In this document: in pieces, positions 1 through 62,259 of the stretch
Numbering within the stretch: the first letter of the stretch is position 1
Layout of the letters: each line of letters starts with the position of its first letter
Virus record (IMG/VR): IMGVR_UViG_3300046003_005119
Location: 1-62,259 of that record
Length of the DNA: 62,259 nucleotides
Strand: one strand, 5' to 3'
Origin: a virus
Taxonomy: Duplodnaviria > Caudoviricetes
Position numbers and translations under genes: made by a program
The notes under the pieces: generated by a model
Databases searched by the model: none
Told to the model about the DNA's origin: nothing
The model's input: only the letters and a program-made list of their open reading frames with translations

Positions 1-3
1 GAA

Positions 4-129
4 TCCAGCGAGGTTCCTGCTGAGAATAGTCGTTACAACCCCAGATCGTTCCAGGCTCTGGAATAAAGATCTTGCGCCATTCACCAGCAATATCAGGATC
101 ACGATCTGGAGAAGGCTGCTGCTGCATGT
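4..129. repeat. Terminal direct repeat (assembly overlap of a circular/permuted genome), left copy
   Basis: 126 bp identical to 62134-62259; the first 3 bases of the window do not match. Unit genome length is about 62,130 bp. Confidence 0.95.
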
Positions 130-1270
130 TGGGATCGCCAGCAGATAGACGTCCGTAGCGAACTCCCTTCTGATCTCCCTCCTCGTCCTCTCGTGCGATT
201 TGGTGGAAACTGCAATGGATGCGCCCGTTGATCATGTAACGGCGAATCGAATCAGCGAAGGTGGTCCTGATCTTATTCACCTTGCGAGCTCGAAGAATCG
301 CAGTCGCTACTGGGTGCTTCGCTCCTGACAACAAGGCTTTATCGATCTGAGGCGCTCCTGTCGAAGTTTTCGACAAACGCATACCGATTGCTTCAAGAGC
401 CGGAGCCAATGCTCCAGGCTTCCACACATCACCGAAGTCAATTCTGACACCAGTTTCGTGTTTGATGAATTGCAGAGCCTGACGCTCTTCGGTCTCTGCC
501 CACAGTTCGATCTGTGCTAGACGATCTTGATCGATGAGAACACCGCGCCGCCGCATACGAACCAAACAGGGCAGAACATCAGTCTCCAAATCCCAGATGG
601 AATTCAGACCTCTCTCACCAATTATCTTATCCTGAGCGCGGAGTATCTCAAGCGGAGAAGCACAGTCTTGTTCTGCATACTCACCAACGTATCTCGCCGG
701 AAGTCGCCATAGTCCCTGCTTTGGGTCAAGCCCAAAGGAACGAGCAGCATCCACAAGCATAGTCTCATCCTTGCCCTCGATTCCATAGCGAGCAGCAATG
801 TTCTTAAGACTATACGACATGTGAAGTTCGTAGATGAGCGGATCAGCGATTTGAATGTCACGGAACCTTGCCTCCTGATTCCATTCGAATCCGTCAGAGT
901 AACCGTAGTCCACGTCATAGGACAGGTTCGCTCCTACGTATTCTCCTGTGAAATGCTTGGTCTGATGCCGAAGGTATCCAAGGACGCCTTCGACATCAAG
1001 ATTATCCCCACCCTCGTGTCTGAAAGGGAGATAGTGCTTTGGGCCTCCGTCAATCGCAAAACCCCATCCAACAGTGTATCCATCACGAAGAGCGCCTGGA
1101 CCGAGTTCACGGATCTTAGGATCTCGTGTTTCACAGTCAATCGCGATTCTCTTGGCTCCCTCCCAGTTGGGGAGATCGCTGAGAGACGGAGGGGACCATC
1201 CAGACTTCGGAGTAAAGAACCCAAGCTGAAGAGGCCCTCCTTGATTGGGATTACTTTTCTTCTTTACCAC
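4..1270 (-). CDS. polA: DNA polymerase family A, N-terminal part (3'-5' exonuclease and thumb); continues across the junction into 61340-62257
   Basis: Missing from the ORF track because it runs off the edge. Manual translation from GTG 1270 gives AIDCETRD (ExoI), GANLSYD (ExoII), YAEQD (ExoIII) and YGRLSAGDPNMQQ, in frame with the ORF at the other end. Joined protein is about 686 aa. Confidence 0.9.
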
Positions 1271-1373
1271 GGCTTTCGATCCATTCCTTGAAACGAATTG
1301 CTGGATCCCACTTCGGCGGAAGCAGGATTAGGACTATGACGATTATCATCAATATCCAATTGAGAGTGGTCAT
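1251..1373 (-). CDS. Small membrane protein (40 aa)
   Basis: MTTLNWILMIIVIVLILLPPKWDPAIRFKEW...: one hydrophobic helix; ATG overlaps the upstream stop codon. Confidence 0.55.
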   Translation of the reverse strand: MTTLNWILMIIVIVLILLPPKWDPAIRFKEWIESRGKEEK

Positions 1374-1528
1374 GAGCCATTCTTCCTTTTTATTCTGACC
1401 AGAAGTTTCAAGGACGATACCGCGTTCTCTTCTGTATCACCTTGTCCTTCACAGTTGGAGAACTCACCGCCCAACAGAAGGGCAGTGAATCTTCCAGTGA
1501 AGACGTCTTGATGAAGCGAATATCGCAT
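1370..1528 (-). CDS. Small protein, HicB N-terminal-like (52 aa)
   Basis: MRYSLHQDVFTGRFTALLLGGEFSNCEGQGDTEENAVSSLK; GQGDT-EE-A pattern; coupled to both neighbours. Confidence 0.45.
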   Translation of the reverse strand: MRYSLHQDVFTGRFTALLLGGEFSNCEGQGDTEENAVSSLKLLVRIKRKNGS

Positions 1529-2157
1529 CATCCCTGACCATCATAACCGAATGGAGCAGGATGACCAGTTCCATGGACATCTGTGGGCGTGTTGCTTGCC
1601 GCGCCCTGCCCTACAGCACAAGCAGCGGCCCCATAGGGCAGGGCAGGCGCGGGGCTTGCGGGGCTTGCGGGTGCTAGGGTAGCGCCCAAGGCTTGCGCCC
1701 CTCCAGCGGCCTTCCCAGCGCTCCGGATTAGGGCATCCAACAGCTGAATCGCAAATTCAAGTTGCTCGCGTCGCTGCCAATCAGACAGAATGCAGCAGAA
1801 CTGGTATTCAAGATCGGGTAGGTTGTTCGCCTTCTTGAAGCGAGCGTTCAATTCGTCGATGTTTTCGGGAGCTTCGATGGACAGCGCGTAGACTGCATCG
1901 AAGTTGACGATCATCTTCTGAACGTAGGTTTTCGCCTTCAGCAAGTCCTGAAGGCCGTTCTTCTTCCACCAGCGCGAAACATACTTCGTCGCGCATCCCT
2001 CGAGATAGCCGAGGCCGACATCAATAGCCCAGTCCCAATGCTGATACTCAGCCTGATAGTGTTCTCCACCCTCTTGGGCAACGAACACTGACTTCCGACA
2101 CATGCACATATTCGTGTCGTGGCCACAGGTGTCACAGTTGGTGTTTCCCATGATCAA
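1528..2157 (-). CDS. DUF3310/SaV-like (T7 gp1.7-like) protein with Ala/Pro-rich tail
   Basis: GGEHY...GYLEGCATKYVSRWWKKNGLQDLLKAKTY signature. Confidence 0.75.
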   Translation of the reverse strand: MIMGNTNCDTCGHDTNMCMCRKSVFVAQEGGEHYQAEYQHWDWAIDVGLGYLEGCATKYVSRWWKKNGLQDLLKAKTYVQKMIVNFDAVYALSIEAPENIDELNARFKKANNLPDLEYQFCCILSDWQRREQLEFAIQLLDALIRSAGKAAGGAQALGATLAPASPASPAPALPYGAAACAVGQGAASNTPTDVHGTGHPAPFGYDGQG

Positions 2158-2702
2158 ACTCCCAGATCGGGCAGGAACGCCCAGTCAGAGTTCTTGCATT
2201 CATGGAAGAGATTGAGAATCGGCTCGGGGAACCTTGCAGCGTCCCGCTTGAACCGGTCCTCGATCGCGGTTTGCATCGTGGTCAAGTTCAGGTTGCCAAG
2301 ACGCTTCTGATCTCTGGCATACAGGTAGAGTTCGAGAATATCGAGGCCCTTGAGCCAGAGATGGAGTTCTTCACTCAGACCGATGAAGTGCTGCTCGCCG
2401 AACAGTTCTTGAAGAACATCGAGTTCTTCCAGAACGACAGCTTCGTTGCTGTTGTGATAGACGTGTTTCAACGCCGGAGAAGGAACGTCTCCGATGACAC
2501 GCTCCGGGATATCGTGCTCGACGATCGCCCAGATGAGTTCCTTGGGTGCATCAACCCAAAGAAGGCGCAGCAGAGTCAGCATGTTGAAAGAGTGATGACC
2601 ATTGGAATATTCGCCAATGGTCCTGATAACATGCAGTCTCTGCACGTCAGCAGCTTCGCGCAGAAACTTCACACGCTCTTGATTTGTGAGCAGCTTATAC
2701 AT
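2154..2702 (-). CDS. HD-domain 5'-deoxynucleotidase (YfbR-like)
   Basis: VQRLH, YSNGHHS, EHDIPERVIGDVPSP, LKGLDILE motifs. Confidence 0.8.
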   Translation of the reverse strand: MYKLLTNQERVKFLREAADVQRLHVIRTIGEYSNGHHSFNMLTLLRLLWVDAPKELIWAIVEHDIPERVIGDVPSPALKHVYHNSNEAVVLEELDVLQELFGEQHFIGLSEELHLWLKGLDILELYLYARDQKRLGNLNLTTMQTAIEDRFKRDAARFPEPILNLFHECKNSDWAFLPDLGV

Positions 2703-3671
2703 TCACTTGATCCTCCGGATGATATATTCACGACAGGCTTTCTGCCAGTCAGTTGCGGCGCATTCTCCAATGGCTTTGAGAGCCATCTCGTGATCCTTGG
2801 CTTTGTGCCAGTTCCACGCTCGAAGCATCGGCAGCGCCACTCGCTTGAAGAACTTGTCGCGATAGCCGATGACTTCTCCATGCTGAACAAACATCTCGAG
2901 ATCTGCCATCCAGTCCTCGATCGGACCGTTCACCATCGGATACGGCGAAACTTCGCCGCTTTCGTATTCAGCTGAAGCAATCGGAAGAGACAAGAGACTG
3001 GAGTGCTTCTCGAAGGTCGACATATATGCGTGGAAGTTTGTTGAGATCTGTTCATAGATGCCGACCTCAACACCGATCCACGCCGCGACGACTTCCTGCA
3101 TCATCGAGAAGTGAACAGCGTTCGCACCGTATGCACCCCAGATCATGTCGTTGGAACGGTTGAAGACATACATGTCCAGCCGACCGTCGACGATACGGAA
3201 GTTCACCATCTGGTTGCAAGGAAAGTCCTTGCCTTCACGACCGAGATCAGAAGCAGGGTCCCACATTCCCATCGATACACGACGGTCATCCGGGTTCTCC
3301 TTCAGAAGCATGGCACAAGTCGCCAACTGATCGACACCGAACCACTCGCGCCAGCGATGACCGTAGGCTCCATGGAAGGTGACACCATCATCGCTGTAGT
3401 TCGCGATCGATCCGTTGAATCGACTGATCCACTCAACATCGTTGCGACCAGCAATCATCCAGAGGCCTTCCATAAAGTGGAAGAACGGATTTGCATCCCT
3501 TTCAGGGAAGAACATCACTCGCTCTTTGGGCTTCTTGTAGACTGTAGTCACAGGAGTCCTGAACACCCTGACAGGACCGTTGCGGCTGTCGCGAAGAATG
3601 CCTTCGTCACGAACAGTGTGAAGCCCAAGGAGAAGGGCTTCAGAGACGTTGCGGACAGTGATCACTCTCAT
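2703..3671 (-). CDS. Thymidylate synthase-fold enzyme, probable dUMP hydroxymethylase
   Basis: GAYGHRWR, PDDRR, catalytic PC (DFPCN), RSND..WG...N with Asn at the dUMP-specificity position, NFHAY; neighbours are modification genes. Confidence 0.85.
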   Translation of the reverse strand: MRVITVRNVSEALLLGLHTVRDEGILRDSRNGPVRVFRTPVTTVYKKPKERVMFFPERDANPFFHFMEGLWMIAGRNDVEWISRFNGSIANYSDDGVTFHGAYGHRWREWFGVDQLATCAMLLKENPDDRRVSMGMWDPASDLGREGKDFPCNQMVNFRIVDGRLDMYVFNRSNDMIWGAYGANAVHFSMMQEVVAAWIGVEVGIYEQISTNFHAYMSTFEKHSSLLSLPIASAEYESGEVSPYPMVNGPIEDWMADLEMFVQHGEVIGYRDKFFKRVALPMLRAWNWHKAKDHEMALKAIGECAATDWQKACREYIIRRIK

Positions 3672-4954
3672 TATGCGAGAACTCCAAAGTGGTTGAACAT
3701 GAGATCCGAGTATTTCTCTCGGATGGATGGATCGTCAGTTCCACGAATCGTGTCGATGGAACCGAAGGCGAGATCGATGACTCGCTGAGCGACGATCTCA
3801 CGGTCGAACATCGGCAGAAGCTGAAGCGCAGCCTCGCGATAATTCGCGGCGAGTTGGTGGCTCATTTCGCCAACCTCGAGCACGAGATTCGCGTATTGCT
3901 CCGGATCGATATGACCATCAGGGATATCCCAGTAGTGAACACCAGCCTCGAAGATCGAATCACCCATTCCCATCGGTCTCGCAATGGGAATAGCACCATG
4001 GATCATAGCATCAACGACAACGCGGTTCCAATGACCGCCGACAGCGGCATATTTGCGCGACCAAGAAGGATCGACAAGAGCGCGGGCGCTTCCGAGCATC
4101 TCTTCCACTTTGGGCGTGTTCCAGTAGCCCTCATGAACCATACCATTCTCAAGAGCAACTTCCCAGAAGCGACCGCCCTGACCACGGCTATCAATCGGAT
4201 GGTAATACTCAGGCTTGCACTTGTCCTCGCTCGTCATGTATTGATACTCGATGCCGAGACCTGCGACATGCCGATATTCGTCGTCACGCTTGGGCGGCAT
4301 GTAGGCGATTGCCTCGATCAACTCGTGAGCATGTTTCCACGCCTTGAAGGTCTGCATGTTGACGAAGCCACGCTTGCGTTCTGCCCAAGAAGCGACCTTC
4401 CGCACTGGGTTGAACTGAGGATTCACGACCAGCGCCCGAGGTGTCGTCAGAAAGTTGGCTCCGTTCAGAGCGCAGTCATGAACGCAGGCAATACCAGAAA
4501 GCTGATCTTGGATCGCCAGAATATGCGGCGCTCCTGACTTTACGTTTCCGTCGTGAACGAAAGCAATCTGCTTGATCGATCTCGGCAGATCATACAGATT
4601 GGTCCATTCATGGTTTCCGAGGTTATCCTTGTTTTTGCTCGGAACAGGAACCGTCCAGATGATAAGGTCATAATCGACCATAATCTGTTTCGCGGTTGCC
4701 AGCGCAGCCGATCCCTTGTAGGCAATCCGGTCATTCCGACGGAAGTTCCAGCCCTTGCCTTGGTCGTGTGGGATTCCACTTGGGCCGACGATCCAGTCAC
4801 CAGTCTTGTTTTGTTCGTGAGCCTTAATGGCATAGACGAACTGTTTGAGATGGACTGTGTGTCCAAGATCTTTCAATCCACCGATCAACTGCTCAGTGTG
4901 ATTGATGATTCCACCAAGGTCCATGACCTGATGCAATGCAACGAGAATTCGCAT
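3671..4954 (-). CDS. GT-B fold glycosyltransferase (probable DNA-base glycosyltransferase)
   Basis: MRILVAL...GGI..H...L...L..LGHTV N-terminus; AFVHD; LVDPS...VVVDAMIHGAIPIA C-terminal GT4-like motif. Confidence 0.8.
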   Translation of the reverse strand: MRILVALHQVMDLGGIINHTEQLIGGLKDLGHTVHLKQFVYAIKAHEQNKTGDWIVGPSGIPHDQGKGWNFRRNDRIAYKGSAALATAKQIMVDYDLIIWTVPVPSKNKDNLGNHEWTNLYDLPRSIKQIAFVHDGNVKSGAPHILAIQDQLSGIACVHDCALNGANFLTTPRALVVNPQFNPVRKVASWAERKRGFVNMQTFKAWKHAHELIEAIAYMPPKRDDEYRHVAGLGIEYQYMTSEDKCKPEYYHPIDSRGQGGRFWEVALENGMVHEGYWNTPKVEEMLGSARALVDPSWSRKYAAVGGHWNRVVVDAMIHGAIPIARPMGMGDSIFEAGVHYWDIPDGHIDPEQYANLVLEVGEMSHQLAANYREAALQLLPMFDREIVAQRVIDLAFGSIDTIRGTDDPSIREKYSDLMFNHFGVLA

Positions 4955-4980
4955 GATACCCCCTGTGCTTTACTCGACCT

Positions 4981-5009
4981 ACAATAGCCCGCACGGGGGC
5001 AAAAGACAA
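4981..5009 (-). promoter_or_regulatory. sigma70-like promoter for the glycosyltransferase/TS operon
   Basis: TTGTCT-N17-TATTGT on the minus strand. Confidence 0.55.
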
Positions 5010-5012
5010 CTT

Positions 5013-5201
5013 CTACTTATCTCTGCTTGCACTACTTTTGATTGCGAAGATAAGCATGATTAAAGGTGTGAAGCCTGAGAATAGGAACATAAAGAACGCT
5101 ACACTCAGGCTCAGATGTTTCTTCTTGATATCATACCAGAAGAGACTCAGCATGAACCACATTGACCACCAGACAATGAGCCAGAAGAGCCAGTTAGGCA
5201 T
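5013..5201 (-). CDS. Small two-TM membrane protein
   Basis: MPNWLFWLIVWWSMWF...; start moved to ATG 5201 to avoid a long overlap. Confidence 0.55.
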   Translation of the reverse strand: MPNWLFWLIVWWSMWFMLSLFWYDIKKKHLSLSVAFFMFLFSGFTPLIMLIFAIKSSASRDK

Positions 5202-6084
5202 GATACTTACTTCTGGGTTTCCCCTGACCAAGACGAACTCGTTCATACTTATCGAACTCGCAGAACGCGAATTGGATATCAGTGGGAACAAGTCTCCCGT
5301 CGTGAGTCCACAGCATCTCTTGCCATTCGCCGATCTTCCGAATTATGTCCATGGATCGTTGTTCAGTGAGAGGAGTTGCAGAGTCATCGCCCAAGAGACG
5401 AGCAGCACCACGACGAGCTCCAGGACCGATAGGAGTCCAGCTATCCCAGTCGACGGGATAAGAGAACGTCCCGTCCTTGGAATGCTCGAACGTCTCGTTC
5501 CAGAAACCAGTGTAGGTCGTGTCGAGCAGAACTTCCTTGGTCATGAAACCAGTTCCACCGAAGCCGCCGATCATACGCATCCGATCAGAGACTTCTTCCC
5601 AGCTTTGGGTCTCTTCAGCAATCTTCACGAGTTGCGGTGTCTTCGCGTGAAGATCCTTGAGAAAGTAGTCGACAACCACTTCCTGCTTCGGAGCGGAGAT
5701 ACCTTGGTTTGTGATGACATATGCTCCGGTAAACACTCGTTCGCGCGAAGCCAGACGTGATTCTGCCAAGTCCTTAATGCCATCAAAGTCGAACGTGTCA
5801 TACTGTTGCCATCCGATCGCTTGTGCAAATTCCCAAGTGCCGAAGTATCTGTATAGCGCACAGTTCATGAGGATGGTGCGCTTGTCATCGTTGAAGTTCG
5901 GCCCATAGAAGAGCCGACGAAGCTGATCGCTCGTGCGATCGTGATGTCTCCTCACGTTTGTGAATTTGTAAGTCCGTAGGATCTCGTCATCAGTCCACGG
6001 AAATGAAAAACCCGCCTCCTTCCGGAGGCGGATCTCTTCGCGTTCGTTGAGATAATCGTAGAACGCTTGCGCCCTGAGGCCCAT
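5194..6084 (-). CDS. aGPT-Pplase1 family (5-hmdU DNA kinase helical-domain-like) protein
   Basis: ERE.IR.RKE.G..FPWTDDEILRTYKFTNVRR..DR, FTGAY, GPGARRG, CEFDKYER...G.G.PR motifs of the family. Confidence 0.8.
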   Translation of the reverse strand: MGLRAQAFYDYLNEREEIRLRKEAGFSFPWTDDEILRTYKFTNVRRHHDRTSDQLRRLFYGPNFNDDKRTILMNCALYRYFGTWEFAQAIGWQQYDTFDFDGIKDLAESRLASRERVFTGAYVITNQGISAPKQEVVVDYFLKDLHAKTPQLVKIAEETQSWEEVSDRMRMIGGFGGTGFMTKEVLLDTTYTGFWNETFEHSKDGTFSYPVDWDSWTPIGPGARRGAARLLGDDSATPLTEQRSMDIIRKIGEWQEMLWTHDGRLVPTDIQFAFCEFDKYERVRLGQGKPRSKYHA

Positions 6085-6086
6085 GA

Positions 6087-6872
6087 TTAGGCCGAGGCCA
6101 CGGGTTCAGCCGGAGCAGCGGCTTTCGCCTCAGCTTTGGCTTTCGCTTCGGCTTCCTTGGCAGCTTTCTTCGCAGCCAACTCGGCGTCACGGGCGACCTT
6201 GGCAGCAGCACGTTCGGCGGCCTTGGTTTCCTTCGACAGATCAGGGTCGACCAGATTGTGCTTCTTATACCAAGCAGCGCGCCGCTCAGTATACTCCGCA
6301 TCGGTCGGCTCGGTCACCTTCATGATGCCCTTGTCGGTCCAGTTGTAGACGTCCCACGGCTCGGTGCCATCGGCCTCGATCACGTCGACGATGGTCATGC
6401 CGTCCTTGTAGTTCGCCCAACGGTGAGCGCGACCGTGGTCGGTGCCGTTGTGTTCGCCGATCTTCGAAATGGTCGAGAACATCTTGCGGGTCGGACGCTT
6501 GACCAGTTGCGGCATGGACGATTTCGCGGGCTTGCGTTCTTTGGGTTCCTTCGGAGCCTTGGGTTCCTTCGGAGCCTTGGGAGCTTTCGCAGGCTTGCCA
6601 GCAGCGACGGGAGCACCAGCATCAGCGGCCTCGGCGGCGGAAGTCGACTCGAACCGCTCCAGAGCCTTCCAGGTCTGCTCGACGGCAGCGTCGTGATCTT
6701 TGAAACCGCGAATGCTGGCGACGCCGAGATTGGTCGCGACGAGGTTCCGCAATTCGAGCAGCTTGTCGTCGGCGAGAGCGGCGAGAGCGGCTTGGGTGTA
6801 GGAATTGCCGAGGAAGGCAATGGTCTTATCGGTCATGATTGACTCCATTTCTACGTTTATTGGAAGCGCCAT
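6087..6872 (-). CDS. Hypothetical protein with KAPKEP repeats and Lys/Ala-rich C-terminus
   Basis: Strong codon bias, GGAGG RBS, own promoter; low-complexity basic segments. Confidence 0.75.
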   Translation of the reverse strand: MALPINVEMESIMTDKTIAFLGNSYTQAALAALADDKLLELRNLVATNLGVASIRGFKDHDAAVEQTWKALERFESTSAAEAADAGAPVAAGKPAKAPKAPKEPKAPKEPKERKPAKSSMPQLVKRPTRKMFSTISKIGEHNGTDHGRAHRWANYKDGMTIVDVIEADGTEPWDVYNWTDKGIMKVTEPTDAEYTERRAAWYKKHNLVDPDLSKETKAAERAAAKVARDAELAAKKAAKEAEAKAKAEAKAAAPAEPVASA

Positions 6873-6894
6873 TGCCTCCAGTGCTAGAGCCTAT

Positions 6895-6923
6895 ACATTA
6901 CAACGGTCCAACACTAGAGGCAA
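6895..6923 (-). promoter_or_regulatory. sigma70-like promoter
   Basis: TTGCCT-N17-TAATGT. Confidence 0.55.
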
Positions 6924-6951
6924 CCTTTATTTGTTCAAGACTGACAAATAA

Positions 6952-8793
6952 CTAGTCGGCGCAGGCTCCCGTCTTACGACCATTTTCATCCAAGGCGCAG
7001 GCTCCGCTAAACCCATCTTCTTCCTGCATCGCGACGACTTTCGCTTGCTCCTCGTCGCGAGCTTCGTTTCCATCGACAGCCTTGATCGGCTCATCGTAGT
7101 TTCCAGCGGGACGATAAGTCGTGCATCCCTTGGCTCCGTTCTCCCAAGCCATGCGATACAGATCCTTGAATTCGTCGAACTTGAAGTTCGCTGGAACGTT
7201 GCATGTTTTGGAAACGGCGCTGTCAACATGACGCTGAGCCGTGCAGAGAACTGCGACATGCTCAGCAGCAGTGATGCCGCCATTGGCAACTGTCCGACCG
7301 CGCGTATCGAGATAGGCCACGCCATAGTCAGGAATGATGACAGTCTTCATGCCATCTTTCATGATCACGTTGCGTTTCTGCTCATAGGCGATGACAGGTT
7401 CAATTCCGGACGAGACGTTGTCTGCATAGAGCGAAATCGTTCCGGTCGGAGCAACCGAAGTCAAGTGTGAGTTGCGGATGCCATACTTGCGAATGAGAGC
7501 GATGGTATCTTCTTCGAGACCTTGAACATATTTCGATTTGAGGTATGCTTCCTGATCATAGAGCGGAAAGCTTCCCTTTTCCTTGGCAAGGAGAGCAGAT
7601 GCCTGATAGCACTTGTTCGCGATGAACCCCATCAAGCGATCTTGGAATTCGATGAACTCGGCAGTCCCATAGGGCAGCCCGAGTGCCTCGAGAGCATTGG
7701 CGAGACCAGTCACCCCGAGACCCATTCTCCTCTTCCTTTGGGCTTCCAGCTTCTGCTGAGGCAACGGATAACGGCTCCGATCGATGACGTTGTCCATAGC
7801 ACGAACGACCGGAGGGATATCCTTCGCGAGCAAGTCCCAGTCGAACGACCATTTCCCGTCGGCACCCTTGACGAGATACTTCACCACGTTGAACGAGCCC
7901 AAGAGGCAGGCTCCGTAGGGAGGGAGAGGCTGTTCGCCGCACGGGTTCGTCGCCGCAATCGTCTCGCAGTAATAGAGATTGTTCATGCGATTGATCTGAT
8001 CGATGAACAGAACTCCAGGTTCTGCCCAGTCGTAGGTTCCACGCATGATCATGTCCCAGAGTGCCTGAGCATCAACTTCGCGATAGTTGCGGCCACCGAA
8101 CTTCAGCATGAACGGACGCCCAGTGGAGACGCACTCCATCAGTTCGTCGGTAATGGCGATCGACATGTTGAAACCGCGCAGCGGACGAAGGTGCCACGGA
8201 ATCGAAGCATCGACAACCTGTTTCGCTCGAATGAATTTCTCGATATCAGGATGGTCACAGCGAAGAACCATCATCTGAGCTCCACGGCGATTTCCGGCCG
8301 AGGCCGTTGCACGACACACCATGTCGAAAATGCTGGCGAATGCAAGAGGCCCATCTGTGACTGACTGAACGCCTTTGATCATGTCCCCAGAAGGGCGCAA
8401 CGTAGAGAAATCATAGCCGACGCCGCCACCTTGGCGCATGGTGATAGCGGCCAGCTTCGCCACGTCCATGATACTCTCAGAGTTGAAGTAGCCATTGCCA
8501 CGCTCGATCATGCGCTCTGCTTCTGTCGGTCCATCGGTGAAGCTGTCATGAATCGTCGGCATGACGAAGCAGTTGTAGAGCGTCACGTTCTTGAGCGATC
8601 CTGCTCCGGCCTGAACTCTTCCGGGAGGCATGAATCTTTGATCCATGGTGATCTCACGAAAGTGCATGTAGTGTTCGTGACTGTCCTGAAGAAATCCAGC
8701 GACTCGATTGGTAGCCTCCCTGTGGTTTTCATTTTCACCACGATATTTCTCTGCACCGATTGCATCACAATGAGGATTCTGAGGTCCAGACAT
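6952..8793 (-). CDS. nrdJ: Ribonucleotide reductase, class II (adenosylcobalamin-dependent)
   Basis: NCFV, GGGVGYDFS.LRP, RRGAQM, TNPCGEQPL, APTGTIS, SKTCN; no small subunit gene seen. Start at 8793 or 8814. Confidence 0.85.
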   Translation of the reverse strand: MSGPQNPHCDAIGAEKYRGENENHREATNRVAGFLQDSHEHYMHFREITMDQRFMPPGRVQAGAGSLKNVTLYNCFVMPTIHDSFTDGPTEAERMIERGNGYFNSESIMDVAKLAAITMRQGGGVGYDFSTLRPSGDMIKGVQSVTDGPLAFASIFDMVCRATASAGNRRGAQMMVLRCDHPDIEKFIRAKQVVDASIPWHLRPLRGFNMSIAITDELMECVSTGRPFMLKFGGRNYREVDAQALWDMIMRGTYDWAEPGVLFIDQINRMNNLYYCETIAATNPCGEQPLPPYGACLLGSFNVVKYLVKGADGKWSFDWDLLAKDIPPVVRAMDNVIDRSRYPLPQQKLEAQRKRRMGLGVTGLANALEALGLPYGTAEFIEFQDRLMGFIANKCYQASALLAKEKGSFPLYDQEAYLKSKYVQGLEEDTIALIRKYGIRNSHLTSVAPTGTISLYADNVSSGIEPVIAYEQKRNVIMKDGMKTVIIPDYGVAYLDTRGRTVANGGITAAEHVAVLCTAQRHVDSAVSKTCNVPANFKFDEFKDLYRMAWENGAKGCTTYRPAGNYDEPIKAVDGNEARDEEQAKVVAMQEEDGFSGACALDENGRKTGACAD

Positions 8794-8828
8794 TCGCTTC
8801 TTCTCCTGAAACATGATTCGTGTCCTAT

Positions 8829-10058
8829 CTACATTTTGACGACGGTAACTTCTTCCGCCGCTCTTGTGATCGCTGTATAGAGCCACCGCCATCTGTCTTT
8901 GCGGAAGCAGTAGGATTCGTCTAGGACACAGACTGTGTCCCACTGTGAGCCTTGGGATTTATGAACTGTGAGTCCATAACCGAAGTCGAATTCGTTGGCT
9001 TCACGTTTCTCATACCATCCGAGTTTGTCAGCAGTTCCGAGGAAGTGATGTTCATGAGCTGACACTTCAACCGAGACAATGCTGTCCTCAGGTTGAACTG
9101 ACATGAACACTTTTTGATCCATGACACCAGTCACATCGCTGACGTGGAAAATAGCACCGTTCAACAGACCGAGCTCACTGTTATTTCGCAGGCAGACCAA
9201 GCGATCACCTACGATCGGATATGGGTCGTCGATACCTTTCAGCCTGCGAATCTTGTCATTGGTCGCAAAGCGTGTGACGTTCTTGCCGACCAAGATCTGA
9301 TCGTAAGATAGCGTCTCCTCTGGGTCCATCTTCGTGCCTTTTTCGATGATACGACTGTTGCCGTATGAACCGATGTTCGGCATCTCTTGGTTGCGAACTT
9401 TGGTAGCCAGATGAATAATCGGACTCTCACCTGCTTGACGGTGAATTTCTGTCAGCATCACGTTTGGGCGAACGTTCTCTGTGAAATAGCCAGCGCCACC
9501 GACAGGAGGAAGCTGAGCAGGATCACCCAAGACGAGAACAGGAGTTCCAAACGAAAGAAGGTCTTCGCCCATCCGAGCATCAACCATGGAACACTCATCA
9601 ATGATGACGAGAGCAGCATCTTTGACAACGCTGTCCTCGTTCCGTATGAACATCGGTTGATCAGCGTTCTCCGCTTCTTCCTTGATGTCTTTACGGAGTT
9701 GTCGAACTTTCGGGTGCATTTCGATATCTTCAACACGAGCGTCGATTAGTTCTTTGAGAAGATTGTCGAGTTGCTCCTGCATGACTTTCAATCTCGCGCG
9801 AGACTTGTCTCGGCTATGATAAATCATTGAGTGGATTGTTGCCGCGTTGTCACATCCTTTTGTCTTAAGGACGTGAGCAGCTTTTCCAGTATACGCTCCG
9901 AACAGAACTTCACCATCGATATTCTGTGCGAGATACTGAGCGAGTGTGGTCTTTCCTGTTCCTGCATACCCAAAGAAGTGGAATACCTGCTGATCACCAT
10001 TACGGAACCAGTCGTCTGCCATCAGAAGGGCTGCATCCTGTTGAGGTGAGAATTGCAT
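8829..10058 (-). CDS. RecD/Dda-like SF1B helicase
   Basis: GYAGTGKT, IIDECSMV, GDPAQLPPV, TVHKSQGSQW, YTAITRA. Confidence 0.9.
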   Translation of the reverse strand: MQFSPQQDAALLMADDWFRNGDQQVFHFFGYAGTGKTTLAQYLAQNIDGEVLFGAYTGKAAHVLKTKGCDNAATIHSMIYHSRDKSRARLKVMQEQLDNLLKELIDARVEDIEMHPKVRQLRKDIKEEAENADQPMFIRNEDSVVKDAALVIIDECSMVDARMGEDLLSFGTPVLVLGDPAQLPPVGGAGYFTENVRPNVMLTEIHRQAGESPIIHLATKVRNQEMPNIGSYGNSRIIEKGTKMDPEETLSYDQILVGKNVTRFATNDKIRRLKGIDDPYPIVGDRLVCLRNNSELGLLNGAIFHVSDVTGVMDQKVFMSVQPEDSIVSVEVSAHEHHFLGTADKLGWYEKREANEFDFGYGLTVHKSQGSQWDTVCVLDESYCFRKDRWRWLYTAITRAAEEVTVVKM

Positions 10059-10119
10059 AGTTGCTCCTGAGAATGATAAGGCCGAGGAATTGCTCCTCGG
10101 CCTCGACTTTTGTTCCGTA

Positions 10120-10998
10120 TCAGAACGGAATTTCGTCGTCATCCGCTTTCGCACGTTTGCGTTCCTGCGAAGGATTGGTCGCAGCGCCGAGGTTCTCGTC
10201 AGGACCGCTTCCAGCGACGCTGTTGAAGTCAGGCTTCGCGAGACCCTGTTTGATCATGTCGCGGAACGACTTGGCCTCGTTCAGCAGAGCCATGCCTTCT
10301 TCGTTGGGGTTGATCAACGATTCGCGCCACGTCGCAGCGAACGGTGCAATCCCGTAGACGTAGAAGGTGCCAGAATCGTTCTTCTGCTTGACAGTGCTGA
10401 TCTTGGCGCGGTTCGCGAAGATCGGCGGACGACCCTTCTGGGTGTAGAGGGCAGTCATCCAGTCCTTGTAAGCCTTGATCTTGGCCGACGAGAACGCGAG
10501 GACGCAGTAGGAGTCGATCGAAGTGCCTTCGTCGTTCGTGATCAGACAGTAGACGTAGTGCGTCTCGATCAGATCGTTACCATCCGGCGATTTGAACGGA
10601 AGGCGCTTGCCCTCTGCATCCTTGGGCGGAATACGCGAGCCGCCGTTTTTCTTGATCGCGTTCAACACGATTTCACTGTCAGGCTCGTGACGCCCAACGA
10701 GACCACCACCCTTGGTCCGAGGAATCCATTCGACCCACGACTCTTCCTTCTCGATCGGGATCACCACAAGCGGCTGCTTGAGGATTTCCTTCGTGACCGA
10801 GTTCAACATGTCACCGGCTTTGGCTCCGGCGACGAGTTCTTCGGTCACCTCCGGCGAAAGCGATTGCAGCACGTTGATGAAAGGAATGGAAAGGTCGGCG
10901 ATCTTGGTATCTTCGAAACCTTCATGGCTCATCTCGCCATAGTCGAAGGCAGCACCGACAGCGGAGGTCTTTGCAGTTGTCACATCAGTCTTTGTCAT
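10120..10998 (-). CDS. Probable ssDNA-binding/annealing protein
   Basis: Acidic-aromatic C-terminal tip DDDEIPF; sits in the replication module. Confidence 0.6.
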   Translation of the reverse strand: MTKTDVTTAKTSAVGAAFDYGEMSHEGFEDTKIADLSIPFINVLQSLSPEVTEELVAGAKAGDMLNSVTKEILKQPLVVIPIEKEESWVEWIPRTKGGGLVGRHEPDSEIVLNAIKKNGGSRIPPKDAEGKRLPFKSPDGNDLIETHYVYCLITNDEGTSIDSYCVLAFSSAKIKAYKDWMTALYTQKGRPPIFANRAKISTVKQKNDSGTFYVYGIAPFAATWRESLINPNEEGMALLNEAKSFRDMIKQGLAKPDFNSVAGSGPDENLGAATNPSQERKRAKADDDEIPF

Positions 10999-11064
10999 TT
11001 GATTTCTCTCTGTTTGCTCTATCTTGGTCAGCGACCAACTCACCACAATTCAGGTGACTAATCT

Positions 11065-11141
11065 TGGCGATCCTGGGAGGAATCGAACCCCCGACCCGCC
11101 GCTTAGAAGGCGGCTGCTCTATCCGGCTGAGCTACAGAATC
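11065..11141 (-). tRNA. trnR-UCU: tRNA-Arg(UCU)
   Basis: GATTCTG/CAGGATC acceptor stem, TAGCTCAG..GGATAGAGC D arm, anticodon loop CT-TCT-AA, GGTTCGATTCC T arm, encoded CCA. Confidence 0.95.
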
Positions 11142-11688
11142 ATTCTTTGACCTTGGCAGTTCTCTGTCTGAAGATACCAAAGATATCGACAGGTAGATCT
11201 TCGCCTTCACCAAGGCGTTCCTTGACCCAAGCGACGAGGGTCGCTGGGTGAACCTGATGGTTCTCTTTCAGAACCAACTTCATTTCAGCCATGATCGGAG
11301 CCAGCACCTTCTTGAATGCTTCGGCGCGCTCCATATCATCTTTGCCGAATTCGAATGTCATCTGGCGTTTCACGATGTGACCGAAACCGTGCGAATCCAT
11401 CCATTGGATAGCAGGCACTTTCTTGTCACCAGCAATGCTCGCTCTGATCTCTTCCTTGATCGTCAAGGTGCGACCATCGCCGAGTTCAAACTTTCCGTCG
11501 AGGCCGTCTGTCGCAGCTGGAATGCGAAACTCTGCAATGTCACGACGAAGATTGTTCGCAACTTCAAGTTCTGCTTCGATCCGCTTGACTTCAGCTTCAG
11601 CAGCCAACAGTTCATCGGCAAGAGTCCGAAGAACGATAGTCAGGTTGCTGTCGTTTTCCTTAAAGGAGCCATACGGATCTTCTTCCAT
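11140..11688 (-). CDS. Replication-module hypothetical protein (coiled-coil N-terminus)
   Basis: Clean ORF with promoter; QVHPATLVAWVKE motif typical of this phage module. Confidence 0.7.
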   Translation of the reverse strand: MEEDPYGSFKENDSNLTIVLRTLADELLAAEAEVKRIEAELEVANNLRRDIAEFRIPAATDGLDGKFELGDGRTLTIKEEIRASIAGDKKVPAIQWMDSHGFGHIVKRQMTFEFGKDDMERAEAFKKVLAPIMAEMKLVLKENHQVHPATLVAWVKERLGEGEDLPVDIFGIFRQRTAKVKE

Positions 11689-11718
11689 TGCTATATCCTG
11701 CTAACTCGGTGGACCTAT

Positions 11719-11747
11719 AAAGTAGCAGCAAGCGCCACAAATGACAA
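11719..11747 (-). promoter_or_regulatory. sigma70-like promoter
   Basis: TTGTCA-N17-TACTTT. Confidence 0.55.
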
Positions 11748-11749
11748 GT

Positions 11750-12106
11750 TCAATATATCTTCGCGACGATCTCAGTGTATTCACCATGACGCCCGCTCCA
11801 CTGAAGAAGTTTGACTTCTCCGTTGTTATAGTAGGCTGCGATTGACGTCGCCATCCCAATCAGTCCTGGGTTTCCGATGAGAAGAAGATGATCGTCTTCA
11901 TTGAACCCGCTCAGTTTCTCGTGCATATCGCCCAAGACGAGGTCTGGGTTGAACGGATGAGCAGATGGTGAGAGAAGATACACGATCTTCCCCCACCGAA
12001 GAGCCTTGTCGACAGACGTGAACCGCGGAACAAGTTCCTTGCGAACTTGATCGAATCGCATTTGCTGTTGAACCGCGAACACAGTCATCAGATCCACTCC
12101 TTCCAA
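11750..12106 (-). CDS. Hypothetical protein
   Basis: Fills the gap between genes; likely start MTVFAVQ near 12088. Confidence 0.7.
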   Translation of the reverse strand: MEGVDLMTVFAVQQQMRFDQVRKELVPRFTSVDKALRWGKIVYLLSPSAHPFNPDLVLGDMHEKLSGFNEDDHLLLIGNPGLIGMATSIAAYYNNGEVKLLQWSGRHGEYTEIVAKIY

Positions 12107-13557
12107 GCATCGCCCTGAATGGCCGACGCGATATCTTTCTTATCACGAAGATTCTCGACGATGCGTTCATCAACCGTGTCGTTGCAGACGATGTCGATAT
12201 AGTTCACAGGATGCTCATCCATACCTGCGCGGTGGCAACGATCTTCAGATTGAAGTCTGTCGATCAGACGGAAACTATTCGAATAGTAGACCATCACCTT
12301 CGCTTGGGTTAGGGTCAGTCCAGGACCGCCCTTCGCAGCAGTCCCTACGAACCATTGAGCGTCGCCACGCTGAAACGCCTGCTTGTTTCGTTCAGCCTGA
12401 TCGTCGTCCACAGATCCGTCGTAACGAACAGCCGTCTTTCCCAACAGATCCATGATCTGATCCACGTCATGTCGGAAGCGAGCCCATACAATGCCAGGAG
12501 TGAAAGTTGCGTCACGAATATCCTCCATCACATTCAGTCGAGGGTTCTTCTCGCTGAACATATGAACCGGCTCATCGATACCGAGCGGGACATAGTTGCA
12601 GGCGATCTGCTGATAACGCAGAAGACGAGTGATCGGCAACTCAGCTGTGATGAGATTGTCGCCAATCTCCAACATGAATTCCTCGCGAAGCTGATTGTAA
12701 GCAGCCTTCTGCTCTGGGCTCATATCGAAGTAACGCTTCTGATACAGCTTTGGCGGAAGATCAAGGACATCGTCCTTAAGATAACGATCGGTGATCTCCT
12801 TCAACCACATCTCGAGTTTGTCGAGATTCTGATACTCGATCAACTGATCGTAACCTGGATCATACCCGTGGAGTCTCTGGTGTTCAGATCTCGTCAACCA
12901 GCGACCGAAGTAATTTCTGAATTCAACAGTTCCATGGATGCCCTTATTCTTCCAGAAGAAGTCGTCCAGGAACTTGATCTGTGAGTAAAGGTCGAATGGC
13001 CCAACGGCGACAGGAGTTCCAGTCAAAATTCTCTTGTAGGGTGCATACTTCGAAGAAGCGATAATGGACTTTGTCCGCTTCGCATTCGGCGATTTGATGT
13101 TGTGAGCCTCATCGAGAATATACAGGCATTTCCGTTCCTTGAGGAACTTCCACACCATGTCCTTCCCTTCAGCTGTCATGAAAGCGTTGTAACTGATCAA
13201 CATGACAGCGAGACCTTGATGTCTGAGCAATGCAGACATAGCACGACGATGACCAGCCGTATGTTTCTTCGCTGTGAGAAACACCTGCACCATAGTATCG
13301 ATCGCGAACTCTGCTGGCATATGAGTCGGAATTTCGTCGGTGTTCCAGTTCCGTTCTACACCAGGAGGCGCAACAACAAGAAGACCATCGATGTCTCCGT
13401 TCGCAAATAGGAAACAAGCAGTATCGATGATCGGCTTTGTTTTCGCTGTTCCTTGTTCCCACAAGAGTCCCCACGCTTTGTCATTGACATGGTCCTTCAA
13501 GTGAGCGAGTTGGTGACTGAATGGGTCAACAACGTGAGGGAAATCTTCAATCTTCAT
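12088..13557 (-). CDS. SNF2-like SF2 helicase
   Basis: EQGTAKT, LDEAH, LTGTP, GLTLT, QSEDRCHRAG. Confidence 0.9.
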   Translation of the reverse strand: MKIEDFPHVVDPFSHQLAHLKDHVNDKAWGLLWEQGTAKTKPIIDTACFLFANGDIDGLLVVAPPGVERNWNTDEIPTHMPAEFAIDTMVQVFLTAKKHTAGHRRAMSALLRHQGLAVMLISYNAFMTAEGKDMVWKFLKERKCLYILDEAHNIKSPNAKRTKSIIASSKYAPYKRILTGTPVAVGPFDLYSQIKFLDDFFWKNKGIHGTVEFRNYFGRWLTRSEHQRLHGYDPGYDQLIEYQNLDKLEMWLKEITDRYLKDDVLDLPPKLYQKRYFDMSPEQKAAYNQLREEFMLEIGDNLITAELPITRLLRYQQIACNYVPLGIDEPVHMFSEKNPRLNVMEDIRDATFTPGIVWARFRHDVDQIMDLLGKTAVRYDGSVDDDQAERNKQAFQRGDAQWFVGTAAKGGPGLTLTQAKVMVYYSNSFRLIDRLQSEDRCHRAGMDEHPVNYIDIVCNDTVDERIVENLRDKKDIASAIQGDAWKEWI

Positions 13558-13592
13558 GGGTGCTCCTTTTCTATTGACACGTTAGCAGGCTA

Positions 13593-14078
13593 TTACTCCT
13601 GTGACAATTCGACCCTTGCATAGAAAGAGAATTCTCTTTGCAGCGCTCTTGACGCTCCTTGATAGGCAGCTTCTGCCTCTCCAACTGTGTCGAACAACCC
13701 AAGGAAGATGACCTGACCTTTCCACTGTATGCGAGAATCGAACTTTCCCTGACGAGCATAGACTCCTTTAGGGAAATCTCTGTTCATTCGTGGTCTGCGA
13801 TTCATATTGTTTTGTTCGGGTGTGACTATCCTCAAATTCTCTATAGTTTCATTCTTACGGTTTCCATCTTTGTGATCTAACCACTCATCGCGTTCAGAAG
13901 GGAAGTATCCATGATGCAGAAACCAGACTATGTGGTGAGAGTAGATTCTCTTACCATCAACCCTGATCTGACTTCCAGGACTAACCTTCTGGCCTGATTT
14001 AGCTGGACCTCTATCCTTCTTCCAGAACAACCCACGAGAGTGAACATACTCCAGAAATTCGCTGATGATCTCTGACAT
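13593..14078 (-). CDS. HNH homing endonuclease with AP2-like C-terminal domain
   Basis: DHKDGNRKNETIENLR...NNMN; KGVY...IFLGLFDTVGEAEAAY. Confidence 0.85.
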   Translation of the reverse strand: MSEIISEFLEYVHSRGLFWKKDRGPAKSGQKVSPGSQIRVDGKRIYSHHIVWFLHHGYFPSERDEWLDHKDGNRKNETIENLRIVTPEQNNMNRRPRMNRDFPKGVYARQGKFDSRIQWKGQVIFLGLFDTVGEAEAAYQGASRALQREFSFYARVELSQE

Positions 14079-14330
14079 AACTGACTCTACTTAGTTTATG
14101 TTATGTCAGCCAAGTTAAGGCACTTCTAACCCCTTGTAAACACTTATTTTTCTTTCTCTTTACTTAACTTACATAAGAAACACAACTAGAACTAGGCTAC
14201 AGCTACAGCTCCACGGCCTGCAAACCTTTGGGCAGGTAGTGCCACCTATGTTAGTTAAGGCGGCACTTCTAAGCCATTGTAAACAAACAATTCTCGACGT
14301 GCTTGCTGACTCTACTTGACTCTACTTGCC

Positions 14331-15158
14331 TTAACTACGAACGGCAAATTTGCGGTAGAGAAGCGCCACGACTGCAAGAGCCGCGATGACCATAACCGCT
14401 GCGAGCGCCCATTGGATAGGTCCAGGAGGAGCCATGGAGATACCTGTCAGGACTCCAGGGATTGCTCCGCCAGCGACCTTCAGGACGTTGCCCTCGTCGA
14501 CGACTGCATGTGCTGTGATTGATGTCAGAGTTTCATCCTCCTCCTCAGCCTTACCGAGGAGAGCCTGACGAGGTGCATCTGCTTGGGTTATCGAACCGAT
14601 GAACAGCTTCACACCACGATCAATCACACCATGATCGTTCACAGGCTGAGCTCCGATGACATCTCCCATGACACGGCGTGTCCAGCCTGTTCCGAACGTC
14701 TTGAACGTCTTGAGAGTTTTCATCCAGTTCCAACGCTTCTCACAGAGATCTTTGATCAACTGTTCGATGTTGTTGTGGCCTTGAATTGCAGCGAGGGTCG
14801 CATTGCCGATGACTCCGTCGACTTTCACGCGGAGAAGTTCTTGCAAGAACCTGATCGCACGAGAAGCACCAGAGTTCACAGAGAAATCGTAGACCGCGTA
14901 GTCGAGCCCAGACGGGAGAAGGTCTCCAGCGATCGGGTTCCAGTATTGGGTCTTGTAGATCTCCCAGACCTCTTCATTCGTGATCAACTTCACGCTGCGC
15001 TTGTCGAGACCTTTCCGGACACGATACGCATCATAGGTTCTCTGAATCACTCCACGATTCGTCGCCCCTCCAGGATCTTTCGGGTGATTGACATAGCCAC
15101 CCTCGTGAACGAGAAGCCAGTCAGTCGTGATCTGGAAGTTCTCTTTAGCCATGATCAA
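14331..15158 (-). CDS. Endolysin, GH108 with peptidoglycan-binding domain and C-terminal hydrophobic segment
   Basis: HEGGYVNHPKDPGGATNRGV, DFSVNSG, VDGVIG..TL, FGTGWTRR. Confidence 0.9.
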   Translation of the reverse strand: MIMAKENFQITTDWLLVHEGGYVNHPKDPGGATNRGVIQRTYDAYRVRKGLDKRSVKLITNEEVWEIYKTQYWNPIAGDLLPSGLDYAVYDFSVNSGASRAIRFLQELLRVKVDGVIGNATLAAIQGHNNIEQLIKDLCEKRWNWMKTLKTFKTFGTGWTRRVMGDVIGAQPVNDHGVIDRGVKLFIGSITQADAPRQALLGKAEEEDETLTSITAHAVVDEGNVLKVAGGAIPGVLTGISMAPPGPIQWALAAVMVIAALAVVALLYRKFAVRS

Positions 15159-15673
15159 TCTCCATCATAAGTGTCTAACGTCAGATCCGGAAAGAAGTCA
15201 CGGGTCAGACCGGTATAGATGACTTGAGTCTGGTGCCACAGAGAATGACAACGATGAGTGACTGCCAAACTCACGATCGGACCAAGAGGTTCACTTGGAG
15301 GAGTTAACTCCCACGGACCCCAATGCTGCGCTCCCTTGGGCCTAGCGACGAAGCCACTGTCTCCTTGGATCGGATCAGTTGAAAATCCAATCTTGATGAT
15401 CTTTGCGTTCTTGTCTTCAAATCCACCGCCAGCAAACATCACTATCTCAGTTGGTTCACATTCTCCTCGTATCTTGAGAAGAGCACCTTCTACGAAATAG
15501 CGATTTCCTTCCTGCCAGATTTTTTCAATCTTGAAGGCTCCGACCACTGGGTTCATCAGAACCTCCAGCTTCGGCCCAAGAGTGAACAGGACAACTCCAA
15601 GCATGAAAAAGATGAAATAGATCGCCGCTCTGAGGACGCTTCTCATCATTGAATTCAGAGCTGAGGTTGTCAT
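15155..15673 (-). CDS. Membrane-anchored protein in the lysis cassette
   Basis: One N-terminal TM followed by a soluble domain with two Cys; start MTTSALN. Confidence 0.65.
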   Translation of the reverse strand: MTTSALNSMMRSVLRAAIYFIFFMLGVVLFTLGPKLEVLMNPVVGAFKIEKIWQEGNRYFVEGALLKIRGECEPTEIVMFAGGGFEDKNAKIIKIGFSTDPIQGDSGFVARPKGAQHWGPWELTPPSEPLGPIVSLAVTHRCHSLWHQTQVIYTGLTRDFFPDLTLDTYDGD

Positions 15674-15876
15674 GATTTTCCTGCCTTGATAACAGGCCAG
15701 ATGATTTCGACCCACACAAACGACATCAACGCCATGATAACACCACCTGCGACCATCAGAGCAGCGCGAAGCCGCTTTGATTCTTCTTCTCGTTTCTGAT
15801 CCACATATCCATGGAATTCACTTCTCAATTCCTCGAGTTGATTTTCGAGGATGCGTATTTTCTCATCTTCGGTCAT
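15670..15876 (-). CDS. Putative holin / coiled-coil plus TM protein
   Basis: MTEDEKIRILENQLEEL... with a C-terminal TM; lies between spanins and endolysin. Confidence 0.5.
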   Translation of the reverse strand: MTEDEKIRILENQLEELRSEFHGYVDQKREEESKRLRAALMVAGGVIMALMSFVWVEIIWPVIKAGKS

Positions 15877-16147
15877 CGCTGATCCTATTGTCGCGGTCTC
15901 TATAAAAGTCGACAGTCGCGGCATGGCGCTCAGCACAAGATACCAGTTCACTGCGATCAGTGATCCAGTAAGATTCAACTTCGAGCTGCGTGAGTTCACG
16001 ATTAGGGAGATTCACTGGCCGCTTGCACGGCTGAGTGAACTCCATTGGAGGCTCAGCTAATGTTGGAGCCTCAATTGACCCGATTGATTCGCCGCACCCC
16101 ATCAGAGCTGACAGAAGGACGATCTGCGTTAGGATCAGCTTGGGCAT
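15863..16147 (-). CDS. o-spanin (Rz1-like lipoprotein)
   Basis: Lipobox LSALMG-C, Pro-rich, DR..L..C..RH; overlaps the 3' end of the i-spanin gene. Confidence 0.75.
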   Translation of the reverse strand: MPKLILTQIVLLSALMGCGESIGSIEAPTLAEPPMEFTQPCKRPVNLPNRELTQLEVESYWITDRSELVSCAERHAATVDFYRDRDNRISDDRR

Positions 16148-16406
16148 CCTGCATGAGTATCCGAATTGTTGCATTTCGTTCACTCAGAAGTCTGCGAAGT
16201 TCTGCTTCACTCTCTTTAGCATGTTCGAGAGCGGCTTCATTTGCTGACTGTTGACGTTTGCGTTCTTCTTGAATTTTCACTTCATATCGCTGGACGGTGT
16301 CATCAACGCCGAGCGAGTATCCCCACCAGCCCACGCTGAGGATCAGGACAATAAAGACAACATACGGCAAAAACCTTATCATGACAATCATAAACCTCAC
16401 GGCCAA
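16071..16406 (-). CDS. i-spanin (Rz-like)
   Basis: N-terminal TM, coiled coil, ADPNADRP...GVRRIN tail. Confidence 0.75.
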   Translation of the reverse strand: MAVRFMIVMIRFLPYVVFIVLILSVGWWGYSLGVDDTVQRYEVKIQEERKRQQSANEAALEHAKESEAELRRLLSERNATIRILMQDAQADPNADRPSVSSDGVRRINRVN

Positions 16407-16921
16407 TACTTGTCATTGGCAAAATCCGCAGGGATTTCCACCATATCTTTCAACGTTCTAGCAGCGAAGATATGAGCCGACTCGTTGCTCGCAGCGGCCT
16501 TGCCGAATTCGAACATCGCATGGGCATCCATTTCGATGATCGAGTTATCAGCAGAAATCCACGAGAATGGTTCAATCCCACCATGCCAGTAGAGATCGCC
16601 CTTCTGTGACCCAAGAGAGATGGCGAACCCAGCGAGAGTTGCTGCTCCAGCGATCCTCGCCAGAGATTTCTGATCACAGTCGAATTGGTTCTCGTAGAAC
16701 CAGAATTTTCCGCTCATTCGACTGTCACGTTCACGATTGACATCGTCACTCGTCGGAACTTGTTTGATCTCTACACGAGAGAAAACTCCCTTCGAGAACT
16801 TATCACCGATCGCGACGAGTTCATCCACGTTAGGCCAGAGAGCACACCACTCTGGGACGTTGTCTGAATCGACTTCAATGACGTTGACGACGACACCGTT
16901 CTTGATTTCAGCTTTTCTCAT
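16397..16921 (-). CDS. Tail fibre-associated protein (DUF4376-like)
   Basis: VNRERDSR...WISADN...FAARTLK; follows the fibre gene; start MRKAEIK. Confidence 0.65.
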   Translation of the reverse strand: MRKAEIKNGVVVNVIEVDSDNVPEWCALWPNVDELVAIGDKFSKGVFSRVEIKQVPTSDDVNRERDSRMSGKFWFYENQFDCDQKSLARIAGAATLAGFAISLGSQKGDLYWHGGIEPFSWISADNSIIEMDAHAMFEFGKAAASNESAHIFAARTLKDMVEIPADFANDKYWP

Positions 16922-16923
16922 GA

Positions 16924-17835
16924 TCAGAACTCCAATACCATAATGACGCCAGCTTTTCCAGCACCACCGCCGCCCTTCGATGCACCTGAGCCAGTGCCTC
17001 CGCAACCTCCGCCACCTCCAGCCCCATAAGCCAATGCAGCTTGACCAGTCTGACCAGTCGTCGTGCTAGGCTTTACAGTAGATCCAGCGCCTCCACCCCA
17101 GAACGAACCGCCGCCGTTTCCGTCTTGAGAGTCTTTTGATCCAGGAGTTCCTTCGATTCCAAGAGTTCCAGTGACCGCGTAAGTGACGCCACCACCAGTC
17201 GCAGAACACAAAGAAGCGAGAGAAGTTGTTCCGCCGGTCGATCCCTGAGTTCCTCCTGATGAACCAGAGGATGCTCCGGCTCCACCAGCTCCAATCGTGA
17301 CTGCGCTCGGAGTTCCAGCAGAGATATCGATGACTGTTATAGCAGTTGCGCCACCATCTCCTCCAGGACCATTCGAAGCACCTGTCGAGCCAGTTCCACC
17401 ACCGCGACCCCCACCAGTGCAGATAACAAGAGCCTTGCTGTATCCAGAAGTAGGAGTGTAGGTTCCGGAAGCCGTGAAGATCTGAAGATTCAGACCAGCA
17501 CCGAGAACTGCAATCGCCTGAGCGACACGCAGGGCAGTCATCACTTTTGTGTTCTCAAGCCCCGCCTCCGCTTGGGCTTGGGTAGCGATCGTGAAATTCG
17601 GTTCAAACTTACTGTTGGTCTGATCAACCGTTCCAAGAGTGATCCAAGCCGAATCAGCTTCATTCCGCATCTTCAGAAGATCGCTCGCCGTGTCATACCA
17701 GAGCATATTCGCGAAAGTCGTCGTTGGAGCTGTTGCCCCAGAGTTGGTTGAAACGATAGCTTGAAACAAGGAGTTGAGGTCAGCTCTTGCCGCTGCCGAA
17801 CCTTGGTTCGCGATGTTGTAGTCATGCTGCGCCAT
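16924..17835 (-). CDS. Gly-rich tail fibre protein
   Basis: MAQHDYNIANQ...RADLN anchor domain, FTASGTYTP, Gly-rich C-terminus. Confidence 0.8.
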   Translation of the reverse strand: MAQHDYNIANQGSAAARADLNSLFQAIVSTNSGATAPTTTFANMLWYDTASDLLKMRNEADSAWITLGTVDQTNSKFEPNFTIATQAQAEAGLENTKVMTALRVAQAIAVLGAGLNLQIFTASGTYTPTSGYSKALVICTGGGRGGGTGSTGASNGPGGDGGATAITVIDISAGTPSAVTIGAGGAGASSGSSGGTQGSTGGTTSLASLCSATGGGVTYAVTGTLGIEGTPGSKDSQDGNGGGSFWGGGAGSTVKPSTTTGQTGQAALAYGAGGGGGCGGTGSGASKGGGGAGKAGVIMVLEF

Positions 17836-17844
17836 TTTCTGACC

Positions 17845-20358
17845 TCAATACTGAACTCGGGCGACTAGCCCAGAGATGCTCGGAGTTACGTTATTCGTTT
17901 CGCTTTGAAGTTCGATCTTGAACTTGAACGCTCGACCATAGAAGTCTCCAGCCTTGAATATCTGCCAAGCAGACCAAGTCGGAGTTCCAGCTGGATCTTG
18001 TTCAGTGACGCTGATGTAGGTGATGACATCAGTGTCAGTGAACTGCGCGGCTCCAGTCCAATCGTCCCAGTTTCCTGGAAATGAATCCCAGTTTCCTGGA
18101 ATATCATCCCACAGACCAGCGGCTGTGTCGAGACGAACTACGTTCATGTCGATTCTGGATCTAACTCTTCTGACCGCTCCAGTGTCGATATAGGTCGTGA
18201 ATTCATACTCACCAGTTGAAGGCCCAGAGGAGAATGTCGTCAACCTGAGTTGGCTGGAAGTGACCGACGTATTAGTCTTCGTTCCAGAGAACGTCGGAGA
18301 CTGAGTAGAGGTCAGGTTGTTCGAGAACGTTTCGAGCGCTGCTTCACGAACGACAACCGACGAATAGTTGATCGAAGCGTTTCCAAGTTTGTCATACGCC
18401 TTGATCGTATACGTTCCAGGTCTAGTCGGGACAGTGACCGAACTCGCTGGGCGACTTACTCTCGTCACAGAACCAGTCGAGTTCGCGTATGTGGCACCAG
18501 TCTCTTCAAGAGAGTGACGAATTCTGTAGTGCGATAGATCCAGATCTGAAACAGGATCCCACTCTAGAGAGATCACTCCACCATTCAAGTTCGCTCTGAA
18601 ATTCGAGACATCTTCGGGTGCAGCGATGAGACCGACACTTGCGTAATCGAGATAATACGTCCAGTCACCTTGAACTCCAAAGTGATTGAACGATCTGGCC
18701 CTGAAGTCGTGATCCACGCTATCAGGATTCGGCAATTCATAGATACCGACGTCACCGGTTCCAGCGACTGACCACACAGAATCTGTCGATTTCTTATACT
18801 GAACTTCAACATAATCGATCATACTGGAATCGCTCGCAGTGATCAAGATATAGATGAAGTCAATGATGTTTTCGTTCTGGATTCGCACTTCGCTGCTGAG
18901 CGAAATTCCAACTGGCTCCACATAATACGGATTCGGCAGAGTCGTGTTGTTCATCTCGAACACAGAGCCAGAGACGTCTTGAAACACCTGCTCGGAGATC
19001 TCTCTCAGTGTCAACGGAAACTGAATATCAAGTTCTTCAGTGACGGACATGTTCCACGAGGTGACCTCGAAAGCCTTGGACACCCAACCGAAGCGATCAA
19101 GCGAGAGGCTGATGATATCTCCAACCTGAACCTTCATAGCTTTGAGACCGAAACTCGCAGAGATTGACAGTTGCTCTCTGTTTCTGAAAAGAGCGATCTT
19201 GGCAATTCTCTGTGCAGTCTTCGAGGAATCTGTGAACGGAAGATCATAGTCTGTAGTATTCTCGAGACCATTGTCAGCAGCTAGAAACGCCGCGTCCGTC
19301 ACTCTTGGGTAATCAGTATCCTGCCAATCAGTCTCAGGACCCTTGAAAGTTCCCTTGATGACGTTGAAGTTATCACGCCTGGAATTGCGTGTGGAGATTG
19401 AGAGCTGAGATCTTACATCTCCCTCATCGAATGAAATAGCCGGAGCGACCCACTTGGCAGCTTTCATTCTCCACTTGCCTTGTGAATACCATAGAATTCC
19501 ACCCATGGAAGTCAGCAGGCTCGATAGGATAGACCCAGGAGCGACTGAAGTCAGAAAGGATCCAGAGCAGGTATAGCGGCTTTCAGCAGACACAGTCTCA
19601 TCAGCCACATCAGCAGCGATTGTGACAAGAGCATCATCAATTCGAACAGAAGCTTGTGACAGACCGAAAGGTGCGGTGAGATAATCTCTGATGCAGAGAG
19701 CCGAGTTGTTACTCCACGCAGTCAGACCACTTCTTGGGTCATAGACCTTGCGTCCCTTGATTTTCGCGGAGACAGTCGGAACTCCGTTGGCGAAAGCATT
19801 CTGATCATAAGTGAACCGCGCGTAGACATACGCAATTCCTCTCAACCTATGGTTCGCTGTCCAGAATGCTGACTCAGAAGTGAGATCTGTGTCAGCAGTT
19901 TGTGAGTCAGTCCCAAGATAGGTCTTGATCCGAACTTTACCAGAGTATCTCGCTGGAGAGGTCACGTTTCCAGAACCATCTAGAGTGACTATCTCTTCAT
20001 TGAGATAGATCGCTGTGTAGGAGTCGATCTCATGTCCAGCAAAGCCGATCACTCTGTGAAGAATCTTGTTGTTCGTTCCAGTGCTTTCATCATAGATACG
20101 AACCCCGCCAACTCTCGTTTCACCATAGATGATTTGATGATCAAGACTTGATCCTGATACTCCGCTGATGGTGTATCCACCAGTTGAGTTTGACGGTTTC
20201 GGAGAGAGTGCGTTCAGAGCCGCACCCATAGCAGTCGAAACTAGGAAGTGCGTCAGGAGAGTTCCTGCACCTCCGACGAGAAATCCACCAAGAAGAACTC
20301 CACCCGAGAGCGCGGTTGTTCCTGCAGAAATCGCTCCCATGACTGCTGAAATTGCCAT
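17845..20358 (-). CDS. Tail tip/central fibre protein (J-like, with Fn3-like domains)
   Basis: IIYGETRVGG, HRLRGIAY, KGRKVYDPR, ALCIRDYL. Confidence 0.85.
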   Translation of the reverse strand: MAISAVMGAISAGTTALSGGVLLGGFLVGGAGTLLTHFLVSTAMGAALNALSPKPSNSTGGYTISGVSGSSLDHQIIYGETRVGGVRIYDESTGTNNKILHRVIGFAGHEIDSYTAIYLNEEIVTLDGSGNVTSPARYSGKVRIKTYLGTDSQTADTDLTSESAFWTANHRLRGIAYVYARFTYDQNAFANGVPTVSAKIKGRKVYDPRSGLTAWSNNSALCIRDYLTAPFGLSQASVRIDDALVTIAADVADETVSAESRYTCSGSFLTSVAPGSILSSLLTSMGGILWYSQGKWRMKAAKWVAPAISFDEGDVRSQLSISTRNSRRDNFNVIKGTFKGPETDWQDTDYPRVTDAAFLAADNGLENTTDYDLPFTDSSKTAQRIAKIALFRNREQLSISASFGLKAMKVQVGDIISLSLDRFGWVSKAFEVTSWNMSVTEELDIQFPLTLREISEQVFQDVSGSVFEMNNTTLPNPYYVEPVGISLSSEVRIQNENIIDFIYILITASDSSMIDYVEVQYKKSTDSVWSVAGTGDVGIYELPNPDSVDHDFRARSFNHFGVQGDWTYYLDYASVGLIAAPEDVSNFRANLNGGVISLEWDPVSDLDLSHYRIRHSLEETGATYANSTGSVTRVSRPASSVTVPTRPGTYTIKAYDKLGNASINYSSVVVREAALETFSNNLTSTQSPTFSGTKTNTSVTSSQLRLTTFSSGPSTGEYEFTTYIDTGAVRRVRSRIDMNVVRLDTAAGLWDDIPGNWDSFPGNWDDWTGAAQFTDTDVITYISVTEQDPAGTPTWSAWQIFKAGDFYGRAFKFKIELQSETNNVTPSISGLVARVQY

Positions 20359-20359
20359 A

Positions 20360-20809
20360 TCAGAGTCTCTTCATGAAGGTGTTTTCGACATGATCGAATT
20401 TAAGTCTCTTGAGGAGAGGATCGAACGGAGCGTGAACTTTTGAATTCACGACCATCACTTTCACTCCATCCTCTTTAAGACAAGACTCTGCGAATTTAAT
20501 CAGCTTGCTGGCAACGCTACCACGACGAAAATCTGGATGCAAGTAGATAACATCGTTCACAGCGAAAAGATGCTCTGAATAATGAATGTGCGTTCTGACA
20601 AACAGGACGAAATATCCAACGAGAACAGAGTCGCTTCTCACCGTGAAGATCCTAAGGACACCAGAGTCCTCGAGATTCTTGTAAGCCTGCCAGTCCGGCG
20701 AGAGTTTGATTATATCCTTGTTGAGAGCGATCTCTTCCCAATGAGCCTCAATCAAAGACGAACATTCATCTTTGATATTCACGATGAATTCCTGTTGAAA
20801 GGTCATCAT
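20360..20809 (-). CDS. GNAT-family acetyltransferase
   Basis: LVGY...IYLHPDFRRG.VASKLIKFAE acetyl-CoA motif A. Confidence 0.75.
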   Translation of the reverse strand: MMTFQQEFIVNIKDECSSLIEAHWEEIALNKDIIKLSPDWQAYKNLEDSGVLRIFTVRSDSVLVGYFVLFVRTHIHYSEHLFAVNDVIYLHPDFRRGSVASKLIKFAESCLKEDGVKVMVVNSKVHAPFDPLLKRLKFDHVENTFMKRL

Positions 20810-21360
20810 TTTGCAGACTTTCCAAAGAAGATCTCTTTATCCTGAATATCAGAAATGAAATCAAGACCGAGATCTCCAGGAAACCGAGACTTCTGATCCT
20901 CTGGGGTGAAGCGACGAACGACAGGCCTCTCAAGTCTGATCAGCTCATTCTCCACAGTGACAGTGATGACTGCTGTTTCAAAAGTCTCATTGATGACCAT
21001 CTGATCGAGGAACCCAGAGAAGATCTCAACATAGTCAACGGCAGAATTCGTCACTCCGAAAAAGATCTTGCACTCTCTGCCCTGATACGGCTCAACCAGA
21101 GCCATCGACAGAAACGTCGCTGGGATACCAGTCAGTGTGATCGTCGCTCCCTGAGCGCTCATCTCTGAAGTTTCGGAGATAGCAGATATGGAAATCAACT
21201 CTCCAGCACCGAGATACGTCTTTGCACCGATGACAAGATCTTCATTTCCATTCCACACATACAGAGCTCCAGAGTCCAAACTGAAGTCTATTGCGAAGAA
21301 CGGAAATATGACTTCGTCTGTTAGCGCGGTCGATACCGGAGATGATAACTCTCTGCTCAT
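20806..21360 (-). CDS. Minor tail/hub protein
   Basis: YLGAGEL.SI...E..E; FSGFLDQM; DQKSRFPGD.GLDF; start MSRELS. Confidence 0.7.
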   Translation of the reverse strand: MSRELSSPVSTALTDEVIFPFFAIDFSLDSGALYVWNGNEDLVIGAKTYLGAGELISISAISETSEMSAQGATITLTGIPATFLSMALVEPYQGRECKIFFGVTNSAVDYVEIFSGFLDQMVINETFETAVITVTVENELIRLERPVVRRFTPEDQKSRFPGDLGLDFISDIQDKEIFFGKSAK

Positions 21361-21986
21361 AGAGCCTCCATGCACTCGAAAGTGATTCCATAGATGCTCA
21401 TGCTGTTGATATCCCACTGGGTTAGCGGATCTTTGAGACGGAACTTTCCGACACACCCGCTGACGATGACTGCGTCGTTATCAGCAGGAGAAGATCTCAA
21501 GGTCGGCCAGATATCAAGAGTCACCTGACCAGTTCCATCGGAGTTCGCATCAACGAGAACCTTGTGCAGCTTCGAACCTGAGCCAGTCCCAAGTTGAATA
21601 TAGTCACCAGCCTTCAGATATCCAGTCGCTGAGAGAGGAGCACCATCGATGATGAGGCTGCTCCCAGTTTGAGATGCACCTTTCACCAACGGAGTTCCAG
21701 GAGCAGTTGAAGCCGAACCCTGAGGAGTTGCACAGTTGGGATCAGAAAGCAAGAATGTTCCGACCCTTCCGTTGAGACTCAGAAGGAATGAGATCCAAGG
21801 CTCAGCCTTGTTTCTCAAAAACGGAGAGATCTTGACCGTTGCCTCCCACCTCTTTCCAGGATGAGACACAACCTGCTGGTTGAATCCATACGGAGACATA
21901 CTGAGCGCGTCAGCATTGACAGCCCGCAACGAGATTTCCTCAATCGCGTAGCCAGTAGGGAGAGACAGAGGGTATGAGATTGTCAT
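21357..21986 (-). CDS. Distal tail protein
   Basis: Directly after the tape measure gene; MTISYPLSLP...SPY...QQV...G.RWEA. Confidence 0.7.
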   Translation of the reverse strand: MTISYPLSLPTGYAIEEISLRAVNADALSMSPYGFNQQVVSHPGKRWEATVKISPFLRNKAEPWISFLLSLNGRVGTFLLSDPNCATPQGSASTAPGTPLVKGASQTGSSLIIDGAPLSATGYLKAGDYIQLGTGSGSKLHKVLVDANSDGTGQVTLDIWPTLRSSPADNDAVIVSGCVGKFRLKDPLTQWDINSMSIYGITFECMEAL

Positions 21987-24900
21987 TATCCACCAAACGC
22001 ATTCTTCATCTGTCCACCTCTTCTGCGAGCGTCGATGATTGCGCTCTTGGTCTTATCAACGATAGCCGGAACAGCTTTCATGATCTCAGAACGAATTGCA
22101 GTTACGTCGACGCCAGACCCACTGACATGAATGTCATTGTTCACGATGATAGTGTCGCCACCAGACCCAGAGGCCTGAACTCCAAGCTTCCCGTTCGCAC
22201 CTCTAGTGAGAGGCATGATCGCCTCTGGGCCAGCTTCACCCATGATGCCGAGGCCAGTGTTGGTCTTGAACATAGTCGCTCCGGAAACGACGCCACCATT
22301 GGCGAACTTCCGCAGCTGAGAACCTTGGCTCCAGACACCACCATCAGCTTGTTTAGTGAACGCCCCAGAAATAAGACCAATGAGACCAGTTCCAGTTCCA
22401 GTGGAGGCGTTGAAAGAACCAACCAGCCTCTGCACAACGAGAACTCGATAAAGTTCCTTGATGATCTCGTAAGCCATCTTCTTGAAAGCTTCTCCCATCG
22501 TCTGAGTTCCCTCGACGATTGACATGAAGGCTTCTTCCATGGAAGATTTGATTTTGTCAGAAATCGATTGCATCTGAGCGATTGCTTCTTTCTTCGCGTT
22601 CAGAGCCTCAATCTCCTTAGTGACATTATCGATCTCCAGCTGAGAGTATTTATCACGATCAGCACTCAGTGCAGTCTCAACCTGTCTTTGGGCTTCAGAC
22701 AACCCAAGGAGACGAGTTTCAAGCGCAATCTGTTCGCGGAGTTTCGCGAGAGCATCTTCGGATGCACCACCTCCACCACCTGCTCCATCAGGAAGAAGTG
22801 AATCCTGAAAGTCCTTGAGATCCTTCGCGTCCTTAGCCTTGTTGAAGAGAGCCAGGAAGCCCTCTTTAGCTTTCGCGACGAAGCCACTGTTCGCAAATCT
22901 GCTGAGAGCATTTGAAATGCCAGTTGTGATTCCTCGCAGAGCGCCGAAGGAAGAACTCAAGACAGCCAGTAGCTCTCTTGCTTTATCGATTGCAGGCTGA
23001 ATCATAGCAGCCAACATCTTGATCTTTCCTCCAAGAGTGTCAGTCGCTCCGCCAGCAGCAGCGATGACTCTCTCTAGAGCCTGAACTCTGGACAGCTGGA
23101 TAACCATCTGATCAGAAACGCTTTCAGCGATCTTGAGACTTTTGATAGTCGTCAAGAGATTTTCCATCTCAGTTCTTTGTCTCTGCTTCAGGACCTCGAT
23201 TGAATTTTCTCCGTATATTACAGACAGCCTGAGGATCTCAGCTTTCTCTCTCATCGGAGTGAGAATTTCCATCGCCTTCTGGTATTCAGCATCACTTTCA
23301 GCACGAGTTTGTCCCATGAGCTGAAGTTGCTGTCCCCACGTTCCGACCATGAACTGTCTCAGCTCACGCATTCTGAACATCTGTTCATTCTGACGGATCA
23401 GTTCTTGGACAATCATCTTTTCTTGGTTCAGGGCGAGCTGAGCTTTCATCGCGAGATCTGTGGCAGAAGCTTGAAGGCTCACTATCTCAGATTCAGTCGA
23501 TCCAGACCCAAGACCAGAGGAAGGATCGAACGTATAAGGATTCGCAGCCGCGGACTCTACATTCGCCTGTGCGACGTCTCTGATCGATGCCGCCAGAGCT
23601 CTGTTCTCTGCCGAGAGAGCTTTTGCCGTAGAGAGAGCCTTTGCTCCTCCTCCTGAGGCATACTCAGCCATCGAATCGTTCAGTTGCTCTTGGACTGATT
23701 TCAATTCCTCAGTTGCATCAGTCTGCAAAGACATGTAGAGCTGAACCGCAAGAAGACCAGTCAGAAGAATTCCGATAGGATTCGCCATGATCGTAGCGAA
23801 CAGAGCCATGAATGCGCCACGAACAGCACCAATAGCGACAGCAACTCCAGGAAGGACAGCGCGGAGCCGGACGAACCACCCTAGCGCCGCTGCCTGTGCA
23901 GCCGCTAGGCGCGTGGTTGCAACGGCAAGCCCCGTAGCCTGCGCCGTAGCCTGTGCAGCCGCTAGGCGCGCAGCCTGTGCGGCCTGCGCGCCAAATGCAG
24001 CCTGTGCAGCCCGTGCAGCCGCTAGGCGCGCAGCCTGTGCTGTCTCAACACCCTCAACAATGGAAAGTTTCTGAGAAAGATTGATCAAATTCTGCTTCGC
24101 GATCGCAAGGTTCACGAATTGACCAGTCTGAGCGTTTCTGGCAACGCCATTTCTGATCACATACTGTGACTCGAGAACTTGCTGCTGCAAGAGCAGTTTC
24201 TTCTGGGCGATGAGAGCAAGATTCTGCTGAAGTTCAGCCTGACGACTCGCGTATGCTGCGAGAGTTGTTCTGGTCTCTATGTTAGCTGCGGTTACGACAG
24301 CAGCAGATTTTGCGACGACCGCTGTCCGTATAGCGATCAGCCTCTGCAGAACTTCAGTCTGCTTTATTTGGGCAGCTTTCAATCCTGCAACGTAAGCCAT
24401 GACAGCGTGAATAGCTTTTCCTGCGAATACACCAGCCAGAGTCACGCCGACAGCAGTCGCGGTGACCATGATTCCTTTCAGGTTATCAGCGATACTGATG
24501 ATCGCCATAGAAACCTTTTCAGAGAAACCGGTTGCATCATCGAATGCGTCCAGGAGGGCCAAGAAGGAATCTCGAACAATACCAAGAGACTGGCCAATCG
24601 TCGGAACGAGTTTCGCGAAGTCCTTATCAATTCCAGCGGCAGAGTTTCTGAAAGCTGCGAGGATTTGATCAGCCGTGATCTTTCCTTCAGTTCCAAGCTG
24701 ACGGAGTTCACCACGGGTCACACCGAATTGCTTCGCGATGATGTCCGCAACCAGAGGAAGCTGTTCCAGAATTGAACGAAGTTCATCGCCGCCCAAGCGG
24801 TTTGACGAGATACCTTGCCCAAGCTGAATGAGCGCAGCGTTCGCTTCTCGAGCGTTCGCACCAGATAGAACAGCAGCCTTGCTCACAGACTCAGTAAATC

Positions 24901-25267
24901 TAAGCAACTCTTTCTGCGAGACACCGAGTTCTCTTGCAGACAGAGCCGTTCTGTTATAGATCTCGTTCACGCCTTCGAACGAGGTTCTTGATTTCTTTGC
25001 GATCTCAAACAACTGAGTCTGAACATCTTGCAGGTTCGATGCAGAGATCGTGGTCAGCTTCAACCTGTTTTCATAGTTCGTAAGCAAATCGAGCTGACTG
25101 GTCAACCCTCTCAGCAGACCAGCGCCACCGATGACGAACAACGCACGCTCAAGAAGAAAGATGCTTCGAGTTGCCCTGTTCGCGGCCATGCCAAGTTCGT
25201 CAAGATTTCTCTTGATGACATTCGTTCCGTTTTCACGGAAGATGATATTGACGTGTTCAGTTCCCAT
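21986..25267 (-). CDS. Tape measure protein (1093 aa)
   Basis: QLGQG.....L.GDELRSILEQ tape-measure domain; FANGGVV...MGEAGPEAIMPL C-terminus. Confidence 0.95.
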   Translation of the reverse strand: MGTEHVNIIFRENGTNVIKRNLDELGMAANRATRSIFLLERALFVIGGAGLLRGLTSQLDLLTNYENRLKLTTISASNLQDVQTQLFEIAKKSRTSFEGVNEIYNRTALSARELGVSQKELLRFTESVSKAAVLSGANAREANAALIQLGQGISSNRLGGDELRSILEQLPLVADIIAKQFGVTRGELRQLGTEGKITADQILAAFRNSAAGIDKDFAKLVPTIGQSLGIVRDSFLALLDAFDDATGFSEKVSMAIISIADNLKGIMVTATAVGVTLAGVFAGKAIHAVMAYVAGLKAAQIKQTEVLQRLIAIRTAVVAKSAAVVTAANIETRTTLAAYASRQAELQQNLALIAQKKLLLQQQVLESQYVIRNGVARNAQTGQFVNLAIAKQNLINLSQKLSIVEGVETAQAARLAAARAAQAAFGAQAAQAARLAAAQATAQATGLAVATTRLAAAQAAALGWFVRLRAVLPGVAVAIGAVRGAFMALFATIMANPIGILLTGLLAVQLYMSLQTDATEELKSVQEQLNDSMAEYASGGGAKALSTAKALSAENRALAASIRDVAQANVESAAANPYTFDPSSGLGSGSTESEIVSLQASATDLAMKAQLALNQEKMIVQELIRQNEQMFRMRELRQFMVGTWGQQLQLMGQTRAESDAEYQKAMEILTPMREKAEILRLSVIYGENSIEVLKQRQRTEMENLLTTIKSLKIAESVSDQMVIQLSRVQALERVIAAAGGATDTLGGKIKMLAAMIQPAIDKARELLAVLSSSFGALRGITTGISNALSRFANSGFVAKAKEGFLALFNKAKDAKDLKDFQDSLLPDGAGGGGGASEDALAKLREQIALETRLLGLSEAQRQVETALSADRDKYSQLEIDNVTKEIEALNAKKEAIAQMQSISDKIKSSMEEAFMSIVEGTQTMGEAFKKMAYEIIKELYRVLVVQRLVGSFNASTGTGTGLIGLISGAFTKQADGGVWSQGSQLRKFANGGVVSGATMFKTNTGLGIMGEAGPEAIMPLTRGANGKLGVQASGSGGDTIIVNNDIHVSGSGVDVTAIRSEIMKAVPAIVDKTKSAIIDARRRGGQMKNAFGG

Positions 25268-25752
25268 TACTCACCTTCTTCATCTTGACTTCTGGTGAAG
25301 ACACGAAAGTTCTGAATCACATCATGAACTTCTGACAAAGCGATCTCGATAAATCCAGCTGGAGCCTGACTGGAATATCCGCTATTCAATCTTTCGATGT
25401 AAGGAGCGTTGTTCGCGATATAGACAGCTTTCTTCAGACCGCCTCCTCGCCCAGAGACGCCGCGAACAGTTTCGATTTTCGCAAATCCAGCAGCGATCGC
25501 GGCGTTGGCGTTTCCGCGCTCGCCGAGTCCGAGTTTCTTTCCAGGAGCGTAGGCTTTGATGAATGCAGTCGGAGCAGCACCAACACCAACTCTCCAGTTG
25601 GAACGAGCAACACCTTCATCAACAGGAGTCGCGTAGACGAGAGCCTTCAGCGCTCGCTTAGAAGTCGCTCTCACAACGCGAGTGGCGGCATTCTCGATCT
25701 GAGAACTTTTCTTGAAGATGTTCTGAGAGAACTGAGCGAGAGTTGCCATCAC
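25267..25752 (-). CDS. Neck/tail completion protein (HK97 gp10-like)
   Basis: TPVDEG.ARSNW...N.APYIERLN.GYS.QAPAGF. Confidence 0.75.
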   Translation of the reverse strand: MMATLAQFSQNIFKKSSQIENAATRVVRATSKRALKALVYATPVDEGVARSNWRVGVGAAPTAFIKAYAPGKKLGLGERGNANAAIAAGFAKIETVRGVSGRGGGLKKAVYIANNAPYIERLNSGYSSQAPAGFIEIALSEVHDVIQNFRVFTRSQDEEGE

Positions 25753-26024
25753 TTTTTCTTCTGTGAGAGGTTCAGATAAACACCGTCCATCGCTTTGATA
25801 TGATGGTGCATAGCCTCAGTCTGCTCTTCGTCCAGTTTCTTTCTATCACAGTAGTCTTGGATTGTTCCCCACCATATAGGGCTGACACCCATCCCGACGT
25901 TCCGTGAGTTGATTAGATCCGTGAACCCTATGTAGTATAGTTCAAGGCCGGGAAGAAGACTAGGGGCATTTTGAATTTTCTCAGGAAGAGGCAGGCCGTG
26001 TTTCGCGGCCTGCTCGATGATCAT
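25749..26024 (-). CDS. Tail assembly chaperone extension (gpT-like, reached by -1 frameshift)
   Basis: Frame stays open up to the GGGAAAC site at 26072-26078. Confidence 0.75.
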   Translation of the reverse strand: MIIEQAAKHGLPLPEKIQNAPSLLPGLELYYIGFTDLINSRNVGMGVSPIWWGTIQDYCDRKKLDEEQTEAMHHHIKAMDGVYLNLSQKKK

Positions 26025-26068
26025 GTGTTCTACCGGTCCTTGGACGAGCTGATACTCAAGGACCGCTA

Positions 26069-26506
26069 TCAGTTTCCCGCTTCGGCCTCGAGTTCAGCAC
26101 GACGGAAGTTGGAGATCGAGGTCGCCTGCTGCTGAAGATCAAGGAACAGATTCGGCAGAGCCTTGAGAGTGGACAACACATTGTCTTCGTTGAACGGCAA
26201 GATCGAACCGTCCTTGGATTCGATGCCAGTTTTCCACTTGTCGACGCCATCACGAACTTGCCAGTCCAGGATGATAGTCTTCGCGTAGATGTCCAGCATG
26301 ATAGCGAGCGAACGCTCGTTGCCGAGAGAACCGGCTTCCATAGCCCGACGAACCGGCTTCATCATCTTTTCGGCATATTTCACATACCGAGTGTTTCCCT
26401 GACCTGCGTGGGCAAGGCGAACACGGAAATCACCGTAATCGACGATGACGCCTTTGGATTCCATCTCGGCGTCAGTTTCGAATGTGTCATACATTCCCAT
26501 ATGCAA
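26069..26506 (-). CDS. Tail assembly chaperone (gpG-like)
   Basis: Between tail tube and tape measure genes; ends GCG GGA AAC TGA. Confidence 0.8.
   Translation of the reverse strand: MHMGMYDTFETDAEMESKGVIVDYGDFRVRLAHAGQGNTRYVKYAEKMMKPVRRAMEAGSLGNERSLAIMLDIYAKTIILDWQVRDGVDKWKTGIESKDGSILPFNEDNVLSTLKALPNLFLDLQQQATSISNFRRAELEAEAGN
26072..26078 (-). other. -1 programmed frameshift heptamer G GGA AAC
   Basis: X XXY YYZ directly before the stop; the -1 frame reads KLIAVLEYQLVQGPVEHMIIEQ into the next ORF. Confidence 0.85.
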
Positions 26507-26532
26507 TATCCTTCTGTGTGGAAGACGCAGCT

Positions 26533-28086
26533 TTACGCTGCGTCCGGGAGATAGTTGAAGTAGGTGATCAGAAGCGTGTGATCGAGGTTCTCATCGACAT
26601 CTTCGCCCGAAGCTGCTTCCGTCGTCAGGGGAAGAGTGATAGGCTGATCGATCTCAACATTCAGACGCCCGTCACCGAGCGAAATCAAGGGAAGATCGAA
26701 GACGATGCCAGTGTTGTCCTTCACGACAGACAAGTCGAGCGTGACATCGGAGTTGTCACGAACTGCTTGGGTCGCAGCGACGCTCGCGAAATAAGCAGTC
26801 ATGCTACCCGAAACAGTGAACGTCCCAGCCGTGAGATCGAACGAGCCCAGAACGCCGACAGCCTTGTTCGGAGTCACGTTGTTGTTGATCGTGATGGTTG
26901 CCTCGGTCACGAACGCGAACAGCGCCGCCGGAGCCTCGTCCGTATCGCTCACAACAGAAAGGCGGATACGACCGATATCGCTCGAGGTATTGTATTCGTT
27001 CGCGGCCGGAAATTCGAGAACGCCAGTCTGCTTGGGTCCAGTCGCGCCAGTCCGCTGCTCGTTGTCCGTTGCGATGAACGAAAAATCGACGTTCATCAGA
27101 TCAGACGACGGAACGTTCAGGGTGAACTCGTTGGCGACAGCACCCTTGAGAACTTCAGACTGGATTTCAGCCGGAAGCGCGTCATCAGGAGCGCCGAGTG
27201 TCCGCTCGAGGTTGTAGGTGCGACGAACGATCGAGGAACCAGTTTCGTTCCGGAGAACATCGCCGAAGAACAGGCGAACGGTCAGACCAGTTCCGGTTTC
27301 GTTGACCATCGTCGAGAAGGACTTGTCGAAAGTCAATCTGGTTGCAGTGATGGAACGAATTCTCTTGAACCCGTTGTTCGCAGCAGTCACGAACTTCGTC
27401 CCAGCCGAATCGCCACCAACGAACACCCACTGACCGACGACGAGCCCAAGAGTGGTGAAGTTCAGCGAGGTCGACGTGATTGCAGGGAAGGTTCCGGTTG
27501 CGTCGACGTTGAGATCGGCGGAGGTCCCTTGGAAACCGACCACGTTGATCGATGCACCGGTCGGAGGAGAGGCTTCAGCCGTGAGCAGACCAGTCGCAAC
27601 CTCGACCGAGGTATTCGTGGTGATTGCAGTCACGACGTTCAGCGCGTTGTTCGCAGCATTCGTGAAGCCGATTCCCTTGATCAACGAATTGACGAGAAAG
27701 CCAGCGGTCGCCGCGACTTCGTATTCATCAGGGTTCGTGGTGTCGATGTCGACTGCGGTGACAGCTTGCTTCCCCTTCCGGCGAATATCAGCGAACATGA
27801 CGCCCTGCATCAGATCGGTGAGATTCTGGAACGTCAGGTTGTGGTTGATTCCGCCAGCCGCGTTCAGGTCAGTCGTCACACCCTTGCGGCGCTGGCGAGA
27901 AGGATTGATCGGATTCGGGGAAACAGTAACGATCTCACCGCCGAAATCGCTGTAGCTGTTCGGGTTCAACCGATACCAGACCGGAGTTCCACCAAGTCCA
28001 CCTTCACCAGGAAGCAGGCCGAGCTGAGCTTCTTCAGCATAGGCAAGGCCCGTGATGTTGGAGTCGATCTTTTGAGCGTCTGCCAT
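26533..28086 (-). CDS. Major tail tube protein
   Basis: IDSN.TGL.YAEE...PNSYSDFGG; position; strong codon bias. Confidence 0.85.
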   Translation of the reverse strand: MADAQKIDSNITGLAYAEEAQLGLLPGEGGLGGTPVWYRLNPNSYSDFGGEIVTVSPNPINPSRQRRKGVTTDLNAAGGINHNLTFQNLTDLMQGVMFADIRRKGKQAVTAVDIDTTNPDEYEVAATAGFLVNSLIKGIGFTNAANNALNVVTAITTNTSVEVATGLLTAEASPPTGASINVVGFQGTSADLNVDATGTFPAITSTSLNFTTLGLVVGQWVFVGGDSAGTKFVTAANNGFKRIRSITATRLTFDKSFSTMVNETGTGLTVRLFFGDVLRNETGSSIVRRTYNLERTLGAPDDALPAEIQSEVLKGAVANEFTLNVPSSDLMNVDFSFIATDNEQRTGATGPKQTGVLEFPAANEYNTSSDIGRIRLSVVSDTDEAPAALFAFVTEATITINNNVTPNKAVGVLGSFDLTAGTFTVSGSMTAYFASVAATQAVRDNSDVTLDLSVVKDNTGIVFDLPLISLGDGRLNVEIDQPITLPLTTEAASGEDVDENLDHTLLITYFNYLPDAA

Positions 28087-28098
28087 TTACAGGCCTCC

Positions 28099-28509
28099 TT
28101 ATTTGACCTCGTTGTATTCGAATTCGACGGTCACGTTCAGTTGTTGAAACATTCCATCTTTACCAACTTCCCTGATTGCGACTTTTCTGAACCACACACC
28201 AAGGGGTGAAGACTTACCCTCGAAAGCATCAGTGACTACCTTAGCCAGTTGATAGGATTCTTGCAAGCCATTTCCAATTGGAGTGAAGATCTGAACGATC
28301 AAAACTCCAGTGCGAGCAAACTGTCGATATCCAAGTCCGCCGATAGTTCTTTGGGAACCTCCGGCATGACGAATCACAGAAGCTGCCCAAGCCGTGTTGT
28401 CATCTTCACGCTGTTCACGGACAGACTCGTAGAAGATCATGTGACCTGTAGCCGACCACGCTGTAGTCAGCATGGCCTGGATATCATCGACTGCTTCTTC
28501 GAAAGTCAT
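28099..28509 (-). CDS. Tail terminator
   Basis: G.L.VQIFTP.G.G; upstream of the tube gene. Confidence 0.7.
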   Translation of the reverse strand: MTFEEAVDDIQAMLTTAWSATGHMIFYESVREQREDDNTAWAASVIRHAGGSQRTIGGLGYRQFARTGVLIVQIFTPIGNGLQESYQLAKVVTDAFEGKSSPLGVWFRKVAIREVGKDGMFQQLNVTVEFEYNEVK

Positions 28510-28895
28510 CGACGGACTCCAACAAATGCGAGAACGTTGACGTCAGCGGGGCAGAGAACTTGCAGTCCAAGAATGTTCCAATCAGAGCCATCACGCAGGA
28601 TCGTGAACTGACGAAGATCTGTTTGTCCTTGGTGCAGAATGACAATCTGTTCGCTGAATTGCAGCAGATCAACGAATTCTGTTCCCTGACCCAAGGAGGT
28701 GATGCCAAACTGTCGAACAGTATTCGGAGGAACGAATACCCCATCAGTGACGAACGTCGTCTCGCCAACGACTGGACCCTTCCAAGGCTTGTTCACATCG
28801 GCCGGAGTCTCTGACTTTCGAACGAAAGTGATCGATCTTCCATTCGAAGTTATGAGCCTTGAAGCTGTCGCTGCGAGTTTGGTGTAATCGACCAT
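28506..28895 (-). CDS. Head closure/stopper protein
   Basis: Y..LAATA.RLI...GR; synteny. Confidence 0.65.
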   Translation of the reverse strand: MVDYTKLAATASRLITSNGRSITFVRKSETPADVNKPWKGPVVGETTFVTDGVFVPPNTVRQFGITSLGQGTEFVDLLQFSEQIVILHQGQTDLRQFTILRDGSDWNILGLQVLCPADVNVLAFVGVRR

Positions 28896-29740
28896 TATCT
28901 GGTGACTCCACCAGACCCGATGATCAACTCAGCGAGTAGTTTGTCAGCCTCGGGGAATCGCTTGAACACTTCCCTCACTTGGGTTGAATACACGGTCTCT
29001 TCTTCAATCGGACCGACTTTCTCAAACTTGCGTCTGATGTCCTGACCAGTATCGCTGACGACCGGATCAGGCATGAGACCAGCAGTGATCGCTCTCGAGG
29101 CGTATTCGACAGTCGCCTGACGAAGCTTCTCTGGAATGCCAGTGAGAGCAATTCCAGCTCTAGAGTAAACATAGTCTCTCGGCCACTCAAGCGGCTGCTC
29201 ACCCGAAGAAGGCAGCACGAGCTGAGCATAATCCCAGGAGAGACGAGTTGGACCATCGGTCGAAGTCAGAACCTCGGCCTGCTCTCCAGCAAGTTTATGA
29301 GTGACGATGACAGAGTCTGCGCCAGCAGCCTCAGCGTTCACATCAGGATGAGTTGCGACCGCCGCGAGGAAGTTCGTAATCGTTGCAGTGATGCTCGCCC
29401 CGATTAGAATGTCGTTCGTGACAGAGACCACGTTCTTGAACGTATAAGTCACGGAGCCGATAGTCAAAGTCTGGTTGTTCTGCGGCTGAGAGGCGAACTG
29501 CAAGAAGTTCTCAGCAAAGACATCGAGTTCAAGATACAACTTGATTCCCGAGAAACGAGAACCAAATCTCTTGTCGATATAATCGGTTGCAGCGACCAAA
29601 GCCGCTTCTCTCGCCTGAACTGTAGCCGCGTCCCATGACGTATTTCTCAGGCGACGATGCAGGTATGCGTGAGCATACGACAGACCAGCATACGAATTCG
29701 CGTAGAGAATTCCGGAACCGTCTTCAACGATCAGTGTCAT
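28895..29740 (-). CDS. Head-tail adaptor (DnaT-like family) with internal beta-rich insertion
   Basis: LIVEDGSG...ANSY...ALV.ATDYID; Q.LEWPR; KVGPIEEE. Confidence 0.75.
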   Translation of the reverse strand: MTLIVEDGSGILYANSYAGLSYAHAYLHRRLRNTSWDAATVQAREAALVAATDYIDKRFGSRFSGIKLYLELDVFAENFLQFASQPQNNQTLTIGSVTYTFKNVVSVTNDILIGASITATITNFLAAVATHPDVNAEAAGADSVIVTHKLAGEQAEVLTSTDGPTRLSWDYAQLVLPSSGEQPLEWPRDYVYSRAGIALTGIPEKLRQATVEYASRAITAGLMPDPVVSDTGQDIRRKFEKVGPIEEETVYSTQVREVFKRFPEADKLLAELIIGSGGVTR

Positions 29741-30132
29741 GTAAAGACCCCAGTTGCGATTGAGAACGGCTTGCGGTGTCCATCAAGGAAATGGATTGTG
29801 ACTGTGCCAGCGACTGCCGACTGAGCGACCATTGTGATAGCCCGTTCGAAGAAACCGATTCTCCAAACTTGGTCGGCAACGAGGTTCGGTGTTCCGAGAG
29901 TTCGCCCGCTGTTGGACGAAACGATCAACTGCCCGAGCGAGACAGGAACACTGAAAGAAACTCCAATGTCACCAGACTCTGGCAGAACAAGTTCGTTCGG
30001 AGACGGATTGTTGATGGCGACAGTCCCCATATCGAACGGAGTCTCTGTCAAGGAAAGAAAGCGTCCCTTGCGAGACGCTTCCTTGCGGCGACCTTGCCGG
30101 ATCAGAGACTGTGCAGCTTTACGATCCAGCAT
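29737..30132 (-). CDS. Virion-module hypothetical protein
   Basis: Coupled ORF with GAGG RBS. Confidence 0.65.
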   Translation of the reverse strand: MLDRKAAQSLIRQGRRKEASRKGRFLSLTETPFDMGTVAINNPSPNELVLPESGDIGVSFSVPVSLGQLIVSSNSGRTLGTPNLVADQVWRIGFFERAITMVAQSAVAGTVTIHFLDGHRKPFSIATGVFT

Positions 30133-30138
30133 GACGAT

Positions 30139-30783
30139 TTACCTCGAAGGGTGAATGGGACGCTGAGTCCCCCGTTGGGTTTTCCGAGCCATCGCACGAT
30201 CGATCGCGGCGCGAGGATCCAGTTGTTTCAGATCGATGCCCTTCAGAACAGCATGGGTCAGAGCATGTTTCGCGGCGCGAGTCCGCTGCTGGCTTTCCAG
30301 ATATTCACGGATCGCCTTCTGGTTGTCGATGTCCGGAACTTCGCGCTGAATGCGAACTTTCGTATACATCATCGCCTGACGGACACGCAGCGCCATCTCT
30401 TCGGCGCGTTTGCGATGCTCGATCACAGCCTGCTCTTGGGCTTTCAGCACCTGCATGACATCGTCGAGTTGATCCGACGGAATCTTGGAAAGAGCCATCA
30501 GGAAGGCACTGACTTCCATAGGTTCTTCTGCTGCGATAGCTTCAACGCCGGATCGATCAACTTCCTTGATCTCTTCCATCGGATCAAGTTCAGGATCGAT
30601 CTCGTCCTCGACAATCGGATTTTCACGATTGAACTTCGGCGCCGCGTTGACGATTTCTTGGCGAGTGACAGGATGCCCGAGAAGTTCCTTCACTGCATCG
30701 ATCTTGGGAGCGCCATCGCCGGTCCACTGGTCGTCATCCAGAGTGTCGAGTTTGGAAAGTGCTTCTCGGATATCCATATTCAT
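30139..30783 (-). CDS. Virion-module hypothetical protein
   Basis: LD...DDQWT.DG.PK motif; GGAG RBS. Confidence 0.7.
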   Translation of the reverse strand: MNMDIREALSKLDTLDDDQWTGDGAPKIDAVKELLGHPVTRQEIVNAAPKFNRENPIVEDEIDPELDPMEEIKEVDRSGVEAIAAEEPMEVSAFLMALSKIPSDQLDDVMQVLKAQEQAVIEHRKRAEEMALRVRQAMMYTKVRIQREVPDIDNQKAIREYLESQQRTRAAKHALTHAVLKGIDLKQLDPRAAIDRAMARKTQRGTQRPIHPSR

Positions 30784-30791
30784 CTCCAGGA

Positions 30792-31310
30792 TTAGTCGTC
30801 GAGCATGACGACATAGACGAGTTGCAGGGTGCCGCTCGCCGTGAGGGTGACAGTTGCATCGTCAACGATGTTTGCGGCATCGATGAGAACGTTGAGGTTC
30901 AGTTCCAGCGAACCATCGGTATTGTCGAGGATCGACTGGGTTGCGTTGACAGCGCGAACCGTCGGAGAGACTTCTGCAGTCGCTGCACCAAGAGCACTGG
31001 ACGGGATGATGTTGACATCGGTTCCGTCCAAGGTGACGTCGGCGGTCGCCGTGGTTCCGACCGAGAAGTCGCCATCCCAAGTTGCGGCGAGATCGGCATC
31101 AGCACCGGAGCCAGCGAGACTCAGATACATGACAGCGCCCAAGAGGAGAATGTTCCCTTCGGGCAGATCACCGATAACGGTCGTCCCGAAACCGACAGCC
31201 GTCGAGGTCGCAGTGACGTCGACAGTTTCGCTGATGGTGAAGTTCTGCTTGATGATTTCCTGCCGAGCAGCAGCGCCGCGAGACATGGAACGAGGAAGAC
31301 CTTTTCCCAT
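30792..31310 (-). CDS. Probable capsid decoration/minor head protein
   Basis: Beta-rich; directly after the capsid gene; MGKGLPRS start. Confidence 0.65.
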   Translation of the reverse strand: MGKGLPRSMSRGAAARQEIIKQNFTISETVDVTATSTAVGFGTTVIGDLPEGNILLLGAVMYLSLAGSGADADLAATWDGDFSVGTTATADVTLDGTDVNIIPSSALGAATAEVSPTVRAVNATQSILDNTDGSLELNLNVLIDAANIVDDATVTLTASGTLQLVYVVMLDD

Positions 31311-31332
31311 AATGAACTCCTTCAGGGAAAGG

Positions 31333-31358
31333 GAGGAAGCGGGTTATTCCGCTTCCTC
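31333..31358 (-). terminator. Hairpin after the major capsid gene
   Basis: GAGGAAGCGG/CCGCTTCCTC 10-bp stem; weak U tract. Confidence 0.5.
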
Positions 31359-31373
31359 AGTTCACAGGGAGTC

Positions 31374-32420
31374 TTATGCTTCGCGAGTCACCAGACGGGC
31401 GAACTTGATCATCTTGCGCTCCGGATAGACACGGTTCCAGGAAGTCGCATCATCCAGATCGCTGTTCGCCGGACCACCGTCGGGAACACCAGCCATCACG
31501 AAGGCGTGACCAGCGGGGTGCATGGACCACATGACGCGCGAATACAGCACGTCCTGACCGCCGCCATTGCCGCCTCCGGGCTTGCGATCGACTTCGGTCG
31601 CCACCGGAGGAGAGCCGACGCCGAGCTGAGTCGCGCCGGAGCCGAACAACCAAGTGTCATAGACGGAGCCCGTCCGAGGCAGACCGTCATCAACGATGAC
31701 TTCACGGCCCAAGAAGGTGGGAATCTGGATCTCGCCGCGAGCGTCGGGGATGAAGTCGATCAGGTTGTTTTTCTGCATCCGGTTGTAAACGACCGAGTGG
31801 ACAGCGACAGCAACCAGATCTTCCTGCGAATCGCCCATCGTTTGGGCGGTATCCAGGAAGGCTTCAGCCGAGAAGTTCGTCACACCATCGACGAAGGAAG
31901 CGCCGGAGATGTTGTTCGCATAGTCGCCCGAATCGTTCGCAGCGTTGTCAGCGATGACGCCGTTCCAGGTCGCGATGAAAGCGGTCTGCAGACGACGAAC
32001 CCAATAGGCCGAGACGCGGGAAGCGATCGACTGCATCGGATCAACACCAGCGAGAATCGCAGCGAGGTCGGTGGACGACCACGAGTTGTTCCGGTTGAGG
32101 CGAACAGCGATTTCTTTCAGAGTGCCGGTTTTCAGCGGATTCGGCGGACGAACAACGCCGGAGGGCAGCGAGGCGTCAGCGTCGGCGAACGGAACCGAGG
32201 TATCGGACGAGACGCGATCAGCGTCGTTATCCAGATCGCGGAACGACGGAACTTGGAAGGTCAAGCCACCGCCGCCGAGCAGGGTGTCCAAAGATTCCGA
32301 GCGAGCGAGCAGACCCGACTGAACCAGTCGCGACTTCTCTTCGGTCAGTTGCTGCATATAGGGGGTGAAGATCTCGGGAACGATAACGTCGCTCACCCGA
32401 GTCGCGGGACCTGCGGCCAT
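31374..32420 (-). CDS. Major capsid protein
   Basis: T.VSDVIVPEIF..Y, DPM..IA..V..YW, VIVDDGLP, W.RVY.E.K.I. Confidence 0.9.
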   Translation of the reverse strand: MAAGPATRVSDVIVPEIFTPYMQQLTEEKSRLVQSGLLARSESLDTLLGGGGLTFQVPSFRDLDNDADRVSSDTSVPFADADASLPSGVVRPPNPLKTGTLKEIAVRLNRNNSWSSTDLAAILAGVDPMQSIASRVSAYWVRRLQTAFIATWNGVIADNAANDSGDYANNISGASFVDGVTNFSAEAFLDTAQTMGDSQEDLVAVAVHSVVYNRMQKNNLIDFIPDARGEIQIPTFLGREVIVDDGLPRTGSVYDTWLFGSGATQLGVGSPPVATEVDRKPGGGNGGGQDVLYSRVMWSMHPAGHAFVMAGVPDGGPANSDLDDATSWNRVYPERKMIKFARLVTREA

Positions 32421-32507
32421 GAGATTGTCCTTTCATTGGCGCTTGAGGAAGGTGAGCGAACCCATGTTCGGCTCCAATGTCTGAAGCCAATGGCTCCAAT
32501 GACAATG

Positions 32508-32536
32508 ACCTTACCCTAGCGCCGCAAGAAAGGCAA
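32508..32536 (-). promoter_or_regulatory. sigma70-like promoter for the capsid gene
   Basis: TTGCCT-N17-TAAGGT. Confidence 0.5.
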
Positions 32537-32551
32537 TAGCTGTTTGATATG

Positions 32552-32590
32552 AAAATAGCCCGAGACGCGGGAGGAGGTGCGTCTCGGGCT
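32552..32590 (-). terminator. Intrinsic terminator-like hairpin with CCUCCUCCC loop
   Basis: 12-bp stem 32557-32568/32579-32590 followed by AUUUUC on the minus strand. Confidence 0.7.
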
Positions 32591-32962
32591 TCTCTACCAT
32601 CTAACCTCCCTCACCGGACAGTGAGATCTACGGTCGACATACCAGTTGTCCGTCTGGCTCGGTAGGATGTGAGGGGATGGTCTGCTGCTGACGCCCCTCG
32701 CGCCTCGTTCTGTCACCTCAGACCTTGAACCAATACGATACGGGAATACGTATTGACTTACCTTCATGACGGAAACTGGGGTGAACAGCGCCAGTCACAA
32801 AGTCCCGGTAACTAACTGAATTCCGAACGGCCTCCGGCACTGGGGACGTATATACCGGAGGCCGTTAGACCAGTGGAGCGCGGCGAGGTAGGCTACCAAA
32901 CCATCAAGCCGCGCACCCTTGGCCTTGCTTACACAATGCCCCAAGCGGCACGTCTAAGCAAG
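32552..32962 (-). ncRNA. Putative structured ncRNA (~410 nt)
   Basis: No ORF of 60 aa or more; at least six stems and a possible pseudoknot (see findings). Confidence 0.6.
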
Positions 32963-32963
32963 C

Positions 32964-33794
32964 TCATTTTTTCACGGTCGGGCGGGTCGCACCAACTTTC
33001 GATCCAGCAGCTTTCGCCATAGCCTCGGCGACAGCCATGCCTTTCTCACGAACGACAGCGCCCTGAGCAGTCATGTTCCAGGAATTCGCAGCCCACGGGT
33101 TCGCCTCACCACCGAAGCCACCACCACCGCCTCCGGCACCGCCACCAGCGGAGGCGGGCCACCAGTGAGGACGCTGTTTCTGCATTTCCTTCATGAAGTC
33201 TTTCACGTCGAGACCAGCGGTCAGCCCGTTCACACCAGCCTTGACGATGAACTTGCCGCTCTCGTCGCGCTCGAGATAGCTTTGGGCAATCAGCTCGATA
33301 TCAGCGATCGCGGTCGGAACAACCTTCATCTCGGTCGCCACAGCACGAATTGCATCGCTCATGTCACGACGTTGAAGGCCATTCTTCAGATCGTCGCGCT
33401 CCTGCTTCACGGTCGTCAACTCAGCAGTTGTGTCACGAAGTTGGCGTTCCAACGGAGCCGTCTTCTGAACCAGACGATTCTCGACAATCTGCTGGATCTT
33501 GGTCTCATCGATCTTTCCAGCCGCAGCAGCTTCGAGTTCAGCGACACGATCAAGCGTGGTCAAGACTTCATCAGGCTTCTTGCCCAAAGAAAGCCACGGC
33601 TTCAACGCTTCTTTCGCAGCGGCGTGATCAGCGCGTTCCTTGCGAAGGGCTTCCTGCACGTTGGAGACATCGGACTGAGTTTTCAGCCCATTGATTCCGG
33701 TCAGAACAGCCTTGCCATCTTTCTCCGTGAACAGAGAACGAAAGTTTTCGGGAACTGCCGAGATAGTGTCGTAGGAGAGTTCGAGCGTGTCCAT
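32964..33794 (-). CDS. Capsid scaffolding protein
   Basis: Coiled coil, Gly-rich linker, NPW...SWN.T.QG; between portal and capsid genes. Confidence 0.8.
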   Translation of the reverse strand: MDTLELSYDTISAVPENFRSLFTEKDGKAVLTGINGLKTQSDVSNVQEALRKERADHAAAKEALKPWLSLGKKPDEVLTTLDRVAELEAAAAGKIDETKIQQIVENRLVQKTAPLERQLRDTTAELTTVKQERDDLKNGLQRRDMSDAIRAVATEMKVVPTAIADIELIAQSYLERDESGKFIVKAGVNGLTAGLDVKDFMKEMQKQRPHWWPASAGGGAGGGGGGFGGEANPWAANSWNMTAQGAVVREKGMAVAEAMAKAAGSKVGATRPTVKK

Positions 33795-33818
33795 GCACGT
33801 ATCCTTATATGAGCCAAG

Positions 33819-35330
33819 TCACTTGGCTGATTTTTGTTTCGGTTCCGAAGGCGGATCACCCGATATCGGATTGTCCGGGTCTTTGTTCGGTTGGTCTGGA
33901 GACAAATCGCCGGTCTTTGCCTTGGCGAAGACGAAGTCATCCTCGTCCTCCTTCTTGGCTTCAGCGATTTCTTCTTCGAACGAGCGAGTCGTCATGCGGC
34001 GCTTGCGAGCAAGATCGTGCATGGTTTTCGCGCTGATCGGGAAGCCGAGGTTGCGAGCAGTCGCCATTTCCACCATCGTCTGACCGGTGAGAGGCATCTC
34101 GCCAAATTCTTTGTTCGGTTTGACCTTGACTTCCTCTGGGTTCTCACCCATCCAGATAGCACAGGTCTTCAGGATGCTTTCGAGAGCGAGCGCACCAGTA
34201 TCAACAATCTGGTTCATGTCAGCGGTGCGAGCCGCGACACGGATCCTAAGGCTGTCACCGCTCTCACGTTCACGACTCGTCGTGTCCAGCGTTTGGGCTC
34301 CCATCGAGCCGGCACGGGCTTCAAGACGCTGAAGAGCTTCACGCTGCTCAGAAAGCCCAGTGGAGTTCACGCCGATATATTTCGCATCCGCGCCCATCGG
34401 GAGATCAACTCTCGCTCCGACACCAGTTCTCACCGTATCATCTTCAGCGAAGTTACCGCCGATTGTAACAAACGTGTCTTGACCCTGCATGAACAGATTC
34501 TGACGATAATCTGCTTCGGAGCGATAGATCGTCATGCAGAGGTTGCCGAGATCCAAAAGCGGCGGATCATCAACATCAGAAGTCACATCACACGAGTTGA
34601 TGATGACGAATGGAATATTCTGGAGAGTCTTGCCGCGCCAAGTCGGAGCCTTGAGTTTCGTGGTAGAATACTCGGTATCACCGAACACTCCCTGCACATA
34701 AAGACCACGAGATTCGTTTTCCAACTCGTCACCGATGATAAGAACACGATACTTCTCATCAGTCTCCCAGTTGAAGCCATCCGTCCGCTTGTTCTCAGTC
34801 TCGTCGAGGATGACGAAATTCAGAGTCTGAGGAATGACCTGATCAGAGCGGCCATCGTCCCAGTTGATGATTCTCTCTGCGACATACGTCGTCAGATACG
34901 GCAGATCTTCTCCAGGAGCAGGATTCGTCGGCAGATCAGCCATGAGACCGACTCGCCCAGTGATGAGCTGCTCAGTGTTGATCTTCCGGAGGAGAACTGG
35001 CAGCGGCTCACCCTTCGAACTCCGAATATTCTGCATCGATTTCGGTAGCTCGATGATCGGAGGCTGCGAGTGCATCATGCCGACTGCCATCTGCACAGCT
35101 TCACGCGTGAAGTTCGGAAATCTCGCTCGAACCTTCATGGCATTGTATGCCATCTGACCGACAGCAGTCTCAGACTTGCCGAATCCAGTCGCAATCTGAG
35201 AAGCAGTCGCTGGCAGATAAAGCGCGTTCTTCGACTTCACCTGACGCTCACCTCGATAAGCGTCACGCATGAGCGTCCAATCAGAATTGGTCGCCGAGAA
35301 CTGAGGATGTTTTGAGCTGAGAGTTACCAT
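33819..35330 (-). CDS. Portal protein (DUF4055-like)
   Basis: HPQ.....W..MRD...GE..VK....YLP, IPFV, PPLLDL; follows terminase. Confidence 0.85.
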   Translation of the reverse strand: MVTLSSKHPQFSATNSDWTLMRDAYRGERQVKSKNALYLPATASQIATGFGKSETAVGQMAYNAMKVRARFPNFTREAVQMAVGMMHSQPPIIELPKSMQNIRSSKGEPLPVLLRKINTEQLITGRVGLMADLPTNPAPGEDLPYLTTYVAERIINWDDGRSDQVIPQTLNFVILDETENKRTDGFNWETDEKYRVLIIGDELENESRGLYVQGVFGDTEYSTTKLKAPTWRGKTLQNIPFVIINSCDVTSDVDDPPLLDLGNLCMTIYRSEADYRQNLFMQGQDTFVTIGGNFAEDDTVRTGVGARVDLPMGADAKYIGVNSTGLSEQREALQRLEARAGSMGAQTLDTTSRERESGDSLRIRVAARTADMNQIVDTGALALESILKTCAIWMGENPEEVKVKPNKEFGEMPLTGQTMVEMATARNLGFPISAKTMHDLARKRRMTTRSFEEEIAEAKKEDEDDFVFAKAKTGDLSPDQPNKDPDNPISGDPPSEPKQKSAK

Positions 35331-35366
35331 GCCAGCAGAATTGCATATTCTGCTGGCTCTGACAAA

Positions 35367-36905
35367 TCAATAATGTCCAGAAGTTGAGCCAGTTCCGCCC
35401 ATATTCGAGATATGACGAACGAAATATCTCGTTTCGTCAGCGATGTGATCTTCGGCATCCGTGTTCACGTCGTCCTGATCTTTCTCATCTCTGGGCAAAA
35501 CTGGCACCGTTTCGATGAATGACAGACATTCGTCGAAGATGAACATTCCAGGCTGTTCACGAGGATACATGAGAAGGACATCCTCTTTAGTCGGATGTTT
35601 TCTCATCGTCGGATGAGCATTTTTCAGCCTCTGACGCATCTGGTTCCAGCCTGTCACACGCGATCCAGGACGTTTATCAGCCGGAGCCCACTGAATTCCA
35701 GGATACTTGTTTCCATCATCCAATCTGACTTTGACTTTCATGTCTGTCGCGATGCAGTTGCCGTTCTCAGCGGCGAAAATCTGCGAGTCAGCGACTCCGC
35801 CCTTCACTCGACACCAGTCTTCACCTGGAATTCTCCAGTTCCACGCCAGCTCTTTCTCGACAATTCCAGCCGCGATGTCAGTCGCGAGCATTCGGAGACC
35901 CTCGTTGGGCTTTCCTGTCGAGCCATACCATTCTTTCACACGGAAAGAGTCTCCCTTGATCGTCGAGCGCCATGATCCATCACGAAGCTGAACGTCTTCT
36001 CCATTCGAAATGGCCCACCAGCCCACAGAGAAAGGCTTCGATTCTCCCCAGTCGAAGGAGCGGATGATACGCCAATTCAACGGTATCTCAAAGTTTGAGA
36101 TTACATTAAATCGAGGTTCCCATACATCGTCGAACATACCGCCAGCGACGATGTCCCATGACCCTTCGAGCCATGCTTTCTTCTCCGCCGCGTTTCTCGC
36201 TGACGCTGCAATCTTCTGTTTGTATTCAGGATCGGCCTCGAGCAGAGCCGTGTTCTCGTCGATATGCGAGTGGATGCTCAGGCGAGGAGGCTCGGAGTTC
36301 CCTTCTTCATCTTTCAGATCGCGACGGACGATCATGTTCATGCTGTTGGGCTTGAACCTGTGTTTCACCCAGTTGTGACCGGGACCATATGGGTTCGTCG
36401 TCGCGCGAACCATACGAGGCATTCCCTTTGTCGACGAACGACAACACGAGAACATCCTCTTGTAGCCCTCATCATTCGCCCAGTTGCACAACTCTTCCCA
36501 ACCAATCCAGGGATATTCGTGACCGTGATAGTTCCAATAGTCGTCAGCTTTCATGAACTGGCGAAGCAGAAGCTGTTCTCCTCCAGGAAACGTCCAGACA
36601 TGCTCGGAGTTGTTGAATTTCGCTTCCGGCCAGATCTGAGGGATCCACTTTTTCGTTTTCGAGATAATATCCGTCAATTGTTTATACGTTTGACGGAATA
36701 GAATTCCCTTCCAGCCAGCCCCGTATCCCTTTCCGACGTGCATACAGAAGCTCATAATCAATGAGTCTGTCTTGCCGCCTCCGCGAGTTCCTTCGAACAA
36801 GACTTCGAAGATTGGGTGAGCTGCGAGGAAGGCCTCTTGGCTTCCTCGCATGGGTCGCCAAATCACGTTCTTGGGGAATTGCATACTCATTTCAGCACAT
36901 ACCAT
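35367..36905 (-). CDS. terL: Terminase large subunit
   Basis: GTRGGGKT, WEEL, TTNPYGPGH.WVK, RSFDWG, EDHIADE.RY. Start probably 36887 or 36881. Confidence 0.95.
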   Translation of the reverse strand: MVCAEMSMQFPKNVIWRPMRGSQEAFLAAHPIFEVLFEGTRGGGKTDSLIMSFCMHVGKGYGAGWKGILFRQTYKQLTDIISKTKKWIPQIWPEAKFNNSEHVWTFPGGEQLLLRQFMKADDYWNYHGHEYPWIGWEELCNWANDEGYKRMFSCCRSSTKGMPRMVRATTNPYGPGHNWVKHRFKPNSMNMIVRRDLKDEEGNSEPPRLSIHSHIDENTALLEADPEYKQKIAASARNAAEKKAWLEGSWDIVAGGMFDDVWEPRFNVISNFEIPLNWRIIRSFDWGESKPFSVGWWAISNGEDVQLRDGSWRSTIKGDSFRVKEWYGSTGKPNEGLRMLATDIAAGIVEKELAWNWRIPGEDWCRVKGGVADSQIFAAENGNCIATDMKVKVRLDDGNKYPGIQWAPADKRPGSRVTGWNQMRQRLKNAHPTMRKHPTKEDVLLMYPREQPGMFIFDECLSFIETVPVLPRDEKDQDDVNTDAEDHIADETRYFVRHISNMGGTGSTSGHY

Positions 36906-37246
36906 CCATCAAAGGTCGACAGCCCAAGACGAGAGGGATGAGGATCATGAACGATCGTTCCGGAAGAGCGACACCATACTACAGCATGACGTATTCCGCG
37001 TGGAGAGACTCCAGCACGAATTACGAAATCTGGCCAATGTGGTTTCGCTCTGGGATAATAGTCGAGGTTCTTCGAAGTTCTTTGTTCCAGAACGTCAAAG
37101 AACTCGTGATTCCAGCCACCACCTTCTGCGATCGGATGCGGAAGATCGATATCCTCTCCGAGCAGAGTGTAGACACACGCTCTCATGCAGTCCCCGTATT
37201 GACCTCTCTCGTGGTCAGACAATACTTGCTGATCGAATGTCTTCAT
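36887..37246 (-). CDS. Hypothetical protein with papain-like Cys-His-Asp pattern
   Basis: GDCMRAC...HAVVW...VHDPHP. Confidence 0.65.
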   Translation of the reverse strand: MKTFDQQVLSDHERGQYGDCMRACVYTLLGEDIDLPHPIAEGGGWNHEFFDVLEQRTSKNLDYYPRAKPHWPDFVIRAGVSPRGIRHAVVWCRSSGTIVHDPHPSRLGLSTFDGWYVLK

Positions 37247-37572
37247 GATATCTGCAACCTCGCTTGAAGGACTGTGATCTCATGTCTCGTGAGATTACAC
37301 CCGCGTTCGATTCGATAGGTGCTCAGCCTCAGACCACGAATTTGTTCGAGCCATCCCGATTCCGTTTCTATGAAGCGGAATCGCGTTCCATCTTTGAACC
37401 GACCTCGGCGCGTTCCTAACTGCAGATCGGAGAATTCGTCTTGATTACGAATTCTCCAATCCACTATTCCTCCTACAGGAATCACGATCAGAAGATCATA
37501 CATATATTCTACCTCCGGTCGGAGCCGACACACATAGTGTCTATATGAACCCAGAAGGACACGCGGGCGCAC
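37243..37572 (-). CDS. Hypothetical protein
   Basis: ORF coupled to the downstream gene; start uncertain. Confidence 0.45.
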   Translation of the reverse strand: MRPRVLLGSYRHYVCRLRPEVEYMYDLLIVIPVGGIVDWRIRNQDEFSDLQLGTRRGRFKDGTRFRFIETESGWLEQIRGLRLSTYRIERGCNLTRHEITVLQARLQIS

Positions 37573-37752
37573 CGTGGATCACGAAAATTCAGTTACACTC
37601 ATTCTCGCTGCTCACGCAAGTGCAGCTTCTCATGAGTCTCGTGAGGCTCGTCGATTCGTTTCGAATTTTGGTTTCTTGTTTCTCGGTTCTTGATCTTCGT
37701 AGGATTTCGAATGATGTGGGTGAAGGGGCGGGGAACGGGACCGCCAGCCATA

Positions 37753-37820
37753 CGCCCCACGCGCAAGCCGTGCGTGGGGCGGGGTGGTAGCGGTTGCCTG
37801 CCCCGCAACGGGGGCAGGCG
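37753..37820 (-). terminator. Two GC-rich hairpins downstream of the Ala-rich gene
   Basis: CGCCCCACGC/GCGTGGGGCG and GCCTGCCCC/GGGGCAGGC stems. Confidence 0.55.
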
Positions 37821-37832
37821 GTTGCTTTGGCG

Positions 37833-38315
37833 CTATGCCTTGGCAGGCGCAGGCGCGGGCGCGGCAGCGGTTGCCACAGGCGCGGCAGCGGCAGCGGCAG
37901 CGGTTGCCACAGGCACAAGCCAAGCCTGCGCGGCGGCCCATTGCGGCATGTTGTGGCGCTGCCAGCCCCCATTTGGCGGGGCAAGCGTGGGGCTTGCGGC
38001 TGCACTGGCCACCAGCGCGGCGCGGTATTGCGCCAAGGTAAAGCCGTTGGGCTGCACCTTGGCAAGCGCCTGTGCCACTTGGCAGGCAAAAGCGCGGTGG
38101 CCACGCTGCCCCACAGGCCAGCCAGCGCTTGCGGCTGCACTGTAGGGCATATAGGTGTAAAGTGCCGCGCCAATGGCCACAGCAACGGGCGCGGCGGTTG
38201 CGGTTGCAACGGGCGCGGCGGGCGCGGGCGCGGTTGCGGTTGCGGTTGCAACGGGCGCGGGGGCAGTAGCCTTGCCAGCGGTTGCGGTTGCGGTGTTTTT
38301 GTTAGCTTGTGCCAT
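37833..38315 (-). CDS. Ala/Thr/Pro-rich protein with no Asp or Glu (160 aa)
   Basis: Preceded by the AGGCTACCA leader and a promoter, followed by hairpins; lies wholly inside the GA/TC-free island. Confidence 0.7.
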   Translation of the reverse strand: MAQANKNTATATAGKATAPAPVATATATAPAPAAPVATATAAPVAVAIGAALYTYMPYSAAASAGWPVGQRGHRAFACQVAQALAKVQPNGFTLAQYRAALVASAAASPTLAPPNGGWQRHNMPQWAAAQAWLVPVATAAAAAAAPVATAAAPAPAPAKA

Positions 38316-38369
38316 TGTGGTAGCCTTTGGTTACAGGGTAGCAGCACCATTGCCGCTATGCCCTGCCCC

Positions 38370-38399
38370 TATATAGCGCCATAGCGCGGCAAAAGCCAA
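38370..38399 (-). promoter_or_regulatory. Promoter of the Ala-rich gene
   Basis: TTGGCT-N18-TATATA. Confidence 0.5.
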
Positions 38400-38524
38400 G
38401 TAACATGTTGTTACAGATTGTAACAATTTGTTACCGGAAATGCAGTAACGTTTTGTTGCAGGCTGTAACAATTTGTTACCGGAAATGCAGTAACGTTTTG
38501 TTACAGCCTGTAACAATTTGTTAC
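38400..38524. repeat. Array of six GTAAC-N5-GTTAC palindromes (45-bp tandem period)
   Basis: Boxes start at 38400, 38420, 38445 (one mismatch), 38465, 38490, 38510. Confidence 0.9.
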
Positions 38525-38693
38525 CGGAGACGAGAGACCGAACGAGAGACCTACCGACGAAGATGAAGATGACGAGTGAGATCTCCTCTGTCGGTTCTGT
38601 CGTATCGGTTCATGACTGTCGGTTCGATGATGAAGAAGATGATGAGTGTCGAGCCCAAGAAGAAAGAGCCTCAATCGGCTCTTTCTTGTCGGT

Positions 38694-38882
38694 TCAGTCG
38701 TAGACGAACGACTCGAGGTAAGTGTCAATCACATCGCCATCTTTCGAAACGAACTCTGTCACCTCATACCCGTGGTGGTTCACATTAGTCCGCTTCGTGA
38801 GACCCTCTATCTCTGCTGGGACAGAGCGATAGATCGTGACATGACCTCGCCGATTGGTGCGAATATACATCTTATCGCTCAT
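38694..38882 (-). CDS. Small early protein
   Basis: ATGA-coupled to the upstream ORF; GGAGG RBS. Confidence 0.6.
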   Translation of the reverse strand: MSDKMYIRTNRRGHVTIYRSVPAEIEGLTKRTNVNHHGYEVTEFVSKDGDVIDTYLESFVYD

Positions 38883-39088
38883 GCCCGACCCTCCGCACGA
38901 ATGGCCTGACGCACGGCCAGCGGCGTCTCAACGCCGTGGGCGAAGGCGGGGCGGCAGACTTGGATGACGCCGCCGCACTGTGAAAAGCGACGAGTCAACG
39001 CGAAGATCTGACGCTGGAGCGACTGACGGTCGTCGGCCAGACGACCAGTGAACTCTGCGCGCTCTTTATTCCAAGGATTGATCTGCAT
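38879..39088 (-). CDS. Small early protein
   Basis: AGGCTACCAAATG leader. Confidence 0.65.
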   Translation of the reverse strand: MQINPWNKERAEFTGRLADDRQSLQRQIFALTRRFSQCGGVIQVCRPAFAHGVETPLAVRQAIRAEGRA

Positions 39089-39286
39089 TTGGTAGCCTTT
39101 CGGTTTGGGTTAAGTTGCCGTAAGACCATGTTATTACACAGAAATTTAAGAAGCAACTCATTTATATCCAATCCTCCGGACTCATATCGGAAGAGGCTCC
39201 CGATGAAGAAGATGAAGAAGATGAAGATGACGAGTCTCTCATCCAGATCTTCTTCATCATCTTCATCTTCTGTATGCTCTCAGACA

Positions 39287-39316
39287 ACAGAAGAGGTGGA
39301 ATTCCACCTCTTCTGT
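39287..39316. repeat. Perfect 30-bp palindrome / terminator-like hairpin
   Basis: ACAGAAGAGGTGGAA-TTCCACCTCTTCTGT. Confidence 0.8.
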
Positions 39317-39325
39317 CGGCCCTTT

Positions 39326-39592
39326 CTACGAGGTCAGGACGATATCGGCGAGATACGACAGACCGTCGCAGATATCTTGGGTGGTAAAGATTTCGGCGCC
39401 GCTGACGGTGTGTGCGATGACCAAGCCGTTCTCCATGATGAACAACTGGCCCGAGACTTCGTAGCCTTCTTCAAAGTGACGCAGCCACACCATGGATTCG
39501 TCGATGATTTCAAAACGAACTTCGGGGATGACCTCATCACAGTGAAACTTGATGTCGGCGATTTCGGCGGGGGTGAACTTGCGATTGAGCAT
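39326..39592 (-). CDS. Small acidic early protein
   Basis: Leader motif before ATG 39592 (MLNRKFTPAEIADI). Confidence 0.65.
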   Translation of the reverse strand: MLNRKFTPAEIADIKFHCDEVIPEVRFEIIDESMVWLRHFEEGYEVSGQLFIMENGLVIAHTVSGAEIFTTQDICDGLSYLADIVLTS

Positions 39593-39749
39593 AGCTGGTA
39601 GCCTTTCTTGGGTTGCCTTGCCCTTACAGTATAGCCCAAAGAGGGTGGAGAGTGTAGCACTATGAATCGTGGTCTTCGTGGCCGGAAGATGATGAAGATC
39701 TCGTCGGAAGAGGCCGACGAGCATAGAGAAATCCCTATGCTCTGTCGGT

Positions 39750-39965
39750 TCAGGCTAGCGCCCCTGCAACTGCTTTTTCAAAGGCTTCCAGCTTTTCCAC
39801 CACTTCGACCATGTTCGTGCATGTCGGGCTCATGGTCATCTCGATCGTCCCCCAAAAGTTCATCAACTTCCGCGTGGGGTGGTGGTATTGCGCCACAAAT
39901 TCTTCTTCCGGATCCTGCCCTTCGCGGTAGTAAAGCAGGTAATCGCCAGTGTCTTTCGTCAGCAT
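39750..39965 (-). CDS. Small early protein
   Basis: Own promoter and leader motif. Confidence 0.65.
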   Translation of the reverse strand: MLTKDTGDYLLYYREGQDPEEEFVAQYHHPTRKLMNFWGTIEMTMSPTCTNMVEVVEKLEAFEKAVAGALA

Positions 39966-40000
39966 TTGGTAGCCCTTTCATTTGGTAGCCTTGCCCTTAC

Positions 40001-40029
40001 AGTATGGCAGTTAGAAATCTGAGAAGCAA
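40001..40029 (-). promoter_or_regulatory. Early sigma70-like promoter (copy 1)
   Basis: TTGCTT-N17-CATACT; same sequence at 40413-40441. Confidence 0.75.
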
Positions 40030-40068
40030 TTCATATATGTCCAGTCTTCTTCATCTATATGAGATACC

Positions 40069-40103
40069 GATGAAGATGAAGATGAAGATGAAGATGAAGA
40101 TGA
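40069..40103 (+). repeat. (GATGAA)n intergenic microsatellite
   Basis: Five full units plus GATGA; related tracts in neighbouring spacers. Confidence 0.85.
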
Positions 40104-40144
40104 TTCCATCGGAGGAGGCCGACGAGTCCCCACACTCTGTCGGC

Positions 40145-40378
40145 TCACTCGGCTCTTAGAATGAGCTTCATGAGCTCATACAGATCGTCACAGAACGTAA
40201 CGAACCCGAGCTCGCTGATATAGATATGCTGCTCTCCGCTGATGTAGCCGACGTCTCCCATATCTGTGAAGACTTTGTTATCCTCTGTATCAGCGATACC
40301 GTTACCGAGTGTGCAGATATACATGGAGATGTCCTCCAGTTCTGCTTCGGTGAAGTCACGCGGCTCATAGATTTTCAT
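40145..40378 (-). CDS. Small acidic early protein
   Basis: Own promoter and leader motif. Confidence 0.65.
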   Translation of the reverse strand: MKIYEPRDFTEAELEDISMYICTLGNGIADTEDNKVFTDMGDVGYISGEQHIYISELGFVTFCDDLYELMKLILRAE

Positions 40379-40412
40379 TTGGTAGCCCTTTCATTGGTAG
40401 CCTTGTCCTTAC

Positions 40413-40441
40413 AGTATGGCAGTTAGAAATCTGAGAAGCAA
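40413..40441 (-). promoter_or_regulatory. Early sigma70-like promoter (copy 2)
   Basis: TTGCTT-N17-CATACT. Confidence 0.75.
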
Positions 40442-40603
40442 GTCATGTATGTCAGGTCTTCTTCTCTCTCGTCCCGTTCTTCTTCATCATCTTCTATATC
40501 AGAAATCGAGGATGAAGATGATGAAGAAGATGAAGATAAAGAAGATCGCCATACCTGTGAAGATACGGCGATCGACTGACTCTGTCGGTTCAGTTCTGTC
40601 GGT

Positions 40604-41293
40604 TCAGAAGGGATCGTCGTCCTCTGTCGGCTCGTTGGAGAGCCCAAGAGGAGTAGGAGTGACATCCTTCGCTTGAGAGAATCGCTTCTCCCAATCATCG
40701 ATACTCGTCATTTCAGCTGGAGCGACGAGAACACCGCCAGAGTGATTGACAGCGATTTCCTGCTTGTCACGGTATCCGGCGTCGTGCTTCTTCAATTCAA
40801 GTTCGATCAGTCGTATCGGGTAGACTGTCTCTCTGGAGACGAGGCCTCCATTGCGATCGAAACTCTCCTTGACTGTCCCGTTGAAGACGAGGTCTTGATG
40901 GTGACCGATCAGTTTGTCCTTGTATGCAGTTTCGGCGAGAAGCATCGCTTCAGCGAAGTCTTCATCTTCCTCCAACGCTTTCCGGACTGTCTGAGGTGAG
41001 ACACCGGCGGCTGCTGCGCTCTCTCCCATCCGTCCCCATTTCATGAATTCGTTGAGGAATCGGCCCTTCGCAGCTTCGTCAAAACGATTGCGAGCCATGC
41101 GAACGACTGTCCGCCATTCACCGGTTTCGGGATCCTGTATATCCATCGCCTCGACCCTCGATCTACGAGACAACAGAGAGCGAGGAGCCTGACGAGCGCG
41201 GAAAGCATCATCATCATATCGGTCTCTGTAGGACTTCGGGTCTTCATCGTCGCTCATAATTATCTCTCCATCTATCCGCGTCAACTTGATCAA
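40604..41293 (-). CDS. terS: Probable terminase small subunit
   Basis: HTH FL......G....SAAAAGVS.QTV......DEDF.EA; C-terminal N.SGGVLVAP. Likely start 41257. Promoter TTGCTA-N17-TAAACT at 41311-41339. Confidence 0.65.
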   Translation of the reverse strand: MIKLTRIDGEIIMSDDEDPKSYRDRYDDDAFRARQAPRSLLSRRSRVEAMDIQDPETGEWRTVVRMARNRFDEAAKGRFLNEFMKWGRMGESAAAAGVSPQTVRKALEEDEDFAEAMLLAETAYKDKLIGHHQDLVFNGTVKESFDRNGGLVSRETVYPIRLIELELKKHDAGYRDKQEIAVNHSGGVLVAPAEMTSIDDWEKRFSQAKDVTPTPLGLSNEPTEDDDPF

Positions 41294-41680
41294 GGAGATC
41301 GCTCCAGCAGAGTTTATCCCAAAGGGCGCGCAATAGCAATCTTCATTTCGGCGGAGCCACAGTTCTACCTCTTGGAAGTTGAGTCACTTTTTCAAAGTTG
41401 AGTCACACTGATTTCGCTGAACCTGTTGTTTTTGCTGTATATTCCCTTTCTTTTTTAGAATAAATAGAATAAAGAAGTATAACTTAACTACTTCCCTCCA
41501 GCCTCAGCCAAGCGCCTGCCTTGGGCCGTGGGACGTGTAACTTAAAGCCCCTTGAGTCACGTCTTACCTAAATAAGGATGTAAAATATCTGTCTCCTCAT
41601 CACAAATATCCCTTGTCACACAACCACTTAGCCTTATAGAGTGTTGACTCAGTCTTACTCAACTTATAGAGGAGAAACCC

Positions 41681-42349
41681 ATGCTCTTGAACAAACATCA
41701 ACCAGTTCGCCCTCGCATTCATCCAGAGCTGAACTACCCTCTTCGGTATCGCACATTCCCTGACATCGGTAGAACTCGACCAATTCAGTTCACAGATCAG
41801 CGCAGCATGATAGCCCAAGCGAGAATGTATCGCTTCGTTCGCAGCGGGACGATGGAGAATGGTATTTCAATCGCTGATATGCACGATCATCTGTTTTATG
41901 ATCAACCGAAGATCAGTAAGAAGCTGATGGGACAGCTCATTGTTCAGACGGTCACATACAATCCAAGGCTGTTGCTCGGTATCACAAAACTGAACGATCG
42001 TAACAGAGTGATATATCGGTTCAACAATCTACTGGAGTTCCAGTATGGTCTTGAGTGGATGATCTGCACATGGCTCAGGAAATTTTTGAATGACACCGCT
42101 GCACCCGGAGCGCGTGTTGTTTCTGGGCCGAACATGATGTCCGAACAGCTGGATCAGCTGGCGAATTGTCCAGAGTCTGAATATATCGATGTATATGAGG
42201 AAATGATCTGGCTCTTTTCGATGGACGAGCCGGACTGGAGAAGTATCACTTCTGGGCTGATAGAAGAGATACCGATGCAGACGGAACGGGCCGTTCCGAT
42301 CAAACAGAAAGGCCCGATTCCAAAGTCGCTAGTGCCTCACAGCAGGTGA
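41681..42349 (+). CDS. Hypothetical protein; the only credible plus-strand gene
   Basis: 222 aa, GAGGAG RBS, fills a gap with no long minus-strand ORF. Confidence 0.75.
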   Translation: MLLNKHQPVRPRIHPELNYPLRYRTFPDIGRTRPIQFTDQRSMIAQARMYRFVRSGTMENGISIADMHDHLFYDQPKISKKLMGQLIVQTVTYNPRLLLGITKLNDRNRVIYRFNNLLEFQYGLEWMICTWLRKFLNDTAAPGARVVSGPNMMSEQLDQLANCPESEYIDVYEEMIWLFSMDEPDWRSITSGLIEEIPMQTERAVPIKQKGPIPKSLVPHSR

Positions 42350-42544
42350 TACACCCTTGCTCGCCTTAACGAACTCGGCATTGGCGACCAGGATCTCCGA
42401 CACGAGAGTCGTGATCTTGGTCGCACAATAGGACGCAGCGATCGAATCGCCGGTGCTGAGCTCGAGGATATGCTGTTGGAATCTCAACGCCAGCTGAGAT
42501 TCCAGCATCTCAATCTTCGCCTTTGCGACACAGATCTCACACAT
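42329..42544 (-). CDS. Hypothetical protein
   Basis: Start MCEICVAK, overlapping the upstream stop. Confidence 0.5.
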   Translation of the reverse strand: MCEICVAKAKIEMLESQLALRFQQHILELSTGDSIAASYCATKITTLVSEILVANAEFVKASKGVSPAVRH

Positions 42545-42848
42545 CACGAAGCGCCTCGGCGAGGATATCGCCAAGACTGAAAGTTTCACTTTCGATCTTG
42601 TTGATAAACACGACGCCATCGGATTCGACATAGCGATCGTCGATCTCGTAGGCCAGATTGTGATCCAACCCAGTCGCGTCGTAGATCTGATCCCAGATCT
42701 CGTTGTTCCTGTCGTCGGCGTCCTTACTCAGAGCATCGACGCGAGACTGGAACTCACGCTGAAGAGCCTCGCACTTCAGCTTGTGATCTTCGACGTTCTG
42801 AGCGGCCTGACGGGCCAGTTCGAGAACTTCAGGGGATGTTGACATCAT
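42537..42848 (-). CDS. Hypothetical coiled-coil protein
   Basis: ATGA-coupled; AAGGA RBS. Confidence 0.6.
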   Translation of the reverse strand: MMSTSPEVLELARQAAQNVEDHKLKCEALQREFQSRVDALSKDADDRNNEIWDQIYDATGLDHNLAYEIDDRYVESDGVVFINKIESETFSLGDILAEALRDV

Positions 42849-43129
42849 GCTGCTTTTTCCTTTGTTGCTGTGACAAGAACACGGACCTCTTGCCAATTTT
42901 CAATCCAAACCTGAACGATCTCATACCGACGATCGTGGCGGTTCGGTCCGTTGAACTGCCAGCCGTTCTTCAGCTCATTCGCAACTTCGAGCTGAGATTC
43001 GGCGGAGTGCATGTCCTTGGGCGTCCTCACGCTGTGATACTTCGATCCAGCGGTGATCGTGTTCAGCAGGTAACGACGCCCGTTGGTGCGAACTTCCCAG
43101 AGCTCAGTGTGTTTGATTCGACGTGTCAT
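42845..43129 (-). CDS. Hypothetical protein
   Basis: GGAG RBS; coupled. Confidence 0.55.
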   Translation of the reverse strand: MTRRIKHTELWEVRTNGRRYLLNTITAGSKYHSVRTPKDMHSAESQLEVANELKNGWQFNGPNRHDRRYEIVQVWIENWQEVRVLVTATKEKAA

Positions 43130-43311
43130 ATTTGATCTCCATGCCATTCTTCGAGTTTCTTCACGAACGAACGCTCGTTCGGGGTGAGGTCATCACAGCG
43201 ACGCTTGCTGCGGACGTATGCACGAACCTCTTCACGCATACGTTCTTCATTCATGAACTTGGCCTGAAGACCAAGCATCGATCCTGCCCAAAGAGGGTGA
43301 TCAATGTTCAT
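43126..43311 (-). CDS. Hypothetical protein
   Basis: GGAGGAG RBS before MNIDHPLW. Confidence 0.55.
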   Translation of the reverse strand: MNIDHPLWAGSMLGLQAKFMNEERMREEVRAYVRSKRRCDDLTPNERSFVKKLEEWHGDQI

Positions 43312-43642
43312 TCGCGAACTCCTCCTGCCAACGAACAACGTTCGGGTCCGAGCCATTCACGGTTCCATGCAGCTCATCATAGCGAGACTGCGCTTCCCAG
43401 TCCGGTTGCGACGCGACATACGCCGAGTCTGCACAAGCCTTGTCGAACCGGACAACGGCCTCGGCATAGTCGGCGCAGTCGAAGTAATCGTCTTCCCACC
43501 CATCGGGATCGGTGTTGAGAGCGACGACTGACAGGCTCCCGTCGAAGCACATCACCATCCCAACATGGTCTCCAATCTGCATCACCCCAACTGGGCAGGT
43601 GAACGCGCGCTCAACGCGACGCTTCATACGCTTTTCGTTCAT
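43301..43642 (-). CDS. Early hypothetical protein
   Basis: GGAGGCTACCATG leader and promoter. Confidence 0.65.
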   Translation of the reverse strand: MNEKRMKRRVERAFTCPVGVMQIGDHVGMVMCFDGSLSVVALNTDPDGWEDDYFDCADYAEAVVRFDKACADSAYVASQPDWEAQSRYDELHGTVNGSDPNVVRWQEEFANEH

Positions 43643-43668
43643 GGTAGCCTCCATACGCTTCTGATACC

Positions 43669-43697
43669 AGTATGGTCCCAGAAGCGTATAATGACAA
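43669..43697 (-). promoter_or_regulatory. Early promoter
   Basis: TTGTCA-N17-CATACT. Confidence 0.75.
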
Positions 43698-43713
43698 GTT
43701 CTACTTGTCTAGG

Positions 43714-44316
43714 TCAGATTGGACCTTTGTCCATCGCTTCGAGCATATCAGACTTTCTCTTCAGATCGTATAGACCTTGAAGCATGAACACGACGGTGTT
43801 CTTCTGATCACGACAGTCCTGCAGAGCGTGATGCGTCGTCTCGCTCGTGGGTGCGTCCTTCATCAGACCGAGTCTCTGCATCAAACGCTTCAGAGTTCGC
43901 ATATCCATATCGTCACGGAACGTTGGAAACTGGAAGATTTCCGGTCCCATCGATTCAGCCAGCGACCGCATGATGACAGCATCAAACGACGGAGAGTTCG
44001 ACCAGACATCGCCGACGCCATGTTCTCCCATCATTCGAGCAATTTCACTGAAGACTGTTCCAGTTGTCACAATCTCCTGAGGCCCACGAGCCCAAGAGGA
44101 AACCTCCTGCTCTTTCCAGAACTGAACAGTGGAGGAATCGATGGTCCGTCCGCGAAGGATCTGTGGAAGAATATCGAGATGGAGCAGCTTCTCTTCCAAG
44201 ACTTTTCCGTCGTCTCCGAAGAGCGGGTCGTTGAAGGCCAGGAGGCCGACTTGAAACACGACAGCCGATGGACGAATGTCCAGTGTTTCGATGTCAATCA
44301 TAAGATGGTTCGCCAT
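43714..44316 (-). CDS. DEDDh 3'-5' exonuclease (Rv2179c-like)
   Basis: LMIDIETL, WSNSPSFD..I, D.RT, HHALQDC. Confidence 0.8.
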   Translation of the reverse strand: MANHLMIDIETLDIRPSAVVFQVGLLAFNDPLFGDDGKVLEEKLLHLDILPQILRGRTIDSSTVQFWKEQEVSSWARGPQEIVTTGTVFSEIARMMGEHGVGDVWSNSPSFDAVIMRSLAESMGPEIFQFPTFRDDMDMRTLKRLMQRLGLMKDAPTSETTHHALQDCRDQKNTVVFMLQGLYDLKRKSDMLEAMDKGPI

Positions 44317-44449
44317 ATCTTTTGTGTGCCTTTGGTTATGGGGGCAAGCGGCCCCTGTTTTGAGACCCCAACGGGGCCGTCAGAAGGCCGCTGGAGGGGC
44401 GTTGACTATGCCCCCGCTAGGGTGGTAGCCTAGCGGGTGCAAAGGGCCG

Positions 44450-44593
44450 TCAGAAGGCCGCTTTTAGCATCTCGACTGGCGTGATGCAGGCAGGGTTTTC
44501 CCAGGAATCACAACCCATCACGATGTTCATCAAAATGAATGTGATCAGCATGGTCATAAGCACGATTGCGAGAATCATCAGAAGATGTTTCAT
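44450..44593 (-). CDS. Small membrane protein
   Basis: Leader motif; TM then GC.SW..P.C; promoter TTGTTT-N17-TATACT at 44621-44649. Confidence 0.6.
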   Translation of the reverse strand: MKHLLMILAIVLMTMLITFILMNIVMGCDSWENPACITPVEMLKAAF

Positions 44594-44651
44594 GGTAGCC
44601 TCCATAGGTTTCAGAAGGCCAGTATAGCACTCAGAAGTCAAAGAAACAAAC

Positions 44652-44951
44652 TCAGCCTGTCGCCTTTTCCCAGTGCTCATAGTTGAACATCTCAGGGATA
44701 TAGTTCTCAAGGATGAGAATCGTCTCAACTCGCTGGTGCTTCCCTCTGTCTGGGCGAAACAGGACGCCGACGCTCAACTTCAGTTCACCCTCCATGAGAG
44801 GTTGAGAGAGCTTCGCTCCTGGGATATGGTCACCGAGGTCAGGGCCGACATAGATTCCCATGCACCTGAAAGGCTTGTGCCACTCAGGAGGATTGGGATT
44901 CCAGAAACCGACTCGCAATCCGCTTGTCACTCTCATTGCTTTTGGACCCAT
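44652..44951 (-). CDS. Hypothetical protein
   Basis: ORF in the operon; GAGG RBS. Confidence 0.5.
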   Translation of the reverse strand: MGPKAMRVTSGLRVGFWNPNPPEWHKPFRCMGIYVGPDLGDHIPGAKLSQPLMEGELKLSVGVLFRPDRGKHQRVETILILENYIPEMFNYEHWEKATG

Positions 44952-45463
44952 GATGGTGCGCCTCTTCTTGTCCAGGTCGCGGGTCGCTTGTCAGTCTTCC
45001 ATCTCGCCAACAGATATTCTTGGTAGGATACTGGAACAGGAAGCCATGTGAAGTCAAGACCGAGACCATCGTTTCTCGCCGAATTTTGAAATGGTAACAG
45101 ATCGCCAGACGGGAGACAATCATAGAATCTGTGGATATACTGGGTTCGAACGCTGCTGCTGTGAAAGGAGTCGAAGCGATAGGTCCATTCGTGTCCTAGG
45201 GCATAGGAATGTTTGATAGTCCAGTAGAAGTTGCGTTTCGAACCACGAACCCAGACAGCGCAGGGATGATTTGCGTGTGTGAGTTTGCAAATCATGCCTT
45301 CACCGACGTGATCATCGATAGGATCAATGAAGTATCCGTTCCAATGAAAATGCAGAGCAGATGACAGAAGCTGGTTCGTCTCCATCAGCATCTTGCCGAG
45401 CCTCTTATCGTCAAGAGCCTCGGCGCACTCCTTTGGGCATGTCGACGTGATGAACAGGTTCAT
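44933..45463 (-). CDS. Pyrimidine-dimer DNA glycosylase-like (endonuclease V family) protein
   Basis: MNLFIT..CP..CA..LDDKRL.KML.E..QLLS; HANHPC.VW; W..R..P.W. Confidence 0.75.
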   Translation of the reverse strand: MNLFITSTCPKECAEALDDKRLGKMLMETNQLLSSALHFHWNGYFIDPIDDHVGEGMICKLTHANHPCAVWVRGSKRNFYWTIKHSYALGHEWTYRFDSFHSSSVRTQYIHRFYDCLPSGDLLPFQNSARNDGLGLDFTWLPVPVSYQEYLLARWKTDKRPATWTRRGAPSWVQKQ

Positions 45464-45466
45464 GAT

Positions 45467-45937
45467 CTATCTCCGATATTTCGTTATTTGAGGTTCGGCA
45501 AATGGATTCTTGCCTGCACCCATCTTGGTCGGCTTGATGTAGCTTGACTCATCCATCTTGGTCGGCCAGATGTAGTGTGACTCATCCCAAGACGAGAGAA
45601 GCTTGAAGTAATCTTTTTTACTCTCAAGCGTTTCTGTCACACGCTTCTCGATCGAAGAGTAATCGATTTCCGTCATCTTGAGAGGTGGACCAGAATACCT
45701 CATCCATTTAGCCACATCTATCATGTGAGATAGTAGTCCATCATAGCCGTGTTCGATAGGATCGATAATGGTGATGCGAGTCAACTTCTCGGCGGGACGA
45801 TAGTAGTCCTTGATGTCTTGGCGCAACTGAGCAAGAAACTCGGCGACCTGCTCCTCAGTCGCCGAGTCCACATCAATCGCGGGCCTGCACTTGAGAAGCC
45901 ACGCGCCGACGCTGTCTGATTTCCGCCTGTATGACAC
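45467..45937 (-). CDS. Hypothetical protein
   Basis: Contains a duplicated PTKM segment. Confidence 0.55.
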   Translation of the reverse strand: MSYRRKSDSVGAWLLKCRPAIDVDSATEEQVAEFLAQLRQDIKDYYRPAEKLTRITIIDPIEHGYDGLLSHMIDVAKWMRYSGPPLKMTEIDYSSIEKRVTETLESKKDYFKLLSSWDESHYIWPTKMDESSYIKPTKMGAGKNPFAEPQITKYRR

Positions 45938-46100
45938 GCTCTGCCTCCTTCGCTTTCATCTTGATGACACTCGTTCTTTCTGGATGAAACCAACGAGAAT
46001 CTGTGGTATCAAGAGCATATTGAACAACGCTCTTGGCGAACTTCGCAGTGACGTTCTTGTCGAACGTCACCTCAACGATCACTCTGTGAGCGCGTCTCAT
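45873..46100 (-). CDS. Hypothetical protein
   Basis: TGATG coupling; overlaps the next ORF. Confidence 0.45.
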   Translation of the reverse strand: MRRAHRVIVEVTFDKNVTAKFAKSVVQYALDTTDSRWFHPERTSVIKMKAKEAERVIQAEIRQRRRVASQVQARD

Positions 46101-46318
46101 CACTTGACTCGCCAGATGCGAGCTCCACCGTCGACGTTGCGAGCGGTGAATTTCCAGCAGTTCTTCTTCCGCCAATGAGCAGCGGAGTTCGTGAGCTGAT
46201 CGCTGGTCTTTCCTTCTTCGAAGAAGGAATCGCCAACCTCCATGGCGGCGAACGGATACTTCACCGTTCGGCTGTATCCCTCGGGCAGAGGGACATCTTT
46301 TTCAATCTCAATTGCCAT
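46100..46318 (-). CDS. Small phage protein
   Basis: IEKDVPLP....KYPF..MEVGDSFF...RIWR, a pattern common in phage proteins. Confidence 0.7.
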   Translation of the reverse strand: MAIEIEKDVPLPEGYSRTVKYPFAAMEVGDSFFEEGKTSDQLTNSAAHWRKKNCWKFTARNVDGGARIWRVK

Positions 46319-46487
46319 TTCTGAATCCTTCCATTGAGTCCTGCAACGATTCGCAGGCTTTGTCGTAGATCTGGTGAGCGTCGCCACCAAATATCGCGAA
46401 GAACATGTCCGATGACATGATCAGCACTTCGTCTTCGAGCTTGACCTCAACTCTCTGAAGAGTCTCATCTTCAAAGAGGAGTTTCAT
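46308..46487 (-). CDS. Hypothetical protein
   Basis: Start MKLLFEDE; start uncertain. Confidence 0.45.
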   Translation of the reverse strand: MKLLFEDETLQRVEVKLEDEVLIMSSDMFFAIFGGDAHQIYDKACESLQDSMEGFRNGN

Positions 46488-46521
46488 GCTCAGGAATTCT
46501 TCGAGCGTCGCATGTCTGGTG

Positions 46522-46827
46522 CTATATGTGAAGGTCGACACTTGATCCCTCCCACGCTTCACGCTTATCGGGCCAAGTGGAAAGAATGTATTCAACAGTC
46601 TTTCCGCGCAGCTTTCTTTCCCAGTTGCGAGCTTCATCGAGGAACAGATTGAAGTGTTCATCGTTCTCGAGGAAATCAGCACAGGCGAGGTTCACCAGCG
46701 CCTTAAGAGACGAGCCATGAGCGACAGAAACTCGGTATAGCCGAATTTCGGCCGCGCTCGGCATTGGAAAGCCCAAGTTGGTGCGAGCGAAAATCGCTGA
46801 CCACACGATGAGATCAGGCTTGTCCAT
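46522..46827 (-). CDS. Hypothetical protein
   Basis: GGAGA RBS before MDKPDL. Confidence 0.55.
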   Translation of the reverse strand: MDKPDLIVWSAIFARTNLGFPMPSAAEIRLYRVSVAHGSSLKALVNLACADFLENDEHFNLFLDEARNWERKLRGKTVEYILSTWPDKREAWEGSSVDLHI

Positions 46828-47017
46828 TGTAGTCTCCAACGATCGTGGCTCCACGATTTCGAACGTTGTGATTCGCGCAGATATCGCACATGCGATACGG
46901 CTCGGGATCGCGAGTTTTCACGATCTTGGCCGCAGGTCGATTGCATGGAATGTAGAAGTTGTGAGAAGCAGGGCTCGCTTCTTCACAACAGTGAGGCTTG
47001 GCTTTCAGATCCATCAC
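46814..47017 (-). CDS. Small Cys/His-rich protein
   Basis: C..C motifs; coupled. Confidence 0.55.
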   Translation of the reverse strand: MMDLKAKPHCCEEASPASHNFYIPCNRPAAKIVKTRDPEPYRMCDICANHNVRNRGATIVGDYNGQA

Positions 47018-47226
47018 AGCCCTTGCTCCTCAACCTGCTTGGCGGTCAAGATGGTGTAGACACCATCGCAGCGAACGACCCAGTCTCCGGGGCCACCAAG
47101 GACATCACCGATCGTGATGCCTTCTTCATCCCCGTCCCATTCCTGGGTGCATTCATGGAGGAACTCGACCATCTCCTCGCTGGGCATCTCATCACGCTGC
47201 GGGATTTGGAACTTGACAATGGTCAT
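47014..47226 (-). CDS. Small acidic protein
   Basis: GGAGG RBS; PGDWVV motif. Confidence 0.6.
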   Translation of the reverse strand: MTIVKFQIPQRDEMPSEEMVEFLHECTQEWDGDEEGITIGDVLGGPGDWVVRCDGVYTILTAKQVEEQGL

Positions 47227-47381
47227 TTGCGACCTCCATCAATCGCAACCAAGCCACAGCGACCGACTTCGATGCCGATATACTGAAGCTCAGATTCTGC
47301 GCTCTTCATGGTGCAGCTATACATATCATAGCAGACCATATCCCACAGATCCTTGAACTTTCCTCTGAAATAGAACTTCAT
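47223..47381 (-). CDS. Small early protein (52 aa)
   Basis: GGAGGCTACCATG leader; MKFYFRGKFKDLW; ATGA-coupled downstream. Confidence 0.55.
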   Translation of the reverse strand: MKFYFRGKFKDLWDMVCYDMYSCTMKSAESELQYIGIEVGRCGLVAIDGGRK

Positions 47382-47406
47382 GGTAGCCTCCTTGCTTTAC
47401 CCTACC

Positions 47407-47435
47407 AGTATGCCTCCGGAGGGCGCGGATGACAA
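47407..47435 (-). promoter_or_regulatory. Early promoter
   Basis: TTGTCA-N17-CATACT. Confidence 0.75.
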
Positions 47436-47447
47436 GTTCTAGTTGTC

Positions 47448-47699
47448 CTATTTCACCAACCAGAGTTCAAAGCCTAGAGCCTGGATCAGTGTCAGCATCG
47501 TGGTATGACGAGGCCACTTTGTTCGTCCGCTACGAATGGAGAACAGCGTCGATTTGTGAACGCCGATCCTGTTGGCGAGTCGCTCGATATCCTCTTGGGC
47601 ATAGAGGGCATCTCGCAAGGCGTCCATCAACGCCTCGCGATCAGAAACCCTGACGGCCCGCTTCTCCTTGTTCAGGACAAATTGGACGATGTTTGTCAT
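47448..47699 (-). CDS. XRE-like HTH protein
   Basis: IERLANRIGVHKSTL.SI.SG.T..P...T...L..ALG. Confidence 0.75.
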   Translation of the reverse strand: MTNIVQFVLNKEKRAVRVSDREALMDALRDALYAQEDIERLANRIGVHKSTLFSIRSGRTKWPRHTTMLTLIQALGFELWLVK

Positions 47700-47935
47700 C
47701 CCTCCACCTTGTGCAATTCGCCAGCAGCGTTGCGGACATACTTCTGGCCGAGGCCCAGACCGAGTTTGCCGTATCCGTTCATCTTGAAGGACTTCTCAGT
47801 CATGGTTGCCCAAGGACCGAGGCGACCGTTATATCCCTTGGTCGCGGCGTCGTAGACAGCTTCACCCTCTTTCTGGGTGAAGGTATCGCCAAAGTCGTCT
47901 TGGGTATACTTCTCGGCGCTCAGGTAACGAGTCAT
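47696..47935 (-). CDS. Small phage protein
   Basis: YDA.T......GPWA.M......G.GKLG.GLGQKY. Confidence 0.65.
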   Translation of the reverse strand: MTRYLSAEKYTQDDFGDTFTQKEGEAVYDAATKGYNGRLGPWATMTEKSFKMNGYGKLGLGLGQKYVRNAAGELHKVEG

Positions 47936-48144
47936 TTCTCAACCTCTTTTGTAAGGATTTTCAGTGCTTCAGGGCCAGCGTGTTTCTTGCAGAGATACCT
48001 CCCGCTGATGAAGTATCTCGCGCTCCACTTGCATTGACGATCGCGTTCGGGTGTATCGTTGGCATAGTTCGACTGCCTGATCGCCTCACACTGTGGGAGG
48101 TCAGGAGCCACCGAAGGCACATAGAGAACGCGAAAGTCGGTCAC
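47932..48144 (-). CDS. Small protein, possible Zn-binding (C, C, C..H)
   Basis: GTGA/ATGA-coupled ORF. Confidence 0.55.
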   Translation of the reverse strand: MTDFRVLYVPSVAPDLPQCEAIRQSNYANDTPERDRQCKWSARYFISGRYLCKKHAGPEALKILTKEVEK

Positions 48145-48380
48145 GACTTCTGCCCTCCACTGACGATTTCATCGAACATCTGTTGCAGGTCGTCAAGGGC
48201 AATCTGCAACTGCCCCCGCTTATACTTCTTCCCAGTGATTTCACCAGCCTTGCGAAGCATGTTGGTCGGGGTGTATGAGCGATTGACCGTGAAGCCGGTT
48301 TTGAGATAGAACTTGATCGCTCCTTTGATTGCCACAAGAACGAAGCTATCGACTTCAGCTTTGCCAGTGAATGTTGTCAT
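48141..48380 (-). CDS. Early hypothetical protein
   Basis: Leader motif and promoter. Confidence 0.65.
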   Translation of the reverse strand: MTTFTGKAEVDSFVLVAIKGAIKFYLKTGFTVNRSYTPTNMLRKAGEITGKKYKRGQLQIALDDLQQMFDEIVSGGQKS

Positions 48381-48405
48381 GGTAGCCTCCTGGGTTTACT
48401 AGACC

Positions 48406-48434
48406 AGTATGCGCTCTGACGTCTGAGATGACAA
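48406..48434 (-). promoter_or_regulatory. Early promoter
   Basis: TTGTCA-N17-CATACT. Confidence 0.75.
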
Positions 48435-48444
48435 ACTAAACGTA

Positions 48445-48657
48445 TCAGCTCAGGAAGGCAACTTGTCCAAGATCTATCTTATCCAGAACAGGTCTGCGCT
48501 CCATCGCATGAAGAGCATATGTATGTGCTGAGACGATATTCAAGTTCTCATCGAGGCCGAGCATCGGGCATGAAGTTGCGTTCACAGCGAGAACAAGCCA
48601 ATACCGAGTTGGCTTGCCTCCCTGAGCGGCGTAGAGATTCCCAGGCTCGACTTTCAT
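48445..48657 (-). CDS. Hypothetical protein
   Basis: ATGA-coupled. Confidence 0.55.
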   Translation of the reverse strand: MKVEPGNLYAAQGGKPTRYWLVLAVNATSCPMLGLDENLNIVSAHTYALHAMERRPVLDKIDLGQVAFLS

Positions 48658-49589
48658 CCGAACATCCTGTTGATAACTTCGATGAGATACGAAGTGTCGA
48701 CGAGTTCCGGGTTCTCTTTGTTCTTGGCACGTTCAAGCACCTGCGAGAAGTAGGCAGCATCGACGCCGGTGAGTTGTTCTTCCAAAATCTTAAAACTTGT
48801 GAGATCAAGTTTTGAGATTTGCAAACACATCTTCAACGTCTGCCCTGCATTGATCTGCCAGCCGCGCAGAATGAACTTCTTCATGCGGAAGACTGAGCAG
48901 ACCGGATACAGAGATCCGTTGTAAACCAAGGTCTTGGACATCAGCGACTCGAGAGCGTCTTGACGGAGAACGACGCCGCCCTCGAAGGTCCAGTAGTTCA
49001 TGCAATGCACGAAGTCGAAGTTCTCGTGGATAGCATCAACTGGCCCGAAGAAGCGCAGAATGACCTGAACGTCGTCGCTGAGAGTGATTGCATTCGATGA
49101 CAAGAACACCGGTCGATAGGCTGGACGTTCCTGTTCAGGATCGCTCGTCCGGTCTTGGTCGAACGAATCCTCGACATATTGACCAGCCTTCTCCTCATCA
49201 GGAACGGATTCAAAATACTTGTAGTCCTGCTCTTGCTCTTCACCTGCGATGCCGGCAGACTGGATTTTGATACGGACGCGATCTCGGCCGATAGTATCCG
49301 TCAATTCCTCGACCATCATCTCGTAAGGAATCCCGCCGTTCTTGTGCCGCTGTGCGATGAGGAACTGGTTCAGGTAATGATGAGCCAGAGCCAACGTCGT
49401 CTCCTTGGTCTTGAAGTAGACGTCGTAATCATTGACCTTTTCGCCCAAAAGCATGGAGGCGATGCAGCCGCCAGTGACAATGACATCACGCTTCGCAGCG
49501 GCCTGCATTTCCTCGGGCAGACTGGCGAGCCACTTGTTCATCTTCGAAGCGATGACCAAGTTGATATTCCGTTTCCTCATTCCCATCAT
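48654..49589 (-). CDS. Pol-beta-fold nucleotidyltransferase-like protein
   Basis: VTGGCIAS.......NDYDVYF (GG..DxD) and FDFVHC. Confidence 0.65.
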   Translation of the reverse strand: MMGMRKRNINLVIASKMNKWLASLPEEMQAAAKRDVIVTGGCIASMLLGEKVNDYDVYFKTKETTLALAHHYLNQFLIAQRHKNGGIPYEMMVEELTDTIGRDRVRIKIQSAGIAGEEQEQDYKYFESVPDEEKAGQYVEDSFDQDRTSDPEQERPAYRPVFLSSNAITLSDDVQVILRFFGPVDAIHENFDFVHCMNYWTFEGGVVLRQDALESLMSKTLVYNGSLYPVCSVFRMKKFILRGWQINAGQTLKMCLQISKLDLTSFKILEEQLTGVDAAYFSQVLERAKNKENPELVDTSYLIEVINRMFG

Positions 49590-49889
49590 TTGTTCTCCAG
49601 ATTGTGAAACGCAATTCTGAAAGGACCAAAAGCCAGAACCAGCTTTCCCGGCTTAGATCTGGTCACGCCAAATCTCCAAGACAATGGAGCGAGGCCAATC
49701 ATAATAAGTGGATTCATTTTTCAGGTGTCCTCTTCATTGTTACGACGACTTGCAGGTCGTCACGATATAGAGCGTTGTAGTGTAGGCGACAGAGTCTGAC
49801 ACCGTCAATCTCTGTCGTCGCTTTTTGCTGGCACCTCTGCAAAGCTGGAATCTTGCAGAAGTGCTGAACTTTGAGGATCGCACAGCAGA

Positions 49890-50102
49890 TCACTTCTTCC
49901 ACTCCTCTGGAATAGGTTCAATCCAATGTGGCTTATGGTGACTTGCCATCTTCCACTCCTTTCCATCAGGATGCCAGTAGAACCAATGTTCTCCAGCAAC
50001 ACCGATGTCCTTTCTCTTGTAGAAGCCCATCACGTTGTGATCGCCGATGTAATGGGTCGCACCATCAGGAGCATCTACGACGACTGGAACGGTGAGTTTC
50101 AT
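49890..50102 (-). CDS. Small phage protein
   Basis: APDGATHY motif. Confidence 0.6.
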   Translation of the reverse strand: MKLTVPVVVDAPDGATHYIGDHNVMGFYKRKDIGVAGEHWFYWHPDGKEWKMASHHKPHWIEPIPEEWKK

Positions 50103-50290
50103 TCGCAGACATCCTTCTTTTCAGACTTCCAGCCAGTTGCAATAACGACGACAGCGATAGGCCAAGCCAGAAATGCGACCGGATACTTGACAGAAGGTTC
50201 TGATCGTCGGCAGCCTGAGTCAAGACCTATTGAATAGCCCCAGAGCATGGAGGCCCCACAAATCCAGACCCAGAGAAGCCTGCTCATCAT
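50099..50290 (-). CDS. Small membrane protein
   Basis: Two hydrophobic segments. Confidence 0.5.
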   Translation of the reverse strand: MMSRLLWVWICGASMLWGYSIGLDSGCRRSEPSVKYPVAFLAWPIAVVVIATGWKSEKKDVCE

Positions 50291-50306
50291 CCGCGTCCTT
50301 TCAGCA

Positions 50307-50522
50307 TCATTTCATATCACAGCTCTTGAACCGTCCGTCGAAGAACTGCTCGCTTGGGCGAATCCACACAGGGCCGCTTCCATCATACGATTGGTAGACA
50401 ACCATCGGTTTCAAGCTGTTCTCGAACAGCCCATGATGGAGGATCTTGTAGTGACCTCCAGTCTTGGTGTGAACCCACACGCTCGCGGGTTTTTCGTGGG
50501 ACGACGGGTCTTTGATGGTCAT
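50307..50522 (-). CDS. DUF1653-like protein
   Basis: H.K.GG.Y......E.....MVVYQ......W.RP...F.DGRF. Confidence 0.7.
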   Translation of the reverse strand: MTIKDPSSHEKPASVWVHTKTGGHYKILHHGLFENSLKPMVVYQSYDGSGPVWIRPSEQFFDGRFKSCDMK

Positions 50523-50779
50523 TCGACAAACTCCTGTTCTGTGAATATCCCAATCTGTCCGTTGGAATATTTCGTTCTCCACTGACCCCAAGGGTCTTGA
50601 AACGCATCTGGATGGTGTTCCCGATGCAATTCTGCTTTCTCCATCGTGGGAAACTTGGCCTCTGTGTAGAGTTTCTTCGCCCAAGTGCGACCTTCGCAGT
50701 CGCCTATGTATCCCATACGGAATACATAGACAATGCGGTAAGTCCGGAGTTCGTAGCCATTCTCGTCGAGACGTTTCAT
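50519..50779 (-). CDS. Hypothetical protein
   Basis: ATGA-coupled; AGGAG RBS. Confidence 0.55.
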   Translation of the reverse strand: MKRLDENGYELRTYRIVYVFRMGYIGDCEGRTWAKKLYTEAKFPTMEKAELHREHHPDAFQDPWGQWRTKYSNGQIGIFTEQEFVE

Positions 50780-51921
50780 GGCAACTCCTTCACCAGTTGG
50801 AAAATCTTGTCGAACAGGAACTGCTGAAGTCCCAAGCTCTTGTCAGTGTATCCCATAGTCTTGTGAACCCACTCCTCATAGAGGGTCGACGACAGCCAGT
50901 CGACGCCTTTGGCGAGGCAGGTGCGGGCGATGTAGATTTCGCCATCCTCGACGCAGCCTTCGACGCCGATGCCGAGAAACTCCACAACTCGAACTTCTTC
51001 AAGTTTCAGGTTGCAGTTCAGCTTGTGAAGTGGTCTCAGTGCTGTCTCCAAGGTGAAAACCTCAGCGACGGACAAGATTGCAGCCTCACGAACCACAACT
51101 TCTTTGCGCTTGTTCTTGAGCAGATTCTTGGTGTTGCTGTTCAGCCTCGCATTGTCCTTGACAAGTTCGACCGCATCCAGCATCTCTTCGGAAGGATCGT
51201 AGCAGTCCGAAAAGTCGAAGCTGCTCTCGTATCCGTCCCATTCAGGATCAACGATCTTGCGGCAGAACTCAGGATCGGCGATCTTCGGCAAGCGACAGCC
51301 TGCCTTATAGTTCGCGTCATACACGGAGGCCAGCGTCCGATCCTCGGTCAGAACCATCGGCATGGTGTAGTTCAGCGTGAAGCGCATCGGCTTTGGCAGA
51401 TCAGCCACGCGGACGCCGCGATAGTAGAGGTGACTGGACTGGCCGCGATGAACTTCAAGGCCGTCGACAGTCCACGCGGGATCAGTCTGCAGAAAGATCT
51501 GGCTGCGATTGTCGAACGCCAGTTCGATCTCTTCGCCGGTAATCGCCCAGACAGTGTCACACTCATTGGGCGTCCGAGCAATGCGCCCCATCTCGTCGAT
51601 GCAGTTGGAGTGCAACTCACGATAAGCCTGCCAGACGACCCAGTTCTTGCCGAGATCGGTCGTGAAGGCGAGCTGCTCGTCTTCCATATAGACCATATCG
51701 AATTCTTTGCCGCGAATGGTCTTCCTACGAGTGGTGAACTCGATGTTCGAAGTCCCCTGATGCAGGACGACACGATGCCCAGTGCGGAGCAGGGTCGCGA
51801 TTGCGAACTTCAGTCCGGTGCCAAAGTAGCCAATCGGGTTCTCGTTGTCTTTCACGGAAACACCCATCGTCCGAATGACGTCGAGGTCCATGTGACCGTT
51901 GTTGCTGAAATAGATGGTCAC
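50776..51921 (-). CDS. GHKL/HATPase-domain protein
   Basis: G.S.K......IGYFGTGLK and RELHSNCIDE. Confidence 0.7.
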   Translation of the reverse strand: MTIYFSNNGHMDLDVIRTMGVSVKDNENPIGYFGTGLKFAIATLLRTGHRVVLHQGTSNIEFTTRRKTIRGKEFDMVYMEDEQLAFTTDLGKNWVVWQAYRELHSNCIDEMGRIARTPNECDTVWAITGEEIELAFDNRSQIFLQTDPAWTVDGLEVHRGQSSHLYYRGVRVADLPKPMRFTLNYTMPMVLTEDRTLASVYDANYKAGCRLPKIADPEFCRKIVDPEWDGYESSFDFSDCYDPSEEMLDAVELVKDNARLNSNTKNLLKNKRKEVVVREAAILSVAEVFTLETALRPLHKLNCNLKLEEVRVVEFLGIGVEGCVEDGEIYIARTCLAKGVDWLSSTLYEEWVHKTMGYTDKSLGLQQFLFDKIFQLVKELP

Positions 51922-52109
51922 CCGAAAATCTCCTTCTGCTCAGCTTCTGTCATACCAGTCAGTATGAACTCGCGTTCTGTGGGCGTCAGATTCGGGAACG
52001 CATCCTGCACGAATGCACCTTTCTCGAACGCAGAAATCTGTTCATCAGTGATGTCCAGTTCCATCTCGTTGACCTGTCCGGTCAGACGATTCAGTTGCTT
52101 AACAATCAT
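51918..52109 (-). CDS. Small phage protein
   Basis: Leader motif; QDAFPNL...EREFI.TG.T. Confidence 0.65.
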   Translation of the reverse strand: MIVKQLNRLTGQVNEMELDITDEQISAFEKGAFVQDAFPNLTPTEREFILTGMTEAEQKEIFG

Positions 52110-52175
52110 TTCGGTAGCCTCCATGGTATAACCTGTTTATACAGGCTACACCATAGAGGCTCAGAGCGACAAGTT

Positions 52176-52763
52176 CTACTTGTCATCTCCGAATGTCAAC
52201 TTTTCAGCCTGGACACGCAGCCATTTCGACTTGTTCTCCTTGGGCGACCGAACCTTCGTATCGACGTCTTGCACCCGCCACATGAGGCCCGAGTTGACCT
52301 CGATCAGGACATCATCCTTGTTGACCTGACCCTTCTCGGCGATGACGTGCATGTTGTTCGATTCGCCACGAACATGGTTGCCCAGAAGGATCAGGCTGAT
52401 CGTGTAGGGCAGGACGAGTTCGATCGCCTCTTGTGGAAACGCTTCGACTTTGCCGCCCTCACCCTTCATTTCCAGGACAGCTTGTCCGGCCGAGTTCGTC
52501 GCAATCTTGATGCCGAAGCGCGGAGTTTCTTCTTTGGTCTGGTAGAGATCGCTCATAGTTGGTGCCTCCTCAGGCTCTGACTGTGTTTCGTGAAATAGAA
52601 CATGATCGCTGGCAGGTCGCCACTTCCGCCAGTGACTTTCATCACTTCCAGCATAGGAGTAACTGGAAAGATATTCGCATCTGATCTTATCACCAGAGAC
52701 TTGTCTCACAATCTGTGGTGATTTTCCTGTCTTTAGTCGGACGATGTCACCGACCTTGAACAT
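52176..52763 (-). CDS. Hypothetical protein with YodC/DUF2158-like N-terminus
   Basis: MFKVGDIVRLKTG; AGGAG RBS. Confidence 0.6.
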   Translation of the reverse strand: MFKVGDIVRLKTGKSPQIVRQVSGDKIRCEYLSSYSYAGSDESHWRKWRPASDHVLFHETQSEPEEAPTMSDLYQTKEETPRFGIKIATNSAGQAVLEMKGEGGKVEAFPQEAIELVLPYTISLILLGNHVRGESNNMHVIAEKGQVNKDDVLIEVNSGLMWRVQDVDTKVRSPKENKSKWLRVQAEKLTFGDDK

Positions 52764-52935
52764 AGCTTGGTCTCCTTTTCGGCCGGATCGACATTTCGAA
52801 TAGATGACAAGTTGTCTCTAGGTTCAACTTGTCCAGAGCCGTCATCGCCTCCTGACAATCATTCCAAGAGTCAGCTTCGGCCAGATTGTATCCGGCTCCA
52901 TTGACCCAAATGAGAAGGACAATGACCTCTTTCAT
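52747..52935 (-). CDS. Small hypothetical protein
   Basis: ATGA-coupled MKEVIVLLIWV. Confidence 0.5.
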   Translation of the reverse strand: MKEVIVLLIWVNGAGYNLAEADSWNDCQEAMTALDKLNLETTCHLFEMSIRPKRRPSYVQGR

Positions 52936-53402
52936 TTGTCTCTCAACTCCCACAGAAGGTTCAAGGTCGACACGACCATGTTATACATCTCTGGGCTGTT
53001 GTAGACACGATTTGCCCCAGAAGGATGTGGAATCACAGTGAACAGACCGTGATGTTCCCACGTCGGATGATCGAAGAATTGACAGAACTCATACTTAGTC
53101 CTGTCAATCTCGAAAGCCTCTGCGACGGCAGGCCCAAGAAGAACAACACGCTTTCCACGCAGAAGCGGTCGCAGGTTCTGTGCCGCCTTGATATTGTAGG
53201 CTGGAGAAAACCCGTCAGGATCGTAATACGGGCTCAGGTTCACGCAATCAAAGTGCTCGCGAAAAGCTGCCTCTGTAACTCCCATCATCTTGATGAGTCG
53301 GTCGCCAGAACTTCCCGGACGGACGGGAAGGATCAGTCCCTCATCCTCGTAGCGGGACGGTTGCTGGCCGATGAATACAATGTTCGACACGTTGCTCTCC
53401 AA
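52932..53402 (-). CDS. Uracil-DNA glycosylase-like superfamily protein
   Basis: VFIGQQP, SG.RL, VVLLG..VA, IPHPSG.NR.YN. Confidence 0.75.
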   Translation of the reverse strand: MESNVSNIVFIGQQPSRYEDEGLILPVRPGSSGDRLIKMMGVTEAAFREHFDCVNLSPYYDPDGFSPAYNIKAAQNLRPLLRGKRVVLLGPAVAEAFEIDRTKYEFCQFFDHPTWEHHGLFTVIPHPSGANRVYNSPEMYNMVVSTLNLLWELRDK

Positions 53403-53451
53403 CTGGGTTTATTGCTTAGTATGGCTCCGAGAGGCCTCGGAGAAAAGCAAA

Positions 53452-53838
53452 TTAAATCCAGTCCTTCGGATTGTGTTCCCAGTCAACGTATCGCACTCGG
53501 CCATTCCTAGCAGTATAGCGTAGAGCGATGTATTCAGGTTCGAAATGCGGTCCATCGTTTTCGCCGAATTCGGCCGGACCGACGTTGAAATTCTCTGGTC
53601 GAACGTGAACAACTTTCAGTCTGAACTGCCCGCGCCAGATCATCTCGTTTACTCGAAAATCTTGACGAAGTTCCATATGAAAATCATTATCCATCCTCAA
53701 CATTCGATGAAAGTAATGCGATGTCTCGAGGTAACTTTCAGGATGGTTCTGATAGAAATCAGGTTTCCTCACTGCCTGATGCCACAGAGTGTCCGCTATC
53801 CTATAGAGTTGCGGAGGATCTTTCACGATCTTTGACAT
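53452..53838 (-). CDS. Hypothetical protein
   Basis: GGAG RBS before MSKIVKD. Confidence 0.5.
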   Translation of the reverse strand: MSKIVKDPPQLYRIADTLWHQAVRKPDFYQNHPESYLETSHYFHRMLRMDNDFHMELRQDFRVNEMIWRGQFRLKVVHVRPENFNVGPAEFGENDGPHFEPEYIALRYTARNGRVRYVDWEHNPKDWI

Positions 53839-54067
53839 ATTCGCTCCATATAAAGACGCCGAACCATTCGGTCCCGTCCTCGATATCCAGTGTTTCTCTG
53901 TTATTAGAGATCCATTCATAGAACCTCGGATCTCTAATCCATTCATATCTTATTACGATTCTTGTTCCACGAGATCGTATGAAGTCTGCCCATTTGTCTC
54001 TCGCTGGGATAGGAACCCTCGATCCCATCGCTTTGAACAGCTTCTCTCGAAGAATATCATGGTTCAT
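53801..54067 (-). CDS. Hypothetical protein
   Basis: ORF in the operon. Confidence 0.5.
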   Translation of the reverse strand: MNHDILREKLFKAMGSRVPIPARDKWADFIRSRGTRIVIRYEWIRDPRFYEWISNNRETLDIEDGTEWFGVFIWSEYVKDRERSSATL

Positions 54068-54245
54068 CGAAACGGCTCACTAACTGCTTGAACCACTTTA
54101 CAGCGAACTCTTTATCATTATTTGCAACCACAGAAAGCAAGAATTCCACATCAGCCCTGTCGATCACAATCTTCTGCGAACGATATCCGCTTGGAAGCTT
54201 TCCGACAGTTCGCCCGACCCCGTTCTTATCGATTGAGATCATCAA
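54057..54245 (-). CDS. Hypothetical protein
   Basis: Coupled to the ligase stop codon. Confidence 0.5.
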   Translation of the reverse strand: MMISIDKNGVGRTVGKLPSGYRSQKIVIDRADVEFLLSVVANNDKEFAVKWFKQLVSRFDEP

Positions 54246-55213
54246 AACAACTCCATCTGTTTGGGTGGATCCATATCGTCAGAGTCTCGAAACCCAACGA
54301 AGGCAGTGAACCTCGGTCGATCCTTGATGCCTCCGGTAAAGAATTTGAACTTCATGGTCTTACCGATCATCTCTTCGCGTCGGTTCCAGAAGTCGATTCG
54401 CATTGTGTCATCTAGCCCGCCGCCAACAGAAGTCTCGAAAGGCTTGCCCCAGAGCCGCTGGTCGAGCGAGTCCTCCTCTGGGAAGACACCTTCACCAGTG
54501 AACGCGCCGAGAACTCCTTGTGGAATGAGATTCTCTTGGTGTCCAGAACGCTCTGTTCTACCGAGCAGATTCGTGGTCGCTTCGTTCTGGTTCGACATCA
54601 ACTCTTTGTAGCCTGTGATTCTTGCTTCGGTCACGACCCAACGACCATCCTTGACCTTGATCAACTGTCCCTCAGTCGGAGTTCCTCTGCCGAATTTGTA
54701 ATATCCATGAGGCGAGCGCAGCATGATTCCTTCATGCCCAAGGGAGATCTGTTCATCGCGATACTCGTAGACGTCTTTCATGGTCCACAGAAGTTTGGTC
54801 TCCAGCACTGTGAAGCGGCCTTTGCCATCTCCATCCATTTTGGAGAAGTCGAGTTCTTCGAGTTGACGAAGACGTTCTTCATATGGATCTACAGAATCCC
54901 ATATATCGAACACGTAGAAGTGGAGATCTTCGTCCGGCTTCCCGAAGGACATAACTGACGAGTCAGTTCTGTTGTAGCAGTTCGGGGCGGTAGGATCTCC
55001 ACAGATCATCTCATAGTCCAGTCCTTCAAGGAACTGTTTATTGTGAGCGATAATGCTCTGCACTTGGGTTGACCGGACTGGCTTGAGGCTGCGAGTCTTC
55101 GCATAACCCTGATGAGTGAAACCACGAATTCCATCGAGTTTCAGCTGTCCATACATCGGAAGAAGCCTCTCTATGTGCTTCTCAACGAATTTGCCTGCGA
55201 GCATCGGTTGCAA
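54242..55213 (-). CDS. ATP-dependent DNA ligase
   Basis: PMLA, KLDGIR (motif I), FYVFD, EGIMLR, IKVK, PRF..F.GFR. Confidence 0.9.
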   Translation of the reverse strand: MQPMLAGKFVEKHIERLLPMYGQLKLDGIRGFTHQGYAKTRSLKPVRSTQVQSIIAHNKQFLEGLDYEMICGDPTAPNCYNRTDSSVMSFGKPDEDLHFYVFDIWDSVDPYEERLRQLEELDFSKMDGDGKGRFTVLETKLLWTMKDVYEYRDEQISLGHEGIMLRSPHGYYKFGRGTPTEGQLIKVKDGRWVVTEARITGYKELMSNQNEATTNLLGRTERSGHQENLIPQGVLGAFTGEGVFPEEDSLDQRLWGKPFETSVGGGLDDTMRIDFWNRREEMIGKTMKFKFFTGGIKDRPRFTAFVGFRDSDDMDPPKQMELF

Positions 55214-55232
55214 GGGTCACCCTCCATATATG

Positions 55233-55261
55233 AAAAGAAGGGTGACCATAAGTCACCCTTC
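55233..55261 (-). terminator. Intrinsic terminator
   Basis: GAAGGGTGAC/GTCACCCTTC stem with a U tract on the minus strand. Confidence 0.65.
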
Positions 55262-55275
55262 TGTCGTTCAAACCG

Positions 55276-55509
55276 TCACGAATTACTGCACGAGTTATCG
55301 CGCTCGCACTCGGCGATCGGCGAGGGGTTCTTGCACGTCGGATTGTTCCAGTAGAGGATGGTCGTGCCATCAGCCGACATGATCGGCGTGAACTGCGTGA
55401 TGTCGCAGTTTGCGGAGGCAGCGCCCGCCGGAGCATCGGCCATCGCAGGAACGGTGAACGTGAGGGCCATCAGAACAAAAGTCATAAAGATCGAGAACAG
55501 AAGTTTCAT
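55276..55509 (-). CDS. Small secreted protein with four Cys
   Basis: Signal peptide ending AMA-D; GGAGA RBS. Confidence 0.65.
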   Translation of the reverse strand: MKLLFSIFMTFVLMALTFTVPAMADAPAGAASANCDITQFTPIMSADGTTILYWNNPTCKNPSPIAECERDNSCSNS

Positions 55510-55766
55510 CGGTAGTCTCCTTGTTTATGCACCTGACCCAAGTGCGGGGATAGCGACAGCGGTTGTCCTTTTCGCACCTTCTCGATACGAAACCGAACAT
55601 CGCTGTATTCCATCTCTTTGGGCTTATCGACCCAAGAGTAGCCGAATGGCTCACCAGATATCGAGCATAGAACAGCCACGAAATCATGAGTGCCAGAGTG
55701 AGCGCGTTCGAACGCAACCCTCTTATTGACACCTGCTCTGGTGAGAAATATCTGTTTCAAGATCAC
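55506..55766 (-). CDS. Hypothetical protein
   Basis: Coupled at both ends. Confidence 0.5.
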   Translation of the reverse strand: MILKQIFLTRAGVNKRVAFERAHSGTHDFVAVLCSISGEPFGYSWVDKPKEMEYSDVRFRIEKVRKGQPLSLSPHLGQVHKQGDYR

Positions 55767-56098
55767 GACTGCACCGCCTTAGCCGCTGCGAGGGCGGCGA
55801 GGTCGGCGGGATCATATGTGGCGGCGAAAATGTCGGGCTTGCACGGGTAGAACTCGCCCTTAACGCCTTTGATGATGTAGTCGCCAATGTTGGCATTCAT
55901 CGCGCCTTCAAGCGTGTAGATTTTAAGCCCCTCGCGCTGGACCAAATCTTCATACTTCTCCCACATCATCCCCGCGTGGTTTGTGCGAGTGTCTGGCGGT
56001 CCATCTGTGAAGCAGATCACATCGCGGAGGTTGTCGCCTGTCCATTGGATAGCGTCAATGACGACAGGTTTCTTGCGGTAGCGTTTCGGTGCGGTCAT
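55763..56098 (-). CDS. Widespread phage protein (PGDYG-like family)
   Basis: YRKKPVVI.AIQW.G...TLEG.M.A..GDYIIKGVKGEFYPCKPDIF..TY. Confidence 0.8.
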   Translation of the reverse strand: MTAPKRYRKKPVVIDAIQWTGDNLRDVICFTDGPPDTRTNHAGMMWEKYEDLVQREGLKIYTLEGAMNANIGDYIIKGVKGEFYPCKPDIFAATYDPADLAALAAAKAVQS

Positions 56099-56331
56099 TT
56101 CTTTTCTCCGATCAGGGCGCGGCGTATATCCAGCAATACATCAGACGCGGTGCAGTTCCGGCCTGCGTGATATTCTGCAATTCTCTCCGCCTCTCTCAGC
56201 GCTGCCTCACGGATCGCGGAGGGGTCGATGGCGGGGATAGCGCGCAGTTTGACGATAGCCTCCTCTGGGTCAATCGTCCAATCAGTGTATATTTTCAGCG
56301 CGGTGTCGCGCGAAATCAGGTCAGCCATCAC
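56095..56331 (-). CDS. Hypothetical protein
   Basis: DLISR..A...AIREAALREA phage motif. Confidence 0.6.
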   Translation of the reverse strand: MMADLISRDTALKIYTDWTIDPEEAIVKLRAIPAIDPSAIREAALREAERIAEYHAGRNCTASDVLLDIRRALIGEKK

Positions 56332-56558
56332 GCGACACCATAAATGATGTTGAGAATAGTCTTCGAATCGATGATCGTCTGACAGATCTTCCGGCGATCA
56401 ACCATCGCCTGACCGAGTTGCATCGCAGCATCGATCTTCGGCCCAGTGACGCCAGAAGTCTTCTGCTCACGATATTTCTCGAGATGTTTGGTGCAGATCT
56501 CGATAATTTCCAACTCGAGCTCTGCCTTTGCAATCAGATCACCAATACTGCTCTTCAT
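56328..56558 (-). CDS. Early hypothetical protein
   Basis: Leader motif and promoter. Confidence 0.65.
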   Translation of the reverse strand: MKSSIGDLIAKAELELEIIEICTKHLEKYREQKTSGVTGPKIDAAMQLGQAMVDRRKICQTIIDSKTILNIIYGVA

Positions 56559-56583
56559 GGTAGCCTCCTTAGCTGCTTTATAC

Positions 56584-56612
56584 AGTATGCGCTCTGATAA
56601 AGCCTATGACAA
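56584..56612 (-). promoter_or_regulatory. Early promoter
   Basis: TTGTCA-N17-CATACT. Confidence 0.75.
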
Positions 56613-56614
56613 AT

Positions 56615-58993
56615 TCAAAATGGGTCTTCAGGTTGGTCAAGATCGAGTTGAACAGGATCTTGCCAATCGATATGTCCGTAGATCTTCGACCAAGACTCTC
56701 TGCAAGAATCTAATGTTCCAAAATCATAGAAATACGCTCTCCGAGCAACCCTATGAACCATCCCTCTATCGTCCTGCTCTTCGACTGTGATCCTTCTTTG
56801 AGTTTTGCCGATATGAGGGCAAACTCGTGAAAGAAAGCGGCCGAGGGCAGTTTCATTTCCGCGGCGTGAGAACTTCCACTTCTCAGCATACATCGTGAAA
56901 TCGTGAGTCACGGCGTCGCAGGGAATATCTCTCTGCCATTGGGCATCCTGATCCAGAATTCTCCCGTTCTGGAGTTTACGGAACCACCATTCTTCATCGA
57001 TGCCCATGGAAAGCAGCTTCTGCTCCTGAAGCGCCGAGGTGTCAGGGACATCGCGAACTTCGAAGCCTTTCAGGTCAATGGTCTGGAGATGGTAGAGAAG
57101 GGCTTCGAAGCCTCCGTTCTCCATTTGTTCAATCAGAGCCTTGAAGAACTTCTTGTCCTGCTTATTCTTCTCTCCCATGTCCAGCATGAAGTAACGACGT
57201 TCGTCTCCAGTAGCACGAATGACATGAGGGTCATTCGCGGCCATGATCAGGTGAACGAAGTTCGGGTAGGGTTCGGTGTCGACTCCTTTGGCTTCGATTG
57301 GGATACTGTCTTCTGTGACGAGCATCTTGAGGACAGATTCGTGTCTTTTGTCGCCAGCGAAGAAAGCCTCGTCGGCGAAAAGTAGGATGACGTCCCGTAG
57401 GTGAGCGTTGAAGTTCCCAACAAGGTGCGACGGATTCGCGACATGAAGATGGTGTCTCCCAAATAGTCTGCCGAACATGGTGGCGAAAAGGGACTTACCA
57501 GTTCCCTTCCCACCTCGAAGAACGATAGCAACTTCTCCAGGAGAAGCAGGGTTCTGAACTGCCCTCGCCATCCATTTGATGAGATAGTCATAGTAGGCTG
57601 TATTTCCTGAACACACGTTGTTCAGGATATGTGCGAGATACAGTGAGCAATCTCCAGGAACTGGTTCAACATTGAAGCCTCTCCACAGATTGTAAACTCC
57701 TGGCTGATCTCCCTGAGGCATGAACTTCATCGTATCGAACTGCCTCCTCATCTTGTGGTTGATCCAATACTTTCCAAGAGGAACCATAATCGGCAAACCT
57801 TTGTCGGTCGTGCCAACTTGGATCATGATGTTTGAATAACGATTACGCAGATCTTCAAAGGATGAGAGAGTAATTCTCGTCCTGTGCAGGATATCATCCG
57901 TGATCTCTTCAATCACGCGACATTTCCCACCGATGTTTCCAATGATTGCGTGACGATCGTTCATCATTGTGAGGTTCGGATCCTCACAATACTCTTTCGC
58001 TCGCTTAATCTGTCTCCGACAATATCTGTCTGCTCCACCCTTCAGTTCGATGACCGACGATGAAATGCCCCAGTCAGGATCGGTCAAAAGAGCGTAGATC
58101 ACATGATCAGGAACGTTGCAGCGGACCAGAGAACAAACGCAATCGAACACCCAAGCAGAGCGGGAGTTATCGTCCTTCTTGGGCTGATCAGGGTGCATCC
58201 CTTGGGCAACAATCACCTTCACTCGATCTGGCACGTTCCACTGATCAAGTTCTGATAGATCTTGTATCTTCTCGACGTTTCCTGGAATATCGACAGTGAC
58301 ACCGTATTCACCACCGTCGCGAGAAGGTCCAGCGGTCTGGACAGCCTGAGCTTTCTTGAACTCCGACAACTCGTAGCTGTTCGTTGTGAATTGCAAGAGA
58401 ACAGCAAGTTCCTCGACTCGACCTTTCTTGCGTTTCTTTGCGTCAGGAACATTGATCGATCCAGGAAGTCGCATGATTCGATCGACGTTGTGACAGTGGT
58501 CACCACCAAAGATCTGCTCGAGGCGTTTGTTGTAGAGTTCGAAATCCTCGGCGAGTTTTGTATCACCATCGATCTTCACCGGAGTCTTCAGACGCCAGAA
58601 CGCCTGATATCCGCCGCCAGAGAATATGATACAGGTTGGATTAGGTAGACCCTTCGGCAAACGATCTGTCAACATGCCCAAGGCGCGAGCACGTTCTTCC
58701 TGAAGGTCCTGACCATCTGCGGGGTCGATATCAATATGCAGCCACTCAGCGGAAGCGATATCTTCTTTGTTCGCCTTACTCGTGAGGTTGCCCTTCACAG
58801 AGTTGACATGGAAATAGATATTCCGATCGCCGTTGTATTTCTCGATCCAGGAGTAAGCCTCTTTCTCCTGTTTGCTCGAGAACGTAGTTGTCGTGATGCC
58901 TTTCCGATCGGTGCTTATGCTCGTGAGAACCCACGGTCCGTTTGGATTCCACTTTTTGAGGAACTCTACTGAACGCTTGCTGTCACCCTGCAT
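56615..58993 (-). CDS. Primase-helicase (RepB-like AEP primase plus SF3-type NTPase)
   Basis: HIDID, SGGGYQAFW, RIMRLPG; GGKGTGKS, FADE, ERRY. Confidence 0.9.
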   Translation of the reverse strand: MQGDSKRSVEFLKKWNPNGPWVLTSISTDRKGITTTTFSSKQEKEAYSWIEKYNGDRNIYFHVNSVKGNLTSKANKEDIASAEWLHIDIDPADGQDLQEERARALGMLTDRLPKGLPNPTCIIFSGGGYQAFWRLKTPVKIDGDTKLAEDFELYNKRLEQIFGGDHCHNVDRIMRLPGSINVPDAKKRKKGRVEELAVLLQFTTNSYELSEFKKAQAVQTAGPSRDGGEYGVTVDIPGNVEKIQDLSELDQWNVPDRVKVIVAQGMHPDQPKKDDNSRSAWVFDCVCSLVRCNVPDHVIYALLTDPDWGISSSVIELKGGADRYCRRQIKRAKEYCEDPNLTMMNDRHAIIGNIGGKCRVIEEITDDILHRTRITLSSFEDLRNRYSNIMIQVGTTDKGLPIMVPLGKYWINHKMRRQFDTMKFMPQGDQPGVYNLWRGFNVEPVPGDCSLYLAHILNNVCSGNTAYYDYLIKWMARAVQNPASPGEVAIVLRGGKGTGKSLFATMFGRLFGRHHLHVANPSHLVGNFNAHLRDVILLFADEAFFAGDKRHESVLKMLVTEDSIPIEAKGVDTEPYPNFVHLIMAANDPHVIRATGDERRYFMLDMGEKNKQDKKFFKALIEQMENGGFEALLYHLQTIDLKGFEVRDVPDTSALQEQKLLSMGIDEEWWFRKLQNGRILDQDAQWQRDIPCDAVTHDFTMYAEKWKFSRRGNETALGRFLSRVCPHIGKTQRRITVEEQDDRGMVHRVARRAYFYDFGTLDSCRESWSKIYGHIDWQDPVQLDLDQPEDPF

Positions 58994-59195
58994 ATCTGCT
59001 CCAATACTCTACGAGAGTTTTATGAGGAGCCTTGCCCTGTTCCATCATGCTGAACCAGAATCTGCTGACTCCGAGTTCTTCAGCGCATTCCCTCTGTGTT
59101 TTTCCGAGGCGTCGACGGATCAGAAAGCAGGCCTCAGTTTCTGATAGTTCAACATCAGTTTCAGCAAACTCTGTGGGGTTGCTGATTCTCTCCAT
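58983..59195 (-). CDS. XRE-family HTH protein (start uncertain, may extend upstream)
   Basis: RRRLGKTQRECAEELGVSR.W.S.MEQG. Confidence 0.7.
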   Translation of the reverse strand: MERISNPTEFAETDVELSETEACFLIRRRLGKTQRECAEELGVSRFWFSMMEQGKAPHKTLVEYWSRYAG

Positions 59196-59230
59196 GTCGA
59201 TCGACAAACCCTGACGTCTGCGTAGAATCG

Positions 59231-59650
59231 TTACCCTTTCGATCGCTGTGAGATGTAGTCCAGAAGTCTCTGCCTCTCCAGACCGTTCGCCATGTAGAGT
59301 TCCGCTTCCGCCATCATTTCCGGACGCGTCATCAGTCCCCACCTGTTTTTGATCCACAGGCCGTCGAAGAAGAACCATGAACGAGAAACCTTCGCCGCCA
59401 CCATCGCCAGCCCGCCCGCTCTGCTCCGACGATATAGCCAGACTCCCTGCTCTTTCGTCAGCGGGTGTTTGAACCTGACTGGGTTCTGATCCGCTCCCTT
59501 GGGCCAAGCATCGAGGTTCTTGCATTCGAACCATCCTCCAATAAAATTCACGTCAGGAATACCGAGGCCTGTCATGGGGCTTTCGATACAGACAGCGTCC
59601 AGTGTCGCTAACGCAGACACCAGAACGCTCTTCATACTAGCCTCTGACAT
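59231..59650 (-). CDS. PD-(D/E)XK nuclease (resolvase/VRR-NUC-like)
   Basis: MSE...GIPD......WFECK...T.EQ..W..R....GG. Confidence 0.75.
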   Translation of the reverse strand: MSEASMKSVLVSALATLDAVCIESPMTGLGIPDVNFIGGWFECKNLDAWPKGADQNPVRFKHPLTKEQGVWLYRRSRAGGLAMVAAKVSRSWFFFDGLWIKNRWGLMTRPEMMAEAELYMANGLERQRLLDYISQRSKG

Positions 59651-60338
59651 AGAGGCCTGTGCTGATCTTCTGGAAGGTGTTCAGCTTGGGCTTCTTCACA
59701 TGAGTGAAACCCTGCTCGATCAGGGAATCGTCAATCATGTTCATGCTTTCTTCCCAGTCAGGCCGGTGAAAGTGGAACTCGATAGCGATCGTCTCAACGC
59801 TATCAGGCAGATGATCCCAGTTCAGTGAATACTCGCCTCCCTCGCAGTCGCACTTGATGAACTGAACTCCTGTCCGCAGGAGTTCCTGGAAATGGATAAC
59901 AGGAACTTCCACGGAGGCGCGGCCCTTGAACGGTTCAACCGAATTCGTAGCAGAGAACGTCTTGCCCAAGTAAAGAGGGATGCACAAGTCCGGGAAATCG
60001 TGGTCGACGACAGCGGCCATGTGAAGTTCAGTATCACCACGAATGTTCTTCCGAAGAACCTCCTCTGCTCGCGGATCAGGTTCGACGGAGATAATGCTGT
60101 CAGGCGGATAGTTCCGGCAGATGAACACGTTGAAAAAGCCGCAATGAGCCCCAAAGTCCAGGACACGTTTTCCCTTGGCTCGCTCGGCGACTTTTCCATA
60201 GTCACGCTTCTGCTCGGTGAAGACATACGGGTCTCCAGCACCAAGATAGTAGACTTGGTGAACGTCATGATATTGCATGGTGATGTCCTGAATTTGCAGT
60301 TGGCTTTTTACCATAGCGGCCAGAGGTGGCCGAGACAA
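59637..60338 (-). CDS. FkbM-family SAM-dependent methyltransferase
   Basis: VLDFGAHCG, VEP, AAV, IKCDCEGGEY, IEFH. Confidence 0.85.
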   Translation of the reverse strand: MSRPPLAAMVKSQLQIQDITMQYHDVHQVYYLGAGDPYVFTEQKRDYGKVAERAKGKRVLDFGAHCGFFNVFICRNYPPDSIISVEPDPRAEEVLRKNIRGDTELHMAAVVDHDFPDLCIPLYLGKTFSATNSVEPFKGRASVEVPVIHFQELLRTGVQFIKCDCEGGEYSLNWDHLPDSVETIAIEFHFHRPDWEESMNMIDDSLIEQGFTHVKKPKLNTFQKISTGLYVRG

Positions 60339-60341
60339 TGG

Positions 60342-60791
60342 TTAGTTTTCTAGAAAGTTCACAGAAACTTCAGCTTCAGAGAACATGTCCGCGGCTGTGA
60401 TCATTCCAGGCCAGCGAGTAATCATATCTGGAGCGACTTTGTGAGTGAACACCTGAGTGATTCCGGCATGAATGATCTGCGCCGCACATCTCTCGCAAGG
60501 ATGGTGCGTCACATACATCACAGCGTTCTTGAAGTTCGACGAATCGAAGTTCGACAAGGCATGTTGCTCTGCATGGATCACTCTTGGGTATTTCCATTCG
60601 CGATTCTTCAGCATCTCGATCGTGTGAGGAATACGATCAGGAACATGGTTGTATCCCCACGACACAATCTTTCCTTCTGAGGCGATCACGGCACCGACTT
60701 TTGTCGATGGATCATGACTCATCGATGAGTGCGCCCAAGCAATACGCATGAGCATGAGATGATGTTCACACATGCTGGTGACTCCCGTCAT
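60342..60791 (-). CDS. dCMP deaminase
   Basis: S.DPSTKVGAVI, GYN, HAEQ, PCERC. Confidence 0.9.
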   Translation of the reverse strand: MTGVTSMCEHHLMLMRIAWAHSSMSHDPSTKVGAVIASEGKIVSWGYNHVPDRIPHTIEMLKNREWKYPRVIHAEQHALSNFDSSNFKNAVMYVTHHPCERCAAQIIHAGITQVFTHKVAPDMITRWPGMITAADMFSEAEVSVNFLEN

Positions 60792-61086
60792 CTGCCAGAG
60801 TCCACGTTCTGGCTTCGTTAATGTCCATTTTCTCTTGGACGAGTTCCATCAGATCGAAGCCGAGGTTCTCAGCGATCTGAAGCATGAAGATTGTGACATC
60901 TGCTGCTTCCATAGCACAGATCTTCGCACTCTCAGCACCGCTGAGATTTTGCAAAGAGCTGAGCAGTTCGCTCATCTCCTTGTTGCCACGAATAGCGATC
61001 GGCAGCGGCCCGTGATACCCGAAGGTCTTTCGAGCCCAGACCACGATAGTCTTCTGTGTCCACTTCATTTGTAGTTGTCCTTCCAA
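60766..61086 (-). CDS. MazG-like dNTP pyrophosphohydrolase
   Basis: W...TFG, E..EL, EAADV.I, KM.IN..R.W. Confidence 0.75.
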   Translation of the reverse strand: MEGQLQMKWTQKTIVVWARKTFGYHGPLPIAIRGNKEMSELLSSLQNLSGAESAKICAMEAADVTIFMLQIAENLGFDLMELVQEKMDINEARTWTLADDGSHQHV

Positions 61087-61343
61087 GGTTTGAACGTGAC
61101 TTGTTGACGATAGTGCCAGACTGCTTGACTGGATACTTCAATCGGAACTTCTGGCTCTTCTCTGACACCATGATCACGCTTATGTATCCGACTGTATGAT
61201 CTGTTCATGTTTATCTTGAATTTATGTCTGGTGCTTTCTCGTTCCATGCGATACATATATTCAAGATACACTGTCTCACGAATGATCGTGAATACATATG
61301 TTCTCTTGATGAGATCAGACTCGTGGACATCTATCTCCATCAT
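61065..61343 (-). CDS. Hypothetical protein
   Basis: ATGA-coupled to the polymerase stop codon. Confidence 0.55.
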   Translation of the reverse strand: MMEIDVHESDLIKRTYVFTIIRETVYLEYMYRMERESTRHKFKINMNRSYSRIHKRDHGVREEPEVPIEVSSQAVWHYRQQVTFKPWKDNYK

Positions 61344-62257
61344 ACTTTCTTAACCTCTCCCCATGAAGGACCACACTCAGTGTCGACTTTGAAAGGAACC
61401 CAAGGAGAGCAGCGCGTGAGAACACAATCTCTCATGATGTCGCCCGCTTCTTTGGCCTCTTTAGTCGACGCAAAGGAACCATCCATCTCGTCGTGGACTT
61501 GAAGCTGGATATAGTGACCAGCACGATCAAGTTCGACAAGAGCCAGCTTGGTCTGATCTGCAGATGAACCCTGAATGATTCGGTTCAGGGCTTTGTGGGT
61601 GTAGTCATAAGTTCCGTCGTCTTTACGCTCGAAATTCAGCTGACGACCAAGGACAGTGCGAACAAACCCGTTCTGCTCAGCTCGTTCTGTAGCTTTGGAA
61701 GCGAGCAATCCAACGTATGGAACTTCTGTGTTGAAGTTATCAAGAATTTCTTGACCTTCTTCTCCAGCCATCTCCTTGATGTAGCCTTTTCCACTCTCCA
61801 TCTTGTATCGCATGGCTTCATGACGATTCTCGAAATATTCTATGACTCGGCGCTGGCCCCATCCAGAGATATGCGCCCAGCGAGTTGGCTTGCCAATGTC
61901 GTGACAGAGTTTCGCGCCGCCTTCACCATAGCACAATCCGAGGAAGATGTTCTTGGAGTAACCTCGATTCACCTTGAAGTTCGGCGACTTCTCGGCCAGC
62001 CAAGCATCGACCTTTGCGTCACCATGAATGAGACGCGTCATCATCTCGTGGTTGTCGGTTGACGGATCGTTCTGATATCGCAGAGCAGCATCTCTCGCCT
62101 TGGGCAAATCCATCACGGCTGCGAAGTGTGTCGTCCAGCGAGGTTCCTGCTGAGAATAGTCGTTACAACCCCAGATCGTTCCAGGCTCTGGAATAAAGAT
62201 CTTGCGCCATTCACCAGCAATATCAGGATCACGATCTGGAGAAGGCTGCTGCTGCAT
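61340..62257 (-). CDS. polA: DNA polymerase family A, C-terminal polymerase domain
   Basis: Motif A DYSQQEPR, motif B RGYSKNIFLGLCYG, IQGSSAD, motif C QVHDE. Confidence 0.95.
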   Translation of the reverse strand: MQQQPSPDRDPDIAGEWRKIFIPEPGTIWGCNDYSQQEPRWTTHFAAVMDLPKARDAALRYQNDPSTDNHEMMTRLIHGDAKVDAWLAEKSPNFKVNRGYSKNIFLGLCYGEGGAKLCHDIGKPTRWAHISGWGQRRVIEYFENRHEAMRYKMESGKGYIKEMAGEEGQEILDNFNTEVPYVGLLASKATERAEQNGFVRTVLGRQLNFERKDDGTYDYTHKALNRIIQGSSADQTKLALVELDRAGHYIQLQVHDEMDGSFASTKEAKEAGDIMRDCVLTRCSPWVPFKVDTECGPSWGEVKKV

Positions 62258-62259
62258 GT
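62134..62259. repeat. Terminal direct repeat, right copy
   Basis: Identical to 4-129; lies inside the polymerase ORF. Confidence 0.95.

Follow-up and report, generated by a model that had tools for sequence, protein, structure and literature searches.

A conserved hairpin complementary to a start-site tag: a candidate trans-acting antisense RNA in freshwater tailed phages

To our knowledge, the regulatory RNAs described in phages target either a single gene of the phage (OOP, sar, c4) or genes of the host (PreS, VpdS), and the only known regulators that control early phage messages globally via their start regions are proteins (T4 RegA and RegB). In bacteria, GcvB and PinT are multi-target small RNAs (sRNAs) that use one short seed against many messages at or near their ribosome-binding sites, and PinT has been described as a post-transcriptional timer. 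The c4 RNA of phages P1 and P7 is processed by RNase P. According to one review, c4 pairs in trans around the ribosome-binding site of the ant/icd mRNA, with the complementary bases in loops of a structured RNA; lambda OOP, P22 sar and lambda aQ are small cis-antisense RNAs that lower phage gene expression by base pairing, and VpdS affects both phage and host mRNAs (PMC12197685). In T4, many early and middle messages are reduced together via a short shared feature of their start regions, by the translational repressor RegA and by the endoribonuclease RegB, which cuts GGAG in early Shine-Dalgarno (SD) regions (PMC3014915).

The window, which is the whole stretch of DNA analysed here, is a 62,259-bp virus record with an estimated completeness of 98%. 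All genes given an identity by family scans are located on its minus strand (Table 1). Metagenomes from lakes and other aquatic habitats contain near-identical DNA in at least two studies (X2, X3), including an X3 contig that is 98% identical. The nearest cultured phages are the Pseudomonas phages Iggy and PBPA162, with which the shared DNA amounts to only about 120 nt in the capsid gene. In the 543-nt intergenic gap between the scaffold and capsid genes sits a hairpin, called here the anti-tag hairpin, whose loop is complementary over 8–12 nt to 13 start sites on the same strand, 5–24 kb away.

The closest known systems are c4 of P1/P7 and, for the logic, RegA/RegB of T4. Like c4, the window element is a candidate phage-encoded trans RNA with its complementary bases in a structured stem-loop. 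The window has 13 tagged start sites belonging to separate genes, whereas c4 acts on what is essentially a single transcript and functions in prophage immunity. No Rfam family matched the hairpin. The C4 antisense RNA model had no match in the window at the gathering threshold, and none with E-values up to 10 in 32300–33100 or in positions 3700–4010 of the related locus L008. In T4 the regulators RegA and RegB are proteins, whereas the candidate reader of the shared start-region feature in the window is an RNA loop. OOP, sar and aQ lie opposite a single, fully complementary target, whereas the targets in the window are on the strand of the hairpin at other loci, an arrangement that is not cis-antisense and that agrees with a trans-encoded sRNA whose seed is matched to distant start regions. 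GcvB, PinT, VpdS and PreS have mostly host targets with degenerate sites, whereas the window has a near-identical tag in the SD-AUG spacer of the phage's own genes. A limited word search of the literature returned no paper on a phage sRNA that targets a tag common to several start sites, which does not exclude that one exists.

We consider the chances about even that the element is a trans-acting antisense small RNA occluding tagged ribosome-binding sites, as far as this can be judged from sequence. The fuller proposal falls slightly short of even: a phage trans sRNA that would be the RNA counterpart of RegA/RegB, its loop UGGUAGCC reading GGCUACC in the SD-AUG spacer of the leading gene in each of about a dozen promoter cassettes and setting translation of the whole small-gene class, with the tag-loop pair kept across a clade of freshwater phages.

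Table 1. Positions of the anti-tag hairpin, its flanking elements, the start-site tags and the genes with family identity in the window
Feature	Position	Strand	Details
Major capsid protein gene	31374–32420	minus	family identity
Promoter-like TTGCCT-N17-TAAGGT	32508–32536	minus	before major capsid gene
Strong intrinsic terminator	32549–32590	minus	12-bp stem 32557–32590, then AUUUUCAU
Hairpin 3	32826–32866	minus	15-bp GC-rich stem directly 3' of anti-tag hairpin, without U tract
Outer hairpin extension	32867–32925	minus	AGGCCA with UGGUCU, plus GG with CC; minimum-free-energy fold of gap
Anti-tag hairpin	32878–32914	minus	7-bp GC stem (32878–32884 with 32908–32914), 23 nt enclosed with UUUGGUAGCCU
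Loop core UGGUAGCC	32891–32898	minus	complement of tag GGCUACCA
Hairpin 1	32924–32963	minus	inverted repeat CTTGCTTA/TAAGCAAG; spans promoter-like element
-10-like CATTGT	32933–32938	minus	17 nt past -35-like hexamer
-35-like TTGCTT	32956–32961	minus	3 nt past scaffold stop codon
Scaffold gene	32964–33794	minus	family identity
Portal gene	33819–35330	minus	family identity
Large terminase gene	35367–36905	minus	family identity
Tag GGCUACC	38319–38325	minus	3 nt before ATG of 160-aa gene 37833–38315
Tag	39091–39097	minus	ATG 39086–39088; 11/11 match with loop
Tag	39597–39603	minus	ATG 39590–39592
Two tandem tags	39968–39990	minus	ATGs 39979–39981 and 39963–39965
Two tandem tags, duplicated cassette	40381–40402	minus	ATGs 40392–40394 and 40376–40378
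Tag GGAGGCUACC-AUG	43643–43649	minus	113-aa gene
Tag GGAGGCUACC-AUG	44594–44600	minus	47-aa gene
Tag GGAGGCUACC-AUG	47382–47388	minus	52-aa gene
Tag GGAGGCUACC-AUG	48381–48387	minus	79-aa gene
Tag GGAGGCUACC-GAA-AUG	52113–52119	minus	63-aa gene
Tag GGAGGCUACC-AUG	56559–56565	minus	76-aa gene
DNA polymerase, primase, ligase, exonuclease, methyltransferase and small terminase genes	within 40.6–62.2 kb	minus	family identity

The minus strand reads GCGCGGC-UUGAUGGUUUGGUAGCCUACCUC-GCCGCGC at 32878–32914, exactly as the initial annotation had described this GC-rich hairpin, and the structure is conserved and covarying in relatives. The same annotation had the core displayed in a loop. The core does lie within the nucleotides enclosed by the stem, but weak internal pairs are predicted among these 23 nt, and in the folds the 8-mer is fully unpaired with a probability of 0.03 in the window and 0.000–0.26 in relatives; the predicted cost of opening it in the window is 2.1 kcal/mol. 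When TGGTA is forced to be single-stranded, folding gives a 6-nt apical loop closed by a 3-bp helix, with the sequence UUGGUA in the window and NUGGUA across family members. The core is predicted to be partly self-paired and the loop not fully open. The hairpin is not an intrinsic terminator, as its minus-strand 3' flank (UCCACUGGUC) has no U run and the terminator scan did not report it. UGGUAG presumably resembles tRNA D-loops; ARAGORN and Rfam detected only one tRNA in the window (tRNA-Arg, 11065–11141), and the hairpin is not a tRNA or tRNA-like.

A capsid-protein search yielded 80 related loci. Of the 22 closest loci (capsid protein identity of 79% or more), 17 have a hairpin with apical (N)UGGUAGCC directly behind the scaffold stop codon; none of the other 58, more distant loci has one. 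The close relatives L004, L005, L014, L015 and L021 lack it and have other hairpins or short gaps, on contigs too short for the early genes. The module was not found in cultured relatives: in phage Iggy the gap is 118 nt long without the hairpin, the scaffold stop codon is succeeded by TTGACA-N17-TAAGCT, and GGCTACC has 12 forward and 11 reverse copies. A nucleotide search of the gap against the relatives gave a match only in its last 80 nt, which belong to the capsid-gene leader.

The family comprises 17 distinct hairpin sequences, including two from metagenome contigs found by a scaffold search, and a second copy in G001. A pattern scan picked out 18 new stretches, mainly chance matches within coding sequence; three were true hits, and two of these gave new sequences (L139, L143). 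The core is UGGUAGCC in 16 of the 17 distinct sequences and UGGUAGUC in the remaining one, an invariance that is partly circular, since family members were found with a pattern containing the core. The 5' arms differ in all 17 sequences, and each of these keeps at least nine enclosing base pairs. Changes on both sides occur in four of eight helix pairs in the model-fitted alignment. The covariation score is 0.284, compared with 0.108 in shuffled alignments (reached by 0 of 500) and 0.03–0.17 for slid partners; the alignment used (A3) leans towards structure and includes two probable false hits (L047, and L002 at 1546). The covariance model R1 recovered known members only at marginal E-values, missed L017 and L018 and was the source of these two probable false hits. 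Altogether, there is good support for the conservation of a structured RNA element. The second copy in G001, whose loop is the same (GGUAUGGUAGCC), is present on the sense strand at about 58440–58500 (L082 534–562, minus strand), near the end of this 59-kb relative and outside its scaffold-capsid gap.

The hairpin is preceded by a sigma70-like promoter pattern, which, read from the sequence, would place the RNA start at or just before the hairpin base. A cTTG(C/T)NN hexamer lies within a few bases of the scaffold stop codon in all 12 relatives examined, and a permissive TANNNT-like hexamer follows 16–18 nt on in all 12, although the match in L017 is doubtful; the spacing is 17 nt in 11 of the 12. 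The call of this first promoter uses our own permissive pattern; a consensus scanning tool reported no promoter before the hairpin and no sense terminator after it in the window and three relatives. Counterparts of hairpin 3 have a U-rich tail in L008, L011 and L016, and the tail is weak or absent in the window, L002, L003 and L018. In the relatives scanned, the tool found no sense-strand terminator after the hairpin and a weak antisense terminator-like site at the same place in L008. The first good terminator in the window is located about 290 nt downstream of the hairpin and has only weak, sub-threshold Rfam matches. The promoter-like element that follows it has homologues of the form TTGCAA/TTGTCA-N17-TATGGT in relatives, one of which (L016) was called by the scanning tool.

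Several other elements occur in the same gap. Downstream of the sigma70-like promoter of the capsid gene, the leader hairpin GCGAACAUGGGUUCGC (32454–32474) is kept, and relatives also have GAUGACGUGAYGUCAUC in the same leader. A GC-rich terminator-like hairpin before the capsid promoter has C(C/G)G(N)U(U/C)GAG where its 5' arm meets the loop in L002, L004, L006, L008, L013–L016, L018 and L019, among them relatives without the anti-tag hairpin. An extra 230 nt around 32590–32700 (minus strand) make the window gap the longest of the family. A module within them recurs only in L019/L020 (L019 at about 3760–3900) and contains CUGUCCGG, UGGUAG and a terminator with a CCUCCUCCC loop; the best Rfam match in the region is ar14, at 33.6 bits against a threshold of 58.8. 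A contig of run X4 skips 32666–32820.

The tag complementary to the loop is frequent and strongly strand-biased. The initial annotation had reported 11/11 matches between loop and leader at 39088–39098 and 39981–39991, and both are exact copies of AGGCTACCAAA on the minus strand. With the plus-strand copy at 32890–32900 they make three, against a shuffle expectation of 0.01 (0 of 100 shuffles reached three). The shorter AGGCTACC has 14 copies, of which 13 are on the minus (gene) strand and one on the plus strand at 32890, which bears out the earlier remark that the hairpin holds the sole copy in the opposite orientation; 0.5 copies are expected, and none of 100 shuffles reached 14. GGCTACC itself has 16 minus-strand copies and one on the plus strand. 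Among the sense-strand octamers of the genome, GGCTACCA ranks second in frequency, with 15 sense copies and one antisense copy. Two other octamers, TGGAACTG (14 sense and 0 antisense in the octamer count; 13 sense sites listed) and TCTTGGGC (13 sense, 4 antisense), are also strand-biased; they lie within coding regions without a common context, and words similar to TCTTGGGC are frequent in the related genomes G010 and G011.

The tag is anchored to start codons. An ATG follows GGCTACC within 0–4 nt in 13 of the 16 minus-strand copies, and the tag occupies the SD-to-AUG spacer. Six cases have the form GGAGGCUACC-AUG, one of them with a 3-nt GAA spacer, and the others are AA(A/G)GGCUACC-(N1-4)-AUG. 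Each tag copy is preceded by a sigma70-like pattern (TTGTCA or TTGCTT, 17 nt, CATACT or TATACT), the distance from the -10 hexamer to the tag is 9–23 nt, and the sequence between the -10 and the SD is not conserved. The two distances indicate a constraint on the translation start region and not on the promoter. This bears on the possibility that GGCTACC is a duplex-DNA site for a phage or host DNA-binding protein, with 32890 as one more site in the other orientation. Any site read on duplex DNA necessarily appears as its reverse complement on the opposite strand, and the tags lie downstream of -10 elements, where a repressor could act. Against such a site, the tag is fixed to the ATG, 16 of the 17 copies share one orientation, the tag persists within coding sequence as ATGGCTACC in relatives, and the copy in the opposite orientation is always in a hairpin with covarying arms, which duplex DNA binding does not need. 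We regard a DNA site as improbable.

Tagged genes are the first small genes after each promoter cassette, with products of 47–113 aa and one of 160 aa; a family scan of eight tagged proteins found no family for seven. The initial annotation had placed the motif at about a dozen early genes. The number agrees with the 13 sites just before an ATG, but five of the tags fall in the stretch from the small to the large terminase gene and no replication gene is tagged, so that "early regulon" was that reader's interpretation. Nor is a whole early regulon tagged, since the tag is limited to the first small gene per promoter cassette in the window, and relatives have only 1–6 tags. An unbiased search for other leader tags in relatives outside the clade returned only ordinary Shine-Dalgarno words.

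At 39963–39990 and 40376–40402, each cassette has tandem tags 15–16 nt apart with separate ATGs in different frames, both open for 66–77 codons. In contigs of the metagenome runs X4 and X6, position 39994 is followed directly by 40407; the 412 nt between them are missing, and the two sides have 35 nt in common at the junction. These strains lack one duplicated promoter-plus-tag cassette, which suggests that genes are gained or lost at the repeated cassettes. Just after the tagged 47-aa gene, at 44410–44440 (minus strand), a sense copy of the tag is found in the loop of a 9-bp hairpin (CCCGCUAGG/CCUAGCGGG), which might interact loop to loop with the anti-tag hairpin, act as its sponge, or be no more than a terminator.

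The 8-mer conserved in the loop is exactly the reverse complement of the octamer that ranks second on the sense strand. In duplex predictions against 116 start regions of the phage, the nine tagged genes present in our gene calls were the best nine, at -19.7 to -22.0 kcal/mol. Among 200 shuffled loops, a mean of 1.26 and a maximum of five start regions reached -19.5 kcal/mol or lower, and none reached nine. Only the strict cut-off separates the real loop, as at -15 kcal/mol it has 15 start regions compared with a shuffled mean of 14.4. A duplex scan of the whole transcript with the 23-nt loop at -12 kcal/mol gave 754 sense and 696 antisense sites, among them non-start sites of equally low duplex energy; it was non-discriminating and was dropped.

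Hairpin and tag also occur together. At least one start-site tag is present in all eight records with the hairpin, seven of them independent (13, 6, 1, 1, 1, 2, 4 and 2 tags), and none in the six near-complete genomes without it; none of these records keeps a start-site tag without the hairpin, the situation that the initial annotation had named as contrary to its model. Presence of the hairpin follows one clade, so that this co-occurrence is not phylogenetically independent and counts as a single event. Since the relatives have few tags (6, 4, 2, 1, 1 and 1), the large regulon is special to the window genome. The compensatory co-change of loop and leader that the initial annotation had proposed to look for in related phages is not visible, given the invariant core; the single variant loop, GGUAGUC in G002 (core UGGUAGUC), still pairs with GGCUACC via G-U, and the G002 record contains no GACTACC. 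Co-variation of the flanks is weak: targets of G000 and G001 slightly prefer their own loop over each other's, and all pair best with the loop of G003.

Gene 37833–38315 is the only tagged gene with orthologues traced in relatives. Orthologues identified by tblastn have the tag upstream of the ATG in G000 and G002 and within the coding sequence, as ATGGCTACC, in G004 and G006. A ATGGCTACC start, recognised by its sequence, is also present in G001, G005/G007 and L124. The retention of GGCTACC at the start of this gene, whether outside or inside the coding sequence, points to selection at the nucleotide level. Overall, a functional tie of the hairpin to the tag is likely.

In the preferred reading, the hairpin would be the seed-bearing stem-loop of a small-RNA module that a clade of uncultured tailed phages from freshwater carries just behind the scaffold gene. 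This module would consist of the sigma70-like promoter pattern, the hairpin with apical UGGUAGCC and a GC-rich hairpin or terminator, and read-through from the portal-scaffold transcript would also cover it. The loop would pair with GGCUACC(A) in the SD-AUG spacer, or over the AUG in some relatives, of promoter-proximal small genes. The proposed duplex of 9–12 bp would cover the ribosome-binding site and block 30S binding, so that translation of all tagged messages would drop together, and duplex-triggered decay may come next. Pairing that spans positions -8 to +1 would be expected to repress. We infer from these data a discrete RNA species, its pairing in the cell, the repressive effect and the time of action. 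The RNA had been called late in the initial annotation; the module promoter pattern, TTGCTT-N17-CATTGT, has the same form as those of tagged genes (TTGCTT/TTGTCA-N17-CATACT), and timing is therefore not readable from the sequence.

The pairing might be real and follow a logic other than timed shut-off, which we judge unlikely although it is the strongest of the alternatives. Three versions may be distinguished. A constitutive RNA from its own sigma70-like promoter could block the tagged starts of incoming related phages in immunity or exclusion, as P1/P7 c4 does on ant. The tag of gene 37833–38315 and the post-scaffold hairpin could instead pair within one long transcript as a cis 5'-3' contact. 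Finally, many tagged messages could titrate the RNA as a sponge. The RNA need not be late, given a module promoter pattern of the same class as those of tagged genes, and cross-reaction between relatives is expected from a core identical across them; the comparison with c4 is taken from a review (PMC12197685). The cis version is favoured by the fact that gene 37833–38315, with the only tag having traced orthologues, heads the gene row leading to the scaffold gene and has a promoter-like TTGGCT-N18-TATATA, seen by eye. On the other side, no integrase, repressor or other sign of a resident state was found among the 25 proteins scanned, which are a minority of the genes, and a cis contact over about 5.4 kb is unnecessary for explaining 13 tags. 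The sequence does not separate these versions from the preferred antisense-repressor reading.

Somewhat less probable still is that the hairpin has a structural role in the scaffold message, for instance in stabilising its 3' end, in processing or within a termination or anti-termination signal read by a protein, and that its complementarity to the tag is without regulatory consequence. Consistent with such a role, a row of strong hairpins lies between two highly expressed structural genes (z-score of the gap fold -7.9), terminator-like hairpins come next in relatives, and the predicted apical loop has only 6 nt. The absence of a U run after the hairpin and the lack of the hairpin in five close relatives argue against it. 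It would also require that an independently conserved 8-mer matches, as reverse complement, the strand-specific octamer ranking second on the sense strand (15 sense, 1 antisense), for which the chance is about 1 in 65,000 per register.

The decoy suggested in the initial annotation, a plus-strand RNA whose loop AGGCUACCAAA would mimic the leader for a leader-binding protein, is very improbable, for although TCATTTTTT follows hairpin 1 on the plus strand and L008 has the antisense terminator-like site, all genes identified by family are on the minus strand, no plus-strand promoter was called near the hairpin, and this T run is the complement of the C-terminal lysine codons of the scaffold gene and is not retained by all relatives.

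If the antisense-repressor reading is true, the phage would coordinate a class of its genes in a new way, through a conserved RNA loop that fits a tag at many of their start sites. The regulator and its tag would also make a compact, portable pair for synthetic biology.

What the first reader, a model, noticed from the sequence alone, without database searches (positions are those of the whole stretch)
37740..38416. 677-bp island with no GA/TC dinucleotide, holding a complete transcription unit
Seen: reading base by base, there is no GA and no TC between 37740 and 38416. Both flanks are dense in them (37600-37740; GAGACGAGAGACCGAACGAGAGAC and GAAGAT tracts from 38527), and the rest of the genome looks rich in GATC/TCGA/GAGA. 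A crude null of 1/8 per step gives about 1e-39. The island covers a promoter, leader, 160-aa ORF and two hairpins. Established: in hmdU phages such as M6 and ViI, post-replicative thymidine hypermodification depends on dinucleotide context. Inference: TpC (GpA on the other strand) is the target of this phage's modification enzymes. The genome is enriched for the target as armour, and this unit is kept modification-free so host RNA polymerase or another host or phage protein can act on it first. That would be modification patterning encoded in sequence.
Basis: partly seen in the sequence, partly recalled or inferred. Interest (0 to 1): 0.95.

Follow-up and report, generated by a model that had tools for sequence, protein, structure and literature searches.

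The report
Phage gene island without GA/TC
A freshwater phage with genes for chemically modifying its thymines keeps one small gene cassette completely free of the two-letter step GA/TC, probably so that this stretch escapes the modification, and the protein it encodes therefore has no acidic residues.

Summary
No GA or TC starts between 37740 and 38415, where about 73 are expected. Given the protein and the genome's codon usage, 33 are expected in the ORF alone and 0 are seen.

It is not an artefact. The same cassette lies upstream of the large terminase gene in related uncultured phages, with GA/TC-free runs of up to 851 bp. A related strain carries 33 listed substitutions inside the island, and none creates GA or TC.

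The window is a complete 62-kb genome of a YuA/M6-like siphophage. It carries a thymidylate-synthase homologue, a 5-hmdU DNA kinase and a glycosyltransferase-like gene.

There is new indirect support for GA·TC being the protected, and probably modified, step. In six genomes of the clade, 6-bp palindromes are avoided unless they contain GA/TC. In M6 the exempt step is CA/TG, and in lambda there is none.

The depletion is strongest for sense-strand GA, which is template-strand TC. This points to transcription.

The island encodes an unnamed basic protein with almost no Asp or Glu. Modification was not measured, and the purpose of the island is inferred.

The parts
37740..38415 (.). GA/TC-free island, 67.7% GC against 51.7% for the genome
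   Evidence: 0 GA+TC where 73 are expected. 6-bp palindromes number 8 against 24.3+-5.3 expected.
37833..38315 (-). 160-aa ORF with an Ala/Thr/Pro/Val-rich N tail, a globular core (about residues 50-136) and an Ala/Pro-rich C tail. It has no Asp or Glu. It belongs to an unnamed family.
   Evidence: It is the only one of 50 ORFs with GA and TC both at 0 of expectation.
38370..38399 (-). Sigma-70-like promoter candidate: TTGGCT (38399-38394), 18 nt, TATATA (38375-38370)
   Evidence: Read. The TTGGCTTTTGCC element is conserved upstream of the homologous ORF in L004, L005, L009, L010 and L041, and the only exact match in the genome is here. The consensus scan did not call it.
38320..38524 (.). Seven GTAAC-N5-GTTAC palindromes. 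Six lie in three 45-bp direct repeats at 38400-38534. One, with a single mismatch, lies over the ribosome-binding region. They are likely operator sites.
   Evidence: 7 matches, all here; chance mean 0.39, 0 of 100 shuffles reach 7; repeat family D2
37740..37819 (-). Two GC-rich hairpins after the stop codon (37796-37819 and 37740-37794), with no U tract
   Evidence: MFE -62.5 against -49.1+-3.2 in shuffles. Similar GGGGCAGG hairpins follow the ORF in relatives.
38527..38700 (.). GA/TC-hyper-rich block directly upstream of the cassette (5-7 GA/TC per 20 bp), made of (GAAGAT)n tracts and CTCTGTCGGTTCA repeats. Comparable blocks precede the other small genes up to 40.8 kb.
   Evidence: The block is present in the relatives too.
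23873..24043 (-). Second GA/TC-free patch inside the tape-measure gene. It encodes an Ala/Gln-rich segment with an internal threefold AQAARLAAA repeat.
   Evidence: 11.8 expected from the peptide; 0 of 20000 samples reach 0. It is syntenic with patches in G003 and G002.
1580..1702 (-). Third GA/TC-free patch in the C-terminal Ala/Gly/Pro-rich part of the DUF3310 gene. It contains a long GGGCAGGG hairpin.
   Evidence: GA/TC-free patches lie at the same place in G001, G002 and G003.
2703..6084 (-). DNA-modification genes: thymidylate-synthase homologue (2703-3671), GT1-like protein (3671-4954), 5-hmdU DNA kinase (5194-6084)
   Evidence: PF00303 4e-20; PF00534 1.7e-4, below the cut-off; PF18723 1.8e-36. 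Conserved at 56-70% identity in G001-G003. The synthase is 53% identical to that of M6.
35367..36905 (-). Large terminase subunit, used as the anchor for synteny
40604..41293 (-). Small terminase subunit. The island lies among small gene cassettes between the small and large terminase genes.
   Evidence: phrog_4044, 2.4e-22

Best explanation
GA.TC is the sequence step at which this phage clade modifies its DNA after replication. The modified base is most likely the T of TpC, through the 5-hmdU kinase pathway, with a glycosyltransferase-like enzyme possibly adding a further group. The genome is loaded with this step, and the modification shields restriction sites that contain it. One cassette has been purged of the step by selection: operators, promoter, an ORF for a basic DNA-binding-type protein, and hairpins. 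Its thymines therefore stay at the unmodified T or 5-hmU stage, and the cassette remains readable by the host-type RNA polymerase and by its operator-binding regulator even on fully modified DNA. Because every Asp and Glu codon contains GA, the protein has had to do without acidic residues.

Shown here: the island, its conservation, selection on it, and the genome-wide GA/TC signals. Inferred: that the signal is a modification, which base carries it, and why this gene needs to be free of it.
For: (1) The avoidance is at the nucleic-acid level and is not a by-product of protein composition. Given the protein and the genome's codon usage, 33.4+-4.2 GA+TC are expected (minimum 17 in 20000 samples) and 0 are seen. 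Shuffling the ORF's own synonymous codons still gives 10.8 at codon junctions (minimum 2). The 193 non-coding bases of the island are also free.

(2) Selection maintains it. Among 19 distinct homologous loci, GA and TC are both at or below 0.15 of expectation in 10, with free runs of 851, 785, 765, 711, 677 and 648 bp. A strain from another study carries 33 listed substitutions in the island and 0 create GA or TC. The null mean is 9.7, and 0 of 10000 simulations give 0.

(3) GA/TC behaves as a special step across the whole genome. At codon junctions GA is 829 against 569.5 (z 19.2) and TC is 700 against 425.6 (z 19.1), beyond codon usage.

(4) 6-bp palindromes containing GA/TC are not avoided. 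Their O/E is 1.00, 0.92, 0.94, 0.99, 0.83 and 0.85 in W and G002, G001, G003, G004, G005. All other 6-bp palindromes are avoided (0.40-0.57), with p from 2e-6 to 1.6e-3. GA/TC is the best-scoring of the ten steps in every one of these genomes, although a few A/T-rich steps also reach p of about 1e-3 to 1e-2. Non-palindromic 6-mers give O/E of 1.00-1.02 in W and G001-G003 and up to 1.04 in the M6 and lambda controls. In M6, which is known to be hypermodified, the exempt step is CA/TG (0.79 against 0.35, p 7e-5). This fits the remark in Flodman 2019 that the M6 kinase modifies TG. Lambda shows no strong step.

(5) The island, if unshielded, avoids palindromes more strongly: 8 against 24.3 expected.

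(6) The pathway genes are present and conserved in the clade. No TGT/DpdA and no N6/N4 or D12 methyltransferase was found. The synthase shares the RSND...GAN active-site stretch with that of M6.

(7) There is strand asymmetry. Sense-strand GA, which is TC in the template strand, is at or below 0.15 of expectation in 14 of 19 loci, against 10 of 19 for sense-strand TC. L066 has GA 0/15.4 but TC 25/27.4.

(8) Published biochemistry fits. With E. coli RNA polymerase, 5-hmU templates gave about 350% of the transcription from natural DNA. After 5-HMUDK phosphorylation they gave 37% of natural, or 10% of the hmU template. Bulky major-groove groups inhibit transcription (PMC6457204, passages read).
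Against: No modification was measured; everything about the context is inferred from sequence statistics.

The only published context for relatives is 'TG or TC'. If TG were also a target here, the island would be heavily modified, because it holds 115 CA/TG.

The palindrome test is not fully specific. Unmodified T7 exempts TA-, AT- and AA/TT-containing palindromes at p from 2.6e-4 to 2.3e-3.

G004 and G005, and the loci L035-L037, show the same genome signature or belong to the same family, yet their homologous gene keeps TC at 0.81-1.15 of expectation. The purge is therefore dispensable in some lineages.

All 49 other ORFs are GA/TC-rich and are presumably expressed, so the modification cannot be an absolute block to transcription.

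The two smaller patches inside the tape-measure and DUF3310 genes are not transcription units, and this logic does not explain them.

The promoter was not called by the scan and the hairpins lack a U tract.

Expectations for the other loci used this genome's codon usage.

GA.TC cannot tell which of the four bases of the step is modified.
Confidence: 0.5

Rival explanations
1. An RNA-level constraint. The mRNA must lack GA (and, in some lineages, UC) to escape a phage or host endoribonuclease, or some other reader of RNA. This would resemble natural or engineered ACA-less messages that survive MazF (recalled).
For: Sense-strand GA is the most widely purged word. It is at or below 0.15 of expectation in 14 of 19 loci. 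L066 has a sense-strand stretch of at least 663 bases with no GA while TC is at normal density. All genes in the region are co-directional, so read-through could transcribe the whole free zone.
Against: In 10 of 19 loci both GA and TC are purged, which needs two unrelated RNA words but only one double-strand DNA step. The free zone covers the predicted promoter and the upstream operator repeats, and in L005 about 350 bp upstream of the ATG. The same step is singled out by two genome-wide DNA-level signals that an RNase does not explain. No ribonuclease gene was recognised in the ORFs scanned, and the scan was not exhaustive.
Confidence: 0.15
2. A DNA-level constraint that does not involve modification. 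The cassette excludes a protein that reads GA/TC-rich DNA, such as a phage nuclease, a silencer, or the cassette's own basic product, so that this gene is neither cut, coated nor repressed.
For: Hyper-rich GA/TC blocks with repeated CTCTGTCGGTTCA and (GAAGAT)n units sit immediately upstream and between the neighbouring small genes, and they look like protein-binding arrays. The product is basic and free of acidic residues, and its core has weak winged-helix-like structural look-alikes, for example the Fur family at TM 0.51-0.54.
Against: A binding site is longer than a dinucleotide, and the residual TC in partly purged relatives shows no extended motif. This reading does not explain why palindromes containing GA/TC escape avoidance. 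No DNA binding was tested.
Confidence: 0.2
3. A compositional by-product. The cassette is a GC-rich, horizontally acquired moron encoding an Ala/Pro-rich protein without acidic residues, and GA/TC are absent only because such codons are rarely needed.
For: The island is 67.7% GC against 51.7% for the genome and has its own putative promoter and hairpins. The family is poor in acidic residues even where the DNA is not purged: L035-L037 have 2-3 Asp+Glu. The smaller patches also encode Ala-rich linkers.
Against: Given the protein, 33 GA+TC are still expected, and 10.8 with the ORF's own codons, against 0 observed. The non-coding flanks are free as well. Strain variation avoids creating the words. 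The cassette sits at the same place in relatives with 75-80% identical terminases, so it is not a recent insert.
Confidence: 0.04
4. An assembly or sequencing artefact.
For: Contigs of the best-holding run break in the 45-bp repeats at 38448-38473.
Against: A 27,349-base contig of run X1 spans 37300-38448 with 0 differences, though X1 may be the source sample. Runs from other studies (X2-X4) hold variants of the island. Independent IMG/VR and metagenome contigs carry the same feature joined to both flanks.
Confidence: 0.01

Closest known systems
Post-replicative thymidine hypermodification in M6, ViI, PhiW-14, SP10 and PaMx11 (5-hmdU, then 5-HMUDK, then group transfer)
   Same: There is a thymidylate-synthase homologue 53% identical to that of M6, a PF18723 5-hmdU DNA kinase, a dCMP deaminase and a ribonucleotide reductase in one cluster. 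In the literature the modification is partial and thought to depend on context (PMC6449724, PMC5889632).
   Different: The kinase is only 28.6% identical to its M6 counterpart. A GT1-like gene stands where M6 has its transferase, PLP and radical-SAM genes. The inferred protected step is GA/TC here and CA/TG in M6. M6 has no step-free island and no homologue of the island protein. The chemistry of the final base is unknown.
Restriction-site (palindrome) avoidance in phage genomes
   Same: Target words are removed by selection. This genome avoids 6-bp palindromes without GA/TC (O/E 0.50) and has no GTAC at all.
   Different: Here the purged word is a dinucleotide. It is removed totally but only locally, over one gene cassette, in a genome that otherwise enriches that word. 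The presumed enzyme being avoided is the phage's own.
Messages that lack a toxin ribonuclease's cleavage word, such as ACA-less mRNAs resistant to MazF (recalled from memory, not checked here)
   Same: A whole coding sequence is written without a short word by choice of synonymous codons.
   Different: Here both strands are purged in most lineages, the non-coding promoter and operator DNA is included, and the amino-acid alphabet itself is restricted (no Asp or Glu).
Unmethylated CpG islands and base J, a glucosylated 5-hmU that stops transcription in kinetoplastids (both recalled, as analogies only)
   Same: DNA modification is patterned along a genome with consequences for transcription, and base J is a glycosylated 5-hmU.
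   Different: CpG islands are rich in the target and are kept unmodified by trans-acting factors. Here the pattern would be hard-wired by deleting the target from the sequence. No homology is implied.
Linker-histone-like and bacterial H1-like basic proteins with Ala/Lys/Pro repeats (recalled)
   Same: Relatives of the island protein carry AAPAKV-type tails next to a small helical core. There are weak winged-helix-like structural look-alikes.
   Different: There is no significant sequence or fold match: Pfam and PHROGs gave no hit and PDB Foldseek gave nothing at E<=1e-3. The tails in this window have few Lys. DNA binding is untested.

Membership tests
Thymidine hypermodification pathway (5-hmdU route) | Thymidylate-synthase homologue acting as dUMP hydroxymethylase | tested here: met
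   PF00303, E 4.3e-20. It is 52.7% identical to M6 gp58 and shares the RSND...GAN stretch with it. The residue numbering and its meaning for substrate choice are recalled or taken from PMC13326640. Activity was not tested.
Thymidine hypermodification pathway (5-hmdU route) | 5-hmdU DNA kinase (5-HMUDK) | tested here: met
   PF18723, E 1.8e-36, covering 5-277 of 281 profile positions. It is present in G001-G003.
Thymidine hypermodification pathway (5-hmdU route) | Group-transfer enzyme acting on phosphorylated 5-hmdU (aGPT-Pplase / amino-acid:DNA transferase) | tested here: inconclusive
   No Pfam or PHROG hit for the neighbours 6087-6872 and 3671-4954, apart from a sub-threshold GT1 match (E 1.7e-4, 21.6 bits against a 26.4 cut-off). 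Not every ORF was scanned.
Thymidine hypermodification pathway (5-hmdU route) | Hypermodified thymine present in virion DNA, in a defined sequence context | not testable with these tools
   The runs are held only as assembled contigs. The context is inferred from palindrome statistics.
Moron (autonomous transcription unit inside a phage late region) | Own promoter and terminator | tested here: inconclusive
   A conserved TTGGCT-N18-TATATA candidate and two hairpins are present, but the scan called no promoter and there is no U tract.
Moron (autonomous transcription unit inside a phage late region) | Deviant base composition and patchy presence among close relatives | tested here: inconclusive
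   The composition deviates (67.7% against 51.7% GC). The cassette is, however, conserved at the same position in the relatives whose contigs reach it, and it is absent from M6.
Winged-helix / H1-like DNA-binding proteins | Winged-helix fold | tested here: inconclusive
   The AF2 core has pLDDT 72-88. PDB Foldseek's best E is 5.3. BFVD gives one unnamed match at E 1.9e-3. The Atlas gives TM 0.51-0.54 to a Fur-family cluster.
Winged-helix / H1-like DNA-binding proteins | Binds DNA | not testable with these tools
   Inferred only from charge (0 Asp/Glu) and the tail composition.
7-deazaguanine (DpdA) DNA modification, considered because a GA context is recalled for some phages | TGT/DpdA-family transglycosylase in the genome | tested here: not met
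   PF01702 gave 0 matches in the 98%-complete genome, and the control genomes all matched.

The most novel reading that the evidence does not exclude
This phage clade hard-wires an epigenetic pattern into its sequence. A bulky modification written at every TpC protects the genome from restriction and also damps transcription by the host polymerase. One conserved cassette for an H1-like DNA-binding protein is written entirely without TpC on either strand. It would therefore be the one gene that stays fully transcribable on mature, modified DNA, for instance immediately after injection. The cost is a protein alphabet without Asp and Glu. The small GA/TC-free patches in the tape-measure and DUF3310 genes would be further unmodified landing sites tucked into tolerant linker-coding segments.
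Probability: 0.3. Interest if true: 0.92.

Novelty: new variant of a known kind. Interest (0 to 1): 0.85.

Why it matters
The sequence specificity of thymidine hypermodification is an open question. Lee 2018 states that the motifs are unknown, and Flodman 2019 offers only 'TG or TC'. This genome, with at least 18 related loci, gives a sharp prediction that can be tested on the bench: the clade's 5-hmdU kinase is specific for TpC, and M6's kinase for TpG. The work also supplies a simple computational read-out, namely which dinucleotide exempts palindromes from avoidance, that could assign modification contexts to uncultured phages.

If the reading holds, it would be the first case found in these searches of a virus that patterns its own DNA modification by deleting the target from one gene. 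It would link hypermodification to control of transcription and not only to defence against restriction.

Whatever the mechanism, a conserved protein family forced to live almost without acidic residues by a ban on one dinucleotide is an unusual example of nucleic-acid-level selection shaping protein composition. Of the 120 listed members, 78 have no Asp or Glu.

Tried and rejected
DNA similarity of 37000-39500 to cultured phages gave no match. tblastn of a family member (P0001) against the same collection also gave no match.

A search of IMG/VR with the window's ORF alone found nothing. The family was reached only through terminase synteny and then through profiles.

Pfam and PHROGs gave no family for the island ORF. 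PDB fold search gave nothing at E<=1e-3.

I looked for an extended motif around the residual TC in partly purged relatives and found none.

TC-to-TT hypermutation (APOBEC/DddA-like) was considered and rejected. The island is GC-rich. Once the ban itself is allowed for, AA is not raised (23 against about 25) and TT only slightly (38 against about 28); this is my arithmetic on the counts.

Avoidance of a TTC PAM was considered and rejected, because every NTC context is purged, not only TTC.

DpdA and classical DNA methyltransferases were sought and not found.

An association between the purge and the kinase could not be tested in G004 and G005. These fragments are 50-59% complete and lack the modification cluster.

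No RNA holder was listed among the sequencing runs, so nothing can be said about expression.

The runs are kept as contigs, so modification-induced miscalls could not be examined. 69 further differences in that table were not shown and were not analysed.

The exact word GGGCAGGG is not significantly enriched: 3 matches against 0.86 expected, and 6 of 100 shuffles reach 3.

Supplementary files were not opened; the per-enzyme tables of Flodman 2019 could bear on TC versus TG in M6.

Complex prediction, the search of protein representatives and the second structure job were not used.
Full report
WHAT THE WINDOW IS. The 62,259-base window is the whole record (CheckV completeness 98%). Its large terminase is 55-57% identical to those of YuA, M6-like Pseudomonas phages, the Bordetella CN1 group and Roseobacter RDJL3. 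There were 652 matching records, all below 60% identity. The phage is therefore a distant, uncultured member of the YuA/M6-like siphophages. The sequencing runs that hold it are lake and other freshwater metagenomes. On the minus strand it carries a cluster of a DUF3310 gene, an HD-like gene, a thymidylate-synthase homologue, a GT1-like protein, a 5-hmdU DNA kinase (PF18723, E 1.8e-36), an unknown gene and a ribonucleotide reductase. It also has a dCMP deaminase.

THE OBSERVATION. No GA or TC starts between 37740 and 38415. From the island's own base composition 73 are expected, and 2000 shuffles gave a minimum of 52. The genome is unusually rich in both words (odds 1.47 and 1.37; 35 per 200 bp). 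The longest gap expected by chance is about 48 bp, and the observed gaps are 677, 170, 122 and then 58. As a control I ran all ten double-strand dinucleotide steps on this genome and on three related complete genomes. Only GA/TC produces outlier gaps. M6 and lambda have no such gaps for any step.

PROTEIN COMPOSITION DOES NOT EXPLAIN IT. The island holds a 160-aa ORF (37833-38315, minus strand) without a single Asp or Glu. I resampled synonymous codons for this exact protein using the genome's codon usage. This gives 33.4+-4.2 GA+TC, with a minimum of 17 in 20,000 samples. Keeping the ORF's own codons and only shuffling them among synonymous sites still gives 10.8 at codon junctions, with a minimum of 2. 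The observed number is 0. The 193 non-coding bases of the island are free as well. Among 50 ORFs of the genome, this is the only one at 0.00/0.00 of expectation. Apart from a TC ratio of 0.25 (3 against 12 expected) in the doubtful 71-aa ORF at 39750-39965, the GA and TC ratios of the other 49 lie between 0.70 and 1.43.

CONSERVATION AND SELECTION. IMG/VR contigs whose terminase is 75-80% identical carry a GA/TC-poor island at the same place, upstream of the terminase genes. L005 has a free run of 785 bp and L009 one of 648 bp, while L004, L010, L006/7/14 and L001 have several shorter runs. Each island contains a homologue of the ORF, 36-44% identical. A profile search finds 159 relatives (E<=1e-3 among 8000 scored candidates). 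All are unnamed and none has a Pfam domain. Of the 120 listed, 78 have no Asp or Glu, 12 have one, 17 have two or three, and 13 have more. Further loci add free runs of 851, 765 and 711 bp.

Over 19 distinct loci, normalised for each protein (using this genome's codon usage, which is a caveat), GA and TC are both at or below 0.15 of expectation in 10. GA alone is at or below 0.15 in 14, and TC alone in 10. L035-L037 are barely purged.

Population data agree. A contig of run X1 covers 37300-38448 without a difference, though X1 may be the source sample. Run X3, from another study, holds a strain with 33 listed substitutions inside the island, and none of them creates GA or TC. Random placement of the same substitution types gives a mean of 9.7, and 0 of 10,000 simulations give none. 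69 further differences in that table were not shown. Misassembly, foreign insertion and chance are thus excluded.

ANATOMY OF THE CASSETTE. I describe it along the minus strand, from upstream to downstream.
- A 170-bp block extremely rich in GA/TC, made of (GAAGAT)n and CTCTGTCGGTTCA repeats. Similar blocks precede each small gene between the small terminase gene (40604-41293) and the island.
- Three 45-bp repeats holding six GTAAC-N5-GTTAC palindromes, with a seventh (one mismatch) over the ribosome-binding site. All seven matches in the genome are here, against a chance expectation of 0.39.
- TTGGCT-N18-TATATA. Its TTGGCTTTTGCC element recurs upstream of the homologous ORF in five relatives, but the consensus scan did not call a promoter.
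- The ORF.
- Two GC-rich hairpins without a U tract.

Most relatives have, in addition, a small hydrophobic ORF inside the island and lineage-specific tandem repeats upstream. The protein has low-complexity Ala/Pro/Thr(/Lys) tails and a core of three or four helices modelled at pLDDT 72-88. No fold match is significant. The weak look-alikes are winged-helix-like. A role in DNA binding is an inference from charge and architecture.

IS GA.TC THE MODIFIED STEP? There are three genome-wide signals. First, at codon junctions GA (829 against 569.5) and TC (700 against 425.6) are the most enriched dinucleotides once protein and codon usage are fixed, with z about 19 for each. Second, the phage carries a tRNA-Arg(TCT), which reads AGA. 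Third, and most telling, is the pattern of restriction-type palindrome avoidance. With a maximal-order Markov expectation, 6-bp palindromes containing GA/TC have O/E of 1.00 (W), 0.92, 0.94, 0.99, 0.83 and 0.85 (G002, G001, G003, G004, G005). All other 6-bp palindromes have 0.40-0.57. Mann-Whitney p values are 8e-6, 8e-4, 7e-6, 2e-6, 1.6e-3 and 3.5e-4. Palindromes that contain TG/CA but not TC/GA are avoided as much as the rest. Non-palindromic 6-mers are at 1.00-1.02 in W and G001-G003 and up to 1.04 in the M6 and lambda controls. GA/TC is the best-scoring of the ten steps in every one of the six genomes, although a few A/T-rich steps also reach p of about 1e-3 to 1e-2. GTAC is absent altogether, 0 against 87 expected.

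There were three controls. In M6, whose DNA is known to be hypermodified, the exempt step is CA/TG (0.79 against 0.35, p 7e-5), and palindromes containing GA/TC are the most avoided (0.21). This fits the remark in Flodman 2019 that the purified M6 kinase modifies TG, but not that paper's suggestion of TC. Lambda shows no strong step. T7 exempts A/T-rich steps (TA, p 2.6e-4), so the test is not fully specific.

The simplest reading is that sites containing GA.TC are shielded in this clade and need not be avoided. The island, which would be unshielded, avoids 6-bp palindromes strongly: 8 against 24.3+-5.3. No DpdA and no classical DNA methyltransferase was found. The synthase shares its RSND...GAN stretch with that of M6. 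The clade's kinase is only 28.6% identical to its M6 counterpart, and a GT1-like gene replaces M6's downstream enzymes. A thymine modification at TpC, chemically different from that of M6, is therefore the favoured candidate. The sequence alone cannot say which base of the step is modified.

WHY THIS GENE? In partly purged lineages, sense-strand GA (TC on the template strand) is always the more depleted word. Examples are L007 at 0.00 against 0.41, L001 at 0.07 against 0.41, L040 at 0.14 against 0.81 and L066 at 0/15.4 against 25/27.4. Sense-strand GA-free stretches reach 664-798 bases. This points to a process that reads one strand, which means transcription. Published work with E. coli RNA polymerase shows that 5-hmU templates are transcribed at about 350% of natural DNA. 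After phosphorylation by a 5-hmdU DNA kinase the level falls to 37% of natural. Bulky major-groove groups inhibit transcription (PMC6457204, passages read; PMC4838386, search listing only).

My best explanation, at about 0.5, is therefore a cassette that modification cannot reach, so that the polymerase and the operator-binding regulator can still read it on mature DNA.

Several facts count against this or remain open.
- There is no measurement of modification.
- The other 49 ORFs are GA/TC-rich and are evidently expressed.
- Some relatives with the same genome signature keep TC in the gene.
- The two smaller patches, in the tape-measure gene and in the DUF3310 gene, are not transcription units. 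Both are syntenic with patches in relatives and both encode Ala-rich linkers. Internal repeats make their statistics less independent.

The rivals are an RNA-level ban on GA (0.15), exclusion of some other GA/TC-reading DNA protein (0.2), a compositional by-product (0.04) and an artefact (0.01).

COMPARISON WITH WHAT IS KNOWN. The pathway genes place the phage in the known 5-hmdU hypermodification kind. Two defining features are met, the transfer enzyme is unresolved, and the chemistry is untestable here. Local, total purging of a dinucleotide over a conserved gene cassette was not found in four full-text searches.

Noticed in passing
window 23873-24043 and 1580-1702: There are two further GA/TC-free patches (170 and 122 bp) inside the tape-measure gene and the C-terminal part of the DUF3310 gene. 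Both encode Ala/Gly/Pro-rich linkers, and both are syntenic with GA/TC-free patches in G001-G003. No explanation offered here accounts for them.
   Followed up: partly
whole window: GTAC never occurs (0 against 87 expected by Markov and 242 by composition). Fifteen 6-bp palindromes are absent, and none of them contains GA/TC. This suggests strong restriction pressure from the unknown host.
   Followed up: partly
window 11065-11141 (-): The genome has a single tRNA gene, tRNA-Arg(TCT), which reads AGA. AGA contains GA and is used 83 times in 18 reference genes.
   Followed up: no
window 38527-40820: The small and large terminase genes are 3.7 kb apart. The gap holds small gene cassettes, each preceded by a modular intergenic block of (GAAGAT)n tracts, CTCTGTCGGTTCA repeats and a 71-nt repeat (39982-40052 and 40394-40464, 93% identical). 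The cassettes share a translation-start context, AAGGCTACCAnnATG, with the island ORF.
   Followed up: partly
L004, L005, L006/L007, L009, L010, L039 (downstream of the island ORF): Most relatives have a second small ORF inside the GA/TC-free zone that encodes a hydrophobic peptide of about 30 aa. The window lacks it.
   Followed up: no
L057 (Pseudomonas phage M6, first 50 kb): In M6, 6-bp palindromes containing GA/TC are the most avoided class (O/E 0.21; 11 of the 16 are absent), while those containing TG/CA are the least avoided (0.77). This suggests that M6's protective modification sits at TpG and not at TpC.
   Followed up: partly
window 39750-39965 (-): This 71-aa ORF has TC at 3 against 12 expected while GA is normal (24 against 21). 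It may be a spurious ORF or another strand-specific bias.
   Followed up: no
window 13593-14078 (-) and 44933-45463 (-): There is an HNH endonuclease (PF13392) and a pyrimidine-dimer DNA glycosylase-like protein (PF03013). A DNA glycosylase is notable in a phage with modified pyrimidines.
   Followed up: no
L005 77-282; L007 about 7040-7100; L039; L001 (upstream of the island ORF): Each lineage has its own tandem repeats, often palindromic, between the GA/TC-rich block and the promoter. They may be operators that co-evolve with a regulator.
   Followed up: no

Follow-up and report, generated by a model that had tools for sequence, protein, structure and literature searches.

A conserved GA/TC-free gene cassette in thymidine-hypermodifying siphophages and its possible link to McrBC-type restriction

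Introduction

Why should a phage gene do entirely without a dinucleotide pair that abounds in the rest of its genome, and what does its protein do? The window analysed here, that is, the whole stretch of 62,259 bases, is a near-complete 62-kb siphophage genome; polA is split across both ends of the record, and no molecule ends are visible in the contigs. An initial annotation, made from the letters of the sequence, had singled out an ORF (gene X in the following) encoding 160 aa with no Asp or Glu, Ser only as AGY codons and a TAG stop. It proposed that this composition follows a constraint on the DNA, and that X is a first-expressed, basic DNA-binding or adaptor protein enabling expression of the modified remainder of the genome. 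We analysed the locus, its relatives and the predicted protein computationally, and weigh several explanations below.

Results

GA and TC are absent from the entire X locus

The island and the gene within it are located as follows.

37740..38416, both strands: GA/TC-free island, 677 bp, 67.7% G+C, comprising a promoter-like region, the 5'UTR, ORF X and 3' hairpins
37833..38315, minus strand: gene X, 160 aa, pI 10.46, no Asp/Glu, Ser as AGY only, TAG stop; 58 homologs, dN/dS 0.04–0.23

GA/TC is the commonest dinucleotide pair of the window (11,027 occurrences, rho* 1.42) and the sole pair to show a gap as long as the island; the GA/TC-free gaps next in length measure 170, 122 and 58 bp. Given the island's own base composition, 73.5 GA+TC would be expected where none is observed, and the minimum among 100,000 mononucleotide shuffles was 43. 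Absence by chance is excluded. When X was recoded with the codon usage of the genome (20,000 trials), the mean was 33.1 GA/TC (split into 9.6 GA and 23.6 TC) and the minimum 18, and the 90-aa non-repetitive core alone would be expected to hold about 22. Since recoding predicts about 33 and none is seen, the ban acts on the DNA. The non-coding flanks of ORF X (93 and 101 bp, 194 bp in total) are likewise free of GA and TC, and the ban reaches about 55 bp 5' of the likely transcription start. The whole X transcription unit is thus kept GA/TC-free on both strands by selection on DNA.

A ban on GA/TC leaves no GAN codons and thus no Asp or Glu in X. Its residues include 60 Ala, 18 Pro, 14 Thr, 4 Lys and 4 Ser (all AGT/AGC), so that the composition given by the initial annotation is borne out. 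Asp and Glu account for 12.8% of the 10,726 codons in 25 other genes of the window, and the chance of a 160-aa protein without either is about 3e-10 (0.872^160). That composition follows a DNA constraint is confirmed by the GA/TC-free flanks, by the recoding result and by the normal Asp/Glu content, about 10%, of unconstrained homologs (see below); the constraint is larger than had been stated, spanning 677 bp and extending beyond the ORF.

Regions of 400 bp with a GA/TC density ≤0.03 occur at the X locus alone in each of three complete genomes (the window and two relatives, G001 and G002), and shorter G+C-rich GA/TC-free patches of 90–196 bp are found elsewhere in all three. A mutational origin of the APOBEC-like TC>TT type was dismissed, the island being rich in G+C and showing no enrichment of TT above 27.9% of T contexts. 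Avoidance of GATC, GANTC or TCGA sites was also rejected as too narrow for the loss of every GA and TC. Literature searches found no motif-free or unmodified island in hypermodified phages.

Gene X has putative expression signals of its own

The signals around X are listed here.

38370..38399, minus strand: promoter-like TTGGCT-N18-TATATA, inside the island, read by eye; the consensus scan did not report it
38318..38327, minus strand: translation-initiation motif AAGGCTACCA right before the ATG, 18 matches versus 1.63 expected
37740..37819, minus strand: two G+C-rich hairpins directly 3' of the X stop, no T-run, −60.3 kcal/mol, z = −3.99
38399..38533, plus strand: three 45-bp direct repeats with GTTAC/GTAAC inverted motifs (family D4), 84–100% identity

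DNA without GA/TC contains no TGA on either strand, and ORF length alone is therefore not evidence for gene X; long ORFs of 253, 196, 160, 151 and 103 aa lie across the island when all frames are considered. The coding frame of X is established by its homologs and their dN/dS. Arrangements similar to the promoter-like site are also found 5' of X in relatives. The motif AAGGCTACCA is common to X, the neighbouring small genes and genes of the early region. None of 200 shuffles folds as well as the 3' hairpins, which the terminator scan did not call. The 45-bp repeats lie directly 5' of the promoter-like site, and relatives carry analogous arrays of different sequence; the repeats look like operators or binding sites. 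The neighbouring small genes with similar promoter and ribosome-binding signals are rich in GA/TC, so that expression from modified DNA evidently needs no such ban.

Conservation of X and of the ban among relatives

Two terminase genes serve as syntenic anchors.

40604..41293, minus strand: terminase small subunit (terS), upstream of X; phrog_4044, E 2.4e-22
35367..36905, minus strand: terminase large subunit (terL), downstream of X

X holds a constant place between terS and terL, within a variable run of small-gene cassettes. Among 13 X loci, a terS homolog lies upstream in 11 and terL downstream in six, the other loci ending before it. All 58 homologs are metagenomic and none has a Pfam family; the family counts only 52 representatives among 1.84 billion proteins. 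No family for X was found in Pfam, PHROGs, PADLOC or NCBIfam, and no match to X turned up when 50,697 phage records were searched by tblastn. A profile search of PDB sequences returned two chance-level hits only (E 0.1 and 1.1), BFVD contains one probable unnamed homolog (E 3.7e-3), and the ESM Atlas gave unnamed viral clusters (best score 0.87) together with weak structural matches. X is absent from cultured relatives, PaMx11 included.

Nine pairwise comparisons gave dN/dS values of 0.04–0.23, and X is a real, accessory gene under purifying selection in a clade of thymidine-hypermodifying siphophages. GA/TC-free islands cover the X homolog at six further loci (L003, 516 bp; L006, 593 bp; L010, 711 bp; L011, 851 bp; L021, 586 bp; L022, 765 bp). 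At a dS of about 0.9–1.0, with synonymous sites nearly saturated, the window differs from L010 and L011 by about 54 synonymous and 46–50 nonsynonymous changes, none of which creates a GA or TC. The initial annotation had suggested checking whether homolog genes also avoid a dinucleotide, and many do: GA is depleted in 17 of 18 homolog ORFs and TC in 12, neither is present in seven, and the protein is free of Asp and Glu at 14 of the 18 loci. The ban is not universal, however. GA/TC occurs 33 times within 447 bp in L023/L024 and 47 times within 528 bp in L009, and partial bans are uneven (25 TC and 0 GA in L017; more GA than TC in L008 and L015). Asp or Glu is present in 36 of 107 family proteins, and the family tree requires at least 15 changes of the Asp/Glu-free state.

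Predicted fold of X

The protein divides into three parts.

38175..38315, minus strand: N-terminal Ala/Thr/Pro/Val low-complexity arm with GCAACC-type short repeats (families D2, D3), of variable length among homologs
37896..38174, minus strand: predicted winged-helix-like folded core, residues ~48–140, with conserved columns; pLDDT 88.5, pTM 0.82
37836..37895, minus strand: C-terminal Ala/Pro-rich low-complexity arm

Low-complexity arms around a ~90-aa core had been proposed from the sequence, and AlphaFold2 agrees, with pLDDT <50 for residues 1–48 and 144–152 and an ordered region between them. The core is confidently predicted to adopt a winged-helix-like domain (N-terminal strands, three helices and a strand in the model) with no close structural relative, and carries the conserved motifs GFTLxQYRxAL, GGWxxHNMPxW and QxWLVP. 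Its best structural matches are the winged-helix (WH) domains of JetA and MukF, the WHD of ORC/Cdc6 and the WHB of cullin (Z 4.8–5.5), and the RREs of MibB, MccB and TbtB match nearly as well (Z 4.7–4.8, rmsd 2.5–3.4). With two models of X, most of the top matches were winged-helix domains with Z values of at most 6.3 and 5.5, a range that the tool calls common for unrelated folds. Foldseek against the PDB found no match at E ≤ 0.001 with either model. The modelled topology is thus like that of winged-helix/RRE (PqqD-like) domains, but by sequence X is unrelated to the families of Pfam, PHROG and PADLOC. Structure prediction and Foldseek, the check put forward originally, hence yielded a confident core and no close relative. 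A basic DNA-binding or adaptor protein is weakly suggested by the pI of 10.46 and the winged-helix-like model, whereas the best Z is only 5.5 and peptide-binding RREs fit about as well.

An X-like domain is inserted in McrB of Rhodobacterales

In seven Rhodobacterales genomes, the McrB GTPase of an McrBC system carries an X-like domain as an insert. The X profile aligns with the Rhodobacter capsulatus protein with an hhalign probability of 98.7 (E 2.9e-16; 85 columns, 45% identity), and this protein in turn matches the McrB structures 6ut3 (E 1.9e-58) and 6hz4 (E 2.9e-29). Its X-like part lies in about 100 additional residues that separate the Walker A part from the Walker B part. McrC (PF10117, E 3e-73) is the next gene at both of the two loci examined among the seven. 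X core and McrB insert are significantly similar over ~85 aa and have in common the motifs GFxL..YR..L, GGW..HNMP.W and Q.WLVP. They differ in that the insert lies inside an AAA+ GTPase with McrC as neighbour, whereas X is stand-alone, has disordered arms and lacks Asp and Glu; an AAA+ part is carried only by the bacterial homologs, and the matched region of the seven inserts contains 9–13% Asp/Glu. When fused forms bearing the P0078 insert were sought, P0078 itself was the only match.

On the family tree, the McrB inserts group into a single compact clade (SH-aLRT 96), surrounded by stand-alone forms of far greater diversity, so that capture of a phage-type domain by McrB fits better than phage mimicry of a host domain. 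When the X core was modelled together with the AAA+ part of the McrB homolog from R. capsulatus, the complex scored 0.00, which speaks neither for nor against binding. The McrBC link points more to defence/counter-defence or reading of modified DNA than to a role in early expression.

Hypermodification genes and sequence context

Two genes of the window are relevant to thymidine hypermodification.

2703..3671, minus strand: thymidylate-synthase homolog, candidate dUMP hydroxymethylase; PF00303, E 4.3e-20; phrog_5131, E 8.9e-123
5194..6084, minus strand: predicted 5-hmdU DNA kinase; PF18723, E 1.8e-36, bit score 126 (cut-off 25)

The 5-hmdU DNA kinase is thought to determine the sequence context of thymidine hypermodification. 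The window thus encodes both a thymidylate-synthase homolog, the candidate hydroxymethylase, and the predicted kinase of the 5-HMUDK pathway, and the PF18723 kinase is also present in G001 and G002, the two complete relatives searched. As to a transferase of the aGPT-Pplase/AADT type, the ORFs at 3671–4954 and 6087–6872 gave a sub-threshold glycosyltransferase match or nothing. No TGT/DpdA was found in the genome, while the control search was positive in 14 of 14 genomes. A 7-deazaguanine as GA-linked modification was rejected on this ground, and the accessible text of the phage 9g paper gives no modification motif (PMC5567051).

Thymine hypermodification is placed at TG or TC in the accessible parts of two reports (PMC6449724, PMC13458397), the first of which states there that the M6 kinase modifies TG. 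Outside the island, 36.9% of T stands in TC context, as against 0 of 219 inside, and TG context accounts for 52.5% of the island's T. A TG-acting kinase would therefore modify the island, which would undo the rationale for keeping it free of sites.

Discussion

A possible counter-defence reading

We tentatively favour the following possible reading: TC would be the motif at which thymine is hypermodified, the cassette would remain ordinary DNA, and X would be an accessory protein that serves in counter-defence or reads modified DNA. On this view, the GA/TC pair reflects TC sites on either strand, and TC is where the 5-hmdU DNA kinase pathway would hypermodify thymine. If the pathway is TC-specific, 36.9% of T outside the island are targets and the cassette is the sole piece of the chromosome that is always ordinary DNA. 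X, made from its own host-type promoter, would act where hypermodified DNA meets McrBC-type restriction. Its domain might recognise the same ligand as the Rhodobacterales McrB insert, most simply hypermodified DNA, and X would thereby compete with or blunt modification-dependent enzymes. A gene without modifiable sites could be acted on neither by a modification-dependent nuclease nor by X, and would be expressed at once. Several observations stand against this reading. TC specificity is deduced from the ban, and TG has been implicated in relatives while the island is TG-rich; the ban is absent in L023/L024 and L009 and uneven in L017, L008 and L015; and the tree fits capture by McrB better than mimicry. 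Furthermore, GA/TC-rich small neighbours with similar signals are evidently expressed, the promoter, recognised by eye, did not appear in the scan, the fold matches have Z ≤ 5.5–6.3, and about 11,000 sites per genome are hard to shield by a protein made after entry.

A further variant is rather doubtful. TC-hypermodifying phages would keep one promoter-to-terminator cassette site-free on both strands as a modification-free safe harbour, and X would be a dedicated reader of hypermodified thymine that was captured by McrB as a sensor.

Alternative explanations

X could instead read or bind hypermodified DNA for the phage's own transactions (transcription control, DNA organisation or packaging), a site-free gene escaping its own product and McrB capturing the domain later. 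SPO1 TF1, which acts on hmU-DNA, offers a model, and McrB-family enzymes combine an AAA+ GTPase with DNA-reader domains, a build that suits this explanation as do the placement of the inserts as one clade among diverse stand-alone forms, the predicted winged-helix-like fold and pI of 10.46, the position of X between terS and terL, and the operator-like repeat arrays 5' of X in the window and in relatives. We nevertheless consider it rather unlikely: cultured hypermodifying relatives such as PaMx11 do without X, so that its function is not a core one; several lineages have given up the ban; and peptide-binding domains of the RRE type are about as good a match to the model as winged helices that bind DNA. 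The absence from cultured relatives that also hypermodify likewise counts against the proposal of the initial annotation, by which the cassette is the first to enter and to be transcribed and X is a basic DNA-binding protein or RNA-polymerase adaptor for expressing the modified remainder. Its own promoter-like site and an RBS motif common to early-region genes would suit such a role; so would a template strand that is most consistently motif-free (coding-strand GA depleted in 17/18 ORFs versus TC in 12/18), and the terminase-adjacent position could be near a genome end. However, this GA-over-TC asymmetry is largely expected of an Asp/Glu-free protein, as the 9.6 GA versus 23.6 TC on recoding indicate, the adjacent small genes and all early genes are GA/TC-rich and thus expressed from modified DNA, and the only 'terminal repeat' in a relative (G002) was dismissed as a genome end, being a 127-bp exact assembly overlap. 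Early expression as the purpose of the cassette is hence improbable.

The remaining explanations place the ban outside hypermodification. The cassette may have to be kept from a nuclease, nickase or other modifier, of phage or host, whose specificity is very short and contains GA/TC; the avoidance is strand-symmetric and covers non-transcribed promoter DNA, and TC as modification motif is itself deduced. No such enzyme was found in the window, and the 5-hmdU kinase route is the one pathway present for which the accessible literature gives dinucleotide-level specificity (PMC6449724, PMC13458397), so that we regard this possibility as quite improbable. A constraint on RNA or translation, in which a GA(/UC)-free mRNA resists an endoribonuclease or an Asp/Glu-free protein is made despite attack on Asp/Glu tRNAs, could account for the coding strand without GA even where TC is common (L017) and for Asp/Glu-free proteins at 14 of 18 loci. 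It appears very improbable given that strict islands ban GA and TC alike, that the ban also covers the non-coding flanks and DNA 5' of the likely start of transcription, and that other phage mRNAs are GA/UC-rich; the tRNA variant, moreover, leaves unexplained why GA is missing across codon junctions and from Gly and Arg codons. Finally, G+C-rich, Ala-rich low-complexity DNA arising by repeat expansion might merely happen to lack GA/TC, as the short patches in all three complete genomes and the short repeats of the X arms could suggest. However, the expectation for the non-repetitive core and the persistence of the islands at a dS of about 1 under strong purifying selection, with flanks that are not repeats, bring this non-adaptive explanation close to refutation.

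Implications

To our knowledge, sequence motifs of thymidine hypermodification have so far been known only indirectly, from restriction-resistance patterns. A conserved, absolute GA/TC ban in one cassette of phages that carry the kinase points independently, and from sequence alone, to a TC-specific system, and scans for motif-free islands in phage genomes may be a general route to modification motifs and the genes escaping them. Here, selection on a dinucleotide has deprived a folded and conserved protein of two amino acids, and the domain has a normal Asp/Glu content where the ban does not apply, which provides a natural experiment on the tolerance of a fold to a reduced alphabet. Through its homology to the McrB insert, an uncharacterised phage family becomes connected with modification-dependent restriction. 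Either a novel type of counter-defence or a novel domain that reads hypermodified DNA would serve phage biology and could be used as a reagent. If the safe-harbour variant is true, a modification motif (TC) can be revealed by the genome alone, the domain is a portable module recognising hypermodified thymine, and a rule of DNA chemistry dictates the composition of a protein written in an 18-letter alphabet.

Comparison with known systems

Ocr of T7 and Arn of T4, the latter directed against McrBC, are small accessory anti-restriction proteins and highly acidic DNA mimics. X differs from the DNA mimics Ocr, Arn and ArdA in having no Asp or Glu and a pI of 10.46 and, lacking acidic residues, cannot work in this way. 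It also differs from the Ala-Lys-Pro tails of histone H1 and AlgP, since it contains four Lys in total and its arms consist of Ala, Thr, Pro and Val.

With 5-HMUDK hypermodification of the M6/PaMx11 type, the window shares the thymidylate-synthase homolog, the PF18723 kinase and a PaMx11-like gene order. In PaMx11, however, terS and terL are adjacent, X is missing, and no dinucleotide-free island was found in any of 10 dinucleotide classes. Hypermodified phages are described, in the accessible text of one report, as encoding inhibitors of modification-sensing nucleases (10.1101/2025.03.31.646159). Like X, the Anti-END inhibitors of hypermodified Pseudomonas phages are small, and they act against nucleases that sense hypermodified DNA; that text mentions no motif-free gene island for them.

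The logic of the counter-defence reading would be that of the first-step-transfer (FST) segment of T5, a target-free segment encoding a counter-measure, here aimed at type IV restriction. According to the accessible part of the T5 report, the phage is safe from nucleases only when the DNA that enters first lacks their sites, and a target-free genome segment encodes functions protecting the rest (PMC10644984). The X cassette is similarly free of candidate target sites, with 0 GA/TC in 677 bp, a likeness that holds only if TC is the target. The T5 segment avoids the sites of host nucleases, whereas the window avoids a dinucleotide that is presumably its own modification motif. FST makes up 8% of the T5 genome, and its counterpart here would be one 0.7-kb cassette. 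Unlike the site avoidance of T5, the ban in the window is broad enough to strip two amino acids from a protein.

The genome and its hypermodification genes

The window is an entire IMG/VR virus record (62,259 bp, completeness 98%), present in runs labelled as lake, freshwater, aquatic and groundwater metagenomes, and nearly all of its genes lie on the minus strand. Since the gene for family A DNA polymerase runs across both record ends (N-terminal part 1270–2, C-terminal part 62257–61340), the start point is arbitrary; the assembly is circularly permuted or was opened at an arbitrary point. By gene order and terminase similarity, the phage lies near the PaMx11/Ab18-type siphophages of Pseudomonas, Xanthomonas and Stenotrophomonas. 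Ribonucleotide reductase, helicases, primase and ligase are encoded together with two hypermodification genes.

Hypermodification genes of the window
2703–3671, minus strand, thymidylate-synthase homolog (PF00303, E 4.3e-20; phrog_5131, E 8.9e-123)
5194–6084, minus strand, 5-hmdU DNA kinase (PF18723, E 1.8e-36)

The same gene kit is reported for phages that swap T for 5-hmdU at replication and then hypermodify part of the 5-hmdU on the DNA (PMC5889632, PMC8989533). The early region also encodes an FkbM-type methyltransferase (59637–60338; PF05050, E 2.3e-7; phrog_8156).

A GA/TC-free island

No dinucleotide pair is more frequent in this genome than GA/TC, counted on both strands (11,027 occurrences, rho* 1.42), and codon usage strongly prefers TTC, ATC, GTC, CTC, TCN and GGA. 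The pair is absent from either strand of 37740–38416 (677 bp, 67.7% G+C); the next-longest gaps measure 170, 122 and 58 bp. From the base composition of the island itself, 73.5 occurrences would be expected, and the minimum in 100,000 shuffles was 43.

Within the island lies gene X (37833–38315, minus strand). As described in the initial annotation, its ORF translates into 160 residues with neither Asp nor Glu, with Ser codons of the AGY type alone and a TAG stop; there are four Ser, and the pI is 10.46. Recoding the protein by genome codon usage gives a mean of 33.1 GA/TC and a minimum of 18 (20,000 trials), with about 22 expected for the non-repetitive core alone, and the flanks are equally free of the pair for 93 bp past the stop and 101 bp ahead of the start. 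The constraint therefore acts on the DNA, beyond the amino acid sequence. Contigs of two other studies (runs X2 and X3) span the island with few differences; among the variant positions listed, those in the island (37746, 37752, 37760 and 38124) yield no GA/TC when read from the sequence.

Genome-wide, TTC, ATC and GTC take 82%, 69% and 44% of their codon sets, TCN 78% of Ser and GGA 31%. For GA/TC, rho* is 1.42 in the window, 1.25 in PaMx11, a cultured hypermodifying relative, and 1.05–1.36 in the relatives' loci; TA is strongly under-represented in the window (rho* 0.44). Shorter G+C-rich (0.67–0.75) GA/TC-free patches of 90–196 bp occur within other genes of the window and of two complete relatives, G001 and G002. 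Patch 23874–24043, partly a threefold repeat, lies in an Ala-rich part of the tape-measure ORF 21986–25267, and patch 1581–1702 lies in the Ala/Pro-rich tail of ORF 1528–2157 (DUF3310); recoding predicts 11.5 and 10 GA/TC, respectively, and none is seen. In one short patch, 33 bp match the X island at 85% identity.

X is a conserved gene in a small cassette

The length of the X ORF is no argument for a gene, because without GA/TC neither strand can contain TGA, and long ORFs cover the island in all frames. X is a real gene: dN/dS in its frame is 0.04–0.23 (nine pairs). A search of 5.8 billion proteins returned 58 homologs, which all come from metagenomes and belong to no Pfam family, and a profile search of 1.84 billion representatives gave only 52 matches. 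The core of about 90 residues is conserved among homologs and the Ala/Thr/Pro arms differ in length, which agrees with the low-complexity arms around a core that had been read from the sequence.

Features of the X cassette, read on the minus strand
38399–38533, three 45-bp direct repeats rich in GTTAC/GTAAC inverted motifs
38399–38370, minus strand, promoter-like TTGGCT-N18-TATATA, read by eye
just ahead of the X ATG, minus strand, AAGGCTACCA motif (RBS)
37819–37740, minus strand, two strong G+C hairpins (−60.3 kcal/mol, z −3.99)

The island begins about 20 bp ahead of the −35-like hexamer, ends at the base of the second hairpin and would represent one transcription unit. Its promoter and terminator are putative, since a consensus scan reported neither for X. 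The layout recurs in relatives, where each lineage has repeat arrays of its own along with a TTGGCT/TATA-type site and 3′ hairpins. There are 18 copies of the RBS motif (1.63 expected), at small genes nearby and in the early region.

The interval between the terminase small- and large-subunit genes (terS and terL) is a run of small promoter-gene cassettes with (GAAGAT)n-like blocks between them, and its content differs among relatives and among strains. From terS to X (38540–40600), the small-gene cassettes are parted by such blocks, with 11 copies of family D1, and their small proteins have no family match. Two near-identical 71-bp upstream segments (39982–40052 and 40394–40464; 93% identity) hold a promoter-like TTGCTT-N17-CATACT plus GTAAGGGCAAGG and AAGGCTACCA motifs. 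Contigs of run X3, from another sample, skip 257 bp at 37243–37501 (most of ORF 37243–37572) and 1258 bp of the cassette region (39264–40523); accessory content therefore varies between near-identical strains.

The ban is conserved among relatives

We confirmed X loci on viral contigs (seven) and metagenome contigs (16); L012 repeats L003, L019 repeats L008, and the L024 protein is identical to that of L023. In the 13 loci checked for neighbours, a terS homolog lies upstream of X in 11 and terL downstream in six, the remaining loci ending first. In cultured relatives, terS adjoins terL, without X.

GA/TC-free islands over X homologs
L003, 516 bp
L006, 593 bp
L010, 711 bp
L011, 851 bp
L021, 586 bp
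L022, 765 bp

In L005, L018, L020 and L025, the island is interrupted one to six times. Among the 18 complete X ORFs (truncated L008, L015 and L016 and duplicates left out), GA reaches no more than 25% of expectation in 17 and TC in 12, seven have neither, and 14 encode no Asp or Glu; homolog genes thus do avoid a dinucleotide, a check that the initial annotation had proposed. Such avoidance is seen for no other dinucleotide. In the three complete genomes (window, G001 and G002), the X locus is the sole 400-bp region with a GA/TC density of 0.03 or less, and in PaMx11 no dinucleotide shows an island of this kind. Between the window and L010 or L011, about 54 synonymous and 46–50 nonsynonymous differences (dS 0.9–1.0) have created no GA/TC; the ban is therefore actively maintained and not merely inherited.

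Several loci do not conform to so simple a scheme. In L023/L024 and L009, the density of GA/TC is about half the usual value, L017 has 25 TC and no GA, and GA outnumber TC in L008 and L015. The Asp/Glu-free state needs at least 15 changes on the family tree, and the ban has been relaxed or gained many times.

In L010 (about 2453–2665), L011 (about 3259–3477) and L022 (about 949–1047), a second small ORF, read by eye, follows X inside the island; its product is a hydrophobic, Asp/Glu-free and probably membrane-spanning peptide.

Bacterial homologs and the McrBC link

Asp and Glu are lacking in 71 of the 107 family proteins fetched, and the other 36 contain them at levels that range up to normal. 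The domain turned up in seven of the 185,579 species genomes scanned; by title these are three Paracoccus, Rhodobacter capsulatus, Phaeovulum, Rhodovulum and Candidatus Halocynthiibacter, all of them Rhodobacterales. Here, Asp and Glu make up 9–13% of the matched region, and the sites that carry them, as in GGWEKHNMP and YREALV, are Gln, Ala or Arg in the phage proteins. The fold therefore need not be acid-free; the phage version is so because GAN codons are barred. With unbanned homologs carrying Asp and Glu, the earlier proposal that composition follows the DNA constraint holds.

The X-like domain lies within an AAA_5 protein in the seven bacterial loci and in three proteins from the profile search (long P0078 and P0089, fragment P0079). 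Among solved structures, the 892-aa R. capsulatus protein matches those of McrB (6ut3, E 1.9e-58; 6hz4 from E. coli, E 2.9e-29). Its residues 521–680, of which 571–657 are X-like, take the place of residues 102–160 in the solved chain, after the Walker A part and before the Walker B part. McrC (PF10117, E about 3e-73) is the next gene in both loci examined of the seven. Aligned with hhalign, the X profile matches the R. capsulatus protein with probability 98.7 (E 2.9e-16, 45% identity, 85 columns); by sequence, X is homologous to the McrB insert. In a quick tree of 72 rows, unrooted and with many forks unresolved, ten inserts and stand-alone P0083 form one clade (SH-aLRT 96), and stand-alone forms are far more diverse than the insert clade. 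The pattern agrees better with an McrB gene having captured a phage-type domain once than with the reverse. In R. capsulatus SP18 (L032 10562–16231), the McrBC pair adjoins GTA_TIM, Phage-tail_3 and DUF2793 genes, which resemble gene-transfer-agent or prophage tail genes.

The full-length X model is poor outside the core (mean pLDDT 60.5), arms included. The core-only model, built on a 66-row alignment that includes the bacterial inserts, reaches pLDDT 88.5 and pTM 0.82. Foldseek gave no match at E≤0.001. VIA-align against 48,161 chains gave a best Z of 5.5 (first model 6.3), a level common for unrelated folds; it lists mostly winged-helix domains (JetA, MukF, ORC/Cdc6, cullin WHB, MCM, H1 and Z-alpha) and also RiPP recognition elements (MibB, MccB, TbtB and NisB, Z 3.9–4.8; rmsd 2.5–3.4 to the first three). 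The predicted core is winged-helix-like, with DNA or peptide as putative ligand.

Proposed mechanism and comparison with known systems

The banned word may be the footprint of TC on either strand. Apart from the 5-hmdU kinase pathway, no system of this genome has a published preference at the dinucleotide level: the reported sites of hypermodification are TG or TC for M6, ViI and phi W-14, and for phage 15599 they are mostly TG (PMC6449724, PMC13458397). Outside the island, 36.9% of T are in TC context, as against 0 of 219 inside; the outside value falls within the hypermodified share of 'up to half' of thymidines (PMC8989533). The weakest point is that this reading needs a TC-only kinase, because the island is rich in TG (52.5% of T). 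The cassette would thus stay ordinary DNA. X may bind what the McrB insert binds, most simply hypermodified DNA, and, being an accessory gene among cassettes of variable content, could serve counter-defence against modification-dependent restriction; its own gene would be exempt from the restriction enzyme and from X itself. Hypermodified phages are reported to encode inhibitors of hypermodification-sensing nucleases (10.1101/2025.03.31.646159). We regard this chain as a whole, from TC footprint through unmodified cassette to counter-defence, as possible but tentative. Its nearest rival keeps the footprint and the unmodified cassette and makes X a phage-internal reader of modified DNA, a role that we consider rather unlikely. 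The view in the initial annotation, that X is a first-expressed enabler of expression, appears to us improbable.

The literature searched describes neither a modification-motif-free gene island nor the X protein family. A precedent for the counter-defence proposal is the T5 FST: T5 is reported to evade nucleases only if the first-entering DNA lacks their sites (PMC10644984). This logic of site avoidance is known and resembles that of the window cassette; what is new here is the object avoided, the dinucleotide scale and the effect on the alphabet of the encoded protein.
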